From NCBI GenBank assembly GCA_934454655.1, contig CAKSFK010000001.1, positions 22,358-86,357 on the forward strand: a stretch of 64,000 bases of DNA. Direction: 5' to 3'. The translations under genes and the position numbers were made by a program. Source of the stretch: an uncultured Eubacteriales bacterium (GTDB lineage: Bacteria; Bacillota; Clostridia; Oscillospirales; Acutalibacteraceae). The notes beneath the pieces are model-generated. The model made no database searches. It was given only the letters and a program-made list of their open reading frames with translations, and was not told the origin of the DNA. Numbering within the stretch: position 1 is the first letter of the stretch; each line of letters begins with the position of its first letter. Below are positions 1 through 64,000 of the stretch, piece by piece.

Positions 1-159
1 GGCGCTTAGGTCCTTGCGGACCTGAACCTCGCCGAGTCCCAGTGCTCTTGCCAAAGAGGTTGCCGAAATATTCTCGGTGCCGTGGTAATTATTTTTAATA
101 TAATTCAAATAAACGGGTATTCGCCCGATAGTCGCCCTTGACACATAAGAGTTTTTCAT
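1..159 (-). CDS. rex: Redox-sensing transcriptional repressor Rex; only the N-terminal 53 codons are present because the gene runs off the left edge
   Basis: Hand translation from ATG (complement of 157-159) gives MKNSYVSRATIGRIPVYLNYIKNNYHGTENISATSLARALGLGEVQVRKDLSA. This fits the Rex winged-helix N-terminus pattern (R-x-P-x-Y..Y.., S-x-x-L-A, Q-x-R-K-D-L-S). It is absent from the ORF track because it is truncated. Confidence 0.6.
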   Translation of the reverse strand, partial: MKNSYVSRATIGRIPVYLNYIKNNYHGTENISATSLARALGLGEVQVRKDLSA

Positions 160-192
160 TTCGCAGCCCACTTTTTAAAATTTTAAAACAAT

Positions 193-513
193 TTATGCGT
201 TTGCCGCCTCGCGCTTGCCGTCGGCAATTTCGTCCAGCTTTTTGTTTCTGAAATAAAGCGCTACATCTATTGAAATTTCAATAAAGTTAAGCACATAGAA
301 GAAAAAGCTTAAATAGAACAGGAATCCGCTGCTGCCGTCCGCAACCTGTATAAACTTTCTCGCGATTCCGCAAGCGTAGCCGATAAGCAAAAACACCTCA
401 AAAAAAAGGCTTTTGCCCTTTGCGGTGCGCGAAACAATGGATTTGCGAATGGAAATAGGCCACGAAAGCCCAAAGCAGAATATAGTCAGCGCTTCAAGTA
501 AATCGGTAATCAT
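193..513 (-). CDS. Small integral membrane protein (about 3 TM helices, possibly PQ-loop/SemiSWEET-like)
   Basis: The 106-aa ORF has three hydrophobic stretches (LEALTIFCFGLSW, FFEVFLLIGYACGIA, FLFYLSFFFYVLNFIEISI). A W-P-x-S-I-R-K-S segment follows TM1 and resembles a degenerate PQ motif. The family assignment is tentative. Confidence 0.45.
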   Translation of the reverse strand: MITDLLEALTIFCFGLSWPISIRKSIVSRTAKGKSLFFEVFLLIGYACGIARKFIQVADGSSGFLFYLSFFFYVLNFIEISIDVALYFRNKKLDEIADGKREAANA

Positions 514-568
514 TTATAAACCCCTTATAAAATCCGAGGTTCGAAAAGACTTCGGATTTTTCGTTATT

Positions 569-2167
569 TTATTTTTGCCTTCTGTAATCAGGTAAAAGTT
601 TCGGAGATATGGCGTCGGTCTTAATGCCTGCCGCCTCGCGCTCGGCGTCAAATTTGTTAATGTGTTCAAGAGTTAATTTGCCCACCTTAACGTCCTTTGA
701 TTTTGCCGCCGCGTTTTTGCCCGCGGTTCTGCCGAATACGATTATATCAAGCAGAGAGTTGCCCATAAGGCGGTTTCTGCCGTGTATTCCGCCGACAGCC
801 TCGCCCGCAACATAAAGATTTTCAACGCAGGTGCTCATGCCCGTAACGTTAATATCTATACCGCCGTTCTGATAGTGCAGGGTCGGGTATACGAGTATCG
901 GCTCTTTGCGGATATCAATACCGTAGCTTGCAAACATACGCATCATAGCGGGTATTCTCTTTTCAATTGTGCCCTCGCCGCCGATTTTTTCAATCATCGG
1001 GGTATCAAGCCAAACCGCCTTGCCGCTGCCGGTGTCCACGCCCTCGTCGCGGTCGGAACATTCTCTTATGATAGAAGCCGCCGCAACATCGCGCGTTTCA
1101 AGCGGATGCATAAATACCTTACCGTCGCGGTTAACAAGCTTAGCACCCAATGAACGCACCTTTTCGGTAACAAGCGCGCCAAATATCTGCTGCGGGAAAG
1201 CCGCGCCCGTCGGGTGGTACTGAAGCGTATCGGCATACAAAAGCTTTGAGCCTACACGGTAAGCCAGCACCAGTCCGTCCGCCGTAGCGCCGTAGTGGTT
1301 AGAGGTTGGGAAGCCCTGATAGTGCATTCTGCCCGCTCCGCCCGTTGCAATAATAACGGTTTTAGCTCGCGCCACCATAAGCTCCTTGGTTTCCATATTC
1401 ATAAGCACAGCGCCCGCGGCGTTGCCGTTTTCATCAAGGATAAGCTCAATAGCCGAGGTGAAGTCCACAACCGGAATACCGCGGTTTAAAACCTCGTCGC
1501 GCAAGGTACGCATAATTTCGGCGCCCGAATAATCCTTTGCGGCGTGCATACGTTTTCTTGAAGTACCGCCGCCGTGGGTGGTAACCATTGTGCCGTCGGG
1601 CGTTTTATCAAACTCAACGCCCAGTTCATTAAGCCATTTAATAGCCTCGGGTGCGTCGCACACAAGCTTTGAAAGCAGTTCGCGCTTTGCCGCAAAATGT
1701 CCGCCGCCAAATGCGTCTACAAAGTGGATAGCCGGTGAATCGTTCGGCTTATCAGCCGCCTGAATACCGCCCTCAGCCATCATTGTGTTGGCGTCGCCTA
1801 TACGAAGCTTTGTGACTATCATAGTTTTAGCGCCGGCATTGTCAGCCTCAATTGCGGCAGACGCACCCGCGCCGCCTCCGCCGATTATAAGCACGTCAAC
1901 ATCATATGTAACATCGTTTAAATCAACATCGTCCGCCTTAATGCGGCTGTGCGCCTCAAGCATTTCGCACAGCTCGTGCGGCACCTGCTCACCCTTGTTA
2001 GGCCCTATTTTAAGGGTGGAAAACTCACTCTTTTTATAATCGGGGTGGTAAGCCGCCAAAAGGGCGTCCTTTTCGTCCGCGGTCATACGGCGCGGCTCTA
2101 ATGCAATGTTATCTTCTCTTGCAGCCTCAACCGCCTTTAAAGATTTTTCAAATTCTTTTGAATACAT
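569..2167 (-). CDS. Soluble fumarate reductase/succinate dehydrogenase-family flavoprotein (FrdA/TfrA-like, non-covalent FAD predicted)
   Basis: It has the dinucleotide fold DVLIIGGGGAGASAA, the active-site motif QYHPTG, and the C-terminal motif GGIHGRNRLMGNSLLD typical of the SdhA/FrdA/NadB family. The His that binds FAD covalently in SdhA/FrdA (R-S-H-T-x-A-A-x-G-G) is replaced here (GDANTMMAEGGI). It is the last gene of the hdr/flx operon. Confidence 0.8.
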   Translation of the reverse strand: MYSKEFEKSLKAVEAAREDNIALEPRRMTADEKDALLAAYHPDYKKSEFSTLKIGPNKGEQVPHELCEMLEAHSRIKADDVDLNDVTYDVDVLIIGGGGAGASAAIEADNAGAKTMIVTKLRIGDANTMMAEGGIQAADKPNDSPAIHFVDAFGGGHFAAKRELLSKLVCDAPEAIKWLNELGVEFDKTPDGTMVTTHGGGTSRKRMHAAKDYSGAEIMRTLRDEVLNRGIPVVDFTSAIELILDENGNAAGAVLMNMETKELMVARAKTVIIATGGAGRMHYQGFPTSNHYGATADGLVLAYRVGSKLLYADTLQYHPTGAAFPQQIFGALVTEKVRSLGAKLVNRDGKVFMHPLETRDVAAASIIRECSDRDEGVDTGSGKAVWLDTPMIEKIGGEGTIEKRIPAMMRMFASYGIDIRKEPILVYPTLHYQNGGIDINVTGMSTCVENLYVAGEAVGGIHGRNRLMGNSLLDIIVFGRTAGKNAAAKSKDVKVGKLTLEHINKFDAEREAAGIKTDAISPKLLPDYRRQK

Positions 2168-2182
2168 AATCTGCGCGCCTCC

Positions 2183-2857
2183 TTATTTCTCAATTTCGCG
2201 GTTGTTGTAAAGCTCTTTAAGTTCTTCAACCGGCTTGCCCATAAGCGACTCTATAATCTCGGTAAACGCGCCCTCTTTAATCTCTTCAACGCGTTTTTCT
2301 AAGTGTTCGGACTTAGGTTCTATATACTTGCCGTTAAGTCTGCGCGCGAGCATTGCAACCTGCGGATGCGAAATACCCGCAGGACAGCGCGAAGAGCACA
2401 CGCCGCACATAACGCAGTCGAACGATTCTTCGGCGCACTTATCAAATTCGCCGCGCTGAGCATACGCTATGTACTGCATAACGTTAAGCGACTGAGTACA
2501 GCTTTTTGTGCAGGCGTTACAGCCTACGCAGGCGTAAATTTCGGGGTAAAGCTGCATCATAATCTGTTCGGTAGGTTTAATTTTTTCAATATCGTAAACC
2601 TGTTTTACAAGCGGGAAGAAAGGCAGAGTTGCAACATACATATTGTTCTCAACCTTGGTCTGGCAGGCAAGGCAGGTTTTAAGCTCACGGTCGCCCTTTA
2701 TGCGGTAAATTGTGGCACATGCGCCGCAGAAACCGTTACGGCAGCCGCAGCCGCGCACCAGCTGATAGCCCGCGTATTCCATTGCGCGCATTATTGTAAG
2801 GTTATCCGGCACGCTGTATTTCTTGCCGAACAGGTAAACATCAACCATAGTATCCAT
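2183..2857 (-). CDS. Iron-sulfur subunit, SdhB/FrdB-like (N-terminal 2Fe-2S-type Cys cluster plus two CxxCxxCxxxC(P) clusters)
   Basis: CGCRNGFCGACATIY...C forms a plant-ferredoxin-like motif. CVGCNACTKSC and CVMCGVCSSRCP are cubane-cluster motifs. It lies 15 nt upstream of the flavoprotein gene. Confidence 0.7.
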   Translation of the reverse strand: MDTMVDVYLFGKKYSVPDNLTIMRAMEYAGYQLVRGCGCRNGFCGACATIYRIKGDRELKTCLACQTKVENNMYVATLPFFPLVKQVYDIEKIKPTEQIMMQLYPEIYACVGCNACTKSCTQSLNVMQYIAYAQRGEFDKCAEESFDCVMCGVCSSRCPAGISHPQVAMLARRLNGKYIEPKSEHLEKRVEEIKEGAFTEIIESLMGKPVEELKELYNNREIEK

Positions 2858-2879
2858 TTGTTTTCCTCCTTATTCCTTA

Positions 2880-3713
2880 TTAGTACTCGTCGGGCAGCTC
2901 GTCTATTTCGTCAAAGCGGAAAACGGGTCCGTCCTTGCAGACATATTTTGCGCCTATATTGCATCTGCCGCATTTGCCTATGCCGCACTTCATTCTAAGC
3001 TCCATCGTGGTGTAGACCTGAGTTTTATCAAAGCCCAGCTCCTGAAGCCCTGCAAGGGTGAACTTAATCATTATAGGCGGTCCGCAAAGTATGGCGATCT
3101 TATCGGTTGTAAAGCCCAGTTCCTTAACGTAATTCGGAACAAAGCCAACGTGACCGTCCCACTCGGGCTGTTCGCGGTCAATGGTAAGGTGAACATTTAC
3201 GCCTGTATCCTTTGCCCATTCGTCGATAATTTCCTTGTAGTCAACAAGGTCCTGCATACTGCGAGAGCCGTAAACTATGTCTATCTTGCCGTAGCGGTCA
3301 CGGTAGTGACGGCAGTAGTTAATAACCGAACGCAGAGGAGCCAAACCTATGCCGCCGGCAACGAAAAGCAGGTCGTGACCCGCAAATTCGGTGTCAACGG
3401 GGAAAGGTCTGCCGTAGGGTCCGCGAATGGTTATTTCCTGACCTACTTCCATTGAGTGCAGCCACTCTGTAACACAGCCGCATTTCTTAATTGAAAACTC
3501 CATAAACTCGGTGTTTGTGGGGGAAGATGTAATTGAGAACATAGCCTCGCCCACACCGGGAACGGAAAGCATAGCGCACTGACCCGGCATATGCTCAAAA
3601 GCCTTTTTGCCGTCCGGCGTTACAACGCGGAAGGTCTTAACATCGGGAGTATCTATCCTTATATCGGTAACAACGCCGATCTTCGGTATAAGCGGTTCTT
3701 TAATATCAGCCAT
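2880..3713 (-). CDS. flxA: FAD/NAD(P)H-binding oxidoreductase with C-terminal 2Fe-2S (FlxA / AsrB / HydG / PyrK-like)
   Basis: It has a ferredoxin-reductase-type fold (RPFPV.., LLFVAGGIGLAPL NAD(P)-binding motif). The C-terminal CGIGKCGRCNIG..YVCKDGPVF motif is typical of this family. Confidence 0.8.
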   Translation of the reverse strand: MADIKEPLIPKIGVVTDIRIDTPDVKTFRVVTPDGKKAFEHMPGQCAMLSVPGVGEAMFSITSSPTNTEFMEFSIKKCGCVTEWLHSMEVGQEITIRGPYGRPFPVDTEFAGHDLLFVAGGIGLAPLRSVINYCRHYRDRYGKIDIVYGSRSMQDLVDYKEIIDEWAKDTGVNVHLTIDREQPEWDGHVGFVPNYVKELGFTTDKIAILCGPPIMIKFTLAGLQELGFDKTQVYTTMELRMKCGIGKCGRCNIGAKYVCKDGPVFRFDEIDELPDEY

Positions 3714-4737
3714 TTGTGTTGCCCCCCAACTTTTTCATTACCTTTACAATGTTCATCTGTATCGGACATTTTGCAAGACATCTGCCGCAGCCCACGCAGG
3801 AGAACATACCGTCGTTATTAGTCGGGAAATACACAAGCTTGTGCATAAACCTCTGGCGAAAGCGCTCCAGCTGTGTAAGTCTTGGCTGACCCGCGGACAT
3901 TTTGGTAAATTCGGAATACATACAGGAATCCCAGCAGCGGAAACGCTTAACGCCGTGACCGGTGTTGAAGTCCTTAATATCGTAGCACTGGCAGGTGGGG
4001 CACACAAAGGTGCAGGTGCCGCAGCCAAGGCAGCTTTCGGAAAGTTCTTTCCACTCGGGGCGGTCGAAAAATTCCTTTGTTTTGCCGCTGCCGAATGCGT
4101 CGGCTTTAAGGCCCGCCAGCGGCAGTTTTGCCATACGCTCGCGCGTTACCTTTTGCTGCTCGGTAACTGCCTTATCATCGGCGTTTTCGGTAATGCCGTC
4201 AAGCGCCTTTAAAAGCTTTTCGCCCTTTTCGGTCCTAGCGTCCATATAAAGCGCGTCTTCTGTCTTATAGCATACCACATCGCCAGCAGGCTCTGCCGCA
4301 TCTATGCCGAAGGCGGTGCAGAAACAGGTTTCATTCGGCTTTGTGCAGGCAAGCGACATGATAACCCCGTGCTCGCGGCGGTTTTTATAATAGCTGTCCT
4401 GCGGCTCTGCCAAAAACACTTTATCAAGCACATCAAAGCTCTTAACATCACAGGCACGCACGCCGAAAACCACAAAATCCTCGGTTTCGCTGCGGGTGTC
4501 TATAACCTCGATTTTCTTGCCCTCAACCTTAAAATCCATAAGATTTTCGGTTTGGGGGAAGAAGAAATCCTTTGCGCTCCTTACGGTGTTAAGCGAATCG
4601 GACAGCTTTTTGCCGTTCTCCCATTCTTCATATTTCGCGCCTGTTTTGGTATCAACCGGCATATAAAGCACATTGTTTTCTGCAATGGCGGAGAAAAGCG
4701 AATCTAATTTTTCAAGCGATATTTTACGCATTTTCAT
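3706..4737 (-). CDS. flxB: 4Fe-4S cluster protein, FlxB / AsrA / sulfhydrogenase-beta-like
   Basis: Cys motifs are CTKPNETCFC, CLGCGTCTFVCPTCQC and CVGCGRCLAKCP. It overlaps flxA by 8 nt and flxC by 14 nt, which suggests translational coupling. Confidence 0.7.
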   Translation of the reverse strand: MKMRKISLEKLDSLFSAIAENNVLYMPVDTKTGAKYEEWENGKKLSDSLNTVRSAKDFFFPQTENLMDFKVEGKKIEVIDTRSETEDFVVFGVRACDVKSFDVLDKVFLAEPQDSYYKNRREHGVIMSLACTKPNETCFCTAFGIDAAEPAGDVVCYKTEDALYMDARTEKGEKLLKALDGITENADDKAVTEQQKVTRERMAKLPLAGLKADAFGSGKTKEFFDRPEWKELSESCLGCGTCTFVCPTCQCYDIKDFNTGHGVKRFRCWDSCMYSEFTKMSAGQPRLTQLERFRQRFMHKLVYFPTNNDGMFSCVGCGRCLAKCPIQMNIVKVMKKLGGNTNG

Positions 4738-5713
4738 TCCTCCTTACAGCGTCGCCGGGCTCAATATCCTCGGTGGTGTAGTTTACTATCGGGGCGCGCG
4801 AGCCTACCTCGGCTCCTGCCTGATATTCACCGTAAAAGCTGTCAATATCCTTTATAAACTTGCGGTTAAGCAGGTGCAGCGGAATGTGCTGGGGACATAC
4901 CCTTGAGCACTCGCCGCAATCGGTACATCTGCCCGCAACGTGGAAAGCGCGGATAATGTGGAACATTTTTTCTTCAAACTCGTTTGAAGCCGCCTTGTTT
5001 TCGACGCCTGAATTGGGGTTATCAAACACGCACTTTTCGCAGGTGCAGGCGGGGCAAACGTCGCGGCAGGCGTTACAGCGTATGCAGCGCGATAATTCGT
5101 TCTGCCAGAAAGCGAAACGCTCGTCGGGCGTCATTTTTTCAAGTTTTTCAACCTCATCAAAACGGTGTGAGTCAAGAACAGTCCCGTCCTCGCCCAAAAG
5201 CTCGTCGTAAGCCACATGCTTTTTGGATTTGCAGTTAAGACAGCGGTCGGGCAAAAGCTCGTTTCTGTCAAGCGTGATTTCACCGTCAAACAGGGTTTCT
5301 ATTGTCACTTTGTCGCCGTTATCGGTCACTTTTGCAATGCCTTCGGCACTGCTTTTTATTTTGCCCATATCAAGCATACCGTTACACGGAACGCCCACGG
5401 CGTAAACCTTTTCGCGGTCAAAGCGATGCTCGGTTAAAAGCTGATTAAAGCTGTATGTATCGCAGGGCTTTAAGAAAACAAGAACCTTGTTTTCGCTCTT
5501 TCCCGTTTCCTTTACAAGGTACTTTGAAAAGTTAGCGCCGCAAAAATCGCCCCATACAAACTCTTTTTCAATATCCTCGGCAGTAGTGAAAAGCGCGGGA
5601 GTGATATCGTAATCAAACTCGCCCTTTTTCCAACCGAAAACTCGGTCAACCGTGCCGTTTTTAAGCAATTCGGAGGCTTTATTTACTAAAACTTCGCGTT
5701 TTATTTCTTGCAT
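4724..5713 (-). CDS. flxC: 4Fe-4S cluster protein, FlxC-like (paralogue of the preceding FlxB-like protein)
   Basis: Cys motifs are CIRCNACRDVCPACTCEKC and CTDCGECSRVCP. The N-terminal LKPCDTYSF segment resembles that of FlxB. It overlaps both neighbours. Confidence 0.65.
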   Translation of the reverse strand: MQEIKREVLVNKASELLKNGTVDRVFGWKKGEFDYDITPALFTTAEDIEKEFVWGDFCGANFSKYLVKETGKSENKVLVFLKPCDTYSFNQLLTEHRFDREKVYAVGVPCNGMLDMGKIKSSAEGIAKVTDNGDKVTIETLFDGEITLDRNELLPDRCLNCKSKKHVAYDELLGEDGTVLDSHRFDEVEKLEKMTPDERFAFWQNELSRCIRCNACRDVCPACTCEKCVFDNPNSGVENKAASNEFEEKMFHIIRAFHVAGRCTDCGECSRVCPQHIPLHLLNRKFIKDIDSFYGEYQAGAEVGSRAPIVNYTTEDIEPGDAVRRNENA

Positions 5714-6135
5714 CTTAAATCCTCCAATCTCTTGTTTTCGCCAAGCGCCGCAACGGTCTTTGCAAAATCATTCATTGTGGCGGCAAACTTTGCGCCCTCT
5801 GCCGCGGATACCCACTCAACGCGGGTGCGTTCCTTTTCAATGCCTAAAAAGTCAAGCATTGAGAAAAGCAAAGCCATACGGCGGCGGGTGTAATAGTTAC
5901 CCGAGGTGTAGTGGCAGTCGCCGGGGTGGCAGCCGCAGAGAATTACGCCGTCTGCCCCGCGCTGAAACGCGCGTAAAATAAACATCGGGTTTACCCTGCA
6001 CGAGCAGGGAACACGGATTATTTTAACATCGGCAGGGTAATTAAGTCTGTTATTTCCCGCAAGGTCCGCTCCGGCATAGGAACACCAGTTGCAGCAAAAC
6101 GCCACTATAAGCGGCTTATATTCATTTACTTGCAT
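5701..6135 (-). CDS. mvhD: Methyl-viologen-reducing hydrogenase delta subunit homologue (MvhD/FlxD)
   Basis: It has the diagnostic N-terminus IVAFCCNWCSYAGADLAG followed by RVPCSCRV and ILCGCHPGDCHY. It is 144 aa and overlaps hdrA by 10 nt. Confidence 0.85.
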   Translation of the reverse strand: MQVNEYKPLIVAFCCNWCSYAGADLAGNNRLNYPADVKIIRVPCSCRVNPMFILRAFQRGADGVILCGCHPGDCHYTSGNYYTRRRMALLFSMLDFLGIEKERTRVEWVSAAEGAKFAATMNDFAKTVAALGENKRLEDLRCKK

Positions 6136-8120
6136 ATCGCGTCTACCTCCGCCATAATCTGTTTATTCATAAAGCCCTTTAAGTCCATAGCGCCGGACAT
6201 ACAGGCAACCGTACAAGCGCCGCAACCCTGGCACACAGCCTCGTTTACAACCGCTACGCGGCGGACTTTTGTGGTTCTGTCGGGCATTCTGAATTCTTTT
6301 TCAACATAGGAAATCGCGCCGTAGGGGCAAACCTTTTCGCAGGTTGAGCAGCCGTTGCACATCATCTCGTCCGAGTGCGCGACGCACGGGTTACCCGTAA
6401 GCTTATCTTTACAGAGGAGTCCTATAACCTTAGAGGCAGCCGCTCCCGCCTGGGAAACGGTTTCGGGTATATCCTTAGGACCTTGGCATGTACCCGAAAG
6501 GAACACGCCCGCAGTGGGGCTTTCAACCGGGCGAAGCTTGGGGTGCGCCTCGGTAAAGAAGTCGTTTGTATCCATACTGGCAGTAAGCATTGTAGCAAGC
6601 GGACGGGCGGATTTATCCGGCTCGATAGCGGCGGCAAGCACCACTAAGTCGGCGTCTATATGCAGCTGTTTGCCGTAAATTAAATCGGAGCCCTGTACTT
6701 TTAGCTTATTGCCCTCGGGAGAAACCTTGCCGACCATACCCTTTATGTAGTGAACGCCGTATTCCTCAACCGCGCGGCGGTAGAACTCATCAAAGTTTTT
6801 GCCGGGGGTACGCACGTCTATATAGAATACATAAACTTCGGTATCGGGGTATTTATCCCTTATAAGCATTGCGTGCTTTGCGGTATACATACAGCAAATC
6901 TTAGAGCAATATTCCTTGCCCTTTTCGGAGCAGGCCTCGCACCTTGAGCCCACGCACTGAACAAATACTATTGTGTGCGGATGCTCCCGGTCTGACGGGC
7001 GCAAAAGCGTACCGCCCGTAGGACCTGCCGCGTTCATAAGGCGCTCTAATTCAAGCGAGGTTATAACGTCTTTGGACTGTGAGTACGCAAACTCATCAAA
7101 CTTCTCCATAGAAATGGGGTTAAAGCCTGTTGCGACTACTATTGCGCCGTACTTTTCCTTAACGAACTCGTCCTTTGCCTCGTAATCGATAGCGCCGGCG
7201 GAGCATACCTTAGAGCAAACGCCGCACTTGCCCGTTTTAAGCTTCATACAGTGATTCGGGTCGATAGTAGCGACCTTCGGCACTGCCTGAGCAAAAGGAA
7301 TATAAATAGCACTGCGGTTATCCATACCGAGGTTAAACTCGTTGGGAACCTTTTTCTGCGGACATTTTTCGGTGCAAAGTCCGCAGCCGGTGCATATATC
7401 CTCTTTAACATAACGCGCGCGGCGCTTGATTGTAACCTCAAAGTTACCCACAAATCCGCCCACCTCGGTTACCTCCGAGTATGAGAAGATGCGGATTTTA
7501 TCGTTCTGCGCCACATCCACCATTTTAGGCGTTAAAATACAGGCGGCGCAGTCAAGCGTGGGGAAAGTTTTATCAAGCTGAGCCATTTTGCCGCCTATTG
7601 TCGGCTTGGTTTCAACTATATCAACGGGGAAGCCCGCGTCGGCAATGTCAAGCGCGGTCTGAATGCCCGCAATACCGCCGCCTATAACCAAGGCGCGCTT
7701 TGTAACAGGGCTTTCGCCCGGGGTGAGCGGCGCGTTAAGGTTTACCTTTGCAACCGCCGCTTTGGCAAGTATGATTGCCTTTTCGGTGCCTATGGGCATT
7801 TCTTTATGTACCCAAGAACATTGCTCGCGGATATTTGCAATCTCCACCATATAGGGGTTAAGCCCCGCGGCAGCCGCGGTCTTGCGGAATGTGGCTTCGT
7901 GCATACGGGGAGAGCATGAACATACCACAATGCCCGTAAGCTTATACTCGGCTATTGCGTTTTTAATGATCTCCTGACCCGCCTGTGAGCACATATACTG
8001 ATAATCGGTGGAGAAAACAACACCGGGTTCATTTTTAATAGCGTCCGCAACGGCTTTAACATCAACGGTTCCCGCAATGTTTGTGCCGCAGTGACATACG
8101 AATACTCCGATTCTTTGCAT
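6126..8120 (-). CDS. hdrA: Heterodisulfide reductase subunit A-like flavoprotein (HdrA)
   Basis: It has the N-terminal GVFVCHCGTNI motif and the FAD fold ALVIGGGIAGIQTALDIADAG. Several ferredoxin motifs are present (CTGCGLCTEKCP, CGVCSKVCS, CNGCSTCEKVCP, CQGCGACTVAC). Length is 664 aa. Confidence 0.9.
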   Translation of the reverse strand: MQRIGVFVCHCGTNIAGTVDVKAVADAIKNEPGVVFSTDYQYMCSQAGQEIIKNAIAEYKLTGIVVCSCSPRMHEATFRKTAAAAGLNPYMVEIANIREQCSWVHKEMPIGTEKAIILAKAAVAKVNLNAPLTPGESPVTKRALVIGGGIAGIQTALDIADAGFPVDIVETKPTIGGKMAQLDKTFPTLDCAACILTPKMVDVAQNDKIRIFSYSEVTEVGGFVGNFEVTIKRRARYVKEDICTGCGLCTEKCPQKKVPNEFNLGMDNRSAIYIPFAQAVPKVATIDPNHCMKLKTGKCGVCSKVCSAGAIDYEAKDEFVKEKYGAIVVATGFNPISMEKFDEFAYSQSKDVITSLELERLMNAAGPTGGTLLRPSDREHPHTIVFVQCVGSRCEACSEKGKEYCSKICCMYTAKHAMLIRDKYPDTEVYVFYIDVRTPGKNFDEFYRRAVEEYGVHYIKGMVGKVSPEGNKLKVQGSDLIYGKQLHIDADLVVLAAAIEPDKSARPLATMLTASMDTNDFFTEAHPKLRPVESPTAGVFLSGTCQGPKDIPETVSQAGAAASKVIGLLCKDKLTGNPCVAHSDEMMCNGCSTCEKVCPYGAISYVEKEFRMPDRTTKVRRVAVVNEAVCQGCGACTVACMSGAMDLKGFMNKQIMAEVDAICK

Positions 8121-8138
8121 AAGTTATTTTCTCCTTTC

Positions 8139-8531
8139 TTATTTGGAATATTTACGCATGGCGCTCATAATCGCCTGCTGGGGAATATCATCATTGATTT
8201 TTTCGGGAATATCGTTTGCGGTCATATGATTGTTTCCCTTTTGGCGGATAACCTCAAGGCGCACCGCTTCAATAATCTTTGCCGGCTCCACACCGCGGGG
8301 ACAGCGCTCAACGCAGGCAAAGCAGGAAAGACATTTGTAAACCGATTCCGATTTCATAAGGGTTTCAATATCGCCCGTTTCCACCATATAAACAAACTGG
8401 TGGGGATGATATTCCATTTCATCATACGAAGGGCAGGTACCCGAGCATTTGCCGCAGCGCATACATTTAAGAGGATTAACGCCGCTCGCTCTTATAACCT
8501 GTTCCTTTAAAAGCTCTTTTTTATCAGTCAT
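8139..8531 (-). CDS. hdrC: Heterodisulfide reductase subunit C-like (HdrC)
   Basis: The 130-aa protein has two cluster motifs, CMRCGKCSGTCP and CLSCFACVERCP. It overlaps hdrB by 8 nt. Confidence 0.8.
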   Translation of the reverse strand: MTDKKELLKEQVIRASGVNPLKCMRCGKCSGTCPSYDEMEYHPHQFVYMVETGDIETLMKSESVYKCLSCFACVERCPRGVEPAKIIEAVRLEVIRQKGNNHMTANDIPEKINDDIPQQAIMSAMRKYSK

Positions 8532-9330
8532 TTGTATCCTCCTTTACGCCGAGGGCTTCAGCCAATAATTCCGTGAAGTACACAATCGGTATATTACTGC
8601 CGTTATGCACTAAGTTGTACTTGCAAAGCGGACATGCGGTAACCGCCAGCTCCGCGCCGTGGCTTTCGGCGCTGTTTGTGACGGAGTTGCTTTTGCGGCG
8701 GGCGCTCTCGGGGTCCTCAAGCGCAACGTAACCGCCGCAGCACTCGTTCCTGTAAGGGTAAATTACGGGTTCTGCGCCCAATGCCCTTATAAAATCCTCC
8801 ATAATTTTCGGATTTTCGGGGTCGTCAAACGCCATTACCTTGCCGGGGCGCAAAAGCAGACAGCCGTAATAAGCGGCAATTTTTCTGCCCGTTAATGGGT
8901 TTACAACCTTTTCTTTGATTTTATCAAAACCCACAACGTCACGCAAAAGCTCTAAATAGTGCATAACCTTTGCCTCGCCCGAATAAGGCTCTCTTTTTTC
9001 CTTATCCTGTGAAAGATACAGGTTAGCGCGGTTTCTGAAGGTTTCGTCGTTCGCTATTTGATAATTCGTTTGTTTAATAACGTTATGGCAGGCGGAACAT
9101 ACCGTGACAAGGGGTCTGTCCGCCTCTTTAGCGGCTATAAGCGCACGAACCGAGGAAAGCTTTGAGGCTATCTCGTCGTTATTGCTTACAAACACGCCGC
9201 CGCAGCACTGCCAGTTCTCTATCTCGCATAATTCAACGCCCAAAACCTCGGCGCATCTGCGGGCATAAAGGTCAAGCTGTTTGGCTTTTGTGCGGAGCGT
9301 GCAGCCGGGAAAATAACTGACCTTAATCAT
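8524..9330 (-). CDS. hdrB: Heterodisulfide reductase subunit B-like (HdrB, two CCG domains)
   Basis: Two CCG-domain signatures are present: FPGC...WQCCGG...CSAC and YYGC...NECCGG...CPLC. Confidence 0.85.
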   Translation of the reverse strand: MIKVSYFPGCTLRTKAKQLDLYARRCAEVLGVELCEIENWQCCGGVFVSNNDEIASKLSSVRALIAAKEADRPLVTVCSACHNVIKQTNYQIANDETFRNRANLYLSQDKEKREPYSGEAKVMHYLELLRDVVGFDKIKEKVVNPLTGRKIAAYYGCLLLRPGKVMAFDDPENPKIMEDFIRALGAEPVIYPYRNECCGGYVALEDPESARRKSNSVTNSAESHGAELAVTACPLCKYNLVHNGSNIPIVYFTELLAEALGVKEDTND

Positions 9331-9351
9331 TATTTTTCCTCCCTGAAAAAA

Positions 9352-10728
9352 TTAAACCATCTGCTCGGGGTGGAATACCTCGTCAAACTTTTCTTCGGTT
9401 AAAAAGCCCAATTCCACACATGCCTGTTTTAAGGAGATATTGTCCTTAAACGCCTTTTTGGCGGTCTTTGCCGCGTTTTCATAACCGATATAGGGGTTAA
9501 GCGCGGTAACAAGCATAAGCGAATTGTGCAGATTGTGATACATTTTGTCCTTATTTGCGGTAATTCCCACGGCGCACTTGTTGTTGAAGGAAACAATAGC
9601 TTCAGCAAGCAAACGGGCTGACTGTAAGAAGTTGTAAGCCGCAACCGGCATAAATACGTTAAGCTCAAAATTGCCCTGCGACGCCGCAATACCGACAGCC
9701 ACATCGTTACCCATTACCTGAACGGCAACCATTGTTACCGCCTCGCACTGGGTGGGGTTTACCTTGCCGGGCATTATTGAAGAACCGGGCTCGTTTTCGG
9801 GAATATGGATTTCACCGAGTCCGTCGCGCGGGCCGGAAGCCAGCCAGCGAACGTCGTTCGCAATCTTCATCATATCGCAGGCGGCGGCCTTGATTGCGCC
9901 GTGCGCGAAAACAAATTCGTCCTTTGAAGTAAGGGCGTGGAATTTATTTGCGGCGGTTACAAACGGCTTGCCCGTAAGTTCGGCTACCTTTTTTGCCACA
10001 AGCTCCGAAAAGCCTTTCGGCGCGTTAAGCCCCGTGCCGACGGCGGTGCCGCCGAGAGCCAACTCATAAAGCGGCTTAACGGCTGTTTTTAGAAGCTGAG
10101 CATCACGTTCAAGACTTGCCCTCCAGCCCGATATTTCCTGACTGAATTTAATAGGTGTGGCGTCCTGCAAATGGGTTCTGCCCGATTTTACAATGCCCTC
10201 GTTTTCAGCCTCTAATTTTTTAAAGGTGTTTATTAACAGCTCTATTGCCGGCAAAAGCTTATCCTCAATAGCTATAACCGCCGAGATGTGCATAGCGGTG
10301 GGGAAGGTATCATTTGAGGACTGGCTCATATTAATATCGTCGTTCGGGTGGCAAAGCTTTTCACCCGCAATCTGGTTGGCGCGGTTTGCGATAACCTCGT
10401 TTGCGTTCATATTGGACTGCGTACCCGAACCCGTCTGCCAGACAACAAGCGGAAAATGGTCGTTAAGACTGCCCGATATTACCTCGTCGCAGGCGGCGGA
10501 AATGGCTTTCACCTTCTGCGCCGTCATTTTTTCGGGCTTTAATTCCGCATTGGCAAGCGCCGCCGCTTTTTTAAGTATTCCGAAAGCGTGGGTTATTTCA
10601 CGCGGCATTGTTTCAATGCCTACGCCTATTTCAAAGTTTTCGTGGCTTCTTTCGGTCTGTGCCGCCCAAAGTCTGTCGGCAGGGACCTTCATTTCGCCCA
10701 TTGAATCGTGTTCTATACGGTATTCCAT
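9352..10728 (-). CDS. fumC: Class II fumarate hydratase
   Basis: It is a full-length 458-aa match to the FumC pattern, including the signature GSSIMPGKVNPTQCEA. Confidence 0.95.
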   Translation of the reverse strand: MEYRIEHDSMGEMKVPADRLWAAQTERSHENFEIGVGIETMPREITHAFGILKKAAALANAELKPEKMTAQKVKAISAACDEVISGSLNDHFPLVVWQTGSGTQSNMNANEVIANRANQIAGEKLCHPNDDINMSQSSNDTFPTAMHISAVIAIEDKLLPAIELLINTFKKLEAENEGIVKSGRTHLQDATPIKFSQEISGWRASLERDAQLLKTAVKPLYELALGGTAVGTGLNAPKGFSELVAKKVAELTGKPFVTAANKFHALTSKDEFVFAHGAIKAAACDMMKIANDVRWLASGPRDGLGEIHIPENEPGSSIMPGKVNPTQCEAVTMVAVQVMGNDVAVGIAASQGNFELNVFMPVAAYNFLQSARLLAEAIVSFNNKCAVGITANKDKMYHNLHNSLMLVTALNPYIGYENAAKTAKKAFKDNISLKQACVELGFLTEEKFDEVFHPEQMV

Positions 10729-10741
10729 TAAAGCTTACCCC

Positions 10742-11686
10742 TTATATTTCAAGATTACTTATAACATCTTTTAATGTATCCGCGCTCTTGCGTAAAAGCA
10801 TTACCTCTTCATCGGTCATAGGAACGTTAACCTTGCCTCTTACTCCCTCGTGACCTACCATATTAAGGGTGCTGAGCGCTACGTCCTCAATGCCGTACTC
10901 GCCGTGCATCATTGTGGAAACGGTCATTGTGGTATCAATTCCGCCGAGCAGGCACTTGCAGATATGACATACGGAAACCGAAACGGCATAGAATGTTGCG
11001 CCCTTTCTTGCAATAACGCGCGCGCCGGATTTTCTTACGTACTGCTCGATCTCGCCGAAGTCAAGCTCGGGTGTGTTGATGCCGGGGGTGGTTATAAGCT
11101 TTTTGCAATCCTTTATCGGAACGTTGGAGATGTTGGCAACCGACCACGGAATAAACGAAGAATCGCCGTGTTCGCCGAAAACATAAGCGTGAACGTTGCT
11201 CTGGTTGATGTTGTAATACTCCGAAAGTCTTGAACGCAGACGCGCGGTATCAAGAATTGTACCCGAACCGATTATGCGGTTTTCGGGAAGTCCCGACATT
11301 TTATAGAAAGTATATGTGAGAATATCAACCGGGTTGCTTACTATAATATAAGTTGCGTCCGGCGCGTACTTTGTAATTTCGGGGATAATCTGTTTTGTAA
11401 TGTTAACGTTGGTCTGGGCTAGCTCAAGGCGTGACTGACCGGGCTTTCTTGCGATACCCGAGGTTACTATTACAATGTCGGAGTTTACCGCGTCGCGGTA
11501 ATCGCCCGCGTAAATTGAGCAAGCGCCGCAAAAAGGCGTACCCTGGCGGATGTCGAGCGCTTCGCCCAAAGCTTTTTCGTTATTGATGTCTATCATAACG
11601 ATTTCCGAGGCAAGACCCATTACTGTAAGCGTGTAAGCGATGGTGGAACCGACGCTTCCGGTTCCGATGATTGATACTTTGTTCAT
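10742..11686 (-). CDS. mdh: LDH-like malate dehydrogenase (Arg at the substrate-discriminating position)
   Basis: It has the Rossmann motif IIGTGSVGST and the catalytic FGEHGDS. The loop GIARKPGQSR places Arg immediately before KPG, as in MDH (xPRKPG); L-LDH has Gln there (ARQKPG). It is the first gene of the operon. Confidence 0.75.
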   Translation of the reverse strand: MNKVSIIGTGSVGSTIAYTLTVMGLASEIVMIDINNEKALGEALDIRQGTPFCGACSIYAGDYRDAVNSDIVIVTSGIARKPGQSRLELAQTNVNITKQIIPEITKYAPDATYIIVSNPVDILTYTFYKMSGLPENRIIGSGTILDTARLRSRLSEYYNINQSNVHAYVFGEHGDSSFIPWSVANISNVPIKDCKKLITTPGINTPELDFGEIEQYVRKSGARVIARKGATFYAVSVSVCHICKCLLGGIDTTMTVSTMMHGEYGIEDVALSTLNMVGHEGVRGKVNVPMTDEEVMLLRKSADTLKDVISNLEI

Positions 11687-11719
11687 TGCAAACCTTCCCT
11701 ATTCTACATAGTTTGATTT

Positions 11720-11748
11720 ATTATAACATCTTTTGCGAGGTATTGCAA
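11720..11748 (-). promoter_or_regulatory. Sigma-A promoter of the mdh-fumC-hdr-flx-frd operon
   Basis: On the minus strand: TTGCAA (11748-11743), a 17 nt spacer, then TATAAT (11725-11720). An AGGGAAGG Shine-Dalgarno lies upstream of the mdh ATG. Confidence 0.55.
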
Positions 11749-11905
11749 TTATATGTTTTGCATATCGGTAATGTATTTATCGATATACCGAGGTATAATA
11801 TAAATTTACTGAACATACGCCCGTAATTTATCAATATGTCACAAATCCGCACCCTTTTTGCCGCGAAGCGTGCGGCAAAGCCGTCAGACTTTTAAATTTC
11901 CGTGG

Positions 11906-11950
11906 TAAAAAACCGCCGGAGACGGGTTTTCCGTCTGCGGCGGTTTTTCT
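11906..11950. terminator. Bidirectional Rho-independent terminator
   Basis: AAAAAACCGCCGGAGACGG-gtttt-CCGTCTGCGGCGGTTTTT is a GC-rich stem with an A-tract on one side and a T-tract on the other. Confidence 0.6.
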
Positions 11951-11954
11951 CTTT

Positions 11955-12182
11955 TTATGTAAGCTTACCGATTATCAGTCTTGCGTTTTCAAGAAAAAGA
12001 TTACTGTACTGCTCCGCCATATCACAAAGCAGGGTTTCACAGCACTCGAAGCTTTCGGGACTGAAATTCGGCGTGAGGGCTGACTTTTTATCGCTGTAAG
12101 CCTTTAAAAGCATATATGTGTTTTTGAGTTCGCAAATTGCCCAAAGCATTTCCGAAAAATTATCTTCGCACACATTCATCAT
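11955..12182 (-). CDS. Hypothetical small acidic Cys-rich protein (about 75 aa), divergent from an XRE regulator
   Basis: The track ORF is 11955-12221. A minus-strand promoter sits just upstream: TTGAAT (12221-12216), 17 nt, TATAAT (12198-12193). GGAG is then followed by ATGATG at 12182. The bidirectional terminator follows the stop. No family was recognised. Confidence 0.4.
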   Translation of the reverse strand: MMNVCEDNFSEMLWAICELKNTYMLLKAYSDKKSALTPNFSPESFECCETLLCDMAEQYSNLFLENARLIIGKLT

Positions 12183-12279
12183 CTCCGATATAATTATAGG
12201 TTCATATCTCGACCAATTCAAGGGTTAATTTATGAACCGTGATATAATCGTATATATTTATAAAAAAGAGTGAAAAATT

Positions 12280-12504
12280 ATGAAGAAATATAGCGAAATA
12301 TTGAAAGAACTGCGCGAGGATAACGACCTTACTCAACAGCAGGTGGCGGATATTCTAAACACAACCAGAAGCTACTACGGTCAGTATGAACGCGGTGTAA
12401 GACCGTTGCCGTTGGAGCATTTGGTCACTTTATGCAATTACTATAAGGTTTCAGCCGATTATATTCTCGGTCTGCCGTTCGGTCGGAAATACCCCAAAAG
12501 ATAA
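12280..12504 (+). CDS. XRE-family helix-turn-helix transcriptional regulator
   Basis: The HTH_3 pattern is LTQQQVADILNTTRSYYGQYERGVRPLPLEHLVTLCNYYKVSADYILG. An extended -10 (TGATATAAT) lies upstream. Confidence 0.85.
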   Translation: MKKYSEILKELREDNDLTQQQVADILNTTRSYYGQYERGVRPLPLEHLVTLCNYYKVSADYILGLPFGRKYPKR

Positions 12505-12527
12505 AATACGGATATTTTACGCTCTTC

Positions 12528-13385
12528 TTAGTGTGACAGGACTCCGCCCACGACGCTGCAAATAAAAAACGCCGCCATATCGGCTGCCGCAACCGTAGGT
12601 CCTACGGGCGTTGAGAACAAAACCGAAAGAAAAATACCCAAAAGCGCGCACACGGCGGAAAGCGCGGCGGCAAAAACCGTTACGGGCAAAAAGCTTTTAA
12701 AAATACGCATAGCGCTGAGCGCGGGGAAAATTATAAGCGCGGTTATAAGCAGCGAACCCACAAGGTTCATTGCAAGCACGATTATCACCGCGGTTATTAC
12801 CGCCGTCATAAGATTGTAAGCGTCGGCATTTATGCCCGAAGCCCGAGCAAAATCCTCATCAAAGGTAACGGCGAATATTTTGCCGTAAAACAAAACAAAA
12901 ACCGCAATAACAACAACCGAAAGCAAAACGCAGAGCCACACTTCACCCGGGGAAAGGGTCAATATTGAGGTTGAGCCGAAAAGACTGCCGCAAACATCGC
13001 CCGATACGTTCGACGAGGTTGAAAACAGGCTTAACAGCAAATAGCCCACGGCAAGCGCCCCCACCGAGATCATCGCAATTGCGGCGTCGCCCTTTATTGC
13101 CTTAGCCTTACCGCCCTTAAGCAGCAGCACGGCGCTTATGACCGTAACGGGCATAACAACAAACATACTGTCGGAAACATTGAGCACCGCCGCCACGGCA
13201 AGCGCGCCGAAAGCCACGTGAGAAAGCCCGTCGCCGATAAATGAAAATCTTTTGAGAACGAGCGTTACCCCCATAAGCGCCGAGCAGAGAGAAATAAGCA
13301 CGGCAACAATAACGGCGTAACGCACAAACGGATATTCAAGATAACCGAATATTTTAACGGCACCCGCCGCAACACCGAGGTTCAT
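12528..13385 (-). CDS. znuB: Metal (zinc/manganese) ABC transporter permease
   Basis: It is a polytopic membrane protein of the ZnuB/TroCD type. It overlaps znuC by 4 nt. Confidence 0.8.
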   Translation of the reverse strand: MNLGVAAGAVKIFGYLEYPFVRYAVIVAVLISLCSALMGVTLVLKRFSFIGDGLSHVAFGALAVAAVLNVSDSMFVVMPVTVISAVLLLKGGKAKAIKGDAAIAMISVGALAVGYLLLSLFSTSSNVSGDVCGSLFGSTSILTLSPGEVWLCVLLSVVVIAVFVLFYGKIFAVTFDEDFARASGINADAYNLMTAVITAVIIVLAMNLVGSLLITALIIFPALSAMRIFKSFLPVTVFAAALSAVCALLGIFLSVLFSTPVGPTVAAADMAAFFICSVVGGVLSH

Positions 13386-14059
13386 TTTAAGTCACCCTTC
13401 CTTTCGGCAAATTCGTCACGCGTACCGAAAAACACGGTTTTCCCCATATAAAGAATATGGGTTGCGTAACAAAGCGCCGCCGATATATCGTGCGTTACGG
13501 TTATCACCGTAAGCCCGTTTCGGTTAAGCTTTTCCGTAAGGCTGTACATCAAAGCGGCGGAAGCTTCGTCAAGTCCCGTAACGGGTTCGTCAAGCAAAAG
13601 AACCTCATCCGCCGCGCAAAGCGCGCGGGCAAGCAGCGCGCGCTGCTGCTGACCGCCCGAAAGCTCACGGAAACAGCGTCCCGCCAGCGGCATTATCTGC
13701 ATTTTCTCCATATTGTCGCGCGCTCTTTTTTTGTCCTCGGCTGAGTAAAACGGGCGGAATTTATATCTTCCCGCATTGCCCGACATTACAATTTCCTTAA
13801 CCGACGCGGGAAAATCGCGCTGAAGCTCGGTCTGCTGCGGCAGGTATCCCACCCTTCCGCGGCTGCCGCCCGAAAATACAATTTCACCGCCGAACGGCTT
13901 TACAAGCCCGGCAAGCGCCTTTATAAGCGTGGATTTGCCCGAACCGTTCTCGCCTATAATGCAAAGGTAATCCCCCGCGTTAAGCTTAAAATCAATATTC
14001 TCCGCGACGGTTCTCCCGCCGTAGCCCAGCCTTAAATTTTCAACCTTTAAAACACACAT
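13382..14059 (-). CDS. znuC: Metal ABC transporter ATP-binding protein
   Basis: It has Walker A GENGSGKST, the signature LSGGQQQR and Walker B LLLDEP. Confidence 0.85.
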   Translation of the reverse strand: MCVLKVENLRLGYGGRTVAENIDFKLNAGDYLCIIGENGSGKSTLIKALAGLVKPFGGEIVFSGGSRGRVGYLPQQTELQRDFPASVKEIVMSGNAGRYKFRPFYSAEDKKRARDNMEKMQIMPLAGRCFRELSGGQQQRALLARALCAADEVLLLDEPVTGLDEASAALMYSLTEKLNRNGLTVITVTHDISAALCYATHILYMGKTVFFGTRDEFAERKGDLK

Positions 14060-15000
14060 TTCAATACTTCCAAATTTCTTTTTGCAATGCCTATATAGCT
14101 TGCGCCGTTTTCTATCTGTTTGACCGTTACCGACTGCATACTGTCAAGCACCGAAACCCTTTTGTGTCCCGACGCCGTGTTGCCTATAACGGCGTCCGCT
14201 ATTCCTTTCACGGGGTTTTCGGTGGTTATTACCGTGTCAAGCCCCAGCTCGTCCGTTTTCTTTGCAAGAAAAGCAACCGTGTAAAAGCTTGCGCCCGTTT
14301 CCGCAGAACAGCCGGGAAACGCCGCGTAATAGGAAAGACCCAAATCGTGAAAAAGATAGGCAAACGGGAACCTGTCCGCAATAACAAGGGTTTTGTGCTT
14401 TGCCTTTTCGGCGGCGGCGGAATATTCGCCGTCAAGCGATACAAGCCTTGAAATATAATCTTCGGCGTTCGCCGAGTAACTGTCGGCGTGCGGCGGGTCG
14501 GCATTTTCAAGCGTTTTTGCAATCTCGCCGCAAAGGTAAGCCGAATTTTTAAGCGAAAGCCAGATATGCTCGTCATCCTCCGGTTCTTCCTCGCCGTGTC
14601 CTGTGTCGGTCATACCCTCGGTGTGCTGTTCCTTTATCAATTCGTTGCCCGGCAGACGGCTCAAGGTTATTACCTGCCTTTTTTTATTCCCCGAAAGCGT
14701 TAAAGCCTTTGTTACCCACTTATCCGATTCGCCGCCGATGTATATGAAAACATCGCAGTCGGCAATAGCTGCAAGGTCGGCGGCGGAAGGTTCAAAGCTG
14801 TGCATATCCGTTCCGCGGTCGTTAAGCAATGTTACGTCGGCGTTTTCCCCCGCAATATTCACCGTCCAGTCGTAAATAGGAAAAACCGTGCAGACAACGC
14901 TGATTTTCCCGCTTTGCGACGGTGCCTGTCCGCAGGAGGCAAGCAAAAGAGCCGTTACAGCCGCGGCAGCGGCAGCCGTAATTTTTTTAAATAATTTCAT
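14047..15000 (-). CDS. znuA: Metal (zinc) ABC transporter substrate-binding lipoprotein
   Basis: It has the lipobox LLASCGQ and a ZnuA-type acidic/His-rich loop, HTEGMTDTGHGEEEPEDDEH. The start is chosen at MKLFKK (ATG complement 14998-15000), which has a GGAG SD; the track ORF extends to 15030. Confidence 0.85.
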   Translation of the reverse strand: MKLFKKITAAAAAAVTALLLASCGQAPSQSGKISVVCTVFPIYDWTVNIAGENADVTLLNDRGTDMHSFEPSAADLAAIADCDVFIYIGGESDKWVTKALTLSGNKKRQVITLSRLPGNELIKEQHTEGMTDTGHGEEEPEDDEHIWLSLKNSAYLCGEIAKTLENADPPHADSYSANAEDYISRLVSLDGEYSAAAEKAKHKTLVIADRFPFAYLFHDLGLSYYAAFPGCSAETGASFYTVAFLAKKTDELGLDTVITTENPVKGIADAVIGNTASGHKRVSVLDSMQSVTVKQIENGASYIGIAKRNLEVLKCVF

Positions 15001-15014
15001 CTTTATCTCCAAAA

Positions 15015-15029
15015 TGCAAATCGTTTGCA
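15015..15029. promoter_or_regulatory. Candidate metalloregulator (Zur-like) operator
   Basis: TGCAAATCGTTTGCA is a perfect 6-3-6 palindrome. It lies between the -10 box and the SD of znuA. Confidence 0.4.
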
Positions 15030-15033
15030 AATT

Positions 15034-15062
15034 ATTATACTCCGTTTAACGCAAAATGTCAA
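15034..15062 (-). promoter_or_regulatory. Consensus sigma-A promoter of znuABC
   Basis: On the minus strand: TTGACA (15062-15057), 17 nt, TATAAT (15039-15034). Confidence 0.6.
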
Positions 15063-15070
15063 CAGCACTA

Positions 15071-15099
15071 TTGCCAAACAAACGCATTTGCTGTATAAT
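15071..15099 (+). promoter_or_regulatory. Sigma-A promoter of the CPBP protease gene
   Basis: TTGCCA (15071-15076), 17 nt, TATAAT (15094-15099). This leaves almost no leader before the annotated TTG start. Confidence 0.45.
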
Positions 15100-15110
15100 A
15101 TTCACGGTGA

Positions 15111-15935
15111 TTGAATTTGAAAAATCTTATTGTTAACATTTATAAAACGCTTTTTTTCTTTGACCTTGCAATTATCGCGGCGTATGTATTTCCCAAAATC
15201 AAAACAAAAAACGCCGCTCTGCTTAATTTGTGGAGCGAAGGCACATTTCTTGCGGTTATGATTGTGTTTACCGCCTTTTTTTACCTTGCGGTTGAACGCA
15301 AAAGGCTTAAAATTTTTAACAAAAGAAATATTTTAAGCCATTACGGCACGGGTCTTATTTCCGTGACACTGCCGCTTGCCGTTACCGTATGCGTGCTGTT
15401 TTTGCTTAAATGTCTTAAATTTTCGGGTACAAACAAGCCCTCGCACTTTTTCCTGTGGCTTGCGGCAATCTTCTGCAGCGCCGCCGCAACCGAGCTTTTG
15501 CTTCGCGGCTATCTTTTCAGGCTTTACCGCAAATATTATTCCTTCCCCGTAACCGCCGCCGTGATAACCGTTTTGTTTATTTCAATGAATATATACATTT
15601 TTTCGGACGGATTTATCTACGCCGCAAATCTTCTGGTATTCAATTTGCTGATGTGTCTGCTTGCCGAATACACACGTTCGCTCACAGCGCCCGTAACCGC
15701 GCACTTTTTCTATAACGCGGTAAGCACACTGGTTCTCGGCAGTTTCGCCCCCGCGGAGGGTTATCCGTGTCTTTTAAAGACCGTGTTTTCGGGCAACAAT
15801 GCGCTTTGCGGGGGCGAAATGAAGCTGGAGGGCAGCGCCGTTTTGCTGGTTTTAAATACCGCGGTTTGCGTGTTCCTTTGGTATTTAGTTTTTAAACGCC
15901 GCAACCGCGGTGTAAAGCGCGTTAATATCCGATAG
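15111..15935 (+). CDS. CPBP-family (CAAX) intramembrane glutamic endopeptidase
   Basis: It is a polytopic protein with motif 1 TELLLRGYLF (EExxxR type) and the HFFYNA motif (HxxxN). The start codon is uncertain: TTG at 15111, and the first ATG is much further in. Confidence 0.75.
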   Translation: MNLKNLIVNIYKTLFFFDLAIIAAYVFPKIKTKNAALLNLWSEGTFLAVMIVFTAFFYLAVERKRLKIFNKRNILSHYGTGLISVTLPLAVTVCVLFLLKCLKFSGTNKPSHFFLWLAAIFCSAAATELLLRGYLFRLYRKYYSFPVTAAVITVLFISMNIYIFSDGFIYAANLLVFNLLMCLLAEYTRSLTAPVTAHFFYNAVSTLVLGSFAPAEGYPCLLKTVFSGNNALCGGEMKLEGSAVLLVLNTAVCVFLWYLVFKRRNRGVKRVNIR

Positions 15936-17012
15936 TGTGTTGAACGCCGAAACCGACGCTCTTACCGTTCCGACCTCAAGCGTTCCTATCTGCCTGTGGG
16001 CGGAGGGTGCACAGTGCAGTCCTCCCCTTACGGCTATTCCCTTTTCACTAAGATACGCCGCAATTTCCCCGCTTGGCACGCCTTTAACATTAAAGGAAAG
16101 AACGGGCGCAAAGCCGCCGCGGGCGGGATTTTCGGTGTAGAGTATAACGTTCTTAAGGCTTGACAGCCGCTTATAAAGCTCGGAAATAAGGTTTAATTCG
16201 TGGCGGTATATCTTATCCGTGCCGATGCTTCTCACATAATCGATTCCGGCGGACATTCCCGCAATCGCGGGTACGGCAACCGTGCCGCTTTCCAGTCTTT
16301 CGGGCAGGGAGTCGGGCTGGGTCATTTCGGCGGAATTAGTACCCGTTCCGCCCTCTGTCAGGGTGTTTTCAATGTACTTTTCGCATATCAGCACCCCTAT
16401 TCCCATAGGCGCGTAAAGCCCCTTGTGCGGCGCTATGCACAGATAGTCTATATTCATTTTCTTCATATCGATTGTCATAACCCCGGCGGTCTGCGCGGCG
16501 TCAACGGCAAAGGGTATCCCGCGCGAGCGGCAGAGCGCGCCTATTTGCGCGACCGGCAGAGTCCTGCCCAGCACATTTGAAGCGCCCGTGCAGATTACAA
16601 GCCGTGTTGACGGTTTTATTTTTTTCTCAAATTCATTTAAGGTTATGTTGTCGTCCGTAAGCGATACTTCCGCAATGTCCGGCTCCGCGCCCGTTTTGTA
16701 GAGAGGGCGCATTACGGCGTTATGCTCAAGCGAAGATGTCACGACATGATCGCCCGGCTTTAAAATGCCCTTTATAACCGTGTTTATGCTGTGGGTGCAG
16801 TTATATGTGAACACCACATTTTCGGGACCCGACGCCCCGAAAAGCTTTGCCGCCTTTTCCCTTGCCGAGTAAACCGACGCCGACGCCGCAAGCGAGGGTC
16901 TGTGACCGCTCCTGCCCGGGTTTGCCGAAAGGGTTAAAAGCGCGTTGTTCACCGCCTTTATCACGCCGGGCGGCTTTTTGCCGGTTGTAGCCGCGTTATC
17001 AAGATAGATCAT
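15885..17012 (-). CDS. Class V aminotransferase / cysteine desulfurase family protein
   Basis: The N-terminus is MIYLDNAATT. It has SLEHNAV, a PLP-lysine context IAPHKGLYAPMGIG, and GLHCAP near the C-terminus. Confidence 0.85.
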   Translation of the reverse strand: MIYLDNAATTGKKPPGVIKAVNNALLTLSANPGRSGHRPSLAASASVYSAREKAAKLFGASGPENVVFTYNCTHSINTVIKGILKPGDHVVTSSLEHNAVMRPLYKTGAEPDIAEVSLTDDNITLNEFEKKIKPSTRLVICTGASNVLGRTLPVAQIGALCRSRGIPFAVDAAQTAGVMTIDMKKMNIDYLCIAPHKGLYAPMGIGVLICEKYIENTLTEGGTGTNSAEMTQPDSLPERLESGTVAVPAIAGMSAGIDYVRSIGTDKIYRHELNLISELYKRLSSLKNVILYTENPARGGFAPVLSFNVKGVPSGEIAAYLSEKGIAVRGGLHCAPSAHRQIGTLEVGTVRASVSAFNTLSDINALYTAVAAFKN

Positions 17013-17068
17013 AAGGATTCCCCCTGTTTTATAAACCCGGGCAGAGCTGTCAGCTCCGCCCGGGAAGA

Positions 17069-17278
17069 TTACTTTTTCTTTATTTCCAGTATTTTAACGC
17101 CGCCGTCACGCAGTATTTTTTCGGCTTCGTTTAAATTATTTCCGATTATAATGCTGTACCCGCAGCCGGCACTGCCGTTTATTCTTTCGATTTTTGCGTT
17201 TATTCCTTTTCTTCTTAACAGATCGCGGCCCTTTATCGCATAGGTGACCGTGCCTGTTGTTATAATATATCCGTTCAT
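17069..17278 (-). CDS. DUF3343-type putative Se/S carrier protein
   Basis: It is a 69-aa protein with the typical A..AE..L....I......P.....GCG pattern (INGSAGCGYSI). It lies immediately downstream of a cysteine desulfurase, the usual context. Confidence 0.65.
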   Translation of the reverse strand: MNGYIITTGTVTYAIKGRDLLRRKGINAKIERINGSAGCGYSIIIGNNLNEAEKILRDGGVKILEIKKK

Positions 17279-17417
17279 TCTGTTTCACTCCGATTTAGGC
17301 GGGTTCGGATATTCTGGTTAGCAGGGGGCGCCGGAATTTAAACCCTGCGCGCCGTGCGGATTTTTAAATAGTCCTGTTGCGGACATATTTACAATACATA
17401 ATATGCCGAAAGAAAAT

Positions 17418-18524
17418 TTATGTCAGTTCTTCTTTTTTCATTTCGTCGCTGTAATATTTTACCGTAACAATGAGCGCAAGGGGCATAAGTATTACCCCGA
17501 ACATTCCGAAAAGCTTAAGCCCCGTAAACATTGCAAGCAGTGTGAACAGCGGGTTTATTCCCACCTGATTGCCTATTATTTTGGGCTCGGCAAAGTTACG
17601 CACCACGGTTATGACCGCGTAAAGCATTATAAGCCCTATGCCGCCCGCCGTGCTGCCGGTCGCGATTTTTATTATTCCCCACGGTATAAGCACCGTTCCC
17701 GTGCCGAGAACAGGCAGAACGTCTATAACCGCGGTGGCGGCGGCAATTAAAAGCGCATCCTTTTCGCCTATTATAAAAAACCCCGCCGAAAGCTCCGCAA
17801 ACGTGATTAAAAACAACAGCAAATATCCCTTTAAAAGCTTTAAAACACTTCCGGAAAAAATGTTTTTAATTTTTTTAAGGCTCTCAAACCTCTTTTTGCC
17901 GCAAAGCTCCCCCAAAAATTTTGTAAGCCCCGAAAAATCCGCGGCAATATAACAGCCCGAAACCGCCGAAATTATAAAGCCCAAAAGCATTCCCGGCACT
18001 CTTTTTACGGTTTTTGCCGCAAAGCCGGACGCGGCGGCGGTAATATATGAAGTTAGCTTTTGCGCGGCGGCGTTTAAAATATCGGGCAGTGTTTCGGCTA
18101 TGCTTTCGGGCAGTTTTCGCGACAGCGCGTCCAGCCGAAGTTCGGCGTTTTTAAGTATGCCGTCCGCCTTAGGCATTAATCCGTAGATGCCGCTCATAAT
18201 ATTCCCAAACGACGAAAAAAGCTTTATTCCGCCAAGCACACCCGCGGCGGCTATTAAGCCGAAAAGCAAAGCGCACATTACAGCCGCCGACGTTCTGCGG
18301 CTAAGCACCGTTTTTTCGGACACTGCCGCCGCCGGCTTTTGAACAACCCATGCGGCAAGCGCGCCCGCAATGAACGGCAAAAGGTATTTAAGCAAAAGTT
18401 TGCATACAATAAAAATCAAAAACAGTAAAGACGCAAAATAAAATAAGTTTAATAAAAATTGCTTTTTTGATTCCTGCTCCAACGCCACACGCTCCTTGGT
18501 AAAAACTTTTATGTATAATGACAA
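17418..18524 (-). CDS. ytvI: Sporulation integral membrane protein YtvI (AI-2E transporter family)
   Basis: It is a 368-aa polytopic protein. The C-terminal core VLPVLGTGTVLIPW...EPKIIG is typical of the AI-2E/YtvI family. Confidence 0.75.
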   Translation of the reverse strand: MSLYIKVFTKERVALEQESKKQFLLNLFYFASLLFLIFIVCKLLLKYLLPFIAGALAAWVVQKPAAAVSEKTVLSRRTSAAVMCALLFGLIAAAGVLGGIKLFSSFGNIMSGIYGLMPKADGILKNAELRLDALSRKLPESIAETLPDILNAAAQKLTSYITAAASGFAAKTVKRVPGMLLGFIISAVSGCYIAADFSGLTKFLGELCGKKRFESLKKIKNIFSGSVLKLLKGYLLLFLITFAELSAGFFIIGEKDALLIAAATAVIDVLPVLGTGTVLIPWGIIKIATGSTAGGIGLIMLYAVITVVRNFAEPKIIGNQVGINPLFTLLAMFTGLKLFGMFGVILMPLALIVTVKYYSDEMKKEELT

Positions 18525-18550
18525 TTATGTGTGAAACGGGCAAAATATTG

Positions 18551-18579
18551 TTGATTTCAGCCTAAAAGTGTACTATAAT
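18551..18579 (+). promoter_or_regulatory. Sigma-A promoter of the ACT-hom-lysC operon
   Basis: TTGATT (18551-18556), 17 nt, TATAAT (18574-18579). Confidence 0.55.
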
Positions 18580-18611
18580 TAAACACAACAGTTTGCACAC
18601 GGAGGACAGAT

Positions 18612-19046
18612 ATGGACAAAGAGAATTATTTAATTGTCAGTCCCAAGGTGTTGCCTTACGTATTTGAAGGGGTTGTGCTTGCAAAGGAGCTGTTGGCGTC
18701 CGGCAGGGCGGCAAGCGCGTCGGCGGCGGCAAAGGCAGCCGGTATTTCAAGAAGCGCCTTTTATAAGTATAAGGATTTTGTCTTTAAATATTCAGCGCCC
18801 GACGGCGATAAGCTGACGCTCGGCGCCACCCTTTCGGACAGGGCGGGGGTATTTTCGGCGCTTACGGCGGAGCTTTACTCATTGGGGGTAAACATAGTCA
18901 CCGTTACCCAGGGCATACCCGAAAACGGGACGGCGGCGGTTTTGCTTACGGCAAACGTTCCGAAGGACCTGCCTGTTGAGGAGTTGCTTGAAAGACTGCG
19001 GCGCATTGACGGAGTAATAACGGTAAGACCCGCGGGGGTCGAGTAA
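18612..19046 (+). CDS. ACT domain-containing protein (UPF0735-like)
   Basis: It is 144 aa. An N-terminal HTH-like segment (GISRSAFYKYKD) is followed by an ACT fold (LTLGATLSDRAGVFSALTAELYSLGVNIVTVTQ). It sits directly upstream of hom. Confidence 0.7.
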   Translation: MDKENYLIVSPKVLPYVFEGVVLAKELLASGRAASASAAAKAAGISRSAFYKYKDFVFKYSAPDGDKLTLGATLSDRAGVFSALTAELYSLGVNIVTVTQGIPENGTAAVLLTANVPKDLPVEELLERLRRIDGVITVRPAGVE

Positions 19047-19083
19047 AAAAACCGATTTTAAAATTACACTGACGGAGGAAAAA

Positions 19084-20319
19084 ATGATTAACACGGCAAT
19101 AATGGGACACGGCGTTGTGGGAAGCGGCGTTGCGGAGATAATGATAAACCACGCCGACCGCACGCAAAAGGCGGCGCACACACCGCTTAACGTAAAATAC
19201 ATTCTGGATTTAAGGGATTTTGAGGAGCTTACCTATTCGGACAAATTCATTAAGGAATTCGGCATTATCTTAAACGACCCCGAGGTTAAAATTGTAGCCG
19301 AGGTTATGGGCGGGATTAATCCCGCTTACGACTTTGTTAAAAAGTGCCTTGAGGCGGGTAAAAGCGTTGTAACCTCTAACAAGGAGCTTGTTGCCGCAAA
19401 GGGCGCCGAGCTTTTGAAAATTGCCGCCGAAAACAACGTTAATTTTCTTTTTGAGGCAAGCGTCGGCGGCGGAATACCAATTATCCGACCTATGTCGCAG
19501 TGCCTTGCGGCAAACGAAATAACCGAGATTCGCGGAATACTTAACGGAACCACAAACTACATTTTAAATAAAATGATAGTGGATAATATGAATTTTGACG
19601 ACGCCCTGACGCTGGCTCAGAAAAAAGGCTACGCCGAAAAAGACCCTGCCGCCGATATTGAGGGACACGACGCCTGCCGCAAGATATGTATTTTGGCGTC
19701 GCTCGCGTTCGGAAAACACGTTTACCCCGAATGGGTTGAAACCGAGGGAATAAGCGACATTTCGCTTGACGATGTTGAGGCGGCGGACAGTTTCGGCTGC
19801 GTTATAAAGCTTATAGGCAGTGCCAAACGCCTTAAAAACGGCAAAATAACTGCCTCGGTGCGCCCCACGCTTGTATCGCGCGAGTGCATTTTATCAGGCG
19901 TTAACGGGGTTTTCAACGCAATCACGGTAACGGGCGATGAAACCGGGGACGTAATGTTTTACGGCAAGGGCGCGGGCAAAAACGCCACGGCAAGCGCGGT
20001 TGTAGCCGATATTATTGACTGCGCCAAGCACCTTGACACCAGAAAATACGTTTTCTGGGACGAGGGTGAACGCAGTTTTGTTGAGGCACATTCCGATGAA
20101 GAAGAGCGCTTTTTTGTGCGGATGTTATCCGATGATTACGAACAGCTGGAAAAACAGTTTGAAGAAAATTTTAAGGGTGCGAGTGTCGTTAAAAACCGTT
20201 TCAGGGGAGAGATATCGTTTTTAACCGCTCCCGTGCGCGAAAACGGGCTGACGGAAAAACTTTCACGCTTTAATAACATAAAAGCGGTAAAGGTACTGCA
20301 CACTATGGGGGTTAACTGA
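19084..20319 (+). CDS. hom: Homoserine dehydrogenase
   Basis: It has the N-terminal NAD fold IMGHGVVGSGV and the core VTSNKEL...GGGIPII...ILNGTTNYIL. A C-terminal ACT-like region is present. Confidence 0.9.
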   Translation: MINTAIMGHGVVGSGVAEIMINHADRTQKAAHTPLNVKYILDLRDFEELTYSDKFIKEFGIILNDPEVKIVAEVMGGINPAYDFVKKCLEAGKSVVTSNKELVAAKGAELLKIAAENNVNFLFEASVGGGIPIIRPMSQCLAANEITEIRGILNGTTNYILNKMIVDNMNFDDALTLAQKKGYAEKDPAADIEGHDACRKICILASLAFGKHVYPEWVETEGISDISLDDVEAADSFGCVIKLIGSAKRLKNGKITASVRPTLVSRECILSGVNGVFNAITVTGDETGDVMFYGKGAGKNATASAVVADIIDCAKHLDTRKYVFWDEGERSFVEAHSDEEERFFVRMLSDDYEQLEKQFEENFKGASVVKNRFRGEISFLTAPVRENGLTEKLSRFNNIKAVKVLHTMGVN

Positions 20320-21534
20320 ATGTCACTTATAGTTAAAAAATTCGGCGGTTCTTCGGTTGCAAATGCCGAGAGGATATTTAATGTCGCAAATATTATAACT
20401 GCGGATTACAAAAAGGGGAACGACGTTGTTGCGGTTGTTTCCGCCCAGGGAGATACCACAGACGAGCTTATTGAAAAGGCAAAGGAAATAAATCCCGACG
20501 GTTCTTCCAAAAGAGAACTTGATATGCTGCTTTCGGCAGGTGAACAGATGTCCGTGGCGCTTCTTGCCATGGCAATTGAAAAGCTGGGATTCCCTGTGAT
20601 CTCACTGCTTGGCTGGCAGGCGGGCTTTGCAACCGATTCAAACCACGGCATCGCAAGAATAAAGCGTGTAAACGCCGAAAGAATAAGGAACGAAATTGCC
20701 AAGCGGAACATTGTTATTGTCGCGGGATTTCAGGGGCTTAACAAATATGACGACATTACGACCCTGGGACGCGGAGGCTCGGACACGAGCGCCGTTGCCA
20801 TTGCCGCATCTATGAAGGCGGACGTTTGCCAGATATACACCGACGTTGACGGCGTTTACACCGCCGACCCGCGCAAGGTTCCAACGGCAAAGAAAATGGA
20901 CGCCATTACCTACGACGAGATGCTTGAGCTCGCAACGCTGGGCGCACAGGTGCTTAACAACCGTTCGGTTGAGATGGCTAAAAAATACAACGTGGAGCTT
21001 GAAGTGCTTTCAAGCCTTGAAAATAAACCGGGTACAACAGTAAAGGAGACCGTTAAAATGGAAAAGACACTTATAAGAGGCGTTGCCAAGGACAGTAATA
21101 TAGCCACAATTTCGGTAATAGGACTAAAGGATACCCCCGGCATTGCGTTCAAGCTGTTTAACAGGCTGGCACAGCACAAGATCAATGTTGATATTATTTT
21201 GCAGTCGGTGGGACGCGACGGCACAAAGGACATAACTTTTACCGTGCCTGCGGACGACGGCAAAACAGCGGTGGACTCTATAAATTCGCTTAAGGATTCA
21301 CTTAACTACAAGGAGCTTACGGTTGACGAATCGGTATCCAAAATATCGGTTGTCGGCGCGGGAATGGAAAGCCACCCGGGCGTTGCCTCAAAAATGTTTG
21401 AAGCGCTTTACGACGCGGGAATAAATATACGTATGATTGCGACAAGCGAAATTAAAATTTCGGTTCTTATCGATTCCGAATATGCCGACAAAGCGGTCCG
21501 AGTTGTTCACGACGCATTTATTTCCGAAATTTAA
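20320..21534 (+). CDS. lysC: Aspartate kinase
   Basis: It has IVKKFGGSSV and LGRGGSDTSA, plus two C-terminal ACT domains. Its start abuts the hom stop. Confidence 0.9.
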   Translation: MSLIVKKFGGSSVANAERIFNVANIITADYKKGNDVVAVVSAQGDTTDELIEKAKEINPDGSSKRELDMLLSAGEQMSVALLAMAIEKLGFPVISLLGWQAGFATDSNHGIARIKRVNAERIRNEIAKRNIVIVAGFQGLNKYDDITTLGRGGSDTSAVAIAASMKADVCQIYTDVDGVYTADPRKVPTAKKMDAITYDEMLELATLGAQVLNNRSVEMAKKYNVELEVLSSLENKPGTTVKETVKMEKTLIRGVAKDSNIATISVIGLKDTPGIAFKLFNRLAQHKINVDIILQSVGRDGTKDITFTVPADDGKTAVDSINSLKDSLNYKELTVDESVSKISVVGAGMESHPGVASKMFEALYDAGINIRMIATSEIKISVLIDSEYADKAVRVVHDAFISEI

Positions 21535-21585
21535 CGTTTTTAAAATTGTATTAAACCTGTTTTCACGCAAATAATAACAGCGTGA

Positions 21586-21642
21586 TTAGGCAGACGCGAA
21601 TAATCCGAACCCGCCCAAAACGGCGTATTTTCGTTTGCCTAC
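21586..21642. repeat. Miniature copy of the TAGGCAAACGAGAATAATCCGAACC MITE family (the two ends are folded back), followed by a T-run
   Basis: TTAGGCAGACGCGAATAATCCGAACCCGCCCAAAACGGCGTATTTTCGTTTGCCTAC is followed by TTTATTTTTTTTT. It shares the end sequence and the CCCAAAACGGCGTATTTTCG block with the copies at 43119 and 44561. Confidence 0.6.
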
Positions 21643-21674
21643 AGGTTTATTTTTTTTTGAAACGGTGATTTGAA

Positions 21675-22688
21675 TTGAAAAGAACAGGCAGACGGACAAT
21701 TATGTTTGAAAACCGCCCCTCGGTTATGGGGTACGGCACGGCGGTCGGAAAAAAGGAACACGAAGGACCCTTATCGGACGAGTTTGATTTTTACACCACG
21801 GACAGCTTTTTCGGTGAAAAATCTTTTGAAAAGGCGGAAAGCAAACTGCAAAAAACCGCCGTTAAAAAGGCGCTTGAGCGGGCGGGGCTTGAACCCGGGG
21901 AGGTGGACAACATCTTCGCCGGAGATCTGCTTAACCAGTGCATAGGCAGTTCCTTCGGTCTGCGCGAGTTCGGAATTCCGTTTATCGGGCTGTATGGTGC
22001 CTGCTCAACAATGGCGCTCTCGGCAGGGCTTGCGGCAATGTTTGCGGACTCCGGGGCGGCAAAGCACACCGTGGCGGTTACCTCCTCACACTTTTGCTCC
22101 GCCGAAAGGCAGTACCGTTTTCCGCTTAACTACGGCTCACAGCGCACGCCTACCGCCCAATGGACGGTGACGGGCTCGGGCGCGCTGGCGCTGGGATGCC
22201 GAAAGGGCGATATTTATATAAATTCCGTAACCTTCGGAGAAATTGAAGATTACGGAATAAAGGACGCAAACAATATGGGTGCGGCAATGGCTCCCGCCGC
22301 CGCGGGTACACTTTTAAACTTTTTTGCCGACACCGGAACAACACCTAAGGATTACGATATAATCTTTACGGGGGACCTAGGCTATGTGGGAACAAACCTG
22401 CTCTATGAGCTGTTGGAGCGTGAGAATGTGGATATACGCTGCCGACACAGCGACTGCGGACTTATTATTTTCGACCGTGAAAATCAAGACGTTCACGCCG
22501 GCGGCTCTGGCTGCGGATGCAGCGCGAGCGTGCTTTGCTCCTATGTTATGCACCGTTTTGAAGCCGGAGATTTTAAAAACATCCTGTTTATGTCAACAGG
22601 CGCGCTTATGTCGCCCACATCGTCGTTTCAGGGTGAAAGCATACCCGGAATTGCACATCTGTTAAATATTAAAAAGGACGAAAAGTAA
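21675..22688 (+). CDS. spoVAD: Stage V sporulation protein AD
   Basis: It shows collinear similarity to B. subtilis SpoVAD from the first residues (MKRTGRRTIMFE vs MKLTGKQTWVFE). It continues through AGDLLNQ, GACST, TSSH..AERQ.R.P..YG, VTGSGA and GGSGC.CSA. The start codon is TTG. Confidence 0.85.
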   Translation: MKRTGRRTIMFENRPSVMGYGTAVGKKEHEGPLSDEFDFYTTDSFFGEKSFEKAESKLQKTAVKKALERAGLEPGEVDNIFAGDLLNQCIGSSFGLREFGIPFIGLYGACSTMALSAGLAAMFADSGAAKHTVAVTSSHFCSAERQYRFPLNYGSQRTPTAQWTVTGSGALALGCRKGDIYINSVTFGEIEDYGIKDANNMGAAMAPAAAGTLLNFFADTGTTPKDYDIIFTGDLGYVGTNLLYELLERENVDIRCRHSDCGLIIFDRENQDVHAGGSGCGCSASVLCSYVMHRFEAGDFKNILFMSTGALMSPTSSFQGESIPGIAHLLNIKKDEK

Positions 22689-22900
22689 TGAAAGAGAAAA
22701 AAAATAAGCCGATACTTGAAGTATCGGCAACCGATTTCGGCGATCCGCCCGAAGACGCAACGGATATGATAAACCGTTACGGCACTTATAACATTCAGCC
22801 CACGGCAAACACCGCAAATATGTACCCGACGGTTGCCCAGGGCTTTAACAAAAAGCAAATTAAAACCGACTGCGACAACCCCGAAAAAGAACGGCGCTAA
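22688..22900 (+). CDS. Hypothetical hydrophilic 70-aa protein, translationally coupled to spoVAD
   Basis: Its ATG overlaps the spoVAD stop (TAATG). It has no TM segment and is not SpoVAC/SpoVAE-like. No family was recognised. Confidence 0.4.
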   Translation: MKEKKNKPILEVSATDFGDPPEDATDMINRYGTYNIQPTANTANMYPTVAQGFNKKQIKTDCDNPEKERR

Positions 22901-23364
22901 TGCCGCCCGAAAACCAGTCTTTTAATACGCCCCGAAAGAGGGCGTATTTTTCTGCGCCACAAAAACCTGGCGGGGTATGCTGCGCGGATAAAAAAGACAT
23001 ACAGGCGGTATGCTTTGCTCTTTTGGCAGTCGTAATATTTACCGTCGCGGTAAAATGCTTTCAGCACGCCCACAATGTCGTCGTCGGTCACGTCGTATTC
23101 CTTGGTAAAAAGGTTATCTCCCCTTATAACATAACCGTTTTTTGTGACCTTAAGTATTCTGTGCAGCACCAGCTTGTCATACCCCGATTTTCTGTAAAGC
23201 GGAACATCGTTTGCGCGGAGCTTACGGTTCACACGCTCAATAATCGCGATATCGCGGTGTTCTCTGAGCATCGGCTGCATACTTGTACCCGCGGTTAAAA
23301 CCGCAACCTCTTCCTGCTCCTTAAGGGCTTCATCGGCATTTTTTATACCCGTTTCGGGATTCAT
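22897..23364 (-). CDS. S24/S26-family (signal-peptidase/LexA-type) serine peptidase-like protein
   Basis: It has the nucleophile motif GTSMQPML, an HRILKV segment (candidate general-base Lys) and a GDN box (IRGDNLF). Its start overlaps the PqqD-like stop (ATGA). Confidence 0.65.
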   Translation of the reverse strand: MNPETGIKNADEALKEQEEVAVLTAGTSMQPMLREHRDIAIIERVNRKLRANDVPLYRKSGYDKLVLHRILKVTKNGYVIRGDNLFTKEYDVTDDDIVGVLKAFYRDGKYYDCQKSKAYRLYVFFIRAAYPARFLWRRKIRPLSGRIKRLVFGRH

Positions 23365-23627
23365 TCAAGAACATCCGCCTTTTTCAATTCTCCCACAAAT
23401 TCGGCCACGGTTTCACGCGCTTCCTGCTCGGTCGCGTCGGTATATTCCTTAAGCAGAGCCGAAACTATATCGTCCTCGGTAACATCGTTTTTAAGCATAT
23501 TAAAAATAAACGCGCCGGTGCCGTTCATTTTAATAAAGCCGTTAAATTTGCTCAGATCGTCCCCGACGGCAACCGCCACAATTTTATCGGCAACCTCATT
23601 GGTAACAAAATTATATTTAAGCTTCAT
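23361..23627 (-). CDS. PqqD-family protein (RiPP recognition element-like peptide chaperone)
   Basis: The 88-aa protein reads ..MNGTGAFIFNMLKNDVTEDDIVSALLKEYTDATEQEARETVAEFVGELKKADVLE, the classical PqqD pattern. The start is set at MKLKYNF (GGAG SD); the track ORF extends to 23693. Confidence 0.75.
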   Translation of the reverse strand: MKLKYNFVTNEVADKIVAVAVGDDLSKFNGFIKMNGTGAFIFNMLKNDVTEDDIVSALLKEYTDATEQEARETVAEFVGELKKADVLE

Positions 23628-23698
23628 ATCTCTTCTCCGTTTCACAAATAATGTACTGATATTGTAGCATATATTCGCTTTGTTTGCAAGCAAAAAAA

Positions 23699-23975
23699 GG
23701 CTGACGTTTACACGTCAGCCTCAGACTGTCGACAAACCCCGGTTTAACTTTGTTGCGGCGTTTACGCCGCATTTTGTTTTTCCGCTGACACGTGCGGCGG
23801 AAAAACACTTTGTAAGCGAAAAACCGCTTATTTGGCGGTTTTTCAAGGGAACAGGGGTGGTATTGGCGGGGATAGAGTGCAGTCCGAAAATCTTTGATTT
23901 TCGAGCGAACGGCATCCCCGACCAAGAGCGTGTCGACTTTTTCGACACGCTCAGGCTGACGTTTACACGTCAGCC
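23699..23975 (-). repeat. Hairpin-rich 233 bp element (core 23721-23953), copy 1, bracketed by a duplicated 22 bp stem-loop
   Basis: GGCTGACGTTTACACGTCAGCC occurs at both 23699-23720 and 23954-23975. The core is the reverse complement of 43401-43633, with about 15 mismatches and no indels by eye. Confidence 0.85.
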
Positions 23976-23997
23976 TGAGTGTGAGACTTTTTTTAAA

Positions 23998-24552
23998 TTA
24001 AGCCTTTATTTTCTTAACGGAAACAAAAGCAGCGCCTGCACAAAGAGCAAGAACAGCAAGAGCTATGGGAGCTGCTGTGTCGGCAGTCTTAGGAGATGTG
24101 CCGGTTGAAGCGGAGCCGGAGGTTGCGGCAACAAGTGCAATTTCGCCTGCTGCGGGAATTGCGGCGGTAAGCTTATTGCCGTTAACGGTTGCCTCAACAG
24201 TAGCAACAGTGCCGTCAGCCTTTTTAACAAGAAGGTATACCTTGCCGCTTGCGTTAAGACCGGAAACGGTAAACTCAACATTTAACGGATAGGTTGCGCT
24301 TGCGCTTGCAACCGCAAGGGTCTTTTTGTCAACTATCTTAAGAGCGGAATTGTCCTTCTTAAGAGCGGCGAGCGCCTCGTCGAATACGCTGTCGGCAACG
24401 GTGCTGTTCTTAACGGAAACAGTAGCGCCTTTGCTTGAAACAGCTGTGATAATGCCGGTAACCTTTTCCGGAGAATCCGCAGCGGAAGCTACGGTTGCGA
24501 AGGCTGTTACTGCCAACGCGAGTGTCAGTACGATTGAAAATACCTTTTTCAT
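23998..24552 (-). CDS. Secreted cell-wall-anchored surface protein (sortase substrate)
   Basis: It has a signal peptide (MKKVFSIVLTLALAVTAFATVASA). The C-terminal sorting signal is SPKTAD, a hydrophobic stretch (AAPIALAVLALCAGAAFVSV) and a basic tail (KKIKA). Its start overlaps the LCP gene stop. Confidence 0.7.
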   Translation of the reverse strand: MKKVFSIVLTLALAVTAFATVASAADSPEKVTGIITAVSSKGATVSVKNSTVADSVFDEALAALKKDNSALKIVDKKTLAVASASATYPLNVEFTVSGLNASGKVYLLVKKADGTVATVEATVNGNKLTAAIPAAGEIALVAATSGSASTGTSPKTADTAAPIALAVLALCAGAAFVSVKKIKA

Positions 24553-25610
24553 GATGATTTTCCTTTCAAATTTTGTTTTTTATAAAATGCATCCAACGAC
24601 AAATCGAAAAGCTTGTTCTCGTCGACCTCAAGGGTTTCGTACGTTCCGTCCGAACCTACCGTACCCTCAACGCCGCGGACACTGTAACTTGCCGATGCCG
24701 CTTCGGAAGCAAGATATGCCGCACTTGTTGCGTCCACATTCGTAAGCGTGTTTGACGCAAGCCTGCCGTACATTTTCGCGGGCAGCGTTAAATCCTTAAG
24801 CGTTGCTGCCTTTGCCTGCGAAACAAATGATGAAACAAAAGCCTTTTGCCGTTCAAACCGCGGGGCGTTAAGCTCATTTCTGAAACGCAGGTACTTAAGC
24901 GCGTTACTGCCCTTTATTACCACGTCTGCCCCGTTTTTAAACCTGTAATCGGCTCTCGTCATATCCTCATCAATGTGAACCGGCACACCGTCTACCGCGT
25001 CCACCAATTCACTGACAGCATTCATATAAATTGTGTAGTAACCGTTTATGGGCAGGTCATACAAAAGCTTTGAAACCGCCTTAACGGTATTTTCGGAGGC
25101 CTTCCTCTCATCATCGCTGTAAGTATATGCAAGGCATATCTGCTGCTTTGATGTTGCAAAATAGTCCCCGTTTATATCATAGGAGTCAACATACGCCATT
25201 GTGTTGCGCGAAATCGCAATAATATTTGCCCTGTCGGCATTTGTATCAAGCGAAACCAGATAAAGCGCGTCCGCCTGGTGCTTTTCGTTGTTGCCGGGTT
25301 TATTGCGGTCAACCCCTATAATCAGTATATTAATAAGCTTGTCGTTATAATTGTAAGCCTCACCGCGGTAGTAGACGTCCGCATCCTCGGGAAATGTGTC
25401 GCTGTCGCTCGCGGGGAGTTGCGCTTTCTTTCCGTCAGACCGTTTTCTCAGTCTTAACTCGCCGTTCTTAAGCACACCGAAGATTGAAGCCGTGATAACA
25501 AGCACTGCCCCCAAAACAACCGAAAGCGTTATTATAAGCTTGCGGTGTTTCGGCTTTTTTGCGGCGTCGGGCTGTTTTAAATGCCTGCCGCTATTGGTCC
25601 TTGCTGTCAT
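24549..25610 (-). CDS. LytR-CpsA-Psr (LCP) family cell-envelope phosphotransferase
   Basis: An N-terminal TM anchor is followed by NILIIGVDRN....ADALYLVSLD and the rest of an LCP domain. The start is set at MTARTN (GGGAG SD); the track ORF extends to 25646. Confidence 0.75.
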   Translation of the reverse strand: MTARTNSGRHLKQPDAAKKPKHRKLIITLSVVLGAVLVITASIFGVLKNGELRLRKRSDGKKAQLPASDSDTFPEDADVYYRGEAYNYNDKLINILIIGVDRNKPGNNEKHQADALYLVSLDTNADRANIIAISRNTMAYVDSYDINGDYFATSKQQICLAYTYSDDERKASENTVKAVSKLLYDLPINGYYTIYMNAVSELVDAVDGVPVHIDEDMTRADYRFKNGADVVIKGSNALKYLRFRNELNAPRFERQKAFVSSFVSQAKAATLKDLTLPAKMYGRLASNTLTNVDATSAAYLASEAASASYSVRGVEGTVGSDGTYETLEVDENKLFDLSLDAFYKKQNLKGKSS

Positions 25611-26355
25611 AAATCTTAACTCCCTGAACAAGATAACGCTGATCATCGTTTCCGGTACAGGTTGAAAGCGTTATTATTTTATCGCTTTCGGTCAGGGAAA
25701 CATCGCTGTTTATATTGGCGCTTATTTTCCTTACGGAAAAAATGCTGTTAATATATTCGCGCCTTACGGCGTTGTCACTGAAATCATAACTCAGCATTAT
25801 ATGCCTGTCATCGGTAACGTATGCCGCGAATATCCTGTACTTCATAATTCTGCCCGGCATATAAACATTAATGTACGGGTTTTTCTCAAAAAAAGTTTTA
25901 TCCCTGTATTTTTTGAGCTGACCGAACATTGTGCCGTTACGCATATTATGCCCGTAAATCACGGTGTTAAAATCCTCAAAATCGGCAGAATTGTAATTTT
26001 CCGTGTAAATACTGCCGTAAGCCGAACGCTTGCCCTCAATCGTATGGGTGAGGTAGTAACCGTTATCGTCTTTATTTTGCAGAACCGGATAATCTATGAC
26101 CGTGCCCGGAATGTTTATCCAGGCGTATATTTCGGAGTTTTTCTTTTTAAGTTCAACAAAATTAACCGGAGGTTCAACATAATTTGTTTTAGAAGAGTTT
26201 TGCGGGTTGCTTGAAACGGCAACCTCACTTGCAAGCCTTTTCATACTGTTCGCCTGTTGCTGCATTACCGCGAAATACGCAATACAGCCCGCCGCACACA
26301 TAACAGATAATGCCAAAACAGCTATCCAAACCCCTTTGTGCGTTTTTTTCGTCAC
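25591..26355 (-). CDS. srtB: Class B sortase
   Basis: It has an N-terminal TM segment, Y.WI.IPGT.IDYPVLQ..DN.YYL.H, VIYGHNM and the catalytic TLSTC motif. Confidence 0.85.
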   Translation of the reverse strand: MTKKTHKGVWIAVLALSVMCAAGCIAYFAVMQQQANSMKRLASEVAVSSNPQNSSKTNYVEPPVNFVELKKKNSEIYAWINIPGTVIDYPVLQNKDDNGYYLTHTIEGKRSAYGSIYTENYNSADFEDFNTVIYGHNMRNGTMFGQLKKYRDKTFFEKNPYINVYMPGRIMKYRIFAAYVTDDRHIMLSYDFSDNAVRREYINSIFSVRKISANINSDVSLTESDKIITLSTCTGNDDQRYLVQGVKIYDSKDQ

Positions 26356-26403
26356 TCAACCCTCCGTTCATAGCCGAAAATTCCATAAATCATCCTTATG
26401 CCG

Positions 26404-26432
26404 ATTATACATTATTAAGCCCCAAAAGTCAA
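26404..26432 (-). promoter_or_regulatory. Sigma-A promoter of the srtB-lcp-substrate operon
   Basis: On the minus strand: TTGACT (26432-26427), 17 nt, TATAAT (26409-26404). Confidence 0.5.
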
Positions 26433-26498
26433 CCCCTGCGGGAACAATTTTTTAGAGCGTTATTCGTATAATATGCCAAATAATGCTCGTTAAAAGCA

Positions 26499-27482
26499 TT
26501 AATGTTCACTGCGTTTCGGGCGCCTCATAAGGTCGTTTGTTACGTTGTGTACGTCCTTGCCCTCGTACAGAACGGCGTAGCATTCCTCAATTATCGGCAT
26601 TTCGATTTTGTACTTTTTGCAAAGGGAGTATGCCATATCGGCGGCGTAATACCCCTCAACCGTTCCCACCTCTTCGAGCGCCTGCTTTATGGGCATTCCG
26701 CAGCCGACCTTATGACCGAAACGGTTGTTGCGGCTGTGCCGCGAGGTGCAAGTAACAACAAGGTCGCCTATTCCCGCAAGCCCCGCAAAGGTGTATTCCC
26801 TGGCGCCCATACAAACGCCGAGGCGCGCCATTTCCGCAAGCCCTCTTGTTATAAGCGCCGCCTTTGAATTGTCGCCGAGCCCGAGTCCGTCGCAAAATCC
26901 GGCGGCAATGGCGATAACGTTTTTGAGCGCTCCGCCCAGTTCAACGCCGATAAGGTCGTCCGACGTATATACTCTGAGGTTTTCGCCCGACATTATGTTC
27001 TGAACTATCTGCGCCGTAACGGTTGAGTCCGCCGCGGCAACAACCGATGTGGGAATTCCGCGCGCAACCTCCTCGGCGTGGGAGGGACCCGACAGCACGG
27101 CAACCTTGGCGTCGGGAATTTCGTCCGCAATCACCTGCGACAGGCGCTTAAGGCTTCCCTTTTCAAGTCCCTTTGCAACATTTACAACTATTCCGAAGTC
27201 CTTAAAATCCGCAAGCTTTGCCACCGTTGCGCGTATTACCGACGAGGGTGTTGCGATAATCGTCAGCGCCGAGCCCTCGACGCAGGACATATCGGTTGTT
27301 ATTTTTATTCCGTCATTAAGCTTTACGCCGCTTAAAAGCCGCTCGTTTCCGCGCTCGGTTTTAAGCAGGCGCGCCTCGTCCTCAAACGGCGTCCAGAGGG
27401 TCACGTCGTTTCCGCCGGAAAAAGCGGAAACAGCAAGCGCCATACCCCATCCGCCCGAGCCTAAAATACTTATTTTTGCCAC
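26499..27482 (-). CDS. gpsA: NAD(P)H-dependent glycerol-3-phosphate dehydrogenase
   Basis: It has ISILGSGGWG, GPSHAEEV and LKNVIAIA. It is in the conserved der-plsY-gpsA context. Confidence 0.9.
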   Translation of the reverse strand: MAKISILGSGGWGMALAVSAFSGGNDVTLWTPFEDEARLLKTERGNERLLSGVKLNDGIKITTDMSCVEGSALTIIATPSSVIRATVAKLADFKDFGIVVNVAKGLEKGSLKRLSQVIADEIPDAKVAVLSGPSHAEEVARGIPTSVVAAADSTVTAQIVQNIMSGENLRVYTSDDLIGVELGGALKNVIAIAAGFCDGLGLGDNSKAALITRGLAEMARLGVCMGAREYTFAGLAGIGDLVVTCTSRHSRNNRFGHKVGCGMPIKQALEEVGTVEGYYAADMAYSLCKKYKIEMPIIEECYAVLYEGKDVHNVTNDLMRRPKRSEH

Positions 27483-27488
27483 AGTGCG

Positions 27489-28145
27489 TCACTCCTTTCC
27501 GGTTTTGCGTATTTTAATTTTCTTTTCTTCGCCTTTAACAAGGCGCTTAATGTTATCCTTATGCTTTGCGAACACAATAACCCCCATACTTATGCTCAGT
27601 ATGTAGGGCACCGCCCTTGGTGCGGTGTCAGCGTAGAAAACCAGCGACAACGAAATTACCGTTACCGTTGCTACAAGCGAGCTTAACGACACTATGCGCG
27701 TTATAAGCACGCCGAGAGCGAACACCGCAAGCCCGATTATTATCGCTTTGGGACAGCACACCGCAAAAATACCCACGCTTGTGGCAACGCCCTTGCCGCC
27801 CTTAAACTGAAAGAACACGGGGAAGATGTGACCTATCATACAAACAACTCCACAGGCGTAAGCGCCGTATATGGGGTGCGCCCATTCCGCTCCGCCCGAC
27901 TGCGCCGCCGCAAACAGCAGTTTGCCCGCATAGCACGCGGCAAAGCCTTTAAGCACGTCGCACACAAAGGTAAGCACGCCGGGAAGCAGCCCCGCGGTAC
28001 GCATAACGTTTGTTGTACCCGCGTTTCCGCTGCCCAGGGCGCGGACATCCTTTTTAAGAAACGCGTTCGCGAATATCACCGCAAAATTGACGCTGCCCGC
28101 AAGATAGGCGAACACAAGCGCGCAAAAACACAAAAGAACTGCCAT
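27489..28145 (-). CDS. plsY: Glycerol-3-phosphate acyltransferase PlsY
   Basis: It has YL.GS.NFA, GSGN.G.TN and F.GGKGVAT. Confidence 0.9.
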   Translation of the reverse strand: MAVLLCFCALVFAYLAGSVNFAVIFANAFLKKDVRALGSGNAGTTNVMRTAGLLPGVLTFVCDVLKGFAACYAGKLLFAAAQSGGAEWAHPIYGAYACGVVCMIGHIFPVFFQFKGGKGVATSVGIFAVCCPKAIIIGLAVFALGVLITRIVSLSSLVATVTVISLSLVFYADTAPRAVPYILSISMGVIVFAKHKDNIKRLVKGEEKKIKIRKTGKE

Positions 28146-29467
28146 TATTTTTCTCCCCTTTCGCGTATTATAAACCTCACGGGAGTACCCTCAAGCCCGA
28201 AGGTGGAGCGTATCTGGTTTTCAAGATAACGCTGATATGAAAAGTGGAAAAGCTCCGCTTTATTACAGAAGCATACAAATGTGGGGGGCTTTACGGAAAT
28301 TTGCGTTATATAATATATTTTAAGCCGTTTGCCCTTGTCGCTCGGCGGCTGCACCCTTGCGGTCGCGTCCGCGAGCAGGTCGTTGAGCATACCCGTTGAG
28401 ATACGCATACAGTTTTGCTCATACACATATTTTATAAGTTCAAACAGTCTGTCAACACGCTGACCGGTCTTGGCGGAAATAAAAATTATCGGCGCGTAGG
28501 GCATAAACGAAAAGTCCTTCATAAGGCTTTTTCGCATACTGTCCATTGTTTTTCCGGTTTTATCAACCGCGTCCCACTTGTTAACGGCAATAATGCACGC
28601 CTTGCCCTGCTCAAGCGCAAGTCCCGCAACCTTTGAGTCCTGCTCGGTAAAGCCCTCGGTGCCGTCGATCATTATAACGCACACGTCCGCGCGTTCAACC
28701 GCCATTTCCGCCCTTATAACGCTGTATTTTTCAATTTTATCATCCACGCGGCTCTTACGGCGAAGGCCTGCGGTGTCGATAAAATTATATTCCGTGCCGT
28801 CGCGCTGTATTCGCGTGTCGATTGCGTCACGCGTTGTACCCGCAACGTCCGACACGATAGAGCGTTCCTCACCCGCAATGCTGTTTATGAGTGAGGATTT
28901 ACCCGCGTTGGGCTTGCCGATGACCGCAACGTTTATTATCTCCTCGTCCGAATTATCAAATTCGCATTCGGGAATATGGGCTATAACCTCGTCAAGAAGG
29001 TCTCCCGTGCCGTGTCCGTGAACGGAGGAAACCGCTATGGGGTCGCCCAGTCCCAGATTGTAAAACTCATAAAACTCGGGCGGAACTTCACCGATGCCGT
29101 CGCACTTATTGACGCACAGCACAACCGGCTTGCCGCTTTTTTGCAGCATTGCGGCAACGTCGGCATCTGCCGCGGTAACGCCCGTTTTTATATCGGTAAC
29201 AAATATTATGACCGAGGCGGTGTCTATCGCAAGCTGTGCCTGGGAGCGCATACCCGAGAGAATCACGTCACCGTTATCCGGCTCTATTCCGCCGGTATCG
29301 ACCAGCATAAACCTTTTCCCGAGCCACTCCGAATCGCCGTAGATACGGTCGCGCGTGACGCCCGGGGTATCATCTACGATCGAAAGCCTTTTTCCTATTA
29401 TTTTGTTAAAAAGGGTGGATTTTCCCACATTCGGTCTGCCCACGACCGCAACAACGGGTTTTGCCAT
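28145..29467 (-). CDS. der: Ribosome biogenesis GTPase Der (EngA)
   Basis: It has two tandem GTPase domains (GRPNVGKSTLFN and GKPNAGKSSLIN; DTGG and DTAG; NKCD and NKWD) plus a KH-like C-terminus. Confidence 0.95.
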   Translation of the reverse strand: MAKPVVAVVGRPNVGKSTLFNKIIGKRLSIVDDTPGVTRDRIYGDSEWLGKRFMLVDTGGIEPDNGDVILSGMRSQAQLAIDTASVIIFVTDIKTGVTAADADVAAMLQKSGKPVVLCVNKCDGIGEVPPEFYEFYNLGLGDPIAVSSVHGHGTGDLLDEVIAHIPECEFDNSDEEIINVAVIGKPNAGKSSLINSIAGEERSIVSDVAGTTRDAIDTRIQRDGTEYNFIDTAGLRRKSRVDDKIEKYSVIRAEMAVERADVCVIMIDGTEGFTEQDSKVAGLALEQGKACIIAVNKWDAVDKTGKTMDSMRKSLMKDFSFMPYAPIIFISAKTGQRVDRLFELIKYVYEQNCMRISTGMLNDLLADATARVQPPSDKGKRLKIYYITQISVKPPTFVCFCNKAELFHFSYQRYLENQIRSTFGLEGTPVRFIIRERGEK

Positions 29468-29499
29468 AATAACACCTCCGATGTGTTTAATTTATCGCC

Positions 29500-29575
29500 G
29501 AAATCCGTTTTTGAACGCGGATTCGGATTATTTTCGTTTGCTTAGTGTGACAGGTTCGAGTCCTGTCACACTAAG
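29500..29575. repeat. Solo MITE end fused to a 35 bp perfect palindromic element
   Basis: GAAATCCGTTTTTGAACGCGGATTCGGATTATTTTCGTTTG matches the right end of the 44561-44839 element. It is followed by CTTAGTGTGACAGG-TTCGAGT-CCTGTCACACTAAG (29541-29575), a 14 bp stem with a 7 nt loop. Confidence 0.7.
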
Positions 29576-29591
29576 CTGAAGCTGTCATTCT

Positions 29592-29626
29592 AAGCAAAAG
29601 CAGAGGAGGATTGTTTCCCCCTCTGC
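29592..29626 (-). terminator. Rho-independent terminator of yceD-rpmF
   Basis: On the minus strand: GCAGAGG-gggaaacaatc-CCTCTGC followed by TTTTGCTT. Confidence 0.55.
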
Positions 29627-29666
29627 CCTCAGTTCGGCGCAAAACCGCGCCGAAAATACTCCGAAA

Positions 29667-29849
29667 TTAATCTTCGGTTTTTATTACCTCGCGTCCGTTA
29701 TAATGGCCGCAGGCAGAACAAAGTCTGTGCGGACGCTTGTATGCGCCGCAATTAGAGCATCTGACTAATGTCGGAGCGCTAAGCTTCCAAAGATTGTTCC
29801 TTCTTTTATCACGTCTTGCCTTAGAGGTTTTTCTTTTCGGTACTGCCAT
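29667..29849 (-). CDS. rpmF: 50S ribosomal protein L32
   Basis: It begins MAVPKRKTSKARRDKRR and has a CxxC...CxxC zinc ribbon. Length is 60 aa. Confidence 0.9.
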   Translation of the reverse strand: MAVPKRKTSKARRDKRRNNLWKLSAPTLVRCSNCGAYKRPHRLCSACGHYNGREVIKTED

Positions 29850-29869
29850 TTCCTTAGCACCTCCTTTAA

Positions 29870-30364
29870 TTATTTAAGCAAATCGGCAAGAGCCGAAAGC
29901 CGCGGATCTATCTCTTTTTCAGGACATCCGCATTTACCCGAATTAAGGTTTTTGCCGCATTTCTGACAAATACCCTTGCAATCTTCCCGACACAGATGCT
30001 TCATAGGAACATCCGCCACCACCTCGGAGTATACAAACTCGTCAAGGTCGAGCTTCATATCGGGGACAAGCAGGATACTGTCGCTTTCCTCGCCTTCAAT
30101 GGAGGGGGCGAGCGATTTGCAGATATGCAGCGTGTGTTTTTTTACGGTATTGATTCCGCAGCGGTCGCACGGTCCGTCATACTCGTACGAAATAACGGCG
30201 TCGAGCTCCGTAAGGCCCGATCTGCCTGTAACTGCGCCGGAAATTTCAACCGGTTTCTTCAGCGGATAACCCCCGCCGAATCCCACTGTGCTCATATCCA
30301 GTGAATATTCAATAGGCAGGGAGGAATTTTCGTTTGCAAAAATGCGTTTTAAATCTACGATCAT
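29870..30364 (-). CDS. yceD: YceD/DUF177 family protein (large ribosomal RNA subunit accumulation protein)
   Basis: It is 164 aa, with the C-terminal Cys cluster CREDCKGICQKCGKNLN..CGC and DPRLSALADL. It is in the conserved position upstream of rpmF. Confidence 0.85.
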   Translation of the reverse strand: MIVDLKRIFANENSSLPIEYSLDMSTVGFGGGYPLKKPVEISGAVTGRSGLTELDAVISYEYDGPCDRCGINTVKKHTLHICKSLAPSIEGEESDSILLVPDMKLDLDEFVYSEVVADVPMKHLCREDCKGICQKCGKNLNSGKCGCPEKEIDPRLSALADLLK

Positions 30365-30391
30365 ACTTCCACCTCTACCGCCGCAAAATAT

Positions 30392-30420
30392 ATTATAGCT
30401 TTACGGCAGGGTTTTGTCAA
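30392..30420 (-). promoter_or_regulatory. Consensus sigma-A promoter of yceD-rpmF
   Basis: On the minus strand: TTGACA (30420-30415), 17 nt, TATAAT (30397-30392). Confidence 0.6.
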
Positions 30421-30453
30421 GATTTTATTTACAATGCGGCGCATTTCGTTTGT

Positions 30454-31230
30454 CTAGACAATAACGCCGCGCTTGCAGGCGGTTTTGCATTTGCCGCACC
30501 CGGTACAGAGAGTATAATCTATAACGGCAACATTGTCAGTAACCCTAACGGCGCCGTTTTCGCACGCTTTTACGCACATGCCGCACCCTACGCAGGAAAC
30601 GCCGCACGCCTTTACGACCTTTGCGCCCTTTCGCCTGTTGGAGCAGGCGGCAAAAATCTTTTGCGATTTCGGCACAAGGCTTATCAGTGACTTGGGACAG
30701 ACCGCGGTGCATTTGCCGCAGCCCACGCATATATCCCCGCAAACCGCGGGTCTGCCGTTTTCGAGCGTGATTGCTCCGAACGGACAGGCGGCGGCGCAAT
30801 CGCCGAAGCCGATACAGCCGTATTCGCAGGAAAGCGGACCGGAATGGAGCATATTTGCGGCGGTACAGCTTAAAATTCCGCTGTAAGCGTATTTCACGGC
30901 GCTTTTCTCGCGGCTGCCGCCGCAGGCAATAAACGCAACCTTAGGCTCTGTTTTAACCTCTACGCCGAGTATTTCCGCAATAGCCGCGGCGGCTGCAGCG
31001 CCGCCGGGCGCGCATTTATCGGGCGGCGCCTCGCCCGACGCTACGGCGGCGGCGTAGCCGTCGCACCCGGAAAATCCGCAGGCGCCGCAGTTGGCTCCGG
31101 GCAGAGCCCCACGCACCTTTTCCTGCTTTTCGTCCACGGGGACAGCCATAAATTTTGAGGCAAGGGAAAGCCCCACGCCGGCTATAAGACCGATTGCCGC
31201 CACTATTATAACGGGTATTAATATTTCCAT
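30454..31230 (-). CDS. rnfB: Rnf electron-transport complex subunit B (polyferredoxin)
   Basis: It has an N-terminal TM helix, the CGACGFSGC motif and several CxxCxxCxxxC ferredoxin motifs. It is the last gene of rnfCDGEAB. Confidence 0.9.
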   Translation of the reverse strand: MEILIPVIIVAAIGLIAGVGLSLASKFMAVPVDEKQEKVRGALPGANCGACGFSGCDGYAAAVASGEAPPDKCAPGGAAAAAAIAEILGVEVKTEPKVAFIACGGSREKSAVKYAYSGILSCTAANMLHSGPLSCEYGCIGFGDCAAACPFGAITLENGRPAVCGDICVGCGKCTAVCPKSLISLVPKSQKIFAACSNRRKGAKVVKACGVSCVGCGMCVKACENGAVRVTDNVAVIDYTLCTGCGKCKTACKRGVIV

Positions 31231-31235
31231 TGTTA

Positions 31236-31817
31236 TCAGCCCCCTATTCCGGCAAATCCCAAGAACGAAAGCGAAACGAGCGCCGCCGCCACAAGGGTTA
31301 TGGGAAGTCCCTTTAGAAATTCGGGTATATCGGAGGTTTCCATTCTTTCCCGCACACCCGAAAACAGGAGCATTGCAAGCATAAAGCCGAGCCCCGCGCC
31401 CAGCGCGTTTACAAGTGATTTAACAAAGCCGAGCCCGTTTGTGATGTTAAGCATTGTAATACCCAGAACCGCGCAGTTTGTGGTTATAAGCGGCAGGTAA
31501 ATGCCGAGCGAATTGTATATCGGCTTTATGTAGCGCTTTAACACTATTTCAATCAGCTGAACTATCGCGGCGATTACCAGAATAAACACAATGGTTTCAA
31601 GATATGTATAGTGGGGATACAATAAAAAGTGATATATAGGCCACGTAACGGCGGAGGACACCACCATTACAAGCGTTACGGCAATGCTCATTGAAAGGGC
31701 GGTGTCGGTTTTTTTGGAAACGCCCAAAAAAGGACATATCCCCAAAAACTTTGAAAGCACCATATTGTTTGTAAGAATTGCCGCAAGCAATACGGAAGCA
31801 ACGGAAGTACTATTCAC
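31236..31817 (-). CDS. rnfA: Rnf complex subunit A
   Basis: It is a 193-aa polytopic protein with NN.VL..FLG.CPFLGVS and ITTNCA.LG. Confidence 0.9.
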   Translation of the reverse strand: MNSTSVASVLLAAILTNNMVLSKFLGICPFLGVSKKTDTALSMSIAVTLVMVVSSAVTWPIYHFLLYPHYTYLETIVFILVIAAIVQLIEIVLKRYIKPIYNSLGIYLPLITTNCAVLGITMLNITNGLGFVKSLVNALGAGLGFMLAMLLFSGVRERMETSDIPEFLKGLPITLVAAALVSLSFLGFAGIGG

Positions 31818-32502
31818 TTAAAGCCGCCTCCTCTTCTTTTTCACATTTGCCGCACACATTCTTTGAGGGGCAGCCCTCGCACCCCAAATGTTCCGCGGGC
31901 TTTTTGCCGTTTTTCCCGGCAACGGCGTTTGACGCCGCAACAAGCATACCGAAAACAAAGAATCCGCCGGGCGGCAGTAAGAATATTATCATCGGGCTTA
32001 TAAAGCGCGACGTTACCGGGAACGAAAACAGCGAACCGGCGCCCAAAAGCTCGCGCACGGCGCCCATAAGGGTCAGCACGGCGGTAAAGCCGAGTCCCAT
32101 ACCGAGTCCGTCAAGAACGCTCGGAAGCACGGGATTTTTGGATGCGAACATTTCGGCGCGCGCCAATATTATGCAGTTGACAACAATAAGCGGCAGATAA
32201 ATACCCAGCGCCTTGTCGATTTCGGGCAGAAACGCCTTTACAAGCATTTGAACCACGCTTACAAAGCCCGCGATAACGGTTATAAATGCGGGAATACGCA
32301 CCTTATCGGGAATAATATTTCTGAGCAGTGAAACAGCAAGGTTACTGCACACAAGCACAAGAGTTGCCGAAAGCCCCATACCTATGCCGTTTATTGCCGC
32401 GGTTGTAACCGCAAGTGTAGGGCAGGTGCCGAGCACCAACCGCAGGGTGGGGTTTTCCTTTACAAGACCGTTTGTGAAATATCCGAGATATTTATTCTTC
32501 AT
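31810..32502 (-). CDS. rnfE: Rnf complex subunit E
   Basis: It has NP.L...LG.CP.LAVTT and LIVVNCII. It also carries an unusual Cys-rich C-terminal tail (GCEGCPSKNVCGKCEKE). Confidence 0.9.
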   Translation of the reverse strand: MKNKYLGYFTNGLVKENPTLRLVLGTCPTLAVTTAAINGIGMGLSATLVLVCSNLAVSLLRNIIPDKVRIPAFITVIAGFVSVVQMLVKAFLPEIDKALGIYLPLIVVNCIILARAEMFASKNPVLPSVLDGLGMGLGFTAVLTLMGAVRELLGAGSLFSFPVTSRFISPMIIFLLPPGGFFVFGMLVAASNAVAGKNGKKPAEHLGCEGCPSKNVCGKCEKEEEAALSE

Positions 32503-33082
32503 CTTCCGCCGCCCCCTTTATCTTTTCAAAATTATCGAGCGCCTTGTTTACCGCGCGCGTCACGGCGGTGGATGTGACCGTAGCGCCGGTCACGGCGTCA
32601 ATCTCGTTATTATCGTGATCGGCCCCGTTTTTAAGCAGGGAAACGCCCTTTTTAAGCCCCGCAAACTGCGAGAAAAAGCTTTCCTTTGCGGCGTTCTGCC
32701 CAAGACCCGGGGTTTCGTTTGAAACATCAAGCACGGCAACGCCCGCCACGGTGCCGTCGGGCTTTACCGCCGTCATAACCGAAACGTCGCCGCCGTAGCC
32801 CTTTGCGCTTTCGGTGAATATGTATGCCGCCGTTTCGCCGTTAAGGGTTGCCGCGTAATATTCGGTATCGCCCGCGTTCAGCTTTTCAAAGCTGTCTGCC
32901 TTAACAAGCGCCGACATATTTTTTTTGCTGTTTTCCGCCTCAAGCGCGGCAATTTTTTTTGCGGTTATCTTATCGGTTAAGCTGAGCGCCAGCGGAATTA
33001 CGATGCAGATTGCAAGCAGAACCGCAACCGGCTTTATTATGTCGTCGCGGTTTTTCTTTATAATTTCGGTAATTTTACTCAT
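32492..33082 (-). CDS. rnfG: Rnf complex subunit G (FMN-binding)
   Basis: It has a TM anchor and the FMN attachment motif DAVTGATVTS. The start is set at MSKITE (AAGGAGG SD); the track ORF extends to 33109. Confidence 0.85.
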   Translation of the reverse strand: MSKITEIIKKNRDDIIKPVAVLLAICIVIPLALSLTDKITAKKIAALEAENSKKNMSALVKADSFEKLNAGDTEYYAATLNGETAAYIFTESAKGYGGDVSVMTAVKPDGTVAGVAVLDVSNETPGLGQNAAKESFFSQFAGLKKGVSLLKNGADHDNNEIDAVTGATVTSTAVTRAVNKALDNFEKIKGAAEDEE

Positions 33083-34001
33083 TTTCCGCCGCCTCCTTAG
33101 GTTTTTCAAAGCCGAACGGCTGTGACAGAGTGAAGCGGTTTATGTGCGGCACTAAAATGTTCATAATAAGTATCGCGTAGGAAACGCCCTCGTTTAAAGA
33201 GCCGAACCTTCTTATAACAAAGGTTATTATTCCGCACCCCACTCCGAAAACCGCCTTGCCGAGTGTTGTCACGGGGCTTGTTGTATAATCGGTCGCCATA
33301 AACACCGCACCTAAGATAAGCCCGCCGCCGAAAACCGAAAGCTTTACGTCAAGTCCGCCTATTAAAGAAAGCAGCGCAACGGTGCCGATAAAGCACACGG
33401 GTATAACGGGTGAAATAACGCGCCTTATTATAAGGTAAGCGCCGCCTACAAGCAGCAGAAAAGCCGAGGTTTCGCCTATCGACCCCGCGTGCATACCGAA
33501 AAACAGCGATTTAAATGCGGTTTCGCCGCCCGCAAGCGGTGTTGCCGAGGTTACAACGTCCGACACAGGCTCGGTAAATTTCGTCATTGTTGCGGGGAAG
33601 GAAACCAACAGCACTATTCGCGCCGCAATTGCGGGATTTGCAAAATTACAGCCAATACCGCCGAACATCTGCTTTACGACTATTACGGCAACCGCACTGC
33701 CGATCGCCGCCTGCCACAACGGCAGGGAGGACGGCAGATTCATACCGAGCAAGAGCCCTGTTACAACCGCCGACATATCCGTAACGGTGAGGGGTTTTTT
33801 AAGCGCCTTTGTCCATAAAAATTCGCATAGCACCGCCGCCGCAACACAGGTAAGCAGCACAAACAGCGCGCGCAGACCGAAGAGTATGCAGCCGAATACC
33901 GCCGCCGGCATAAGGGCAATTATCACGTCCGACATTATTCCGCGCGTTGTATCGCCGCAACGCAAATGCGGCGAGGAAGAAACGTTAAGCATATCGGTCA
34001 T
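33075..34001 (-). CDS. rnfD: Rnf complex subunit D
   Basis: It begins SSPH.R and has a polytopic core, with the FMN-binding region ATDYTTSP. Confidence 0.9.
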   Translation of the reverse strand: MTDMLNVSSSPHLRCGDTTRGIMSDVIIALMPAAVFGCILFGLRALFVLLTCVAAAVLCEFLWTKALKKPLTVTDMSAVVTGLLLGMNLPSSLPLWQAAIGSAVAVIVVKQMFGGIGCNFANPAIAARIVLLVSFPATMTKFTEPVSDVVTSATPLAGGETAFKSLFFGMHAGSIGETSAFLLLVGGAYLIIRRVISPVIPVCFIGTVALLSLIGGLDVKLSVFGGGLILGAVFMATDYTTSPVTTLGKAVFGVGCGIITFVIRRFGSLNEGVSYAILIMNILVPHINRFTLSQPFGFEKPKEAAENE

Positions 34002-35332
34002 TTTTTACTCCCCCTTCTCAAAACCGTTTTCGCAAGCCGCATAGAAGCGCACAGCGGGCGCTTTGCGGGACATACGTAGGAACAACTGCCGCACTCCATG
34101 CAGGCGTTTACGTTAAGCGAACCGAGATTTTCGTTAAGTCCTCTCTCAAGCGCCGCCTCCACGCTTGCGGGGTAAAGCCGCATAGGACAGGCACGGGCGC
34201 ATCTGCCGCATTTAATGCAGGGTGTGGTTTCGGGCGCGGCGGTTTTTTCGCTCATAACGGTTACGGCGTTGTTGCGCTTTTCTATAACCGCGTTCTTATC
34301 GCACACGTCTACCCCCATCATAGGCCCGCCCATTATTATCTCCGCAGCGTCCTCATAAACTCCGCCCGCAAATTCCAGCACATCCTTTATGGGTGTGCCG
34401 ATAGGCACTTTAATGTTTTTGGGCTGTTTTACGGCGGTGCCGTCCACCGTTATACGTTTTTCAACAAGCGGCATACCGGTTTTTATAAAGCGGTAAAGAG
34501 TCGCAACGCTTGTTATGTTCATTACAATACACCCGACAGCACTCGGCAGCTTGCCGACGGGCACCTTTCTGCCCGTTGCGGAATATATTATAACCTTTTC
34601 CGCTCCCTGCGGATAGCTTGTGGGCAGTTTCATAAGCTTAACGGTGTCGTCCGTATCGCGCTTGTCGGACGCTATGGTGTAAAGCTTGCTTATAGCCTTT
34701 TCCTTGTTGCTTTCAATACAGATAATAACCTTTTTAATGCCGAGTTTGTCCTTTAAAAGGTATATTCCCTCAATAACGTCCTCATAATTTTCCATACACT
34801 CGCGGTAGTCGCTTGTAATGTAAGGCTCGCACTCCGCACCGTTTATTATGAGCGTGTCGATGGGGCAATCGTCGTTAACTGTAAGCTTTATTTTGGTGGG
34901 AAAACCCGCACCGCCGAGCCCCACAAGACCGCAGGCGTCCGCCGCGGCGGCAACATCCGCCGCGTTTTCCACGGGAAACGGCTTTAAATTCGGGTCTTTT
35001 TCGCTTTTTCCGTCCGATTCTATAACAACGTATATAATTTCCCTGCCACCGAAAGCCGCGCTTTCAACAGCCTTTACCGTGCCCGACACGCTCGAATGTA
35101 CCGGCGCGCTGACAGGTCCGCCCGACCTGCCTATAAGCGTACCGACAAACACCCTGTCCCCCGCATTGACGACTGGCTCTGCCGGAGCGCCTATGTGCTG
35201 AAGCATAGGTATACGCACCTCATCCGGCGGCGGCATTATAACGGTTTCGCTGTCTGCCGTGCCCTTAAGGTGGGGCAAAAGCACGCCGCCGCGGATACGT
35301 TTTACCGGACGCAGAATTTTTTCCTTTGCCAT
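33998..35332 (-). CDS. rnfC: Rnf complex subunit C
   Basis: It has GLVGLGGAGFPT and a SLBB/NADH-binding-like core. Two C-terminal clusters are present: CIKCGRCARACP and CMECGSCSYVCP. Confidence 0.9.
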   Translation of the reverse strand: MAKEKILRPVKRIRGGVLLPHLKGTADSETVIMPPPDEVRIPMLQHIGAPAEPVVNAGDRVFVGTLIGRSGGPVSAPVHSSVSGTVKAVESAAFGGREIIYVVIESDGKSEKDPNLKPFPVENAADVAAAADACGLVGLGGAGFPTKIKLTVNDDCPIDTLIINGAECEPYITSDYRECMENYEDVIEGIYLLKDKLGIKKVIICIESNKEKAISKLYTIASDKRDTDDTVKLMKLPTSYPQGAEKVIIYSATGRKVPVGKLPSAVGCIVMNITSVATLYRFIKTGMPLVEKRITVDGTAVKQPKNIKVPIGTPIKDVLEFAGGVYEDAAEIIMGGPMMGVDVCDKNAVIEKRNNAVTVMSEKTAAPETTPCIKCGRCARACPMRLYPASVEAALERGLNENLGSLNVNACMECGSCSYVCPAKRPLCASMRLAKTVLRRGSKK

Positions 35333-35355
35333 AAGAAAACTCCTTTTCTTAAAAT

Positions 35356-36687
35356 TTAAATATAGTTATATTTTTTGCGCTTCGCGATTATGAATACAAG
35401 CGATACCGCAAAGGCAGATATTTCAGCAGTGGTTTTTGAAAGCCAAATGCCGTCAATATCGAACAACAGCGGGAAAAACAGCACCGACGCAGTTTGGAAA
35501 AGCAGGGTACGCAAAAAGGATATTGCGGCGGAAACGCCGCCGTCGTTAAGCGCAGTAAAAAAGGATGAGGCGAAAATGTTGAAACCGCACAGCAAAAACG
35601 AAAACGAAAACAGTTTGAAGGCGTGGTTTGTAAGCTCAAACAAGTCCTTATCATACCCGACGAATATACGGCTTAACGGAGCGGACAGCACAAGCGCCGC
35701 CGCAAACAGCAAAACGCCTGAGCCGCCCATTAAAACCGTGCTTTTTTTAAGCAGATTTTTAAGTTCCGGGTGGTTTCGCGCACCGTAATGAAAGCTTATA
35801 ACGGGTGCGCTTCCTATTGCGTAGCCGATATAGATGGCAATAAAGATAAACTGAACGTACATAAGCACGCCGTAGGCGGAAATACCGTCCTCCCCGATGT
35901 ATTTAAGCAGTTGAAAATTGTATATCATACTTACAACGGACGAGGAAATATTGCTCATAAGCTCCGAAGAGCCGTTGGCGCACGCCTTTAATATGGGGCG
36001 AAGCTCAAGCCGCGTGTTTTCAAGCTTTAAAAGGCTGCTGTTCTTTCTTAAGAAGTAGAACAGAGGCAGAACACCGCCCACACACTGGCTTATGCCCGTT
36101 GCGAGCGCCGCTCCCGCAACTCCCCAGCGGAAAACGGCTATAAACAGCGCGTCCAGCACCATATTCGTAAAGCCTGCCGCAACGGTTGTCAAGAGTCCCA
36201 AACGGGGTTTCTCCGCCGCGATAAAAAAGCTTTGAAACAGGTTTTGCAGCATAAACGCGGTCGTGAAGGCTATAACAATCCTGCCGTACAGCACGCAGTC
36301 ATCCATCATTTCCTCGGTGGCGCCGAGGAACTCCGAAACGGGACGCATAAACACAATGCCTATTAAGGTAAGAACCGCCGCCATTATAACGGTGACCCAC
36401 ACCATCATTGAAAAATAACGGTTTGCGCGGTCGTGTTCACCTTCCCCCAGAGCTACCGACACAAGCGCCGTTCCGCCCGTGCCTATCATAAATCCCATTC
36501 CGCCCAGCACCATTATAAAGGGCATTACAAGATTTATTGCGGCAAACGCGGTCTTGCCCACGTAGTTTGAAACAAAAAAGCCGTCCACCACTCCGTAAAT
36601 TGACGTGAAAACCATCATTATAACGGACGGCAGCACGAACCGCAGAAGTTTTTTATATGTAAAATGATCCGATAGTTTAATATTCAT
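35356..36687 (-). CDS. MATE-family efflux transporter
   Basis: It is 443 aa with 12 predicted TM segments. The N-terminal LLRFVLPSVIMMVFTSIYGVVDGFFVSNYVG is typical of MatE. Confidence 0.85.
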   Translation of the reverse strand: MNIKLSDHFTYKKLLRFVLPSVIMMVFTSIYGVVDGFFVSNYVGKTAFAAINLVMPFIMVLGGMGFMIGTGGTALVSVALGEGEHDRANRYFSMMVWVTVIMAAVLTLIGIVFMRPVSEFLGATEEMMDDCVLYGRIVIAFTTAFMLQNLFQSFFIAAEKPRLGLLTTVAAGFTNMVLDALFIAVFRWGVAGAALATGISQCVGGVLPLFYFLRKNSSLLKLENTRLELRPILKACANGSSELMSNISSSVVSMIYNFQLLKYIGEDGISAYGVLMYVQFIFIAIYIGYAIGSAPVISFHYGARNHPELKNLLKKSTVLMGGSGVLLFAAALVLSAPLSRIFVGYDKDLFELTNHAFKLFSFSFLLCGFNIFASSFFTALNDGGVSAAISFLRTLLFQTASVLFFPLLFDIDGIWLSKTTAEISAFAVSLVFIIAKRKKYNYI

Positions 36688-36725
36688 AGTAGTACTAAGG
36701 GGCGGTTTTCGCCGCCCTTTTTCCT

Positions 36726-38204
36726 TTACTGTTGTTTTTGTGACCTATCCGCCTCGAACCAAAATGAAACGCCGTTTTCGGTGTTGTAAACACCGCAGGA
36801 GTGTCCGTCCAACTTCATTAAGGCGGATACTATTGAAAGACCCAGCCCGAAACGGCTGCTTTCCCGCTTGTGGGATTTATCCCCGCGGAAAAAGCTTTGC
36901 CATATCTGCGGCATAATGTCCTCATCTATGTGACTGCCCGTGTTGAACACGGAAATTCTGGCGTTTTCGCCGTTTTCGGAGTATTCGCACCGAACCGTCC
37001 CGCCCTTCGGCGTGTGCGCCGCGGCATTTTCAAGATACGCCTTAAGCACCTGCTCGGTGTGCATACGGTCGGCATATATCGCGGTTCCCGCCGCAATTCC
37101 GTTTTCGGTTTTAATATCCTTGCCCGAAAACATCCTTGAGAGCATCTCGCCGCACATTTCGCTTATGTCAAGTGTTTCGCGGTTCACGGGTATCTGCCCC
37201 GATTCATAGCGCGAAAGCTCCAGTATGCTTAAAACAAGCCGATTCATTCTGCGGCTTTCGTCAATAATGGTATTGCAGTATTCCTCGCGCGCGTCGGCGT
37301 TAACGTTAAGCTTAAGCCCCTCGGCATAGCCGCTTATTATTGATATCGGAGTTTTAAGTTCGTGCGATACGTTGGCAACAAAGCCGCGGCGCATAACGTC
37401 AAGCTGTCTTTCAAGTTCAATATCGTCCCGCAGTTTTGCGTTTGTCGCCTTTAAATCGGTAAGCGCCGTGTTAAGCGCGGCGGAAAGCTCGTTTACGGAG
37501 TCTGCCAGCTGACCTATTTCGTCACTGCGGTCAACCTTTATTCTGCGCTCAAAGCGAAGTTCCGCCATATCCTTTGTAATATCGTTCATTTCGGTAATAG
37601 GCTTTGAAAGGCGCTTTGAGAAAATAAGCACCCATATTACCGAAATAACCAGACATACAACCGAGATTACGGTTATAAGCTCGTTGGCAACGGCGGCTGA
37701 GTTTGAGATAAGCTGTTTCTGTATTCTGACCTCGGCATTAACGTTATCCGATATTTTCTTTGTGCATAAAAGAAACTCGGTGTTGTCAAAATGCCTTACC
37801 GCCGTGCTGAAGGTTATTCCGTCGGACAGTTGTTCGATCTTTATCGGGCGCAGCTCCTCGTGCGCCATAACAAATTTGTCGCTTTTAAGCGAAAAATAGT
37901 CCATCATCTGACTGCCGTGGGTGGTATAAAGTATTCTGCCCGAATCGCTGTAAAGCTCTACGTCAAAATTATATTTTTCATTTATTTCCGTAAGGGCGGA
38001 AATAACCGTCTTTGAATCGTCAAGACTCAGCGCAGATACCGCCTGTATCTGCTCTTTAAGGGCAATTTTTTCCTTGTCGCAGTAAAAGCGCACCAAAAAC
38101 GCCGCGTTTGAAAGGCACAAAACCAGAACAAACACCGCAAACACCGCCGTAAGTCGTATGAAAACGTTAAACCAAAGCTTTGTTTTAAGCGTTTTAAAGC
38201 TCAA
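36726..38204 (-). CDS. Sensor histidine kinase (two TM segments, HAMP, HisKA, HATPase_c)
   Basis: It has the H-box FVANVSHELKTP, an N-box and a G-box (GLGLSIV). The likely start is the TTG that overlaps the response-regulator stop; the track ORF extends to 38255 inside the upstream gene. Confidence 0.85.
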   Translation of the reverse strand: MSFKTLKTKLWFNVFIRLTAVFAVFVLVLCLSNAAFLVRFYCDKEKIALKEQIQAVSALSLDDSKTVISALTEINEKYNFDVELYSDSGRILYTTHGSQMMDYFSLKSDKFVMAHEELRPIKIEQLSDGITFSTAVRHFDNTEFLLCTKKISDNVNAEVRIQKQLISNSAAVANELITVISVVCLVISVIWVLIFSKRLSKPITEMNDITKDMAELRFERRIKVDRSDEIGQLADSVNELSAALNTALTDLKATNAKLRDDIELERQLDVMRRGFVANVSHELKTPISIISGYAEGLKLNVNADAREEYCNTIIDESRRMNRLVLSILELSRYESGQIPVNRETLDISEMCGEMLSRMFSGKDIKTENGIAAGTAIYADRMHTEQVLKAYLENAAAHTPKGGTVRCEYSENGENARISVFNTGSHIDEDIMPQIWQSFFRGDKSHKRESSRFGLGLSIVSALMKLDGHSCGVYNTENGVSFWFEADRSQKQQ

Positions 38205-38871
38205 ACTTATACCCCATTCCGTAAATCGTCTTAAGGTGGGAGGTGCCGTAATCACCCAGCTTTGTGCGAAGCCTTGCTATGTGCGAATCGACCGTTCTTG
38301 TATCGCCGATATAGTCGTACCCCCAAATGGCGTTTAAAAGCTGGTCGCGCGTGAGCACTCTTCCGGCGTTTTCGCGAAGGTAGCTTAAAAGCTCAAATTC
38401 CTTAAGGGTAAGTTCAAGCGGTTCGCCGTCAATATATGCCGTAAAGGCATTTTCGTCAATAACAAGTCCCTGTTTTATTTCGGCTGCCGAAAGCGGCTTG
38501 CCCGAGCTGCGCTTAAGCAGTGCGTCAATGCGCTTTACAAGCACCGCGGGGGAAAAAGGCTTTGTGACGTATTCGTCTATCCCCGCCTCAAAACCGGTAA
38601 GCAGGTCAAACTCCTCCGCCCTTGCGGAAAGCATTATAACGGGAACGTCGCTCTGTTTTCTCAGTTCCCTTGTAACCGCCCAGCCGTCAAGCCCCGGCAT
38701 CATAATATCTATAACGGCAAGCGCCGTGTCGGGGTTGCTTTTAAATTTCTCCAGCGCCTGTGTGCCGTCGTACGCCGCAACCGTTTCATACCCGGAGGCG
38801 TTAAGAAAATCCGAAACCAGCTTTACAATGCGTTCCTCATCGTCCGCAACCAGTATCTTTCTCTTTTCCAT
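38194..38871 (-). CDS. OmpR-family response regulator
   Basis: It has a receiver domain (ILVADDE...DIMMPGLDG...KPF) and a winged-helix output domain (LT.KEFELL.YL..N.GRVL.R..LL..IWG). Confidence 0.9.
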   Translation of the reverse strand: MEKRKILVADDEERIVKLVSDFLNASGYETVAAYDGTQALEKFKSNPDTALAVIDIMMPGLDGWAVTRELRKQSDVPVIMLSARAEEFDLLTGFEAGIDEYVTKPFSPAVLVKRIDALLKRSSGKPLSAAEIKQGLVIDENAFTAYIDGEPLELTLKEFELLSYLRENAGRVLTRDQLLNAIWGYDYIGDTRTVDSHIARLRTKLGDYGTSHLKTIYGMGYKFEL

Positions 38872-38875
38872 TTTT

Positions 38876-39634
38876 TCACGCTCCGCACATTTTCATAACA
38901 AGGCCGTGCGGCAGTATTTTTGCCAAAACCCTGTAAAATTTGTAGAACAGCAAATTTGTGTAAACTCCCTTTTTCTTTGCCGACGCTTTAAGCGCTTTTC
39001 TTGCCATAACAGAGGGCTTTACGCGCGGCAGGGTATCAAAGGTACGGCTGGCGCCGGGATCTATGCCCGCGGCGGGTAAAAATTCGGTGTCCATAGGTCC
39101 GGGGCAGGCGGCAAGCACGTTTATTCCGCGCGGCCTAAGCTCCGAACGCAGCGCCTTTGAAAGGCTTAAAACATAAGCCTTTGTCGAGCAGTATACCGCC
39201 ATTCTGGTATTAGGCGCAAACGCCGCGATAGAGCAGGTGTTAATAATTTCGCTCCCGCTTTTCATAAAGGGAAGCGTAAGCGACGTAATAACGGTAAGCG
39301 CCTCGCAGTTAAGCCGCACCATACCGCCGTTATCCGCGGTGTCAAGCCCGTCAAAATTCCCAAGTTTGCCGTAGCCCGCGTTGTTTATAAGCAGTGCAAC
39401 CTCGGCATTTTCCGCCTTAAGCCTTGCCGCGTATTCGTCGGTACATTCCCGCTTAGTAATATCAAGCGGTAGTATACGCACGGTTTTTTTCATCTTTTCA
39501 GCGGTTTCCTTAAGCTTTTCTTCTCTTCTTGCGATAAGCCATATCTCATCAATATCACGGCGGCAGTCAGCCGCGGCAAAGGCAAATTCCCTGCCCAGCC
39601 CCGACGAAGCGCCCGTTATAACGGCAATTTTCAT
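38876..39634 (-). CDS. SDR-family short-chain dehydrogenase/reductase
   Basis: It has TGASSGLG, NNAG and the catalytic YCSTKAY. The start is set at MKIAVITG; the track ORF extends to 39694. Confidence 0.85.
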   Translation of the reverse strand: MKIAVITGASSGLGREFAFAAADCRRDIDEIWLIARREEKLKETAEKMKKTVRILPLDITKRECTDEYAARLKAENAEVALLINNAGYGKLGNFDGLDTADNGGMVRLNCEALTVITSLTLPFMKSGSEIINTCSIAAFAPNTRMAVYCSTKAYVLSLSKALRSELRPRGINVLAACPGPMDTEFLPAAGIDPGASRTFDTLPRVKPSVMARKALKASAKKKGVYTNLLFYKFYRVLAKILPHGLVMKMCGA

Positions 39635-39805
39635 ATTCTCACGCCCCACTTTTATACTCCCTCTAATTTTACCACTTATATGCTTTTTTTGCAAGGAAAT
39701 ATTATTAAAGCATATAATACTGCCGTAACACTTGAAGATTTTTCCTTTGTGTAGTATAATAAAACGGTAAACTTATATTGCCGTGGGAAGTGACAGTACT
39801 TGAGT

Positions 39806-40729
39806 ATGAACATTCTGCATTTGAAATACGCCGTGGAAATAGCCGACACAAAATCGATAAGCCGCGCGGCGGAGAACCTTTATATGGGACAGCCCAACCT
39901 CTCCCGCGCAATACGCGAGCTTGAGGACAACCTCGGCATAACCATTTTCAACCGTACCACAAAGGGCATAACGATTACGCCCGAGGGCGAGGAATTTTTG
40001 CAGTATGCCAAAAGAATAATAAATCAGGTGGACGAGGTTGAGGACATTTACAAGAAACGCAAAATGCCCAAACAGCGTTTTTCCGCCTGCGTGCCGAGGG
40101 CAAGCTATATTTCCTACGCCTTTTCGGAATTTGCGAAAAACATTAAAACCGATATTCCCGCAGATATTTTTTACAAGGAAACAAATTCCTGGCGCACCGT
40201 TAACAACGTTGTTAAGGGCGAATATAATTTGGGCATTGTGCGTTTTCAGAACACGTTTGAAAAATATTACAGGGCAATGTTTGAGGAAAAGCACCTCTCT
40301 GCCGAGCTTGTAACCGATTTTAAATACCGCTTGCTTATGTCGGCAGAGCACCCTCTGGCAAAAGCCGAAACAATAAAATGCAGGGACTTAAGCCCTTATA
40401 TCGAGATAACCCACGCCGACCCGTATGTGCCGTCGCTTCCGCTGGTTGACGTTAAAAAAGAGGAACTTTCGCGCTATGTTGACAAGCACGTTTATATTTT
40501 TGAGCGCGGCAGTCAGTTCAGACTGCTTGAAAGCGTGCCGACAATGTTTATGTGGGTATCCCCCATACCCGAGGATCTTTACGGCAAGTACGGTCTTGTG
40601 GAGCGCGAGTGCGCGGACAACGAAAAGGTTTACAGGGACGTGCTTATTTACCGAAACGGCTACCGTTTAACCGAGCTTGACCGTATGTTCATTACCGCTG
40701 TGTGCGACGCAAAGAGAAAATATCTTTAA
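39806..40729 (+). CDS. LysR-family transcriptional regulator
   Basis: It has the N-terminal HTH MNILHLKYAVEIADTKSISRAAENLYMGQPNLSRAIRELE. It is divergent from the SDR gene. Confidence 0.85.
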   Translation: MNILHLKYAVEIADTKSISRAAENLYMGQPNLSRAIRELEDNLGITIFNRTTKGITITPEGEEFLQYAKRIINQVDEVEDIYKKRKMPKQRFSACVPRASYISYAFSEFAKNIKTDIPADIFYKETNSWRTVNNVVKGEYNLGIVRFQNTFEKYYRAMFEEKHLSAELVTDFKYRLLMSAEHPLAKAETIKCRDLSPYIEITHADPYVPSLPLVDVKKEELSRYVDKHVYIFERGSQFRLLESVPTMFMWVSPIPEDLYGKYGLVERECADNEKVYRDVLIYRNGYRLTELDRMFITAVCDAKRKYL

Positions 40730-40735
40730 AAAATG

Positions 40736-41031
40736 CTTGACAATTTGATTTGCGGGCGGTACTATATTAATAAAGAATACAAAGCGTTGAGAAGGACAGT
40801 AGCTTTCGCGCCCGGTTTAAAAGAGAGCGCGCGCCGTCGGCTGAAAGCCGCGCATACCCTGTGAAAGCAAACACCGCCTTTGAGCGCCGTGGGTTGCAAC
40901 ACGGACGTTTTGCCTGCGTTAAGGGCAGTATAAAGTGCCGTTTTAAAAAACGGAATGCGGGTGGAACCGCGGAGTATTGTTTAATGTGCTTCGTCCCTTG
41001 TTTTAAGGGACGAAGCTTATTTTTTTCGGAG
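40736..41031 (+). promoter_or_regulatory. Promoter plus T-box riboswitch leader (Thr specifier) of thrS
   Basis: The promoter is TTGACA (40736-40741), 17 nt, TACTAT. An AGAGAG box is present in stem I. The candidate specifier is ACC followed by G (40873-40875). The T-box sequence is AATGCGGGTGGAACCGCGG (40954-40972). The terminator is GCTTCGTCCCTT..AAGGGACGAAGC plus a T-run (40988-41026). Confidence 0.8.
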
Positions 41032-41040
41032 GTAGTTTTT

Positions 41041-42987
41041 ATGATCAAGATAACATTAAAGGACGGCTCGGTTAAAGAATTTAACGCCGGAATTACGGCT
41101 TACGAAGCCGCAAAGGAAATAAGTATGGGTCTTGCGCGCAGCGCCTGCGCCGCGAAAATAAACGGCAAAAACGCCGACCTTCGCGACGCGCTTACCGGCG
41201 ACTGCACACTTGAAATTTTAACCTTTGAGGACGATTACGGCAAGTGGGTATTCCGCCACACCGCCTCGCACATTATGGCTCAGGCGGTTAAAAGGCTGTT
41301 CCCCGACGCCAAGCTTGCGATAGGTCCCGCCGTTGACGACGGATTCTACTATGATTTTGATGTGGAAACCAAATTCACTCCGGATGATCTGCTTAAAATC
41401 GAGACGGAGATGAAGAAGATCGTTAAAGAGGACATAAAGCTTGAGCGCAGCTACAAGAGCAGAAACGAGGCTGTGGAATATTTTAAGGAGAAGAACGAGC
41501 CTTACAAGGTTGAGCTTGCCGAGGATATTCCCGAGGGCGAGGACATAAGCTTTTATTCACAGGGCGAATTTACCGACCTGTGCGCCGGGGCGCACCTGAT
41601 GAGCACAGGGGCGGTTAAAGCGTTTAAGCTCACCTCCGCCACGGGCGCTTACTGGCGCGGCGATTCCTCAAAGAAAATGCTTTGCCGCGTTTACGGCACG
41701 GCTTTCCCGAAGACGAGCGAACTTGAGGCTCACCTTAATATGCTTGAAGATGCGAAAAAGCGCGACCACAATAAGCTTGGGCGCGAACTTGAACTGTTCA
41801 CCACGGTTGATATTATCGGTCAGGGTCTGCCGATAATGCTTCCCAAAGGCGCTAAAATCATTCAGATATTACAGCGCTTTGTTGAGGACGAAGAGGCGCG
41901 CCGCGGCTGGCAGCTTACCAAAACACCCTATATGGCAAAGCGCGAGCTTTACAAGCTTTCGGGACACTGGGATCACTACCTTGACGGTATGTTTGTTCTC
42001 GGCGACCCGGACGACGAAACAAAGGAATGTTTCGCGCTTCGTCCTATGACCTGCCCGTTCCAGTATCAGGCATATTTAAACCGCGCGCGTTCCTACCGCG
42101 ACCTGCCGCTGCGTTACAATGAAACCTCAACCCTTTTCCGCAACGAGGACAGCGGCGAGATGCACGGCCTTATAAGGGTTCGCCAGTTCACAATATCCGA
42201 AGGACACTTGATGTGCACGCCCGACCAGCTTGAGCAGGAGTTCCGCGGCTGTTTGGAGCTTGCCATTTATATGCTTAGGACCTTGGGACTTTATGAGGAC
42301 GTTTCATACCGTTTCTCACAGTGGGACCCCGATGACCGCGATAAATATATAGGCACTCCCGAGCAGTGGGACGAGGCTCAGGGTGTTATGAAAAAGATTC
42401 TTGACCACCTTGAGATACCCTACAAGATAGGAATAGGCGAGGCGGCGTTCTACGGACCTAAGCTTGATATTCAGATAAGGAACGTTTACGGCAAGGAAGA
42501 CACGCTTATCACCATTCAGATAGACCAGATGCTTGCCGAAAAGTTCGGTATGGAATATGTTGACCGCGACGGCGTGAAGAAAAACCCCTACATTATCCAC
42601 CGCACCTCAATAGGCTGTTACGAAAGAACGCTTGCGCTGCTTATTGAAAAGTACGCCGGAGCGTTCCCGCTGTGGCTGGCGCCCGTTCAGGTTAAAATTC
42701 TTCCCATTGCCGACCGTCACTTTGATTATGCTTATGATATTAAAAAACAGCTTGAAGAAAAGGGCTTCCGTGTGGAACTTGACGACCGCAACGAAAAGAT
42801 AGGCTATAAGATTCGCGAGGCAAGACTGCAAAAACTGCCTTATATGCTTATAATCGGCGATAACGAGGTGCAGAACGGCACGCTTTCGGTAAGAGAGCGC
42901 GGCGAGAACGGCGACCTCGGCGAAATGAGCGTTGCCGACTTCACCGCACGCATTGAAGAGGAAAACAAAAACAAGGTTATAAAATAA
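41041..42987 (+). CDS. thrS: Threonine--tRNA ligase
   Basis: It begins MIKITLKDGS (TGS domain) and contains the editing domain, class II core motifs and an anticodon-binding domain. The track ORF (from 40861) runs through the T-box leader; the true start is the ATG after the GGAGG SD. Confidence 0.95.
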   Translation: MIKITLKDGSVKEFNAGITAYEAAKEISMGLARSACAAKINGKNADLRDALTGDCTLEILTFEDDYGKWVFRHTASHIMAQAVKRLFPDAKLAIGPAVDDGFYYDFDVETKFTPDDLLKIETEMKKIVKEDIKLERSYKSRNEAVEYFKEKNEPYKVELAEDIPEGEDISFYSQGEFTDLCAGAHLMSTGAVKAFKLTSATGAYWRGDSSKKMLCRVYGTAFPKTSELEAHLNMLEDAKKRDHNKLGRELELFTTVDIIGQGLPIMLPKGAKIIQILQRFVEDEEARRGWQLTKTPYMAKRELYKLSGHWDHYLDGMFVLGDPDDETKECFALRPMTCPFQYQAYLNRARSYRDLPLRYNETSTLFRNEDSGEMHGLIRVRQFTISEGHLMCTPDQLEQEFRGCLELAIYMLRTLGLYEDVSYRFSQWDPDDRDKYIGTPEQWDEAQGVMKKILDHLEIPYKIGIGEAAFYGPKLDIQIRNVYGKEDTLITIQIDQMLAEKFGMEYVDRDGVKKNPYIIHRTSIGCYERTLALLIEKYAGAFPLWLAPVQVKILPIADRHFDYAYDIKKQLEEKGFRVELDDRNEKIGYKIREARLQKLPYMLIIGDNEVQNGTLSVRERGENGDLGEMSVADFTARIEEENKNKVIK

Positions 42988-43042
42988 TCGGGCGCGCAAT
43001 TTTGCGGCATATTTAAGCGGGGCTGAAAAGTCCCCGCCTTGG

Positions 43043-43089
43043 GCTCCCCTTGTCAGGGGAGCTGTCACCGCAGGTGACTGAGGGGTAGT
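43043..43089. repeat. 47 nt double-hairpin repeat, copy 1
   Basis: GCTCCCCTTGTCAGGGGAGCTGTCACCGCAGGTGACTGAGGGGTAGT is identical to 60644-60690. It contains two stem-loops, GCTCCCCT/AGGGGAGC and GTCACC/GGTGAC. Confidence 0.85.
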
Positions 43090-43118
43090 AGGAAAGATTT
43101 TAATAAAGCATTTTCTAC

Positions 43119-43281
43119 CTTAGGCAAACGAGAATAATCCGAACCCATTTTTTGAGTGCGGATTTCTCGCATTGCCGCGTTAAAATACTCGTTAATCCTT
43201 TCGCCTTATAAAGACGACAAGTGAAAATACGCCGAAAATACGCCGTTTTGGGCGGGTTCTGATTATTCTCGCTTGCCTAGG
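43119..43281 (-). mobile_element. MITE, internally deleted copy (about 163 bp), with imperfect terminal inverted repeats
   Basis: The ends are CTTAGGCAAACGAGAATAATCCGAACCC and GGGTTCTGATTATTCTCGCTTGCCTAG. The interior is the reverse complement of the 44561-44839 copy, minus a central block of roughly 115 bp. It has no ORF. Confidence 0.7.
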
Positions 43282-43370
43282 CAAGCCGTGCCGCCGACAG
43301 CACCTTTTCCCGCACCGCGGGGAGCAACTCCGTCGGATAGAAATTTAAAGAGTCTTTCAACATACACAGT

Positions 43371-43663
43371 GGGGCTGAAAACATAAGTTTTCAGCCCCAC
43401 TGAGCGTGTCGAAAAAGTCGACACGCTCTTGGTCGGGGATGCCGTTCGCTCGAAAATCAAAGATTTTCGGACTGCTCTCTATCCCCGCCAATACCACCCC
43501 TGCTCCCTTGAAAAACCGCCGGACAAGCGGTTTTTCGCTTACAAGGTGTTTTTCCGCCGCACGTGTCGGCGGAAAAACAAAATGCGGCGTGAACGCCGCA
43601 TCAAAGTCAGACTGTGGTTTATCGACAGTCTGAACGGGGCTGAAAACATAAGTTTTCAGCCCC
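43371..43663 (+). repeat. Hairpin-rich 233 bp element (core 43401-43633), copy 2, bracketed by a duplicated 28 bp stem-loop
   Basis: GGGGCTGAAAACATAAGTTTTCAGCCCC occurs at 43371-43398 and 43636-43663. The core is inverted relative to copy 1 and has the same length. Confidence 0.85.
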
Positions 43664-43706
43664 GCTGTTTATCGCGTGAAAAGCGCTGTGTATTGATTTA
43701 ACCGCG

Positions 43707-43889
43707 TTACTCCCCCACGGTGTAACGATGCGAACGCGAACCCTCAACAACGCGCAGACGGCGGCGTTTTATGCGGCAGATAACCTGCTGTTCAAGGGCG
43801 GCAAGCTTATCCTCGTTAAAAAAGCCGTAAACCAGCGCCGCAAAAAGCAGTATTTCCAAAAGTGTTCTCAAAATCATTGATAATGTCAT
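43707..43889 (-). CDS. Small membrane peptide (60 aa, one N-terminal TM helix plus a basic tail), function unknown
   Basis: The sequence is MTLSMILRTLLEILLFAALVYGFF..RIKRRRLRV. A GGGAGGG SD lies 7 nt upstream, preceded by a perfect consensus promoter. Confidence 0.55.
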   Translation of the reverse strand: MTLSMILRTLLEILLFAALVYGFFNEDKLAALEQQVICRIKRRRLRVVEGSRSHRYTVGE

Positions 43890-43924
43890 ACGGTTTCCCT
43901 CCCGAACATCTGTTCGTTATTTGT

Positions 43925-43953
43925 ATTATACAGTAGAAAATAAAGTTTGTCAA
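43925..43953 (-). promoter_or_regulatory. Perfect consensus sigma-A promoter of the 60-aa peptide gene
   Basis: On the minus strand: TTGACA (43953-43948), 17 nt, TATAAT (43930-43925). A small 5'-UTR hairpin CGAACA-ga-TGTTCG lies just before the SD. Confidence 0.6.
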
Positions 43954-44188
43954 GCATTTTTTTCACTGTATTTTTATTATACGGGAGAATGTGTACCATA
44001 ACCGTCCCTTTGATGTTGCAGATTAAAATTTTTATACCCTGATTGTATTGTCTATGCAAAAATTTGTCTGCGAGGCCGACACCGAACTTTTTTACTTTTC
44101 ACTATTACTTATTACTTCCTAAGGCACAAAGTCGTTTTTTGTAAAGAGGCAAAAATTAGAGCCCCAAAGACTTACGCCTTTGGGGCTT

Positions 44189-44264
<76 letters not shown>

Positions 44265-44560
44265 GAATATACGACAATTTTCATCCTTAGTGTGGCAGGA
44301 CTCGAACCTGCCGCGGTTTCGCTCGCCGCCTTTTAGATTGCGGCTTTGCGTTCATTTTTGCAAGGCGTCAGCCTTGCTGCAAATTTCTCGCTTCGCCGAA
44401 TAAAATTAAAGCGGCAGAAACTTTTAACCTACCGAAACTGAAAATTTTGTCATAAGACGAAGCCGACTAAACGCAGGAATACTGCCGTATTTCAAGTTTT
44501 GAGGCAATGTATTATGCAAAATTTTGTTTCGTAGGCGTGGCAGGTTCGAGTCCTGTCACA

Positions 44561-44839
44561 CTAGGCAAGCGAGAATAATCCGAACCTGCCCAAAACGGTG
44601 TATTTTCGGCGTATTTTCACTTGTCGTCTTTATAAGGCGAAAGCCTTATCGCATCCTCCGCATAAAAATCCACACGAAAATCGCGCTCGTTTTGGGTCGA
44701 AGATTTTTTGAGGAGCGGATTTTTTGCAGAGCAAGGCACAAAACGCAGTTAATCCTAACGGATTAACGAGTATTTTAACGCGGCAATGCGAGAAATCCGC
44801 GCTCTAAAAACGGGTTCGGATTATTCTCGTTTGCCTAAG
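44561..44839 (+). mobile_element. MITE, full-length copy (about 279 bp), with about 28 bp terminal inverted repeats
   Basis: The ends are CTAGGCAAGCGAGAATAATCCGAACC and GGGTTCGGATTATTCTCGTTTGCCTAAG. It has no credible ORF. Fragments of the same family occur at 21586, 29500 and 50898, with degenerate traces at 17295 and 61200. Confidence 0.75.
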
Positions 44840-44871
44840 TGTTACGGTGCTTTGAACACCGCAACACTATT

Positions 44872-46398
44872 TTACTCGCTCCAGTACTTTTTGTCAAGTG
44901 TTCTGAACGAAATTGCCGCAAAAATATGCTCTTTTTTTATAATTTCACTGCCGTCAAGGTCCGCAACCGTTCGCGCGACCTTTAAAATCCTGTCATAAGC
45001 GCGCGCGGACATACCGAGCCGTTCAAACGAAAGCTGTAAATACATCTGCGCGTCGGAATCCGTAACGCAGTATTTTTTAAGCATTGAGGGCGTCAGTCTT
45101 GCGTTACAGGTAACGCCCGTGCCGGCGTAGCGCTCGTTCTGCATTTTGCGTGCCTTATTTACCCTTTCCCTTATAATGGCGGAGGACTCCTCCCCGGCGG
45201 AGGAGTTAAGCTCGTCATAATTAACGGGCGGCACTTCAACGTGCAGGTCAATGCGGTCGAGCATCGGTCCCGATATTCGGCTTAAGTATTTATGCACCGC
45301 GTTCCCCGTGCAGACGCAGGGCCTTGTGGGGTGACCGAAATAGCCGCAGGGGCAGGGGTTCATTGCCGCAACCAGCATTACCGAGCTTGGATATGTTACG
45401 GTGCCGGAAACCCGCGAGATCGTAACCTTTCCGTCCTCCAGCGGCTGGCGCAGCGCCTCCATAACGTCGCGCCTGAACTCGGGCAGTTCATCCAAAAACA
45501 GAACCCCGCCGTGCGCCAGCGATATTTCCCCCGGGCGCGGCACGCTTCCGCCGCCGGTTATTCCCGCAACCGAAACGGTGTGGTGCGGCGAACGGAACGG
45601 ACGAACCCTTACAAACGGGTTGTCACGGCTTAACAGACCGGCTATGGAGTGAATTTTTGTGGTTTCAATCGATTCCTCAAAGGTCATTTCGGGCAATATT
45701 GTGGGCAGACGCTTTGCAAGCATACTCTTACCCGCTCCCGGAGGCCCTATAAGCAAAATGTTGTGTCCGCCCGCGGCGGCAACCTCCAGCGCCTTTTTTG
45801 CCGCATACTGACCCTTCACCTCGCTGAAATCCACGCCGTAGCAGAGCGCGGAGGACGATATTTCGGTTTTCGGGGATACCTCCATCAGCTTTTCGCCCTT
45901 TATGTGGCTTATAAGCTGTTCCACATCGGAAACGCCGTAGACCGAAATGCCGTCGATAACGGCGGCTTCGGCGGCGTTATCGACGGGGACAAACACATTC
46001 TTTATTCCGTGGTTGCGCGCTGTAATTGCAATTGCAATTATTCCGCCTGCAGGGCGAACCTTGCCGTCCAGCGACAGCTCGCCCACGAAAACACTGTCGG
46101 ACAGATCGGCTTTAAGCTGTCCCGACGCCTCCAATATTGAAATCAGCACCGGCAGATCATAAATAGAGCCTTCTTTTTTTAAGTCTGCGGGGGCAAGGTT
46201 TATTGTTATTCTCCCCGTGGGAAAGCGGTAGCCGCTGTTTTTTACCGCGGCGCGCACGCGGTCGCGCGATTCCTTAACGGCGGTATCGGGCAGACCCACA
46301 ATATCAAAAGCGGGCAGACCTGTTGAAACATCAGCCTCAACCTCTATCATATAAGAATCAATACCGAACAAGCCGATGCTTTTAAGCCTTGAAAACAA
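44872..46398 (-). CDS. comM: YifB/ComM-family Mg-chelatase-like AAA+ ATPase
   Basis: It has a Lon-like N-terminal domain, Walker A LLIGPPGAGKSMLA, GVLFLDELPEF and a C-terminal ChlI domain. Confidence 0.9.
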   Translation of the reverse strand: MFSRLKSIGLFGIDSYMIEVEADVSTGLPAFDIVGLPDTAVKESRDRVRAAVKNSGYRFPTGRITINLAPADLKKEGSIYDLPVLISILEASGQLKADLSDSVFVGELSLDGKVRPAGGIIAIAITARNHGIKNVFVPVDNAAEAAVIDGISVYGVSDVEQLISHIKGEKLMEVSPKTEISSSALCYGVDFSEVKGQYAAKKALEVAAAGGHNILLIGPPGAGKSMLAKRLPTILPEMTFEESIETTKIHSIAGLLSRDNPFVRVRPFRSPHHTVSVAGITGGGSVPRPGEISLAHGGVLFLDELPEFRRDVMEALRQPLEDGKVTISRVSGTVTYPSSVMLVAAMNPCPCGYFGHPTRPCVCTGNAVHKYLSRISGPMLDRIDLHVEVPPVNYDELNSSAGEESSAIIRERVNKARKMQNERYAGTGVTCNARLTPSMLKKYCVTDSDAQMYLQLSFERLGMSARAYDRILKVARTVADLDGSEIIKKEHIFAAISFRTLDKKYWSE

Positions 46399-46471
46399 AC
46401 CGCCGCCCCCTTTTTATCTAAAATAACATTTTTAACATTATATACCTATATTTCCCAAAAATCAACACCCG

Positions 46472-46936
46472 TTACACGGTAATCTTCGCAAAACCCGCCC
46501 CTATAAGCTCCGCCAGCCTTTCGGGAGAAACCCTCACCTGAAAGCCCACCTTGCCCGCACTTACGTAAAATTCGTCAAGCTTTTCGGCGCTTTCGTCTAT
46601 CACGGTTTTAAATTTCTTTTTCATTCCGACGGGCGAACAACCGCCGTGGATATAGCCCGTAAGCGGCAAAAGCTCCTTTTGCTTAAGCATTGAAACCGAT
46701 TTCACGCCCACCGCACGTGCCGCCGCCTTAAGGTCAAGCGTTTCGGCAACGGGAATTACAAACACAAAATGCTCCTTATTGCCCGATTCGGTAACAAGCG
46801 TTTTAAAAACCTTTTTTTCGTCCTCGCCCAAAACCTCGGCAATTTTAACCCCCTCGGTAAGCTCGGGTGAATAGCTGAACGGTTCGTATTCTATCTTTTC
46901 CTTATCCAGCACGCGCATTACGTTTGTTTTAAGCAT
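46472..46936 (-). CDS. ybaK: Cys-tRNA(Pro)/Cys-tRNA(Cys) deacylase YbaK
   Basis: It is 154 aa with the YbaK/EbsC pattern (KTLV........V.....L.LK, GGCSP.G). Confidence 0.85.
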   Translation of the reverse strand: MLKTNVMRVLDKEKIEYEPFSYSPELTEGVKIAEVLGEDEKKVFKTLVTESGNKEHFVFVIPVAETLDLKAAARAVGVKSVSMLKQKELLPLTGYIHGGCSPVGMKKKFKTVIDESAEKLDEFYVSAGKVGFQVRVSPERLAELIGAGFAKITV

Positions 46937-48006
46937 TATTCAAACACTTCTCCGTTTATAATAACAGTTTTAATATTAATATCCTTGTCCACTATAAGCA
47001 TATCGGCGTCAAAACCGGGCTTTATTTGTCCCTTGTTCACACCGAGCATTTCCGCGGGGGTGCGGCTTGCCATTCTTACCGCGTCCTCAAACGGTATTCC
47101 GAATCCTACCGCCGTCTTAACGCAGTCAAGCAATGTTGCGCTGCTGCCCGCAATCGTGCCGTCACCAAGGCGCGCCGCGCCGTTTTTAAGGAACACCTTA
47201 AGCCCGCCCGATTCATACTCGCCGTCGGGCAGACCCGCGCTTCTGATGCTGTCGCTTATAAGGGTAAGGCGGTCGGGTCCGAACATTTTGTAGGTGGCAA
47301 GCACCACGGGGCGCGACACGTGAAAGCCATCGCATATAAGCTGTGCGTAAATATGATTTACAAACCCTGCCCCTATGGGTCCCGGGTTGCGGTGGTGGAA
47401 CGGCGGCATTGCGTTATAGATATGCGTAAGGCAACTCGCGCCGTTTTTTACAGCCTCGTCCGCCGTTTCAAAATCGCAGTCGGTGTGTCCTATGGATACA
47501 ACACATTCGGGAGTTACGGATTTTATGAACTCCATACTGCCCGGTTTTTCCGGGGCAACGGTTACCATTTTAACGTTTTTAAAACGGGAAAATTCCTTTA
47601 CCGACGGGTTTTTTATAAACTTTTCATTCTGCGCGCCCTTGTGTTTTTCGGAAATATACGGTCCCTCAAAATGAAAGCCCAGAATCTGCGCTCCCGCAAA
47701 ATCGGTTTTGGCATTTGTAACCTTTAAAAGGCTGTCATACCCCATTGTCATAGTGGTGGGCAGAAACGATGTTGTGCCGTGCTGTGCGTAAAAGCGGCAC
47801 ATCGGCTCAAAGTCTGCGTCCATTGTGTCCATTCCTATGCAGCCGTGGGTATGCACATCAATAAGTCCCGGGATAAGTCGGTTCCCCTCGGCGTCAATAT
47901 CGCCGCATGAACGGTTTTCCTCAACCGCCGCAATCTTGCCGTCCTTTGTTAAAACCGTTTTAAGTTCTCCATTTACCAATGCATTGTAAATAACCGTAAT
48001 AAACAC
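46936..48006 (-). CDS. nagA: N-acetylglucosamine-6-phosphate deacetylase
   Basis: It has the metal ligands DVHTHG, plus HFEGPYIS, THIYNAMPPFHHR and DSI...G. Confidence 0.85.
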   Translation of the reverse strand: MFITVIYNALVNGELKTVLTKDGKIAAVEENRSCGDIDAEGNRLIPGLIDVHTHGCIGMDTMDADFEPMCRFYAQHGTTSFLPTTMTMGYDSLLKVTNAKTDFAGAQILGFHFEGPYISEKHKGAQNEKFIKNPSVKEFSRFKNVKMVTVAPEKPGSMEFIKSVTPECVVSIGHTDCDFETADEAVKNGASCLTHIYNAMPPFHHRNPGPIGAGFVNHIYAQLICDGFHVSRPVVLATYKMFGPDRLTLISDSIRSAGLPDGEYESGGLKVFLKNGAARLGDGTIAGSSATLLDCVKTAVGFGIPFEDAVRMASRTPAEMLGVNKGQIKPGFDADMLIVDKDINIKTVIINGEVFE

Positions 48007-48009
48007 TCC

Positions 48010-49431
48010 TTAGCGTACAAATCCGTCAATCGCCGCAACAAGAGCTTTGTTTCTTGTTGCGGAAATATTGTTAAGAAAAATCACGTCGCCCGCGCCCGTT
48101 TCGGCGCAAAGCTGAACCAGTCCCCTTTGGTCTATCCGCGAAAAATACCGATAATCCACAACGTACAGCGTTCCGTAATGCGGCACTAAAAACGGGGCAA
48201 AGGCATTGCCGTACGATTCTTTTACCAAAATGCAGGCAGAGCCGTCCGTCACGGCGGGGTTTCTTATAACTTCAAGAGGTCTGTCGCCCTTTAAAAACGT
48301 CAGATATTTTGAGGACTGCGAGGCGGTGCTCATATCCGATATTATTTCACCCGCGCGCACACTGCCGTCGATATAGTGTATTTCCGCCTCGTTTGTTTCG
48401 GGCGGCACATATGCGTACACCGTATCGGGATTGGCGGCAAGCCCCGGCAGTTTTCCGCTTGAGGTGTAAAAAGAGCCGAGATAGCCCGGAAATTCCCTTA
48501 CGCCGAAATACCCGAGTTCCTTTGCCGTAACGCCCTTTGAGCGCGCAAATTCCGAATACGCATAGTACGCGCCGAGGGCGGTCCAGTGATGGTCGGTTCT
48601 GAAATAGATATATTCGTTTCGGCGCGATTTAAGGGTGTCATAAACCGGTACGGTTTTAACGCCGGGCATACAGGAATACATATATTCCGTCGCTTTTTTC
48701 TGGTCGGAGGTGTTTATTCCCGCCGCAATGTCGTCCGGCGCGCAGATGCCCATACTGTTGGGCGCGATAATATCGTAAACCTCGGCTTTCCCCGCAAGCA
48801 GTGCGGCGGCGCGGCTTACCGCGGCGGCGTAGCTGTCCGCCGTACCCCTTACGAAATTGTAGTATTCGTATGCGGTGTCGCCGTTTATAAGCAGTGCGCC
48901 CAATGTTTGTGTTTTTTGTGTGTTTTGGGGCGTTTCGGTCGTCGGGGTTTTGCTTTCCGTGCTGTCCTGCGACGTTTCGGCACCCGAAGCGGCGCCTTGC
49001 GCGGAGGACGCGGCATCGGCAGAAGCGGAGCTTTCGGTCTGCGGTTTTTGGGGAATTTCGTCCCCTTTTTCAACCGTTCCGTGAATTTTAACCTTTGTCT
49101 TGCCGTATATAAGGCTCATCCGCGCGTTTAAATCGGTAAATTTGTCCCTTAACGGAAAGGTATCGGAATACCAACCGGATATGCCGTCAAAAAAGTCACC
49201 CGACAGGAATGACGACACCGTGAATCGGGGGAATTTTTTAAGCTCCCTCTTTTCGGACTCGGAATATTTGGGTCTGAGCGGAATTATAAGGGCTGAAACA
49301 AAGAAAAAACCGAACAGCAGAACCAAAAATCTTACATATATTATGTTAACCGTTCTGATTATTCTGCCGTTTTTAAGAATTTCTCTTTTTTCCTGTTCTT
49401 CGCTGTTTTGAATTTCAATATTTTCTTCCAT
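48010..49431 (-). CDS. DHHW-family (AlgJ/AlgX-like SGNH) protein, membrane-anchored
   Basis: It has an N-terminal TM segment and a Ser/Ala/Thr-rich linker. The eponymous motif is FRTDHHWT. It is paired with an MBOAT gene. Confidence 0.8.
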   Translation of the reverse strand: MEENIEIQNSEEQEKREILKNGRIIRTVNIIYVRFLVLLFGFFFVSALIIPLRPKYSESEKRELKKFPRFTVSSFLSGDFFDGISGWYSDTFPLRDKFTDLNARMSLIYGKTKVKIHGTVEKGDEIPQKPQTESSASADAASSAQGAASGAETSQDSTESKTPTTETPQNTQKTQTLGALLINGDTAYEYYNFVRGTADSYAAAVSRAAALLAGKAEVYDIIAPNSMGICAPDDIAAGINTSDQKKATEYMYSCMPGVKTVPVYDTLKSRRNEYIYFRTDHHWTALGAYYAYSEFARSKGVTAKELGYFGVREFPGYLGSFYTSSGKLPGLAANPDTVYAYVPPETNEAEIHYIDGSVRAGEIISDMSTASQSSKYLTFLKGDRPLEVIRNPAVTDGSACILVKESYGNAFAPFLVPHYGTLYVVDYRYFSRIDQRGLVQLCAETGAGDVIFLNNISATRNKALVAAIDGFVR

Positions 49432-49442
49432 ACAAATAACCC

Positions 49443-50885
49443 CTAAAATCTGAAATACAAAAACGGATTGTATGTGTTGCCGACAAGCGCCGCGGTTGAA
49501 AAAATTATAAGCAGTGCGGGCAGTGTAAGCTGTAGGGCCGAATACAGCGCCAGCGCCTTGCCCGAGCGCAGGGCGGTGTATTTTATTTTTTCGCTTATTT
49601 TCTTCACAAGCGGCGTTGAAGCAACTATTCCCACCGCCAGAACACCGATGTAGCTTTTAACGGTGGTAAGGGTTTCAAAATCGGAAAATTTGTTGCCGTT
49701 CGCGCCGAACATTCCCTTTAAAACGCACCATATATCGCCCGTGTTTTCAAATTTGAAAAGCACCCACCCGAAGAAAATAACAACCAAAAGGTACACGTGG
49801 GATGCCGCGCGGTTACGCTTAAGAAGTTTGCCGAGGAAAAGCTTTTCGAGCGATATAAACACAAAAAAATACAGTCCCCACAGCACAAAATTCCAGGACG
49901 CGCCGTGCCACAGACCCGTAAGCGCCCACACAATAAGCAGGTTGAGCACCGTTCTTAGTCCGCCGCGGCGGTTTCCGCCCATAGGTATGTAAAGGTAATC
50001 TCTGAAAAAACTGCCGAGCGTTATGTGCCAGCGGCGCCAGAAATCGCTTACCGAGCGCGCCGTGTAGGGGTAATTGAAGTTTTCGGTATAGTGAATACCT
50101 ATCATACGCCCCATACCTATTGCCATATCCGAATAAGCGGAGAAATCGGTGTATATCTGAATTGCAAAGGCAAGCATACCCACCCAAAGTGACACCACAC
50201 TGCGCGAAGTCAGCACCGACATATCGCCGCCGTCCGCCGCCAAAAGGCTGTCCGCCACAGCGGCGCAGGTGTTTGCGATCAGGGCTTTTTTCGCAAGACC
50301 CACCGAAAAGCGGTTAAGCCCCTCGGCAATATCGCCGTAGCCCGCACGGCGGTTTTCAAGCTCCGCCGCAATGTCCTTGTATCTTACAATAGGTCCCGCG
50401 ACGCACTGGTGGAACATACTCACATAAAGCAGCAGTGTTTTAAAGCTGCGCTGTGCGCGCGCATCCGACCTGTATACGTCCACACAGTAGGTTATAAGCT
50501 GAAAGGTGTAGAACGAAATTCCGATAGGCAGAATTATGTTGGGAATACTTTTCGGGAATCCGCTTATAAGCCGCAGGTTTTGCAGGAAGAACGTTCCGTA
50601 TTTGAAAATCCCCAAAAGCAGCAGATCGGCTGTTACGGCAAGCGCCAAAAACAGCCTTGATTTTTTTCTGTTTTTTCTGTTTAGGGCAATGTGCAGCGAC
50701 AAATACCAGTCGATAAACGTCATACCGACCAACAGTATTATGTAAACCGGCTCTCCCCAGGCATAGAATATGAGCGAGAACACCAGCATAACCGTGTTCT
50801 TCTGCTTTATGTCCCTTGCGATAAAATACGCAATCAGGTTAAGCGGCAGAAACAGGTACAAAAATATTAAACTTGAAAACACCAT
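49443..50885 (-). CDS. MBOAT-family O-acyltransferase (AlgI/DltB-like)
   Basis: It is polytopic with the MBOAT core FWRRWHITLGSFFRDYLYIPMGGNR. The start is set at MVFSSLIF; the upstream part of the track ORF lies in a MITE fragment. Confidence 0.85.
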   Translation of the reverse strand: MVFSSLIFLYLFLPLNLIAYFIARDIKQKNTVMLVFSLIFYAWGEPVYIILLVGMTFIDWYLSLHIALNRKNRKKSRLFLALAVTADLLLLGIFKYGTFFLQNLRLISGFPKSIPNIILPIGISFYTFQLITYCVDVYRSDARAQRSFKTLLLYVSMFHQCVAGPIVRYKDIAAELENRRAGYGDIAEGLNRFSVGLAKKALIANTCAAVADSLLAADGGDMSVLTSRSVVSLWVGMLAFAIQIYTDFSAYSDMAIGMGRMIGIHYTENFNYPYTARSVSDFWRRWHITLGSFFRDYLYIPMGGNRRGGLRTVLNLLIVWALTGLWHGASWNFVLWGLYFFVFISLEKLFLGKLLKRNRAASHVYLLVVIFFGWVLFKFENTGDIWCVLKGMFGANGNKFSDFETLTTVKSYIGVLAVGIVASTPLVKKISEKIKYTALRSGKALALYSALQLTLPALLIIFSTAALVGNTYNPFLYFRF

Positions 50886-50897
50886 AAATAACACACC

Positions 50898-50960
50898 CGT
50901 AAGATCCGAATCCGTTTTTCGGGCGCGGATTTCTCGCGTTGCCGCATTATAATATCCGCA
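50898..50960 (-). repeat. Partial MITE copy (internal plus right-end segment) just upstream of the MBOAT gene
   Basis: The reverse complement ..AATGCGGCAACGCGAGAAATCCGCGCCCGAAAAACGGATTCGGATC.. aligns with 44778-44825. Confidence 0.55.
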
Positions 50961-51044
50961 AGGCGAACAGAACCTGTCGCTCCCGACGTTTAACATTATA
51001 CTTTATCCCGGCACAATTTAAAACAACAAATAGGTTACAAATTA

Positions 51045-52190
51045 TTACGTTTTGTTTTCTTCCGTTCCCGCGGACAGTTTTATTCCGTTTACCTCAAAAC
51101 AGCTGTCGGCACGTATTAAAAGATAATTTACGCCGTCGATAACCGTTGTTTTAATAAGCTCGTCGCGTTCGGGGTTTATTTTAACCGTAACGTCGTCGGT
51201 TTTAATTTCAAGCTTTTTCGTGTCCACAATATTGGCAGGCGAAAGCCTTGCCTCGGCACCGAAGGCGCGGTCGTATTCTTCTTTAAACGCGCCTATGCGT
51301 TCGCTTTTAACATCGCAGTCCATGAGAATCCCCGAAATATCGTCCCTTGAAAGGGTGAGCGGCTCGGTTTCGCGGTTTTCCTTATGCTCTGTTACCATAT
51401 CGTCAACCCTGCCGCGCACCGCCTTTATTGTTTCAAGCGTGCAGTCATCCTCAAGACTGCGGCTTAAAACCCCGTCAAAGCTGTCCTTTTGCTGTGCCGC
51501 TGGCATGGGCATACCTGTGCCGAAGAGCCTTTCGGCAATATCCGAATAATCGGCGGAAATATTTTTCTCATAAAATAAGGCGTTGTAAATGTTGCCGCAC
51601 CTGTCGTCAAACGCGGGGAACATAAAGCCTATATCGGGCGCTCCGACAACCGAATTTGCCGCCAGATTTTTAAAGCTGTTGTTCTCGGTCATAAAGCTTA
51701 AAAGCGGCTTTGTAAGTTTGATAGGGCAAACACAGCACACAAAATATCTGAACTGCTCACCCGATTCATCGCCCTTAAAACCGTCCTTTGTGTATGTAAA
51801 TACGTCATAACATTCGTGCGCCAGCAGGATAAGAAAACTGCCTTCGGACTTGTAGGCGGAAATAATATCTCCGTAAAGCGCGCTTATGCTCTCCTCGTCG
51901 TTAAGGGCGCTGTCGCGCAGCTTTAAAAGGCGTTTATGCCTGTCCCCGCCGAGCACCTCTTCGTTTGAAAACTCAATATCAACCAAATTACGGTTAATTC
52001 CGCCCGAAAGCGTTTTTTTAAGCACCGCAAGCAGTGCGTCCGCCTCATCCGGGGTAAGGGTTGCAAGCGGCTGTGAAAATTCGCCTATTATCTCGCCCGA
52101 GGCGCTCACGCAGCACCCTCTTACACTGCTTATATTTGTACGCTGACTGTTAAATCTGCGTCTTATTTCCGCAACTTCTTTTTCGTTCAT
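51045..52190 (-). CDS. DUF4317-family protein (conserved clostridial protein of unknown function)
   Basis: The 381-aa soluble protein begins MNEKEVAEIRRRFNSQRTNISSVRGCCVS... The family assignment is from memory of the DUF4317 N-terminal pattern and is moderately confident. Confidence 0.5.
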   Translation of the reverse strand: MNEKEVAEIRRRFNSQRTNISSVRGCCVSASGEIIGEFSQPLATLTPDEADALLAVLKKTLSGGINRNLVDIEFSNEEVLGGDRHKRLLKLRDSALNDEESISALYGDIISAYKSEGSFLILLAHECYDVFTYTKDGFKGDESGEQFRYFVCCVCPIKLTKPLLSFMTENNSFKNLAANSVVGAPDIGFMFPAFDDRCGNIYNALFYEKNISADYSDIAERLFGTGMPMPAAQQKDSFDGVLSRSLEDDCTLETIKAVRGRVDDMVTEHKENRETEPLTLSRDDISGILMDCDVKSERIGAFKEEYDRAFGAEARLSPANIVDTKKLEIKTDDVTVKINPERDELIKTTVIDGVNYLLIRADSCFEVNGIKLSAGTEENKT

Positions 52191-52267
52191 AATTTAAACC
52201 TCGCAATTAATATGTTAACATTATACCGCCGCCGAAAGCTTTTTTCAACGGTATAATTTGAAAGCAC

Positions 52268-52312
52268 AAAAAAGGCTGTACGGATTCGTTTGATCCCGAG
52301 GTCCGTACAGCC
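52268..52312 (-). terminator. Rho-independent terminator of the dnaK operon
   Basis: On the minus strand: GGCTGTACGGA..TCCGTACAGCC followed by TTTTTTGTG. Confidence 0.7.
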
Positions 52313-52326
52313 CTGTCTTAAATTTG

Positions 52327-53487
52327 TTACTCGTTAAAAAAGTCCTTTATTTTATCGGTAAAGCTTTTGCGCTTTTTGTAATTTTTCTCGCCGCAAAGGT
52401 TTTCGAACTCTTTAAGCTTATCTTTTTGCGCCTTTGTAAGGTCCTTAGGCACTTCCACAACCACCTTTACGTACTGGTCGCCCTTGCCCGCGTAATTAAG
52501 GCGCTGTATGCCCTTTCCTCTCAGCTTGAACTCATCGCCCGGCTGAGTGCCTTCGTGTATGTTAAGCTTAACCTTTCCGTCAAGCGTGGGTACAATGACC
52601 TCCGCGCCCAAAGCCGCCTGTGTAAAGGTTATGGGTATCTCGCAGTAAACGTCGTAACCGTCGCGCTCAAATATCGGGTGCGGGCGGACGTTTACGTTAA
52701 TACGAAGATCTCCCGAAGGTCCGCCGTTTGCGCCCGCGTCGCCGCCGCCGCGAACGTTTATCACCTGTCCGTCGTCAATGCCCGCGGGAATGTCCACCGT
52801 CTGTTCAACCGTATGCCTTATTCTGCCCTTTCCCGCGCAGACGCGGCAGGGCTTATCGATTATTTTGCCCGAACCGTGGCAGTTATCGCAGACCTTTTGC
52901 GTCTGCATTACGCCGAACGGCGTGCGCTGGGTTGCCGATACCTGACCGCTGCCGTGGCAAACGGGGCAGGTTTTGGCGGTTGTTCCCTTTTCGGCGCCCG
53001 AACCGCCGCATTCCTTGCAGTTTTCGATTTTTGTAACCTTTACGGTCTTGCGGCAGCCCTTTGCCGCCTCTTCAAACGAAAGGTTGACCGCCGCCGCGGT
53101 ATCGTTTCCGCGCCTCGGGGCATTCGGATTGGCACGCCTGCTGCCGCCGCCGAAACCGCCGCCGAAAAACGAATTGAATATATCGCCGAGGTCGCCGAAA
53201 TCGCCGGTAAATCCGCCGCCGTAAGCACCGCCGCCCGCGCCCGCGCCGAAATTGGGGTCTACCCCCGCGTGACCGAACTGGTCGTAACGCGCGCGCTTTT
53301 CCTTGTCGGAAAGCACCTCGTAGGCTTCGTTTACCTCTTTAAATTTCTGCTCGGCTTCCTTGTTTCCGGGGTTTAAGTCGGGGTGATACTTTTTAGCCAT
53401 TTTGCGGTAGGCTTTTTTAAGTTCGTCGTCCGATACCGATTTATCAACGCCGAGAACCTCGTAATAATCTCTTTTTTCTTCAGCCAA
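52327..53487 (-). CDS. dnaJ: Molecular chaperone DnaJ
   Basis: It has a J domain (YYEVLGV..., HPD), a G/F-rich region and four CxxCxGxG zinc-finger repeats. Confidence 0.95.
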
Positions 53488-53564
53488 AGTAATTTCTCCT
53501 ACAACTTTAATATGTCAAATCAATCCGGTTTTTACGCCGGATTGATTTTTAAGAAATAACCGAA

Positions 53565-55427
<1,863 letters not shown>

Positions 55428-55442
55428 TTAATAAACTTAATT

Positions 55443-56018
55443 TTAATTTGCCACTTTAACCATTGCCGGTCTTATAACCGTATCTCCGGTTTTGTAGCCC
55501 TTTTGCAGAACCTCGGCAATTACGTTTTCGCCAAGCTCCCCGTCCTCGATATGCATTACCGCCTCGTGGAGCGTCGGGTCAAATGCGTCGCCCGGTTTTG
55601 CTATCTCGTCAATCTGAAGCTTTTCGGACAAAGCCTCAAACTGCTTGATTATCATTTCAATGCCCTTTAAATAATCGGGGCTTTCTTTATCCGCCGCCGC
55701 CGCGCGCTCTATATTGTCTATTATCGGCAAAAGCTGCTTTATAATTCCCGCTCTTGCATATTCGGCAATACCTGTTTTTTCGCGCTCGGTGCGTTTTTTG
55801 TAGTTATCAAATTCAGCCGCGGTGCGTAAAAGCAAATCGTTTTTCTTTTCAAGCTCTGCTTTAAGCTTTTCGGTTTCGCTTTCCTTTTTCGGCTTTTTAT
55901 CTTTCCTGTGTTCCTTTTCGTTCTTTTCCGCTTCGGGCTTTAGTTCTTCCGCCTTTTCTTCCGCCGCGGTGTCCGCGTCGGTTTCGGCGGCTTTTTCTTT
56001 TTTGGTTTCTTCAGCCAC
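55443..56018 (-). CDS. grpE: Nucleotide exchange factor GrpE
   Basis: It has an acidic/Lys-rich N-terminus, RT.AEF.N..KR..RE, and a C-terminal beta domain ending RPA.V.V. Confidence 0.9.
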   Translation of the reverse strand: MAEETKKEKAAETDADTAAEEKAEELKPEAEKNEKEHRKDKKPKKESETEKLKAELEKKNDLLLRTAAEFDNYKKRTEREKTGIAEYARAGIIKQLLPIIDNIERAAAADKESPDYLKGIEMIIKQFEALSEKLQIDEIAKPGDAFDPTLHEAVMHIEDGELGENVIAEVLQKGYKTGDTVIRPAMVKVAN

Positions 56019-56021
56019 TGC

Positions 56022-57056
56022 CTATTCCTCCATATCGTTTTGTGCTTCGGTCAAGAGCTCGGTAAGCTTTTGCGCCGTGTATTCAACGCCCGGAATTATC
56101 TGGTCGTACGACATTCTGTAAGGACCTATAACTCCTACCGTACCCTTGTACCTGTGCGCTCCGCTGTACCCGGCGGCAATCATCACGCCGTTTTCAAGCT
56201 CCTTAAAGCCCGTATCCTTTCCGAATACAACGTCCGCCTTTTCGGTAATTCCGCTCGTAAGCGAAAGTATCGGCTCACGAAGATTTACAAGCGACATTAT
56301 TCTGCGTGCCTGCTCTCTGCTTTTGCACAGTCCGTAAAGCGCCGCTTCGCCCGCAAGCTCCACGCCTGCGTTTTCTATGCCGGACGCCATTTCAAACAGC
56401 GCCGATATAAGCGGCATAAGCGCAAATGCGTCCGTTCCGGCTTCAGCCGTAACGCTTTGCATATAACCGAGGTTCAGTTCGCTCACGCTCTTTCCGTTAA
56501 TGCGGCGTTTCGCAATATCGCAAAACCTTTGCTCAAGCTCCTTTGTAACATCGGTCACGGTGCGTACCGCGCGGCTGCGCGTTCTGCCGTCCGCCGTTAT
56601 AAGCAGCAGCATAACGGTTCTTTTGCCTATCGGCACAAGCTCCGCTCTGCGTACCGCCGTGCCGCCGTCCGTTTCAAAACAGATAATCGACGGCAGCCCC
56701 GTAAGTCCGTAAAGCAGCTTTCCGGCTGCGCGCGGCAGTCTTTCGGGTACGGCATTGACGTCTTTAAAGCCCGCGTCAATAAACGCTTTGCTCCGCTCGG
56801 ACAGCCTTTGCGGAGTCATAAGCGAATCCACGTAAAGCTTGAAGCCGCTGCCTGTCGGAACTCTTCCGGCGGAGGTGTGCGGCTGGGCAAGCAGCCCAAG
56901 ACTGCAAAGCTCGCTCATTTCGTTGCGTATTGTTGCCGATGACGGAGCGTTGTTAAGCATAAGGTTAAGCGCCTTAGAGCCGACCGGCTCGCCGGTCAGA
57001 ATATAGGTCTTTGTTACCGCTGCCAAAACCGCCCTTTTTCTCGGTGACAGTTCCAC
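56022..57056 (-). CDS. hrcA: Heat-inducible transcription repressor HrcA
   Basis: The N-terminal winged helix is LSPRKRAVLAAVTKTYILTGEPVGSKAL, followed by ATIRNEM..L...GLL.QPHTSAGR.P. It is the first gene of hrcA-grpE-dnaK-dnaJ. Confidence 0.9.
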   Translation of the reverse strand: MELSPRKRAVLAAVTKTYILTGEPVGSKALNLMLNNAPSSATIRNEMSELCSLGLLAQPHTSAGRVPTGSGFKLYVDSLMTPQRLSERSKAFIDAGFKDVNAVPERLPRAAGKLLYGLTGLPSIICFETDGGTAVRRAELVPIGKRTVMLLLITADGRTRSRAVRTVTDVTKELEQRFCDIAKRRINGKSVSELNLGYMQSVTAEAGTDAFALMPLISALFEMASGIENAGVELAGEAALYGLCKSREQARRIMSLVNLREPILSLTSGITEKADVVFGKDTGFKELENGVMIAAGYSGAHRYKGTVGVIGPYRMSYDQIIPGVEYTAQKLTELLTEAQNDMEE

Positions 57057-57084
57057 CGTTTTTCACCTCAACAATATTTTTGCG

Positions 57085-57111
57085 TTAGCACTCTTTGTCT
57101 TCGAGTGCTAA
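57085..57111. promoter_or_regulatory. CIRCE operator (HrcA binding site)
   Basis: TTAGCACTC-tttgtcttc-GAGTGCTAA is a perfect match to the CIRCE consensus TTAGCACTC-N9-GAGTGCTAA. Confidence 0.95.
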
Positions 57112-57119
57112 CAATTATT

Positions 57120-57147
57120 ATTATAGCAACTTCTTTTTATTTGTCAA
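57120..57147 (-). promoter_or_regulatory. Sigma-A promoter of the hrcA operon
   Basis: On the minus strand: TTGACA (57147-57142), 16 nt, TATAAT (57125-57120). It lies directly upstream of CIRCE. Confidence 0.65.
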
Positions 57148-57242
57148 GAGTTTTTTGAAAAATTTTTTGACTTTTCCTGACCTTTTTGTTTTTTAACATA
57201 TAATAAGCCCCGCGGCATATATATTTATCGGGGGGTGTATTT

Positions 57243-57491
57243 ATGGATCAGAGAATTGCCGACCTGCGTAACAAGCAGGTGGTTTCGGTAAAAAACGGCT
57301 GTGTGCTGGGCTATGTTTACGATGTGGAGTTTAATTTGTCCGACGGCAGGCTCACGGCGCTGGTGCTGCCGGGAAAGCCGCGCATATTCGGAATTTTCGG
57401 CAGGGAGGACGACATTGTTATCCCCTGGCGCGACATTGAGGTTATAGGAAAAGAAACGGTGCTTGTGAACACCGAGCCCGCGGGGGTGTAA
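57243..57491 (+). CDS. ymxH: YlmC/YmxH-family sporulation protein (PRC-barrel)
   Basis: The 82-aa protein has L..K.V.....G..LG.V.D.E......G...AL.LPG and I.W..I..IG. Confidence 0.8.
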   Translation: MDQRIADLRNKQVVSVKNGCVLGYVYDVEFNLSDGRLTALVLPGKPRIFGIFGREDDIVIPWRDIEVIGKETVLVNTEPAGV

Positions 57492-57512
57492 AAAAATTTT
57501 TTTAAAAAATGC

Positions 57513-57826
57513 TTGACAAAACCGCGGCACGGTGATATATTGTTAACAACAGAAAAAAACCTACGATTAAGAAGAGTAACTTTACCGAAAGTGTTTAGAG
57601 AGCGGTTGACGGTGGAAATACCGCGGCGGAAAGTAAAGCGAATGGACTTATGAGGGCGGCACGAAAGCTTTTTAAGTTAGTAGCGGCCGACGGGGACCGC
57701 ACCCGTTACCAGGGCGGCTTACATAATGAGGTGTAAGGAACGAGCGGTCGGCACAGCCGACAACTTGGGTGGTACCGCAGGATTACAAGTCTTGTCCCAT
57801 ATTTTATATGGGATAAGGCTTTTTTG
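57513..57826 (+). promoter_or_regulatory. Promoter plus T-box riboswitch leader with a UGG (Trp) specifier
   Basis: The promoter is TTGACA (57513-57518), 17 nt, an extended -10 TGaTATATT. An AGAGAG box and GGTGGAAA distal loop are present. The specifier context is GAA-TGG-A (TGG at 57643-57645). The T-box sequence is AACTTGGGTGGTACCGCAG (57762-57780). A terminator hairpin plus T-run spans 57791-57826. Confidence 0.8.
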
Positions 57827-57930
57827 TTTTATACGATTTCGGGAGGCAACTTTATGATATTATTAACCAAACGATGGCGACGGTGCGATTTTTCTTAAAA
57901 AAACTTAAAATAAAAAAGGAGAAATTCACA

Positions 57931-58890
57931 ATGAAAAAAATTATATCTTTATTAACTGTTGCCGTTTTGGCGTTAAGTTTTGCAGGCTGCGGAAAAAAGG
58001 AAGCAAAAGTTCCCGTAATAGGAATAAGCCAGTACGGCGAGCACGCCTCGCTTGATAACTGCCGCGAGGGCTTTTTGGAAGGGCTTAAGGAGGCAGGCCT
58101 TACTGAGGGCAAGGATTTTACGGTTGATTACCAGAACGCTTCGTTTGACGACGCGACCGCAACCCAGATAGCACAGAACTTTTCATCCAAAAACGTTGCG
58201 CTTATGTGCGCCATTGCAACCCCGACCGCCACGGCGTGCTTTGCCGCGGCAGAGGACAAGGATATTCCGGTTGTGTTCAACGCGATAACCGACCCCAAAA
58301 AGGCAAACCTTACCGAGGGCAACATTACAGGCGTTTCGGATAAGCTGCCGGTTGACCCGCAGCTTGAGCTTATAAGAAAGCTTCAGCCCGACGCCGAAAC
58401 AATAGGCATTATATACACCACAAGCGAGCCTAACTCGGTTTCTGCCATTGCCGAATATAAGGAAAAAGCGGGAAAATACGGTTTTGAAATTGTAGATATC
58501 GGAGTTGCGGATCAGGCGTCGGTCACACAGGCGGCAGACACACTTATTAATAAGAAGGTAGACTGCATCACAAACCTTACCGATAACAACGTTGTGGGCG
58601 TTCTCCCCTCAATTCTTGAGAAAACGAACACCGCCGAAATTCCGGTATACGGCAGTGAAATAGAGCAGGTTAAAAAGGGCTGCGTGGCGTCTGCCGGCAT
58701 TGATTACATTGAGCTCGGCAAAATGGCGGGCAAACAGGCAGCGGAAATTTTAAAGGGCAAGAAAAAGGCGAGCGATATGCCCTATGAAACCGTAACCGAG
58801 TACAGCACATATATCAATTCCGACGCCGCCGCCGCTATGGGAATAACCGTCCCGACGGACATAGCCGAAAAGGCAACGGAATGTAAATAA
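57931..58890 (+). CDS. ABC transporter substrate-binding lipoprotein (ABC_sub_bind family; TrpX-like)
   Basis: It has the lipobox LSFAGCG and IGISQYGEHASLD... typical of this family. The start is set at MKKIISLL after the AAGGAG SD. Confidence 0.8.
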   Translation: MKKIISLLTVAVLALSFAGCGKKEAKVPVIGISQYGEHASLDNCREGFLEGLKEAGLTEGKDFTVDYQNASFDDATATQIAQNFSSKNVALMCAIATPTATACFAAAEDKDIPVVFNAITDPKKANLTEGNITGVSDKLPVDPQLELIRKLQPDAETIGIIYTTSEPNSVSAIAEYKEKAGKYGFEIVDIGVADQASVTQAADTLINKKVDCITNLTDNNVVGVLPSILEKTNTAEIPVYGSEIEQVKKGCVASAGIDYIELGKMAGKQAAEILKGKKKASDMPYETVTEYSTYINSDAAAAMGITVPTDIAEKATECK

Positions 58891-58909
58891 TTTTTACCGG
58901 AGAGATAAA

Positions 58910-59803
58910 ATGCTTGATTTGATTGTAAGCACGTTGACCCAAGGGTTTATATATTCAATGCTTTCGTTCGGCATATATATAACCTACAAAATACTTGATT
59001 TTCCTGATCTTACGGTAGACGGCAGTTTCCCGCTGGGGGCTGCCGTAACCGCCGTTTTGCTTGTTAAGGGTGCCAACCCCTATTTAACGCTTTTGGCGGC
59101 TGTCGGCGTGGGGGCTCTTGCGGGCTTTGTTACGGGTTTTATTCACGTAAGGCTTAAGGTGCGCGACCTGCTTGCCGGCATTATTACAATGACGGCGCTC
59201 TTCTCTGTCAACCTGCAAATTGCGGGTTCTAACCTTTCGGTTGCAAGAAGCGTTGATACCGTTTTTTCCGCTCCGCCCGCCATGGCGCTTTTCGGCTCGC
59301 TTTCGCTTGTTATGAGAAAGCTTATCATTTCACTGATAATAATGATCATATGCAAGGTTCTGCTTGATTTGTACTTTAAAACAAAAAGCGGTTTTTTACT
59401 GCGCGCCGTGGGCGATAACAGCGCGCTCGTAACAACCCTTGCAAAGGATATGGGCAGGGTTAAAATTATAGGACTTGTAATATCAAACGCGCTTGTTGCG
59501 CTTTCGGGCGCGGTCGTCTGCCACGAACAGCGCTCCTTTTCGGCAATGATGGGAACGGGTCAGATGGTGTTCGGTCTGGCGGCGGTAATTATCGGCACGA
59601 CCCTGTTTAAAAGAATGAACTTTGTTAAAGGTACAACGGCGGTTATTGCCGGCAGCGTTATTTATAAGGCTTGCATACAGGCGGCAATAAGCCTTGGGCT
59701 GCCCGCCATCCTTTTAAAGCTTATAACCGCGGTGCTGTTCCTTGCGATACTGGTTATAGGCAATTATGAGAAAGGCACGGTGAAAAAGAGTGTTAGAGCT
59801 TAA
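58910..59803 (+). CDS. ABC transporter permease (TrpY-like)
   Basis: It is a 297-aa polytopic protein of the branched-chain/BMP-type permease fold. It lies between the binding protein and the ATPase. Confidence 0.8.
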   Translation: MLDLIVSTLTQGFIYSMLSFGIYITYKILDFPDLTVDGSFPLGAAVTAVLLVKGANPYLTLLAAVGVGALAGFVTGFIHVRLKVRDLLAGIITMTALFSVNLQIAGSNLSVARSVDTVFSAPPAMALFGSLSLVMRKLIISLIIMIICKVLLDLYFKTKSGFLLRAVGDNSALVTTLAKDMGRVKIIGLVISNALVALSGAVVCHEQRSFSAMMGTGQMVFGLAAVIIGTTLFKRMNFVKGTTAVIAGSVIYKACIQAAISLGLPAILLKLITAVLFLAILVIGNYEKGTVKKSVRA

Positions 59804-60563
59804 AAACATTTCTAAAATCTATAATCCCGGCCTTGTTACCGAAATGTGCCTTTTTGACGGCTTTAACCTTACCATTAATGACGGGGAATTTGTTTCCGTT
59901 ATCGGCAGTAACGGCAGCGGCAAGACCTCAATGCTTAATATTATCTGCGGGAGTATCCCCGTAAACGGCGGCGAGGTAGTAATAAACGGCAAGTGCATAA
60001 ACCGCCAAAAGGATTTTGAGCGCTATTCGCGCATAGGCAGGGTATACCAGAACCCCGCAATGGGCAATTGCCCGAATATGACGATACTTGAAAATATGTC
60101 CCTTGCGGACAACAAGGGCAAGCCGTTCGGCCTTTCGTTTGCGCTTAACAAAAAGCGTTTTGACGCTTACAGGGATCAGCTTGCGGCTTTGGGGCTGGGG
60201 CTTGAAAACAAACTGCACGTTAAGATGGGTGCGCTGTCGGGCGGACAGCGGCAGGCGGTATCGCTTTTAATGGCGACTTTGACCCCTATCGACTTTCTTA
60301 TTCTCGACGAGCATACCGCCGCGCTCGACCCAAAGACCGCGGAGGTTATAATGGAGCTTACCGACAGGGTTGTTAAGGAAAAAAAGCTGACCGCCGTAAT
60401 GGTTACGCATAACCTGCGCTACGCGGTTGAATACGGTTCAAGACTGATTATGATGGACAAGGGGCAGATAATTCTCGATAAATCCGGATTTGAAAAGAAA
60501 AACGCCTCGGTTGATGAAATTCTGCAGATATTCAACAGAATAAGCATTGAGTGCGGAAATTAA
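59790..60563 (+). CDS. ABC transporter ATP-binding protein (TrpZ-like)
   Basis: It has Walker A GSNGSGKTS, the signature LSGGQRQ and Walker B ILDEHTAALD. Confidence 0.85.
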   Translation: MLELKNISKIYNPGLVTEMCLFDGFNLTINDGEFVSVIGSNGSGKTSMLNIICGSIPVNGGEVVINGKCINRQKDFERYSRIGRVYQNPAMGNCPNMTILENMSLADNKGKPFGLSFALNKKRFDAYRDQLAALGLGLENKLHVKMGALSGGQRQAVSLLMATLTPIDFLILDEHTAALDPKTAEVIMELTDRVVKEKKLTAVMVTHNLRYAVEYGSRLIMMDKGQIILDKSGFEKKNASVDEILQIFNRISIECGN

Positions 60564-60579
60564 AGCCTAAAAGAAACAG

Positions 60580-60626
60580 AGCCTGCTGTTATCGGTTATA
60601 CCGATAGCAACAGGCTTTATTTTTCG
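60580..60626 (+). terminator. Rho-independent terminator of the ABC operon
   Basis: AGCCTGCTGTTATCGG-ttata-CCGATAGCAACAGGCT is followed by TTATTTTT. Confidence 0.7.
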
Positions 60627-60627
60627 A

Positions 60628-60810
60628 TTAGGACTGTTTTAAAGCTCCCCTTGTCAGGGGAGCTGTCACCGCAGGTGACTGAGGGGTAGTCGGGAAAAGC
60701 TTTGTTCCGTGTGACCTTCCGTCCCAGAACGCAATTACACAGTCAGCATAATCAATTATAGACAAATTGCTTACCGTAAGTCCCCTTGAACCAATTACCG
60801 CTATCTTCAT
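60628..60810 (-). pseudogene. Remnant of a DUF2493/SLOG-family (YspA/DprA-like) gene
   Basis: MKIAVIGSRG.. and ..ADCVIAFWDGRSHGT are the two conserved ends of the family, but the middle is missing. The reading frame then runs into the 47 nt repeat (..AVTAPLTRGA..). Confidence 0.5.
60644..60690. repeat. 47 nt double-hairpin repeat, copy 2
   Basis: It is identical to 43043-43089. A degenerate third copy lies at about 61223-61250. Confidence 0.85.
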
Positions 60811-60912
60811 ATTATCACCGTTTTCTTATATTTATTTAAATTATAATTCCGTATCGGAATTATGTCAAGGAATAATCACTTTATAATAATAAAAAATATT
60901 ATGGGTGATGAT

Positions 60913-61152
60913 ATGAAACTCAGAAAAAGTGAATACGGAACCTGCAATATGATAGGTAAAAATGTTGAACGCCTGCGAAAAGAAGCAGGCATAAAACAAA
61001 ACAATTTTATAGCAAAACTTCAAACTATGGGACTTGATATTAATCCGACAAGTTATTCAAAACTTGAAGGACAAATCAGAATTGCCACAGACAAAGAAGT
61101 CTTTTATATTTCCAAGGCATTAAACATTAGTTTGGAAGAACTTTTTAAATAA
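60913..61152 (+). CDS. XRE-family helix-turn-helix protein (AT-rich, probably acquired)
   Basis: The HTH_3 pattern is IGKNVERLRKEAGIKQNNFIAKLQTMGLDINPTSYSKLEG. A GGTGA SD precedes MKLRKS. The segment is visibly more AT-rich than its flanks. Confidence 0.75.
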   Translation: MKLRKSEYGTCNMIGKNVERLRKEAGIKQNNFIAKLQTMGLDINPTSYSKLEGQIRIATDKEVFYISKALNISLEELFK

Positions 61153-61156
61153 ATCA

Positions 61157-61203
61157 AAGCCTGTTGCCATCGGCTGAGCCGATGGCAACAGGCTTTGATT
61201 TTC
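61157..61203 (+). terminator. Rho-independent terminator (diverged duplicate of the 60580 hairpin)
   Basis: AAAGCCTGTTGCCATCGG-ctga-GCCGATGGCAACAGGCTTT is followed by GATTTT. Confidence 0.65.
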
Positions 61204-61264
61204 GATCGGATTATTTTAAGGTTCTCCTTATCAGGTGACTGAAGAATAATCCGAATAGCCTTTT

Positions 61265-62212
61265 TTATTTTTTCAATCGCAAAGCCGCTTTTGCCTTTTC
61301 GGCAATATTTGCGGCGCGCAGACCGAACTCATCAAGCAGTTTTGCCGCGGGGCCGGAATGTCCGAAGGTGTCGTTTACGCCGAGCTTTAAAACCGGTACG
61401 GGGCAAACCTCGCCGAGGTACTCGCTTACCGCAGAGCCGAGACCGCCTATAACCGAGTGTTCCTCGGCAGTAACTATTGCTCCCGTTTCCTTTGCCGCTT
61501 TAAGCACAATTTCCGTGTCAAGCGGTTTTATTGTGTGCATATTAATAACTCCGGCGTTAATGCCCTCGCCTTTAAGCAGTTCGTGTGCCTCAAGTGCCTC
61601 GTTCACCATAAGTCCGGTTGCTATAATTGTAACGTCACCGCCGTCCCTGAGCCGAACGCCCTTGCCGACCTCAAATTTATAGTCGTCCCCGAAAATAACC
61701 GGAACGGCAAGTCTGCCGAAGCGCATATAAACGGGACCGTCAAGCTCCAATGCCGCCCTGACCGCCTTTTTTGCCTCAATTTCGTCCGCCGGGTTTATAA
61801 TCGTCATTCCCGGAATTGTACGCATAAGGGCTATGTCCTCACAGCACTGGTGCGTAGCGCCGTCCTCACCGACCGAGATTCCCGCGTGGGTCGCGCCTAT
61901 TATTACATTAAGGTGAGGATAACCCACCGAATTTCTCACCTGCTCAAAGGCTCTGCCCGCCGCGAACATTGCAAAGGAACTGCAAATAACCTTTTTGCCC
62001 GTTGCCGCAATACCCGCCGCAATGGACACCATATTGCCCTCGGCAATGCCGCAATCGTAAAATCTTTCGGGGAACGCTTTTTTAAACATTCCCGTTTGGG
62101 TAGCCGCCGCAAGGTCGGCGTCAAGCACCAAAAAATCGTCCCGTTCGCTGCCCAATTCAACAAGCGCCTCGCCGAAGCCGACGCGCGTTGCAACCTTTTT
62201 AATTTCTGCCAT
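61265..62212 (-). CDS. Transketolase, C-terminal (pyrimidine-binding) subunit
   Basis: It is a 315-aa member of the split transketolase family (FYDCGIAEGNMV, GATHQ..EDIA). Confidence 0.9.
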   Translation of the reverse strand: MAEIKKVATRVGFGEALVELGSERDDFLVLDADLAAATQTGMFKKAFPERFYDCGIAEGNMVSIAAGIAATGKKVICSSFAMFAAGRAFEQVRNSVGYPHLNVIIGATHAGISVGEDGATHQCCEDIALMRTIPGMTIINPADEIEAKKAVRAALELDGPVYMRFGRLAVPVIFGDDYKFEVGKGVRLRDGGDVTIIATGLMVNEALEAHELLKGEGINAGVINMHTIKPLDTEIVLKAAKETGAIVTAEEHSVIGGLGSAVSEYLGEVCPVPVLKLGVNDTFGHSGPAAKLLDEFGLRAANIAEKAKAALRLKK

Positions 62213-62226
62213 TGTTCTGCCCCTCC

Positions 62227-63066
62227 TTACCGTAATTGCGCCAATGCGGCGTTAAGCTCTGTCATAGCCTGCTCGTACAAGTCGTCATTCGGGGCGGCGC
62301 CGTGCCAGTTAACGGCGTTTTCCATATACGAAACGCCCTTGCCCTTAACGGTTTTCGCAATGATCGCAACGGGCTTGTCCACGGTCTTTGCCTCATTTAA
62401 GGCGTTTTCGATCTCATCAAAATTATTACCGTCAATAACAACCGTGTGCCAGCCGAACGCCTCAAACTTTTTATCAATGGGTGCGGCGGAGTTGACCTCT
62501 TCAATAGTACCGTCTATCTGCAAATTGTTGTAATCGATAAACGCGGTAAGATTTGAAAGACCCTTGTTGCCGGCAAACATTGCCGCTTCCCAAACCTGGC
62601 CTTCCTCAATTTCACCGTCGCCGAGAACGGCGTAGACCCTGTATGCATCGCCGAAGTGCTTTGCCGACAGCGCCATACCGACAGCCGCCGATATGCCCTG
62701 ACCGAGAGAACCCGTGGACATATCAACACCCGGGATGTGTTTCATATCGGGGTGTCCCTGCAAAATACTGCCTATTTGGCGCAGGGTGGTAAGGAGCGAT
62801 TTGTCAAAATAACCGCGTTCGGCAAGAGTTGCATAAAGCGCAGGCGCGGCGTGACCCTTTGAAAGCACAAAGCGATCCCTGTCCGCCTTTTTGGGGTCCT
62901 TGGGGTCAATATTCATCTCCTTAAAATAAAGGTAGGCGAGTATTTCGGCAATGGAGAGCGAGCCGCCCGGATGCCCCGATTTTGCGCTGTGCACCCCCTT
63001 AATAATTCCCATTCTGATTTTGCAGGCGGTAATTTCAAGTTGTTTTTTCTCCGCAGCGTCCATCAA
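62227..63066 (-). CDS. Transketolase, N-terminal (TPP-binding) subunit
   Basis: It has SGHPGGSLS, LSKGHAAPALY and GDGE..EG..WEA. Confidence 0.9.
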   Translation of the reverse strand: MMDAAEKKQLEITACKIRMGIIKGVHSAKSGHPGGSLSIAEILAYLYFKEMNIDPKDPKKADRDRFVLSKGHAAPALYATLAERGYFDKSLLTTLRQIGSILQGHPDMKHIPGVDMSTGSLGQGISAAVGMALSAKHFGDAYRVYAVLGDGEIEEGQVWEAAMFAGNKGLSNLTAFIDYNNLQIDGTIEEVNSAAPIDKKFEAFGWHTVVIDGNNFDEIENALNEAKTVDKPVAIIAKTVKGKGVSYMENAVNWHGAAPNDDLYEQAMTELNAALAQLR

Positions 63067-63899
63067 ATCATTCCTTTCTTTTTTGCAAGATAATCTATAA
63101 AATCGGCTACCGCGCCGTCCCCGCAGGACACCGCCGTGTAATCGGCATATTGCCGCACATCGTCGGGCGCGCCCGAAGGCACCGCGCCGATATCCGCCGT
63201 TTTTATCATTTCAAGGTCGTTGTAATAGTCCCCCATAGCAAAAACATTGCCTTTTTCAATATTAAGAATTCCGCAGAGCTTTTTAAGCGCGGAGGCCTTT
63301 GAAACGCCTTTCGGGAACTGTTCGTAGTAATATCTTACCTTATCGGCAATTACAGCCGAGGTATAAACAAAATCGGAATTGACGTTTTGTTTTGCAATCA
63401 TTTCCTTTGCCGCCTCGCGGTCGGCTTCGCACGAAAAGAGCATTACCGCCTTGTTCCAGCGGTATTTTACGGCCTCATCGTAGCCGATATCGGTGCTTTC
63501 AAGCCATTCGTACTTTTGGTGAATATCGGTTTCCTCGGTGCGGCACAGCGTTAACACCCTATCGCCCGAATGAACCTCAATACCGATATTAAGCCCCATA
63601 TCCATAACCTTTTTAACAATATAATAATCGCTTTTATCGACAAACAGCTCATCGAGAACCTTTTTGTTTTCGTAATCGTATATCATACTGCCGTTTGAAA
63701 CGATTGACGGGGAAACGCGCTTTATTTGCCTCAGTACCGGGCCTACCGCACCCACGGTTCTGCCGGTGGAAAGCGAAAAACAGCCGCCCTCGCTCATAAA
63801 ATATTCGATTTTTTCAACGTTTCGCGGATTTATATATCCGTTTGTCATCAGCGTGCCGTCAATATCACAGGCAAAAAGACAGCCTTTAAAAATTCCCAT
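63063..63899 (-). CDS. Cof-type HAD-IIB family hydrolase
   Basis: It has the DxDGT motif (FACDIDGTLM), STGR and GDYYNDLEM. The start is set at MGIFKG; the track ORF extends to 63986, into the upstream gene. Confidence 0.8.
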   Translation of the reverse strand: MGIFKGCLFACDIDGTLMTNGYINPRNVEKIEYFMSEGGCFSLSTGRTVGAVGPVLRQIKRVSPSIVSNGSMIYDYENKKVLDELFVDKSDYYIVKKVMDMGLNIGIEVHSGDRVLTLCRTEETDIHQKYEWLESTDIGYDEAVKYRWNKAVMLFSCEADREAAKEMIAKQNVNSDFVYTSAVIADKVRYYYEQFPKGVSKASALKKLCGILNIEKGNVFAMGDYYNDLEMIKTADIGAVPSGAPDDVRQYADYTAVSCGDGAVADFIDYLAKKKGMI

Positions 63900-64000
63900 T
63901 TTTCCTGATTCTTTCCAAAAATTTCTCAAAATACTCGGGCAGAGGGGAGGAAAATTCCATATACCTGCCCGTTTCGGGGTGAACAAAGCCGATTTTTTCG
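63886..64000 (-). CDS. RluA-family pseudouridine synthase; only the C-terminal 37 codons are present because the gene enters from the right edge
   Basis: Hand translation gives EKIGFVHPETGRYMEFSSPLPEYFEKFLERIRKNGNF*. This matches the RluD/RluA C-terminal pattern (L.F.HP.TGE.ME....LP.DF). Confidence 0.55.
   Translation of the reverse strand, partial: EKIGFVHPETGRYMEFSSPLPEYFEKFLERIRKNGNF

Follow-up and report, generated by a model that had tools for sequence, protein, structure and literature searches.

The operon described here, from gut Clostridia, links a complete HdrABC-FlxABCD module with a malate dehydrogenase, a fumarase and the two subunits of a soluble fumarate reductase, a combination from which it follows that NADH-driven fumarate reduction is probably coupled to ferredoxin reduction. 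As such, it is best read, with middling confidence, as an electron-bifurcating NADH:fumarate/ferredoxin oxidoreductase. It lies in a 64,000-nucleotide stretch of DNA (the window) from an organism that is 99% identical to Ruminococcaceae bacterium UBA5891 and 89% identical to Yeguia hominis. Eleven co-oriented ORFs, each with an ATG start and a preceding Shine-Dalgarno sequence, occupy the minus strand at 569-11686 behind a promoter at 11748-11720; the coordinates below refer to the minus strand unless noted. Five junctions overlap (hdrB/C by 8 nt, hdrA/mvhD by 10, mvhD/flxC by 13, flxC/B by 14 and flxB/A by 8), while the remaining junctions are gaps of 13-22 nt. The eleven-gene order, the TTGCAA-17-TATAAT promoter and the five overlaps of 8-14 nt are all as proposed in an earlier, sequence-only reading of this DNA, with every ORF found at the same coordinates.

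The promoter (11720-11748) is of the sigma-70 type, TTGCAA-17-(TG)TATAAT, with 10/12 matches and a TG extension. Promoter-type matches across the region number 20, compared with 15.3 ± 3.4 in shuffles, so there is no overall enrichment and the support for this element is positional: the one large gap between genes holds it, past a terminator at 11925-11913 and with the mdh ATG 34 nt further on. Relatives retain its -10 element. A conserved candidate operator-like motif, TATATCGATAAATACATTACCGATAT (11762-11787), lies a short way before the -35 hexamer and occurs once in the window against a chance expectation of 0; it is found at the equal relative position in five related loci (L006, L009, L022, L035 and L038) and as degenerate copies in three others (L014, L044 and L010). 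Directly downstream of the operon, and cut by the window edge, is the 5′ end of rex, encoding a redox-sensing repressor (1-159; PF06971, 55 bits), whose product is the same as the start of the 202-aa Rex of locus L002. In 17 loci rex and the operon are neighbors, with rex at one end or the other, and 10/49 relatives have Rex boxes ahead of the operon; this redox context, like the Rnf genes described below, counts for the preferred reading. The window itself has no Rex box, a point that we count against the preferred reading.

The operon would encode the reductive branch from oxaloacetate through malate and fumarate to succinate, with the last step carried out by a soluble multi-subunit complex. 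The first gene (10742-11686; 314 aa, Ldh_1_N/C) had been called an MDH-type dehydrogenase. Its domains agree with that call, but it passes the NCBIfam L-LDH cut-offs and narrowly misses the MDH cut-off. The specificity loop, GIARKPGQSR, places an Arg at the LDH Gln102 position, as does the best PDB match, 1y6j, and the protein is therefore an LDH-like malate dehydrogenase. The second gene encodes a class II fumarase, FumC (9352-10728; 458 aa, Lyase_1 and FumaraseC_C), which reaches 700 bits with TIGR00979, above the cut-off of 665.

The Hdr/Flx module follows, and profile searches reproduce every domain call made in the sequence-only reading, including the completeness of HdrABC-FlxABCD/MvhD. 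HdrB (8524-9330; 268 aa, Pfam CCG x2) carries two complete CCG motifs, with cysteines at Cys10, 42/43, 78 and 81 and at 157, 197/198, 233 and 236; it matches the solved HdrB 7bkb_B at 116 bits as well as SdhE and the C-terminal half of TfrB. HdrC (8139-8531; 130 aa, Fer4_8/17) is a 2x[4Fe-4S] protein with two CxxCxxCxxxCP motifs and scores 66 bits with TIGR03290, under the cut-off. The putative bifurcating flavoprotein HdrA (6126-8120; 664 aa) scores 791 bits with the HdrA2 model and aligns over its full length with the solved HdrA 5odc_A (679 bits, residues 3-661 against 5-648), retaining both the inserted and the C-terminal ferredoxin domains. It is followed by MvhD/FlxD (5701-6135; 144 aa, PF02662 FlpD, 185 bits), an FlxC-like Fe-S protein with 4Fe-4S dicluster domains and Cys clusters (4724-5713; 329 aa), an FlxB-like Fe-S protein (3706-4737; 343 aa, Fer4_22) and an FlxA-like FAD/NAD(P)H-binding 2Fe-2S protein (2880-3713; 277 aa, FAD_binding_6, NAD_binding_1 and DHODB_Fe-S_bind). 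The relatives of FlxB, all under cut-off, are the sulfhydrogenase beta subunit ShyB (1.4e-55), HydB (4e-51) and AsrA (8e-44), while FlxA matches sulfhydrogenase gamma and AsrB and is presumed to be the NADH entry point. The module is complete, its seven components all intact, HdrB with its two CCG motifs and HdrA at full length, which counts in favor of the bifurcating reading; HdrB, HdrC and the flavoprotein described below do not reach curated family cut-offs, which counts against it.

The last two genes encode the reductase pair. FrdB (2183-2857; 224 aa, Fer2_4/Fer2 and Fer4) has a CX4CX2C..C 2Fe-2S motif and two CxxCxxCxxxC 4Fe-4S motifs, from which it is predicted to bind one 2Fe-2S and two 4Fe-4S clusters, as does the TfrB N-terminal half. 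Its earlier description as SdhB/FrdB-like rests on the Cys motifs and on weak matches to the TfrB N-terminal half (38 bits), dhsB (29 bits) and SdhB structures in the PDB. A natural FrdB-FrdA fusion (P0123) supports the two proteins as a unit. The flavoprotein (569-2167; 532 aa) contains FAD_binding_2 at residues 91-472 behind a conserved 87-residue N-terminal extension, and the domain search found no Succ_DH_flav_C domain in it. Its best family is TfrA (330 bits against a cut-off of 718), ahead of SdhA/FrdA (283/567) and NadB (266/453). The earlier assignment to the SdhA/FrdA family is overstated, and the protein is a member of a distinct TfrA-like clade rather than a canonical FrdA or SdhA. 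Asn127 occupies the position of the covalent-FAD His, so that FAD is predicted to be bound non-covalently. Loss of this His is typical of one-way fumarate reducers such as Fcc3 and NadB, and the substitution counts for the fumarate-reducing direction.

Fumarate as the substrate is itself something we infer. Gut-bacterial FAD_binding_2 enzymes reduce many different substrates, the flavoprotein reaches no curated family cut-off, and its N-terminal extension and absent C-terminal domain set its clade apart, all of which would suit L-aspartate (as in NadB) or another enoate or dicarboxylate, with the Mdh and FumC neighbors explained otherwise. We consider this quite improbable because all dicarboxylate-binding and catalytic residues (H318 of HPT, T334/E335, R359, H431 and R466) are kept, and are invariant across bacterial and archaeal members save for Glu335, retained by 90% of them or more. 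The top structural match of the AF2 model (pLDDT 83) is E. coli FrdA, with NadB only at rank 41. The Fe-S partner is obligatory, unlike in NadB, and neither nadA nor nadC is found nearby. In separate domains of life the clade adjoins two fumarases that are not homologous to each other, plus Mdh or malic enzyme, and the succinate-making P. thermosuccinogenes is described with apparently the same operon (PMC7282089).

In the preferred, bifurcating reading, NADH would be oxidized by FlxA through its FAD and 2Fe-2S cluster, and electrons would pass by FlxB/FlxC and FlxD (MvhD) to the FAD of HdrA, where the pair would be split. The uphill electron would leave through the HdrA ferredoxin-like domains to ferredoxin, while the downhill electron would travel by HdrC, the CCG clusters of HdrB, the 2Fe-2S and two 4Fe-4S clusters of FrdB and the non-covalent FAD of the TfrA-like flavoprotein to fumarate. 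The predicted net reaction is 2 NADH + Fd(ox) + fumarate → 2 NAD+ + Fd(red) + succinate. Reduced ferredoxin would be reoxidized by Rnf, conserving energy; an rnfCDGEAB operon (ferredoxin:NAD+ oxidoreductase) with Pfam matches to all six subunits lies 20 kb away (30454-35332) and is the presumed sink. The set of genes, its conserved order, the motifs and the catalytic residues are observed here; we infer a physical complex with NADH as donor, direct HdrB-to-FrdB electron transfer and reduction of ferredoxin by bifurcation.

FrdB resembles the N-terminal half of TfrB and HdrB its C-terminal half, so a chain from CCG clusters to an SdhB-like Fe-S protein has a precedent in one polypeptide. HdrC/HdrB, FrdB and FrdA would thus amount to a thiol:fumarate reductase that has been "split", its CCG module drawing electrons from HdrA rather than oxidizing free thiols. 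Every cysteine of a functional disulfide-reducing site is nonetheless kept in both CCG motifs of HdrB, which makes a thiol/disulfide intermediate possible and counts against direct transfer. There would then be two enzymes, a bifurcating Flx-Hdr reducing a disulfide, as is said to have been proposed for Desulfovibrio, and a Tfr-like enzyme reoxidizing the thiols with fumarate, as methanogen TfrAB does with CoM-SH and CoB-SH; the wording of PMC7282089 also has the link pass through thiols. We regard this arrangement as improbable. FrdB lacks a CCG domain, leaving HdrB as the only thiol/disulfide site in the operon, and that one site would have to make and consume thiols alike. Moreover, no gene for a carrier or for thiol biosynthesis is conserved in the operon, and in an Asgard archaeon hdrC-hdrB immediately adjoin frdB-frdA, as in a split TfrB.

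The nine genes of the core (hdrBCA-mvhD-flxCBA-frdBA) are colinear in 56 of the 57 related species genomes that have enough flanking sequence, and FumC is present in 50/53 and Mdh in 46/53; this near-invariant synteny strengthens the proposed reading. The Asgard locus (L087) reads hdrA-mvhDGA-hycI-hdrC-hdrB-frdB-frdA, and its HdrA, MvhD, FrdB and FrdA are orthologous to those of the window (51-58% identity); the same Hdr-Frd link is present with a different electron-input module, an Mvh hydrogenase. A Bathyarchaeial locus (L086) has frdBA next to a class I fumarase, with malic enzyme in the same locus and a CCG protein encoded nearby. The frdBA pair is also found in settings that lack Hdr/Flx: Congzhengia has it with a CitMHS transporter, marine Gammaproteobacteria combine it with a simple NuoF-like NADH-binding subunit, and it can stand alone or be fused. 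FrdBA is therefore independent of Hdr, and HdrA may do no more than pass electrons to it. Hdr/Flx would then only feed a non-bifurcating NADH (or ferredoxin):fumarate reductase, with no ferredoxin reduced and no extra energy conserved, a reaction that is strongly exergonic from NADH even uncoupled. This is unlikely in our view: seven conserved genes, including a full-length HdrA with both ferredoxin-type domains, are a costly means of doing the job of one NuoF-like subunit, Rnf is present, and to our knowledge every characterized full-length HdrA complex (Mvh-Hdr, Fdh-Hdr and HdrA2B2C2) bifurcates.

The absence of a membrane anchor had also been proposed, and the reductase indeed has no recognizable anchor subunits, but the claim is not fully secure. 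A hairpin at 529-560 (strand not assigned), possibly a partial terminator, separates frdA from a gene for an accessory 106-aa protein with three predicted TM helices (193-513) and no significant match in Pfam or NCBIfam. This SdhC/D-sized gene directly follows frdA in 25/89 loci, and its product shares 42% identity with the ORF that follows frdBA in a distant lineage (L091), as though FrdBA were membrane-attached and exchanged electrons with quinone like classical complex II. Such attachment is very improbable, since the gene is absent from 64/89 loci, cultured Y. hominis among them, the FrdB site that holds a 3Fe-4S cluster in quinone-linked enzymes has four Cys, for a 4Fe-4S cluster, and the small protein resembles neither the SdhC/D nor the FrdC/D families.

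Several known systems come close to the operon. FrdABCD and SdhABCD share with the window the flavoprotein fold, catalytic residues and SdhB-like 2Fe-2S motif, but the window lacks the covalent-FAD His, Succ_DH_flav_C and recognizable anchors, and a 4Fe-4S cluster replaces 3Fe-4S. Methanogen MvhADG-HdrABC, of which 5odc, 7bkb and 8rvu are solved structures, has alignable HdrA and HdrB, an MvhD and a common bifurcating architecture; its donor is H2 via MvhAG and its acceptor CoM-S-S-CoB, whereas those of the window would be NADH via Flx and fumarate via FrdBA. The Asgard locus combines MvhADG-HdrABC with the frdBA pair. The thiol:fumarate reductase TfrAB of Methanothermobacter, reportedly the work of Heim et al. 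in 1998, is soluble and quinone-independent like the window enzyme. However, its TfrB equivalent is split here into two genes 5.7 kb apart, the window flavoprotein lacks the C-terminal ~130 residues and has the N-terminal extension, and HdrA, in place of CoM-SH and CoB-SH, is the likely source of its electrons. The FlxABCD-HdrABC of Desulfovibrio vulgaris, said to have been described by Ramos et al. in 2015 with a DsrC disulfide as the proposed high-potential acceptor, has seven protein types in common with the window (FlxA, HydB-like FlxB and FlxC, FlxD and HdrA/B/C). The gene blocks are reversed in the window (hdrBCA-flxDCBA), as had been recognized; mdh, fumC and frdBA stand beside them in place of adh, and fumarate, reached through FrdBA, takes the role proposed for the DsrC disulfide.

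The enzyme type, whose novelty had been implied, is in fact already predicted in two earlier papers, by Koendjbiharie and van Kranenburg (2019/2020) and by Rubin-Blum et al. (2019); the literature yielded no biochemical proof for a Flx-Hdr-linked fumarate reductase in any member. The gene content and logic of the sequence-only reading fit all that could be tested and are strengthened by the comparative evidence, so that it is partly supported. In gammaproteobacterial rTCA clusters, tfrAB is linked to flxABCD-hdrABC and a complex is proposed (Rubin-Blum et al., PMC6315080). By that description, tubeworm symbionts and Thioflavicoccus mobilis have tfrAB interspersed with flxABCD-hdrABC, a Tfr-type reductase linked to Flx-Hdr as in the window, in an autotrophic rTCA context with korABCD and aclAB. 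Koendjbiharie et al. (2020, PMC7282089), citing preprint 10.20944/preprints201912.0288.v1, propose a bifurcating fumarate reductase for the "succinate operon" of Pseudoclostridium thermosuccinogenes, which is co-regulated in RNA-seq; H2 abolishes succinate formation there, and both results count for the bifurcating reading. Its published order (fumarate hydratase, seven Flx-Hdr genes, two fumarate-reductase genes and a hypothetical protein) is that of the window after mdh, and the same function is proposed, with bifurcation tying succinate formation to the reduction of ferredoxin. Likened by this description, the two appear to be the same operon type, with the window adding mdh at the 5′ end in a mesophilic, gut, Oscillospirales-type host.

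Eleven co-oriented minus-strand open reading frames, mdh, fumC, hdrB, hdrC, hdrA, mvhD/flxD, flxC, flxB, flxA, frdB and frdA, occupy 569-11748 at the positions implied by the sequence-only reading, and each begins with ATG and carries a preceding Shine-Dalgarno sequence. The five junction overlaps of that reading are likewise present, with 8, 10, 13, 14 and 8 nt shared at hdrB/hdrC, hdrA/mvhD, mvhD/flxC, flxC/flxB and flxB/flxA, respectively, and the remaining junctions are gaps of 13-22 nt. The predicted promoter, TTGCAA-17-TATAAT at 11748-11720 (minus strand), is there and carries a TG extension. Matches to the promoter consensus are not enriched across the region (20 observed vs 15.3 ± 3.4 in shuffles). 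What lends the promoter credibility is its location, downstream of a terminator at 11925-11913 and 34 nt ahead of the first ATG, within the single long intergenic gap. Its −10 element is kept in relatives. Directly upstream of the −35 hexamer lies a 26-nt motif, TATATCGATAAATACATTACCGATAT (11762-11787, minus strand), that is unique within the window and kept at the equivalent position in several related species, making it a candidate operator for some regulator. Rex is an NADH/NAD+-sensing repressor, and the 5′ end of a rex gene (1-159, minus strand) immediately follows the operon at the window edge. Of the 17 loci in which rex adjoins the operon, 12 have it on the downstream side and 5 on the upstream side; in locus L083, for example, rex (219-860) flanks it. 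Rex-box-like sites occur upstream of the operon in 10/49 relatives, including a perfect TTGTTAATTTATTAACAA in locus L054. Although relatives have such sites, a search of the window's own promoter allowing up to 2 mismatches returned none, and we reject a Rex box there. A divergent pair separates the operon from a Znu-type ABC transporter (12528-15030); it comprises an 88-aa open reading frame (11955-12221, minus strand) that is followed by a terminator and has no Pfam or NCBIfam match, and a 74-aa XRE-family helix-turn-helix protein (12280-12504, plus strand). Farther along the window are a tRNA gene (44192-44264, minus strand) and a T-box leader (57554-57802, plus strand; 104 bits) that precedes the gene (57874-58890) for an ABC substrate-binding protein.

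The arrangement is strongly conserved among relatives. Scanning the GTDB species representatives yielded at least 591 matches, a figure that is not a count of species with the operon because the patterns also match other FAD_binding_2 enzymes, and synteny was examined for the best 80 of these, which lie at 74-99% identity. Upstream sequence reaches 7.7 kb or more in 57 of these loci, and 56 of them carry the nine-gene core hdrBCA-mvhD-flxCBA-frdBA in colinear order; where 10 kb is available fumC is present in 50/53 and mdh in 46/53; the operon begins at hdrB in two loci. The synteny whose conservation the sequence-only reading put up for testing is borne out. The sole exception among the 57 is a Congzhengia MAG (L065, 8079-11967) with a CitMHS-family transporter, frdB, frdA and a small membrane protein, and with no Hdr or Flx genes within 10 kb. 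Carriers of the colinear core are mostly Oscillospirales-type MAGs from human, rumen and other animal guts. The closest among the matches listed is Ruminococcaceae bacterium UBA5891 (99%), a protein identical to that of the window is found on gut metagenome contigs bearing the same operon, and gut Clostridia MAGs abound in homologs at ~90% identity. A cultured strain, Yeguia hominis NSJ-40 (89%), carries the whole operon. Two contigs with the Clostridia-type operon (L071 and L079) bear the MAG labels ‘Treponema sp.’ and ‘Bacteroides uniformis’, which probably reflect binning error and not the real distribution.

Profile-HMM searches of the open reading frames against Pfam and NCBIfam reproduce the domain calls of the earlier reading throughout. 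Assignment of the first gene product as an MDH-type dehydrogenase is supported by the substrate loop GIARKPGQSR, which places Arg at the LDH Gln102 position, and by genomic context, but it narrowly fails the NCBIfam MDH cut-off (NF004863; 274.9 bits vs 283) and passes the L-LDH models NF000824 and TIGR01771. The loop aligns with GANRKPGETR of 1y6j, a C. thermocellum protein that is the top PDB hit and has the same Arg. The Q102R switch in specificity between LDH and MDH is an established rule. Because of the loop residue and the context, in which mdh pairs with fumC in 46/53 loci, we set aside an LDH function despite the NCBIfam preference; an LDH-like malate dehydrogenase is the protein's most likely identity. 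FumC matches the TIGR00979 equivalog over its full length at 700.1 bits, above the cut-off of 664.75, and is by this measure a bona fide class II fumarase.

HdrA aligns over its full length (residues 3-661 vs 5-648; 679 bits) with 5odc_A, the bifurcating HdrA of known structure, and has an FAD domain, an inserted Fer4 domain at 233-323 and a C-terminal Fer4 domain at 581-654. Cysteine maps show both motifs to be complete in the two Pfam CCG domains of HdrB, and two 4Fe-4S motifs in HdrC, with both proteins falling below the methanogen equivalog cut-offs (141.6 vs 345 and 66 vs 160, respectively). FlxB resembles sulfhydrogenase-beta/AsrA (ShyB match 1e-55), FlxC has generic Fe-S domains only, FlxA is an FAD/NAD(P)H and 2Fe-2S protein, and an MvhD-like FlxD is also present. 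The component set HdrABC-FlxABCD is complete in the operon, and it would be expected to carry out NADH-dependent ferredoxin reduction. To our knowledge, there is no biochemical proof of NADH-dependent, acceptor-coupled ferredoxin reduction even for Desulfovibrio FlxABCD-HdrABC, and querying the PDB with the HdrA, HdrB and FrdB sequences turned up no bacterial Flx-Hdr complex.

The flavoprotein encoded by frdA (569-2167; 532 aa) is a member of the FAD_binding_2 superfamily that reaches none of the curated family cut-offs. We placed it among TfrA, NadB, FrdA, SdhA and Fcc3 by HMM bit scores and Foldseek ranks, taken as a proxy for a labelled tree. It scores 330 bits against TfrA (NF004900; cut-off 718), with an alignment confined to model positions 5-413 of 546, 283 bits against SdhA/FrdA (TIGR01812; cut-off 567) and 266 bits against NadB (TIGR00551; cut-off 453). 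Its AlphaFold2 model (pLDDT 83.4, pTM 0.87) finds E. coli FrdA as the best Foldseek match (E 4e-29), with NadB at rank 41 behind FrdA and SdhA. Alignments with solved SdhA and family members reveal a complete dicarboxylate catalytic set, consisting of His318 (HPT), Thr334/Glu335, Arg359, His431 and Arg466. Asn127 aligns with the covalent-FAD His of the AHT/SHT motif and is invariant across the clade, so the protein is predicted to lack covalent 8-alpha-N3-histidyl FAD; loss of this His is typical of unidirectional fumarate reducers. Pfam finds no Succ_DH_flav_C domain in the flavoprotein. Together, the cut-offs, the covalent-FAD position and the C-terminal domain rule out canonical FrdA/SdhA or TfrA membership, and the SdhA/FrdA-family call of the sequence-only reading needs correcting to that extent. 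Residues 1-87 form a confidently modelled, conserved helical extension with the motif HPDY...G.N.GE. It occurs in members from both Bacteria and Archaea but not in TfrA, FrdA or NadB, and may substitute for the missing C-terminal domain or provide a docking surface. A NadB-like aspartate oxidase is rejected by the lower HMM and Foldseek ranks, by the Fe-S partner (fused to the flavoprotein in family member P0123) and by context, with no nad genes found nearby. P0123 is a natural FrdB-FrdA fusion of 727 aa (L090, 5250-7433) that stands alone on its contig, and another family member, P0405, is annotated in Prochlorococcus sp. MIT 1201.

The partner FrdB (2183-2857; 224 aa) combines an SdhB-type CX4CX2C...C 2Fe-2S motif with two CxxCxxCxxxC 4Fe-4S motifs, the second of which (CxxCxxCxxxCP) has four cysteines and does not conform to the 3Fe-4S motif of complex II. 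FrdB matches the N-terminal half of TfrB (19-184) and HdrB its C-terminal CCG half (263-486), such that HdrBC plus FrdBA amounts, in terms of domain content, to a split Tfr. Electron flow between CCG clusters and an SdhB-like chain has a precedent in the fused methanogen counterpart. Two separate enzymes communicating through a thiol/disulfide pair could in principle link the same proteins, a scheme that is weakened because FrdB is without a CCG site and that we consider distinctly unlikely.

Directly after frdA lies a gene for a 106-aa protein with three predicted transmembrane helices (TM106; 193-513, minus strand), which occupies this position in 25/89 loci. TM106 is 42% identical to the open reading frame following frdBA in a distant lineage without Hdr/Flx (L091, 6042-6362), which argues that it travels with FrdBA. 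Even at E ≤ 5, neither Pfam nor NCBIfam gives it a significant match, and no SdhC/D or FrdC/D family matches were found. We therefore reject its identification as a PQ-loop/SemiSWEET protein or complex II anchor, given also its presence in only 25 loci; dicarboxylate transporter or anchor would be conceivable roles. An enzyme tied to the membrane or to quinone through TM106 is highly improbable.

Comparison across lineages places the reductase pair in several settings. The nearest 50%-identity cluster is archaeal (55% identical), and an Asgard locus (L087, 2563-11656) has the order hdrA, mvhD, mvhG, mvhA, hycI, hdrC, hdrB, frdB, frdA, with identities to the window of 51% for HdrA, 57% for MvhD, 33% for HdrC, 42% for HdrB, 55% for FrdB and 58% for FrdA. 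The in-frame stop in its hdrA is probably selenocysteine, as selenocysteine HdrA has been reported for Asgards (PMC9723677). This gene order and these identities indicate that the Hdr-Frd link is conserved across domains while the input module differs (H2 vs NADH), and suggest a H2-dependent version of the same enzyme together with inter-domain transfer. In a Bathyarchaeon (L086), malic enzyme and class I fumarase genes precede frdBA, with a CCG protein nearby. This fumarase is non-homologous to FumC, and the locus independently supports fumarate as the substrate. Action of the flavoprotein on another substrate is quite improbable. In marine Gammaproteobacteria (Thiotrichales-type MAGs; L088/L089, 9366-12891), the frdB-frdA pair has a NuoF-like (Complex1_51K) gene after it, and together they resemble a simpler form of NADH:fumarate reductase with three subunits. 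The existence of this variant favours a non-bifurcating NADH:fumarate reductase for the window as well, which we judge unlikely. Further lineages carry frdBA standalone or fused. From these contexts, FrdBA emerges as a portable terminal module for which Hdr is one of several donors. We tentatively extend this to FrdBA plus HdrBC, which could possibly serve as a portable fumarate terminal module for HdrA bifurcating complexes, fed by NADH through Flx in many gut and rumen Clostridia and by H2 through MvhADG in Asgard archaea.

The best-supported reading of the operon remains the plausible one of a bifurcating NADH:fumarate/ferredoxin oxidoreductase. What the sequences show directly is gene content, motifs, catalytic residues and synteny, and from these we infer a complex with a direct internal wire, in which NADH would enter at FlxA and its electron pair would be bifurcated at HdrA. 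The low-potential electron would pass to ferredoxin, and the high-potential electron through HdrC, HdrB, FrdB and FrdA to fumarate supplied by Mdh and FumC. Ferredoxin would be recycled by Rnf, for which a complete rnfCDGEAB operon (30454-35332, minus strand) lies in the same window. Upstream of rnfCDGEAB are a MatE transporter gene (35356-36687) and, beyond it, a histidine kinase gene (36726-38255). Known high-potential acceptors of flavin-based electron bifurcation are crotonyl-CoA, caffeyl-CoA, heterodisulfide and a few others. Were the module reading true, this would be the first class with fumarate in that role, through which fermenters lacking quinones, and perhaps Asgard archaea too, would conserve energy in a fumarate ‘respiration’ via ferredoxin and Rnf. 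Bifurcation by the complex would also explain succinate formation as an energy source of quinone-free Clostridia. Given its distribution in gut Oscillospirales-type MAGs and the whole operon in cultured Yeguia hominis, the enzyme could have a share in balancing succinate, NADH and ferredoxin in the gut. From the Asgard Mvh-Hdr-Frd cluster it would appear that this chemistry also runs with H2 as donor, and the cluster calls into question the routine archaeal annotation of such genes as CoM/CoB-dependent thiol:fumarate reductase.

Among known systems, TfrAB draws its electrons from CoM-SH and CoB-SH and has an SdhB-like Fe-S domain and two CCG domains in the single polypeptide TfrB, whereas the window splits them into FrdB and HdrB. 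The flavoprotein shares the catalytic His, Arg, His, Arg and Thr-Glu of complex II, but the pair is without its covalent FAD His, Succ_DH_flav_C domain, 3Fe-4S motif and SdhC/D or FrdC/D anchors. NadB is a stand-alone flavoprotein in a nadA/nadC context, unlike the window flavoprotein with its obligatory Fe-S partner. After mdh, the gene order equals that of the ‘succinate operon’ of Pseudoclostridium thermosuccinogenes (CDQ83_RS03315-RS03365) as described in print, which comprises fumarate hydratase, seven Flx-Hdr genes, two fumarate-reductase genes and a hypothetical protein and is co-regulated in RNA-seq (Koendjbiharie et al., PMC7282089). In the rTCA clusters of Gammaproteobacteria, tfrAB genes lie scattered among flxABCD-hdrABC, and a complex was proposed for them (Rubin-Blum et al., PMC6315080). 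Literature searches covering biochemically characterised bifurcating fumarate reductases, the pairing of Flx-Hdr and fumarate, and accounts from the gut yielded only these two proposals. The earlier statement that no Hdr/Flx-linked fumarate reductase has been characterised in bacteria thus appears correct, and the novelty it implied does not stand, since the hypothesis is already in print. The bifurcating interpretation is strengthened by the comparative evidence but is unproven and not original. The window operon is a well-supported, testable member, from an abundant gut lineage, of a predicted kind of enzyme whose concept is already published, and to which we add evidence across domains that its parts are modular, together with a cultured strain for testing.

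Follow-up and report, generated by a model that had tools for sequence, protein, structure and literature searches.

A miniature transposable element family of gut Oscillospiraceae that inserts at terminator hairpins and duplicates the entire target stem-loop

The 64-kb stretch of DNA analysed here (from now on referred to as the window) contains two copies of a multi-copy, non-autonomous MITE family of about 175-340 bp that is found in gut Oscillospiraceae/Ruminococcaceae. The family prefers to insert at the foot of GC-rich palindromes lying between A and T runs, i.e. at intrinsic terminators, and insertion there leaves one complete copy of the target stem-loop on each side of the element, while an 8-bp duplication is the default on ordinary AT-rich DNA. 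Taken as a whole, we consider it likely that this is a MITE family with structure-guided hairpin duplication that is moved in trans by a DDE transposase, most likely of the IS1182 family.

Copy 1 is 231 bp long and occupies positions 23722-23952 of the window on the plus strand, as established by flank reading, inter-copy alignment and folding. It starts with a left terminal inverted repeat, CAGACTGTCGACAAAC (23722-23737), and ends in a fold-back hairpin, GAGCGTGTCGACTTTTTCGACACGCTC (23926-23952), with four further stem-loops in its interior. It is located between two minus-strand genes. The first (23998-24552) has sortase and LytR genes as neighbours and encodes a secreted protein of 184 aa that carries a signal peptide and an SPKTA signal for cell-wall sorting; the second, located downstream, is an 88-aa PqqD-family gene (23361-23627). 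The plus strand contains exactly two occurrences of the 22-mer GGCTGACGTTTACACGTCAGCC (23699-23720 and 23954-23975); in shuffles the expected number is zero. The initial annotation was right about the two stem-loop copies but gave their length as 22 bp, whereas the true duplication is the 24-bp terminator stem-loop AGGCTGACGTTTACACGTCAGCCT, present in its entirety as a distal copy at 23698-23721 and as a gene-proximal copy at 23953-23976; the core itself measures 231 bp and not the 233 bp originally proposed. Read on the minus strand, the 184-aa gene (end at 23998) is followed by the hairpin without a T-run, the core, the hairpin with TTTTTTT, a promoter-like site and the PqqD-family gene. The sequence itself shows that the surface-protein gene, the owner of this split terminator, retains its hairpin and loses the adjoining U-tract: the gene-proximal hairpin now abuts element sequence, with GAGCG in place of the U-tract, and the T-run is displaced. 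The intact terminator has moved 255 bp downstream, to a position just before the promoter-like site of the next gene. If transcription reads through at this locus, the element would join the 3' UTR. The orientation of copy 1 puts the less stable element strand into the surface-protein transcript.

Empty sites were searched for by looking up both flanking proteins in public assemblies, which gave contigs of sister strains that match the window at about 99% identity. In the interval separating the same pair of genes, eight of these contigs (L001/L115, L114, L116, L117, L118, L120, L121, L123) contain a single hairpin, CACTTAGGCTGACGT-loop-ACGTCAGCCTTTTTTTGC, followed by the T-run. Filled contigs read hairpin-element-hairpin and differ from the empty site by the addition of the 231-bp element and of one more copy of precisely the 24-bp stem-loop, the intergenic distance being 115 bp when empty and 370 bp when filled. 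The comparison of one hairpin and T-run with two hairpins shows that, as first suggested, the element inserted into an intact terminator. Presence of the element is polymorphic inside one species, and several assemblies of the window's own species break within the element. Because the empty site carries one hairpin, the hairpin is target DNA that was duplicated on insertion and not a part of the element. The identity of the flanks within a locus would fit a reading in which the hairpins are terminal direct repeats of the element or att-type core sites of a site-specific recombinase, yet the empty site has exactly one copy and every locus has a different hairpin, so that this reading is already refuted and we assign it practically no probability.

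The loop of the empty-site hairpin is GTAA at six empty sites and TTAC at three others, the stem being unchanged, and its orientation separates L001/L115 and L120 from L114, L116, L117, L118, L121 and L123. Loop inversion was considered as a signature of insertion, since the first empty site was inverted relative to both flanks, and was rejected because most empty sites share the loop of the filled site. The loop flip is an independent polymorphism and no mark of insertion. Opposite loops were also seen in the two hairpin copies flanking a single MITE, in L048 (2045-2345) and L013 (about 4100-4420, minus orientation), with the loops reading TAAT vs ATTA and TTTTACAA vs CTGTAAAG. Such flips of terminator-palindrome loops resemble the product of repeated inversion, or of template switching, inside the palindrome.

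Copy 2 (231 bp, 43402-43632, minus strand) is inverted relative to copy 1, has the same length and differs from it by 14 substitutions (93.9% identity). The existence of this second copy, its equal length and its different flanking hairpin had been recognised in the initial annotation, while its bounds and the count of about 15 substitutions are corrected here. The target-site duplication of copy 2 is a different and perfectly palindromic hairpin, AGTGGGGCTGAAAACATAAGTTTTCAGCCCCACT, at 43368-43401, and its second copy, AACGGGGCTGAAAACATAAGTTTTCAGCCCCGCT, at 43633-43666 carries three mismatches. The 28 bp first given for this hairpin hold for the exact repeat, GGGGCTGAAAACATAAGTTTTCAGCCCC at 43371-43398 and 43636-43663; allowing the three mismatches, the full duplication grows to 34 bp. 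Two of the three differences fall on the third and third-from-last bases (T..A vs C..G), which are stem partners, and both hairpins remain paired at this point. This compensating pair suggests selection on both hairpins or self-correction inside the palindrome. A look-up for the empty site of copy 2 recovered one contig, which ends within the element.

Several other repeats and features were observed in the window. A second MITE-like repeat family, whose inverted repeats measure about 26 bp (TAGGCAARCGAGAATAATCCGAACC), is present at 43121-43281, 44561-44839, 21577-21633, 29517-29554 and 50904-50954, with copies clustering around a tRNA-Ala gene (44189-44264), and tRNA-3'-end-like sequences are found at 29532-29576 and 44522-44566. 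A 53-nt double hairpin beginning with GCTCCCCTTGTCAGGGGAGCTGTCACCGCAGGTGACTGAGGGG occurs at 43043-43095 and 60644-60696 (96% identity, 17.6 kb apart), each copy directly downstream of another hairpin. Two long hairpins at 60568-60628 and 61146-61206, spaced by 578 bp, have the same orientation and a likeness of 77%, and the small ORF between them (about 60915-61153) resembles an XRE-type helix-turn-helix protein; the pair (60568-61206) may be an older hairpin-duplicating insertion. A T-box leader (Rfam RF00230, 103.7 bits) is located at 57554-57802, upstream of an ABC-transporter-like operon.

Relatives of the element were collected by scanning one genome per species with the right-end hairpin, GAGCGTGTCGA-N5-TCGACACGCTC, as the query. 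At least 105 stretches matched; nearly all of them come from gut MAGs of Oscillospiraceae/Ruminococcaceae, and one isolate, Acetanaerobacterium elongatum, is also represented. Among the matches listed, two assemblies contribute at least nine loci each, and 25 matches are full-length relatives of the core with 81-91% identity. Other subfamilies of 175-340 bp have the same ends and different interiors.

Insertion boundaries were defined by the conserved element ends. Whether other copies carry duplicated, locus-specific hairpins had been put forward as a check, and 38 independent insertions in other genomes do so: the direct repeats, 21-37 bp long, adjoin the element ends with zero offset and each repeat is a different stem-loop located between A and T runs. 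When positions are compared in mirror image (first with last, second with second-last, etc.), 75% of pairs in the 38 duplications are complementary, which means that the duplications are centred on a palindrome. The first base is A in 35 and the last base T in 28-30 of the 38, most duplications end about two bases or less from the stem foot, and duplication length follows stem-loop size. Of about 45 insertions, 38 are at hairpins. At five sites lacking a hairpin the duplication is AT-rich and 8 bp long (ATATTATT, AATATAAT, AAAGTAAA, ATAGA(A/G)AT and AAATATA(G/T)), and these repeats also span A to T or A. Insertions occupy 3' UTR positions, and element orientation relative to the flanking A/T runs is unbiased (13 vs 17, with 8 ties). 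A few copies (L053, L055, L080, L084) have a one-sided hairpin or degraded repeats. At L021 (2693-3227), two different family members are arranged head to tail with no hairpin between them, inside one 42-bp hairpin duplication; the two may have moved together as a composite, or the second may have landed exactly where the first ends.

These junctions are most naturally read as the product of a structure-directed mechanism. Such a mechanism had been proposed in place of a staggered cut, and the 38 palindrome-centred duplications, which a fixed cut on B-form DNA leaves unexplained, support it. Unusually long and variable staggered cuts have been reported for IS1634 and IS1549, and the spread of duplication lengths from 21 to 37 bp could be accommodated by such a cut on ordinary duplex DNA, with the hairpins coinciding through a taste for intergenic, AT-flanked regions. 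However, the centring on palindromes with ends mostly no more than about two bases from the stem foot, the dependence of length on stem-loop size and the fixed 8 bp at non-hairpin sites all argue against a long variable cut, which we regard as very improbable.

The element has imperfect terminal inverted repeats of roughly nAGnCTGTnGAnAAA, with CAGTCTGTCGATAAAC at the left end and GAGCGTGTCGAAAAAG at the right end when read inward. Left-end variants are CAGCCTGTAGAAAAAC and TAGGCTGTTGAAAAAG, and the shared imperfect end repeat of about 16 bp, nAGnnTGTnGAnAAA, is conserved across subfamilies. The right repeat folds onto an inner inverted copy of itself, resulting in a perfect 27-nt terminal hairpin with an 11-bp stem and a 5-nt loop. 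The 231-bp element has no coding capacity, its sole ORFs being mechanical (75 aa). A non-coding, multi-copy sequence with inverted repeats and target duplications is a MITE, and this one probably belongs to a DDE-type insertion-sequence lineage. The initial annotation had set the insertion apart from staggered transposase cuts. Its hairpin targeting stands, but the terminal inverted repeats and the 8-bp duplications away from hairpins place the element within known transposon biology. Searches against Rfam returned no family at gathering thresholds, with two sub-threshold chance matches only, and the core had no match in plasmid or phage records. IS200/IS605-derived palindrome-associated elements and REP/REPIN sequences make no target duplication, insert 3' of a fixed tetra- or pentanucleotide and have subterminal hairpins; the element was not assigned to them because it has target duplications and no fixed flanking oligonucleotide. 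Classical MITEs such as Correia, RUP, ERIC and Chunjie are likewise small, non-coding, intergenic and strongly folding, with inverted repeats and many copies per genome (PMC10969869). They generate short fixed duplications (TA or a few bp), whereas the element described here duplicates an entire hairpin. A review of bacterial MITEs mentions no duplication of an entire target hairpin (PMC10969869).

The five internal stem-loops initially described are all present. The region folds much more stably than shuffles do (z = -12 as RNA and -10.8 as DNA). Substitutions between the two copies in the window fall mostly in loops, as had been noted: 10 of 14 are located in the 96 unpaired columns and four in the 144 paired columns, and two of these four are T/C changes opposite G. 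A consensus fold derived from 16 distinct copies contains 72 pairs, with 97.4% of cells paired. Both-sided changes are found in 14 pairs, compared with 5.2 +/- 1.5 in shuffles and 1-4 when partners are slid by 1-3 columns, which supports the structural constraint on the core suggested earlier. The fold is strand-asymmetric, with 71 G-T cells vs 3 A-C cells, and the CAG...GCTC strand is lower in free energy in 16 of 16 copies (mean -101 vs -91 kcal/mol).

Such compensatory changes and strand asymmetry, together with the 3' UTR positions of the insertions, could indicate that the core is mainly a structure, in RNA or DNA, that the host has recruited for a function, for example as a 3' UTR stabiliser, small RNA or terminator module, and that it was spread by selection and not by selfish transposition. 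We consider this improbable. The core matches no Rfam family, its presence varies within one species, and hairpins serving transposase binding or a single-stranded intermediate would be conserved equally well. Further, the unbiased orientation and the placement of the weaker strand in the copy 1 transcript lead us to read the structure as the element's own property. The fold may thus be involved in transposase binding, in a single-stranded intermediate or in a transcript of the element itself, with a host RNA function being less likely.

The transposase would be a DDE enzyme supplied in trans, and its most likely source, which we infer from the element ends, is an IS1182-family insertion sequence. 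Assignment of the element itself to the IS1182 family is probable, if somewhat less secure than the overall reading, and rests on comparison of the end sequences. The IS1182 set used comprised IS1272, ISClbu1, plasmid-borne copies of Enterococcus and Lactiplantibacillus, 33 viral-contig loci and Faecalibacterium-type copies with their flanks. IS1182 transposases carry DUF772 (PF05598) and DDE_Tnp_1_6 (PF13751) domains, and the terminal repeats of the family are of the GGGGCTGT(T/C)GCA.. / GAGGCTGTGACATAAG type. Ends in the set include GGGGCTGTTGCAAAAC, GGGGCTGTCGCACTAA, GAGGCTGTGACATAAGTC and GAGTCTGGGACATAAACC. Scored with a weight matrix built from 34 IS1182 ends, the MITE ends rank in the top 0.13% to 0.004% of all 16-mers of the window, the motif being short. 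The best end match is to IS1182 elements of Oscillospiraceae (TAGGCTGTTGAAAAAG vs GGGGCTGTTGCAAAAC, 12/16 bases). The MITE and two IS1182 insertion sequences share an end asymmetry, with one CTGT end and one CG(C/T)GT or GCGT end, and many ends in the set likewise fold back onto an inner inverted copy, as seen for ISClbu1 and for several IS1182 elements from IMG/VR and Faecalibacterium. IS1182 insertion sequences are abundant in the same bacterial family, e.g. in Faecalibacterium. The motif GGnnCTGTTGCAAA is, however, typical of IS6-family ends too, and IS6 elements make 8-bp duplications, so that end similarity alone cannot fix the family.

The outcome of insertion in the presumed IS1182 relatives is the opposite of that seen for the MITE. 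Hairpin duplication was observed in 0 of about 20 distinct IS1182 elements examined. Some of these elements have lost the stem-loop and have an A-run on one side and a T-run on the other; the rest are bordered by half-stems that are inverted complements of each other. An IS1182-like parent of the MITE would therefore have to attack with opposite polarity. Direct repeats of the IS1182 family are listed as 0-60 bp in ISfinder, and the outcome may vary within the family. Faecalibacterium-type IS1182 elements of about 1.86 kb (L223-L233, L238-L247) lie between an A-run and a T-run without stem-loop or duplication, which is IS1272-like hairpin replacement within the same bacterial family; in L238 the right end of the insertion sequence is tandemly duplicated. 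The Oscillospiraceae IS1182 elements, such as the 1862-bp Faecalibacterium insertion sequence (L223-L233), share with the MITE their host clade, ends with fold-back (GGGGCTGTTGCAAAA) and terminator positions between A and T runs, but not the target duplication. Their ends differ from those of the MITE at no fewer than 4 of 16 positions, making them unlikely to be the direct parent.

IS1272 and TnSha1, IS1182-family elements of Staphylococcus, target stem-loops, mostly intrinsic terminators, with no primary-sequence consensus, and part of the stem-loop is deleted with no target duplication (PMC4923244, PMC5678879). Insertion into palindromes and terminator hairpins is thus common to IS1272 and the element. 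Their terminal repeats are related (GAGTCTGGGACATAAACC in IS1272 vs CAGTCTGTCGATAAACC in the element), and IS1272/TnSha1 likewise have terminal stem-loops and insert directly downstream of genes. IS1272 is autonomous, 1.9 kb long and encodes a transposase, whereas the element is 231 bp long and non-coding. The outcomes also differ, as IS1272 partly removes or replaces the stem-loop while the element keeps and duplicates it.

Searches for the parent gave the following results. An autonomous copy with these ends turned up neither in the roughly 750 kb of DNA flanking the elements nor in plasmid records, phage records or viral contigs. When left repeats and right hairpins lying 0.6-6 kb apart were matched up, only spurious pairs resulted, and comparing all loci with each other revealed no repeat of at least 500 bp. 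The ORFs that recur close to the hairpins, considered as candidates for the parent transposase, turned out to be housekeeping genes such as MatE, PBP5, EF-G and FeoB. A phmmer search of every ORF in the element loci for the IS1272 transposase returned nothing, and tblastn of 124 IS1182 transposases against the MITEs revealed no transposase remnant. In viral contigs, the left repeat had chance matches inside phage genes only and the right hairpin had no match. A repeat-like string beside an IS1182 end in L235 lies within a coding region and was dismissed as chance.

An alternative parentage has to be weighed against these data. The element could be a MITE of another family that generates 8-bp duplications (e.g. 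IS6, ISL3 or IS1595) or of an undescribed transposase, its likeness to IS1182 ends being due to convergence. The 8-bp duplications at non-hairpin sites would fit this, no IS1182 insertion sequence examined duplicates hairpins, no parent was found in the DNA searched, and IS6-family ends (GGTTCTGTTGCAAAGT) also fit the end motif of the element. On the other hand, the top end match is to Oscillospiraceae IS1182 elements and the fold-back terminal hairpins recur in the IS1182 elements examined. To our knowledge, neither such hairpins nor terminator-hairpin targeting has been described for IS6, ISL3 or IS1595, so we consider a parent from these families or from an undescribed one unlikely, though deserving of attention. 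Terminator-hairpin targeting has been reported for IS1272, a member of the IS1182 family (PMC4923244, PMC5678879).

Returning to a DDE transposase acting in trans, a cruciform mechanism can be deduced from the outcome. Such an enzyme would normally attack with an 8-bp 5' stagger. With the target palindrome extruded as a cruciform or hairpin, the 5'-foot phosphates of the top- and bottom-strand stem-loops would be brought close to each other across the junction. Strand transfer at the two 5' feet would leave each stem-loop as a single-stranded gap, one on each side of the element, and gap repair synthesis would then yield a complete hairpin on both sides. Duplication length would be set by the hairpin (21-37 bp) and not by the enzyme. 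The target state may be a cruciform driven by supercoiling or a hairpin on single-stranded DNA at the replication fork. Wan et al. 2017 drew a cruciform model in which stem-loops attacked at their 3' feet are removed, giving the IS1272 outcome, while attack at the 5' feet (Fig. 13, pathway b) would duplicate the entire stem-loop, an alternative that was drawn without examples (PMC5678879). Pathway b has the same outcome as the element; there it is only drawn, here it is dominant in 38 insertions. Whole-hairpin duplication, previously a hypothetical pathway from 2017 and hardly documented, is now seen many times in this family.

CRISPR spacer integration by Cas1-Cas2 and casposons offer a further parallel, as staggered attacks flanking a partly palindromic repeat duplicate the entire repeat. 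The element has DDE-type inverted repeats, and neither a Cas1-type enzyme nor a leader is implied; the likeness is an analogy of outcome only.

A bolder and rather doubtful proposal is that an undescribed transposase clade, IS1182-like or not, reads the four-way junction or hairpin foot of an extruded terminator and joins with 5'-foot polarity, creating a second complete terminator each time. If true, this would be a natural and abundant case of a DDE enzyme that chooses its targets by structure alone, and in a major group of gut bacteria terminator architecture would be systematically rewritten, along with 3' UTRs. In that case the covarying internal hairpins, with their strand asymmetry, could indicate a single-stranded transposition intermediate.

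Target choice based on shape rather than sequence is known for few transposons, and the mechanism of the IS1182 family has so far been only a drawing. The MITE family offers dozens of natural insertions with exact junctions, plus empty sites, and provides a rule for biochemical models: cuts at A...T stem feet, a duplication as long as the hairpin, and 8 bp elsewhere. The element is the mirror image of the hairpin-deleting IS1272, and the pair could reveal what sets the polarity of attack on a cruciform. Short-read assemblies break at terminators carrying the element. With every insertion the hairpin of a gene is cut off from the U-tract and a complete second terminator arises 200-300 bp downstream, and termination efficiency, 3' UTR length and mRNA stability could thereby change at many genes of abundant gut Oscillospiraceae.
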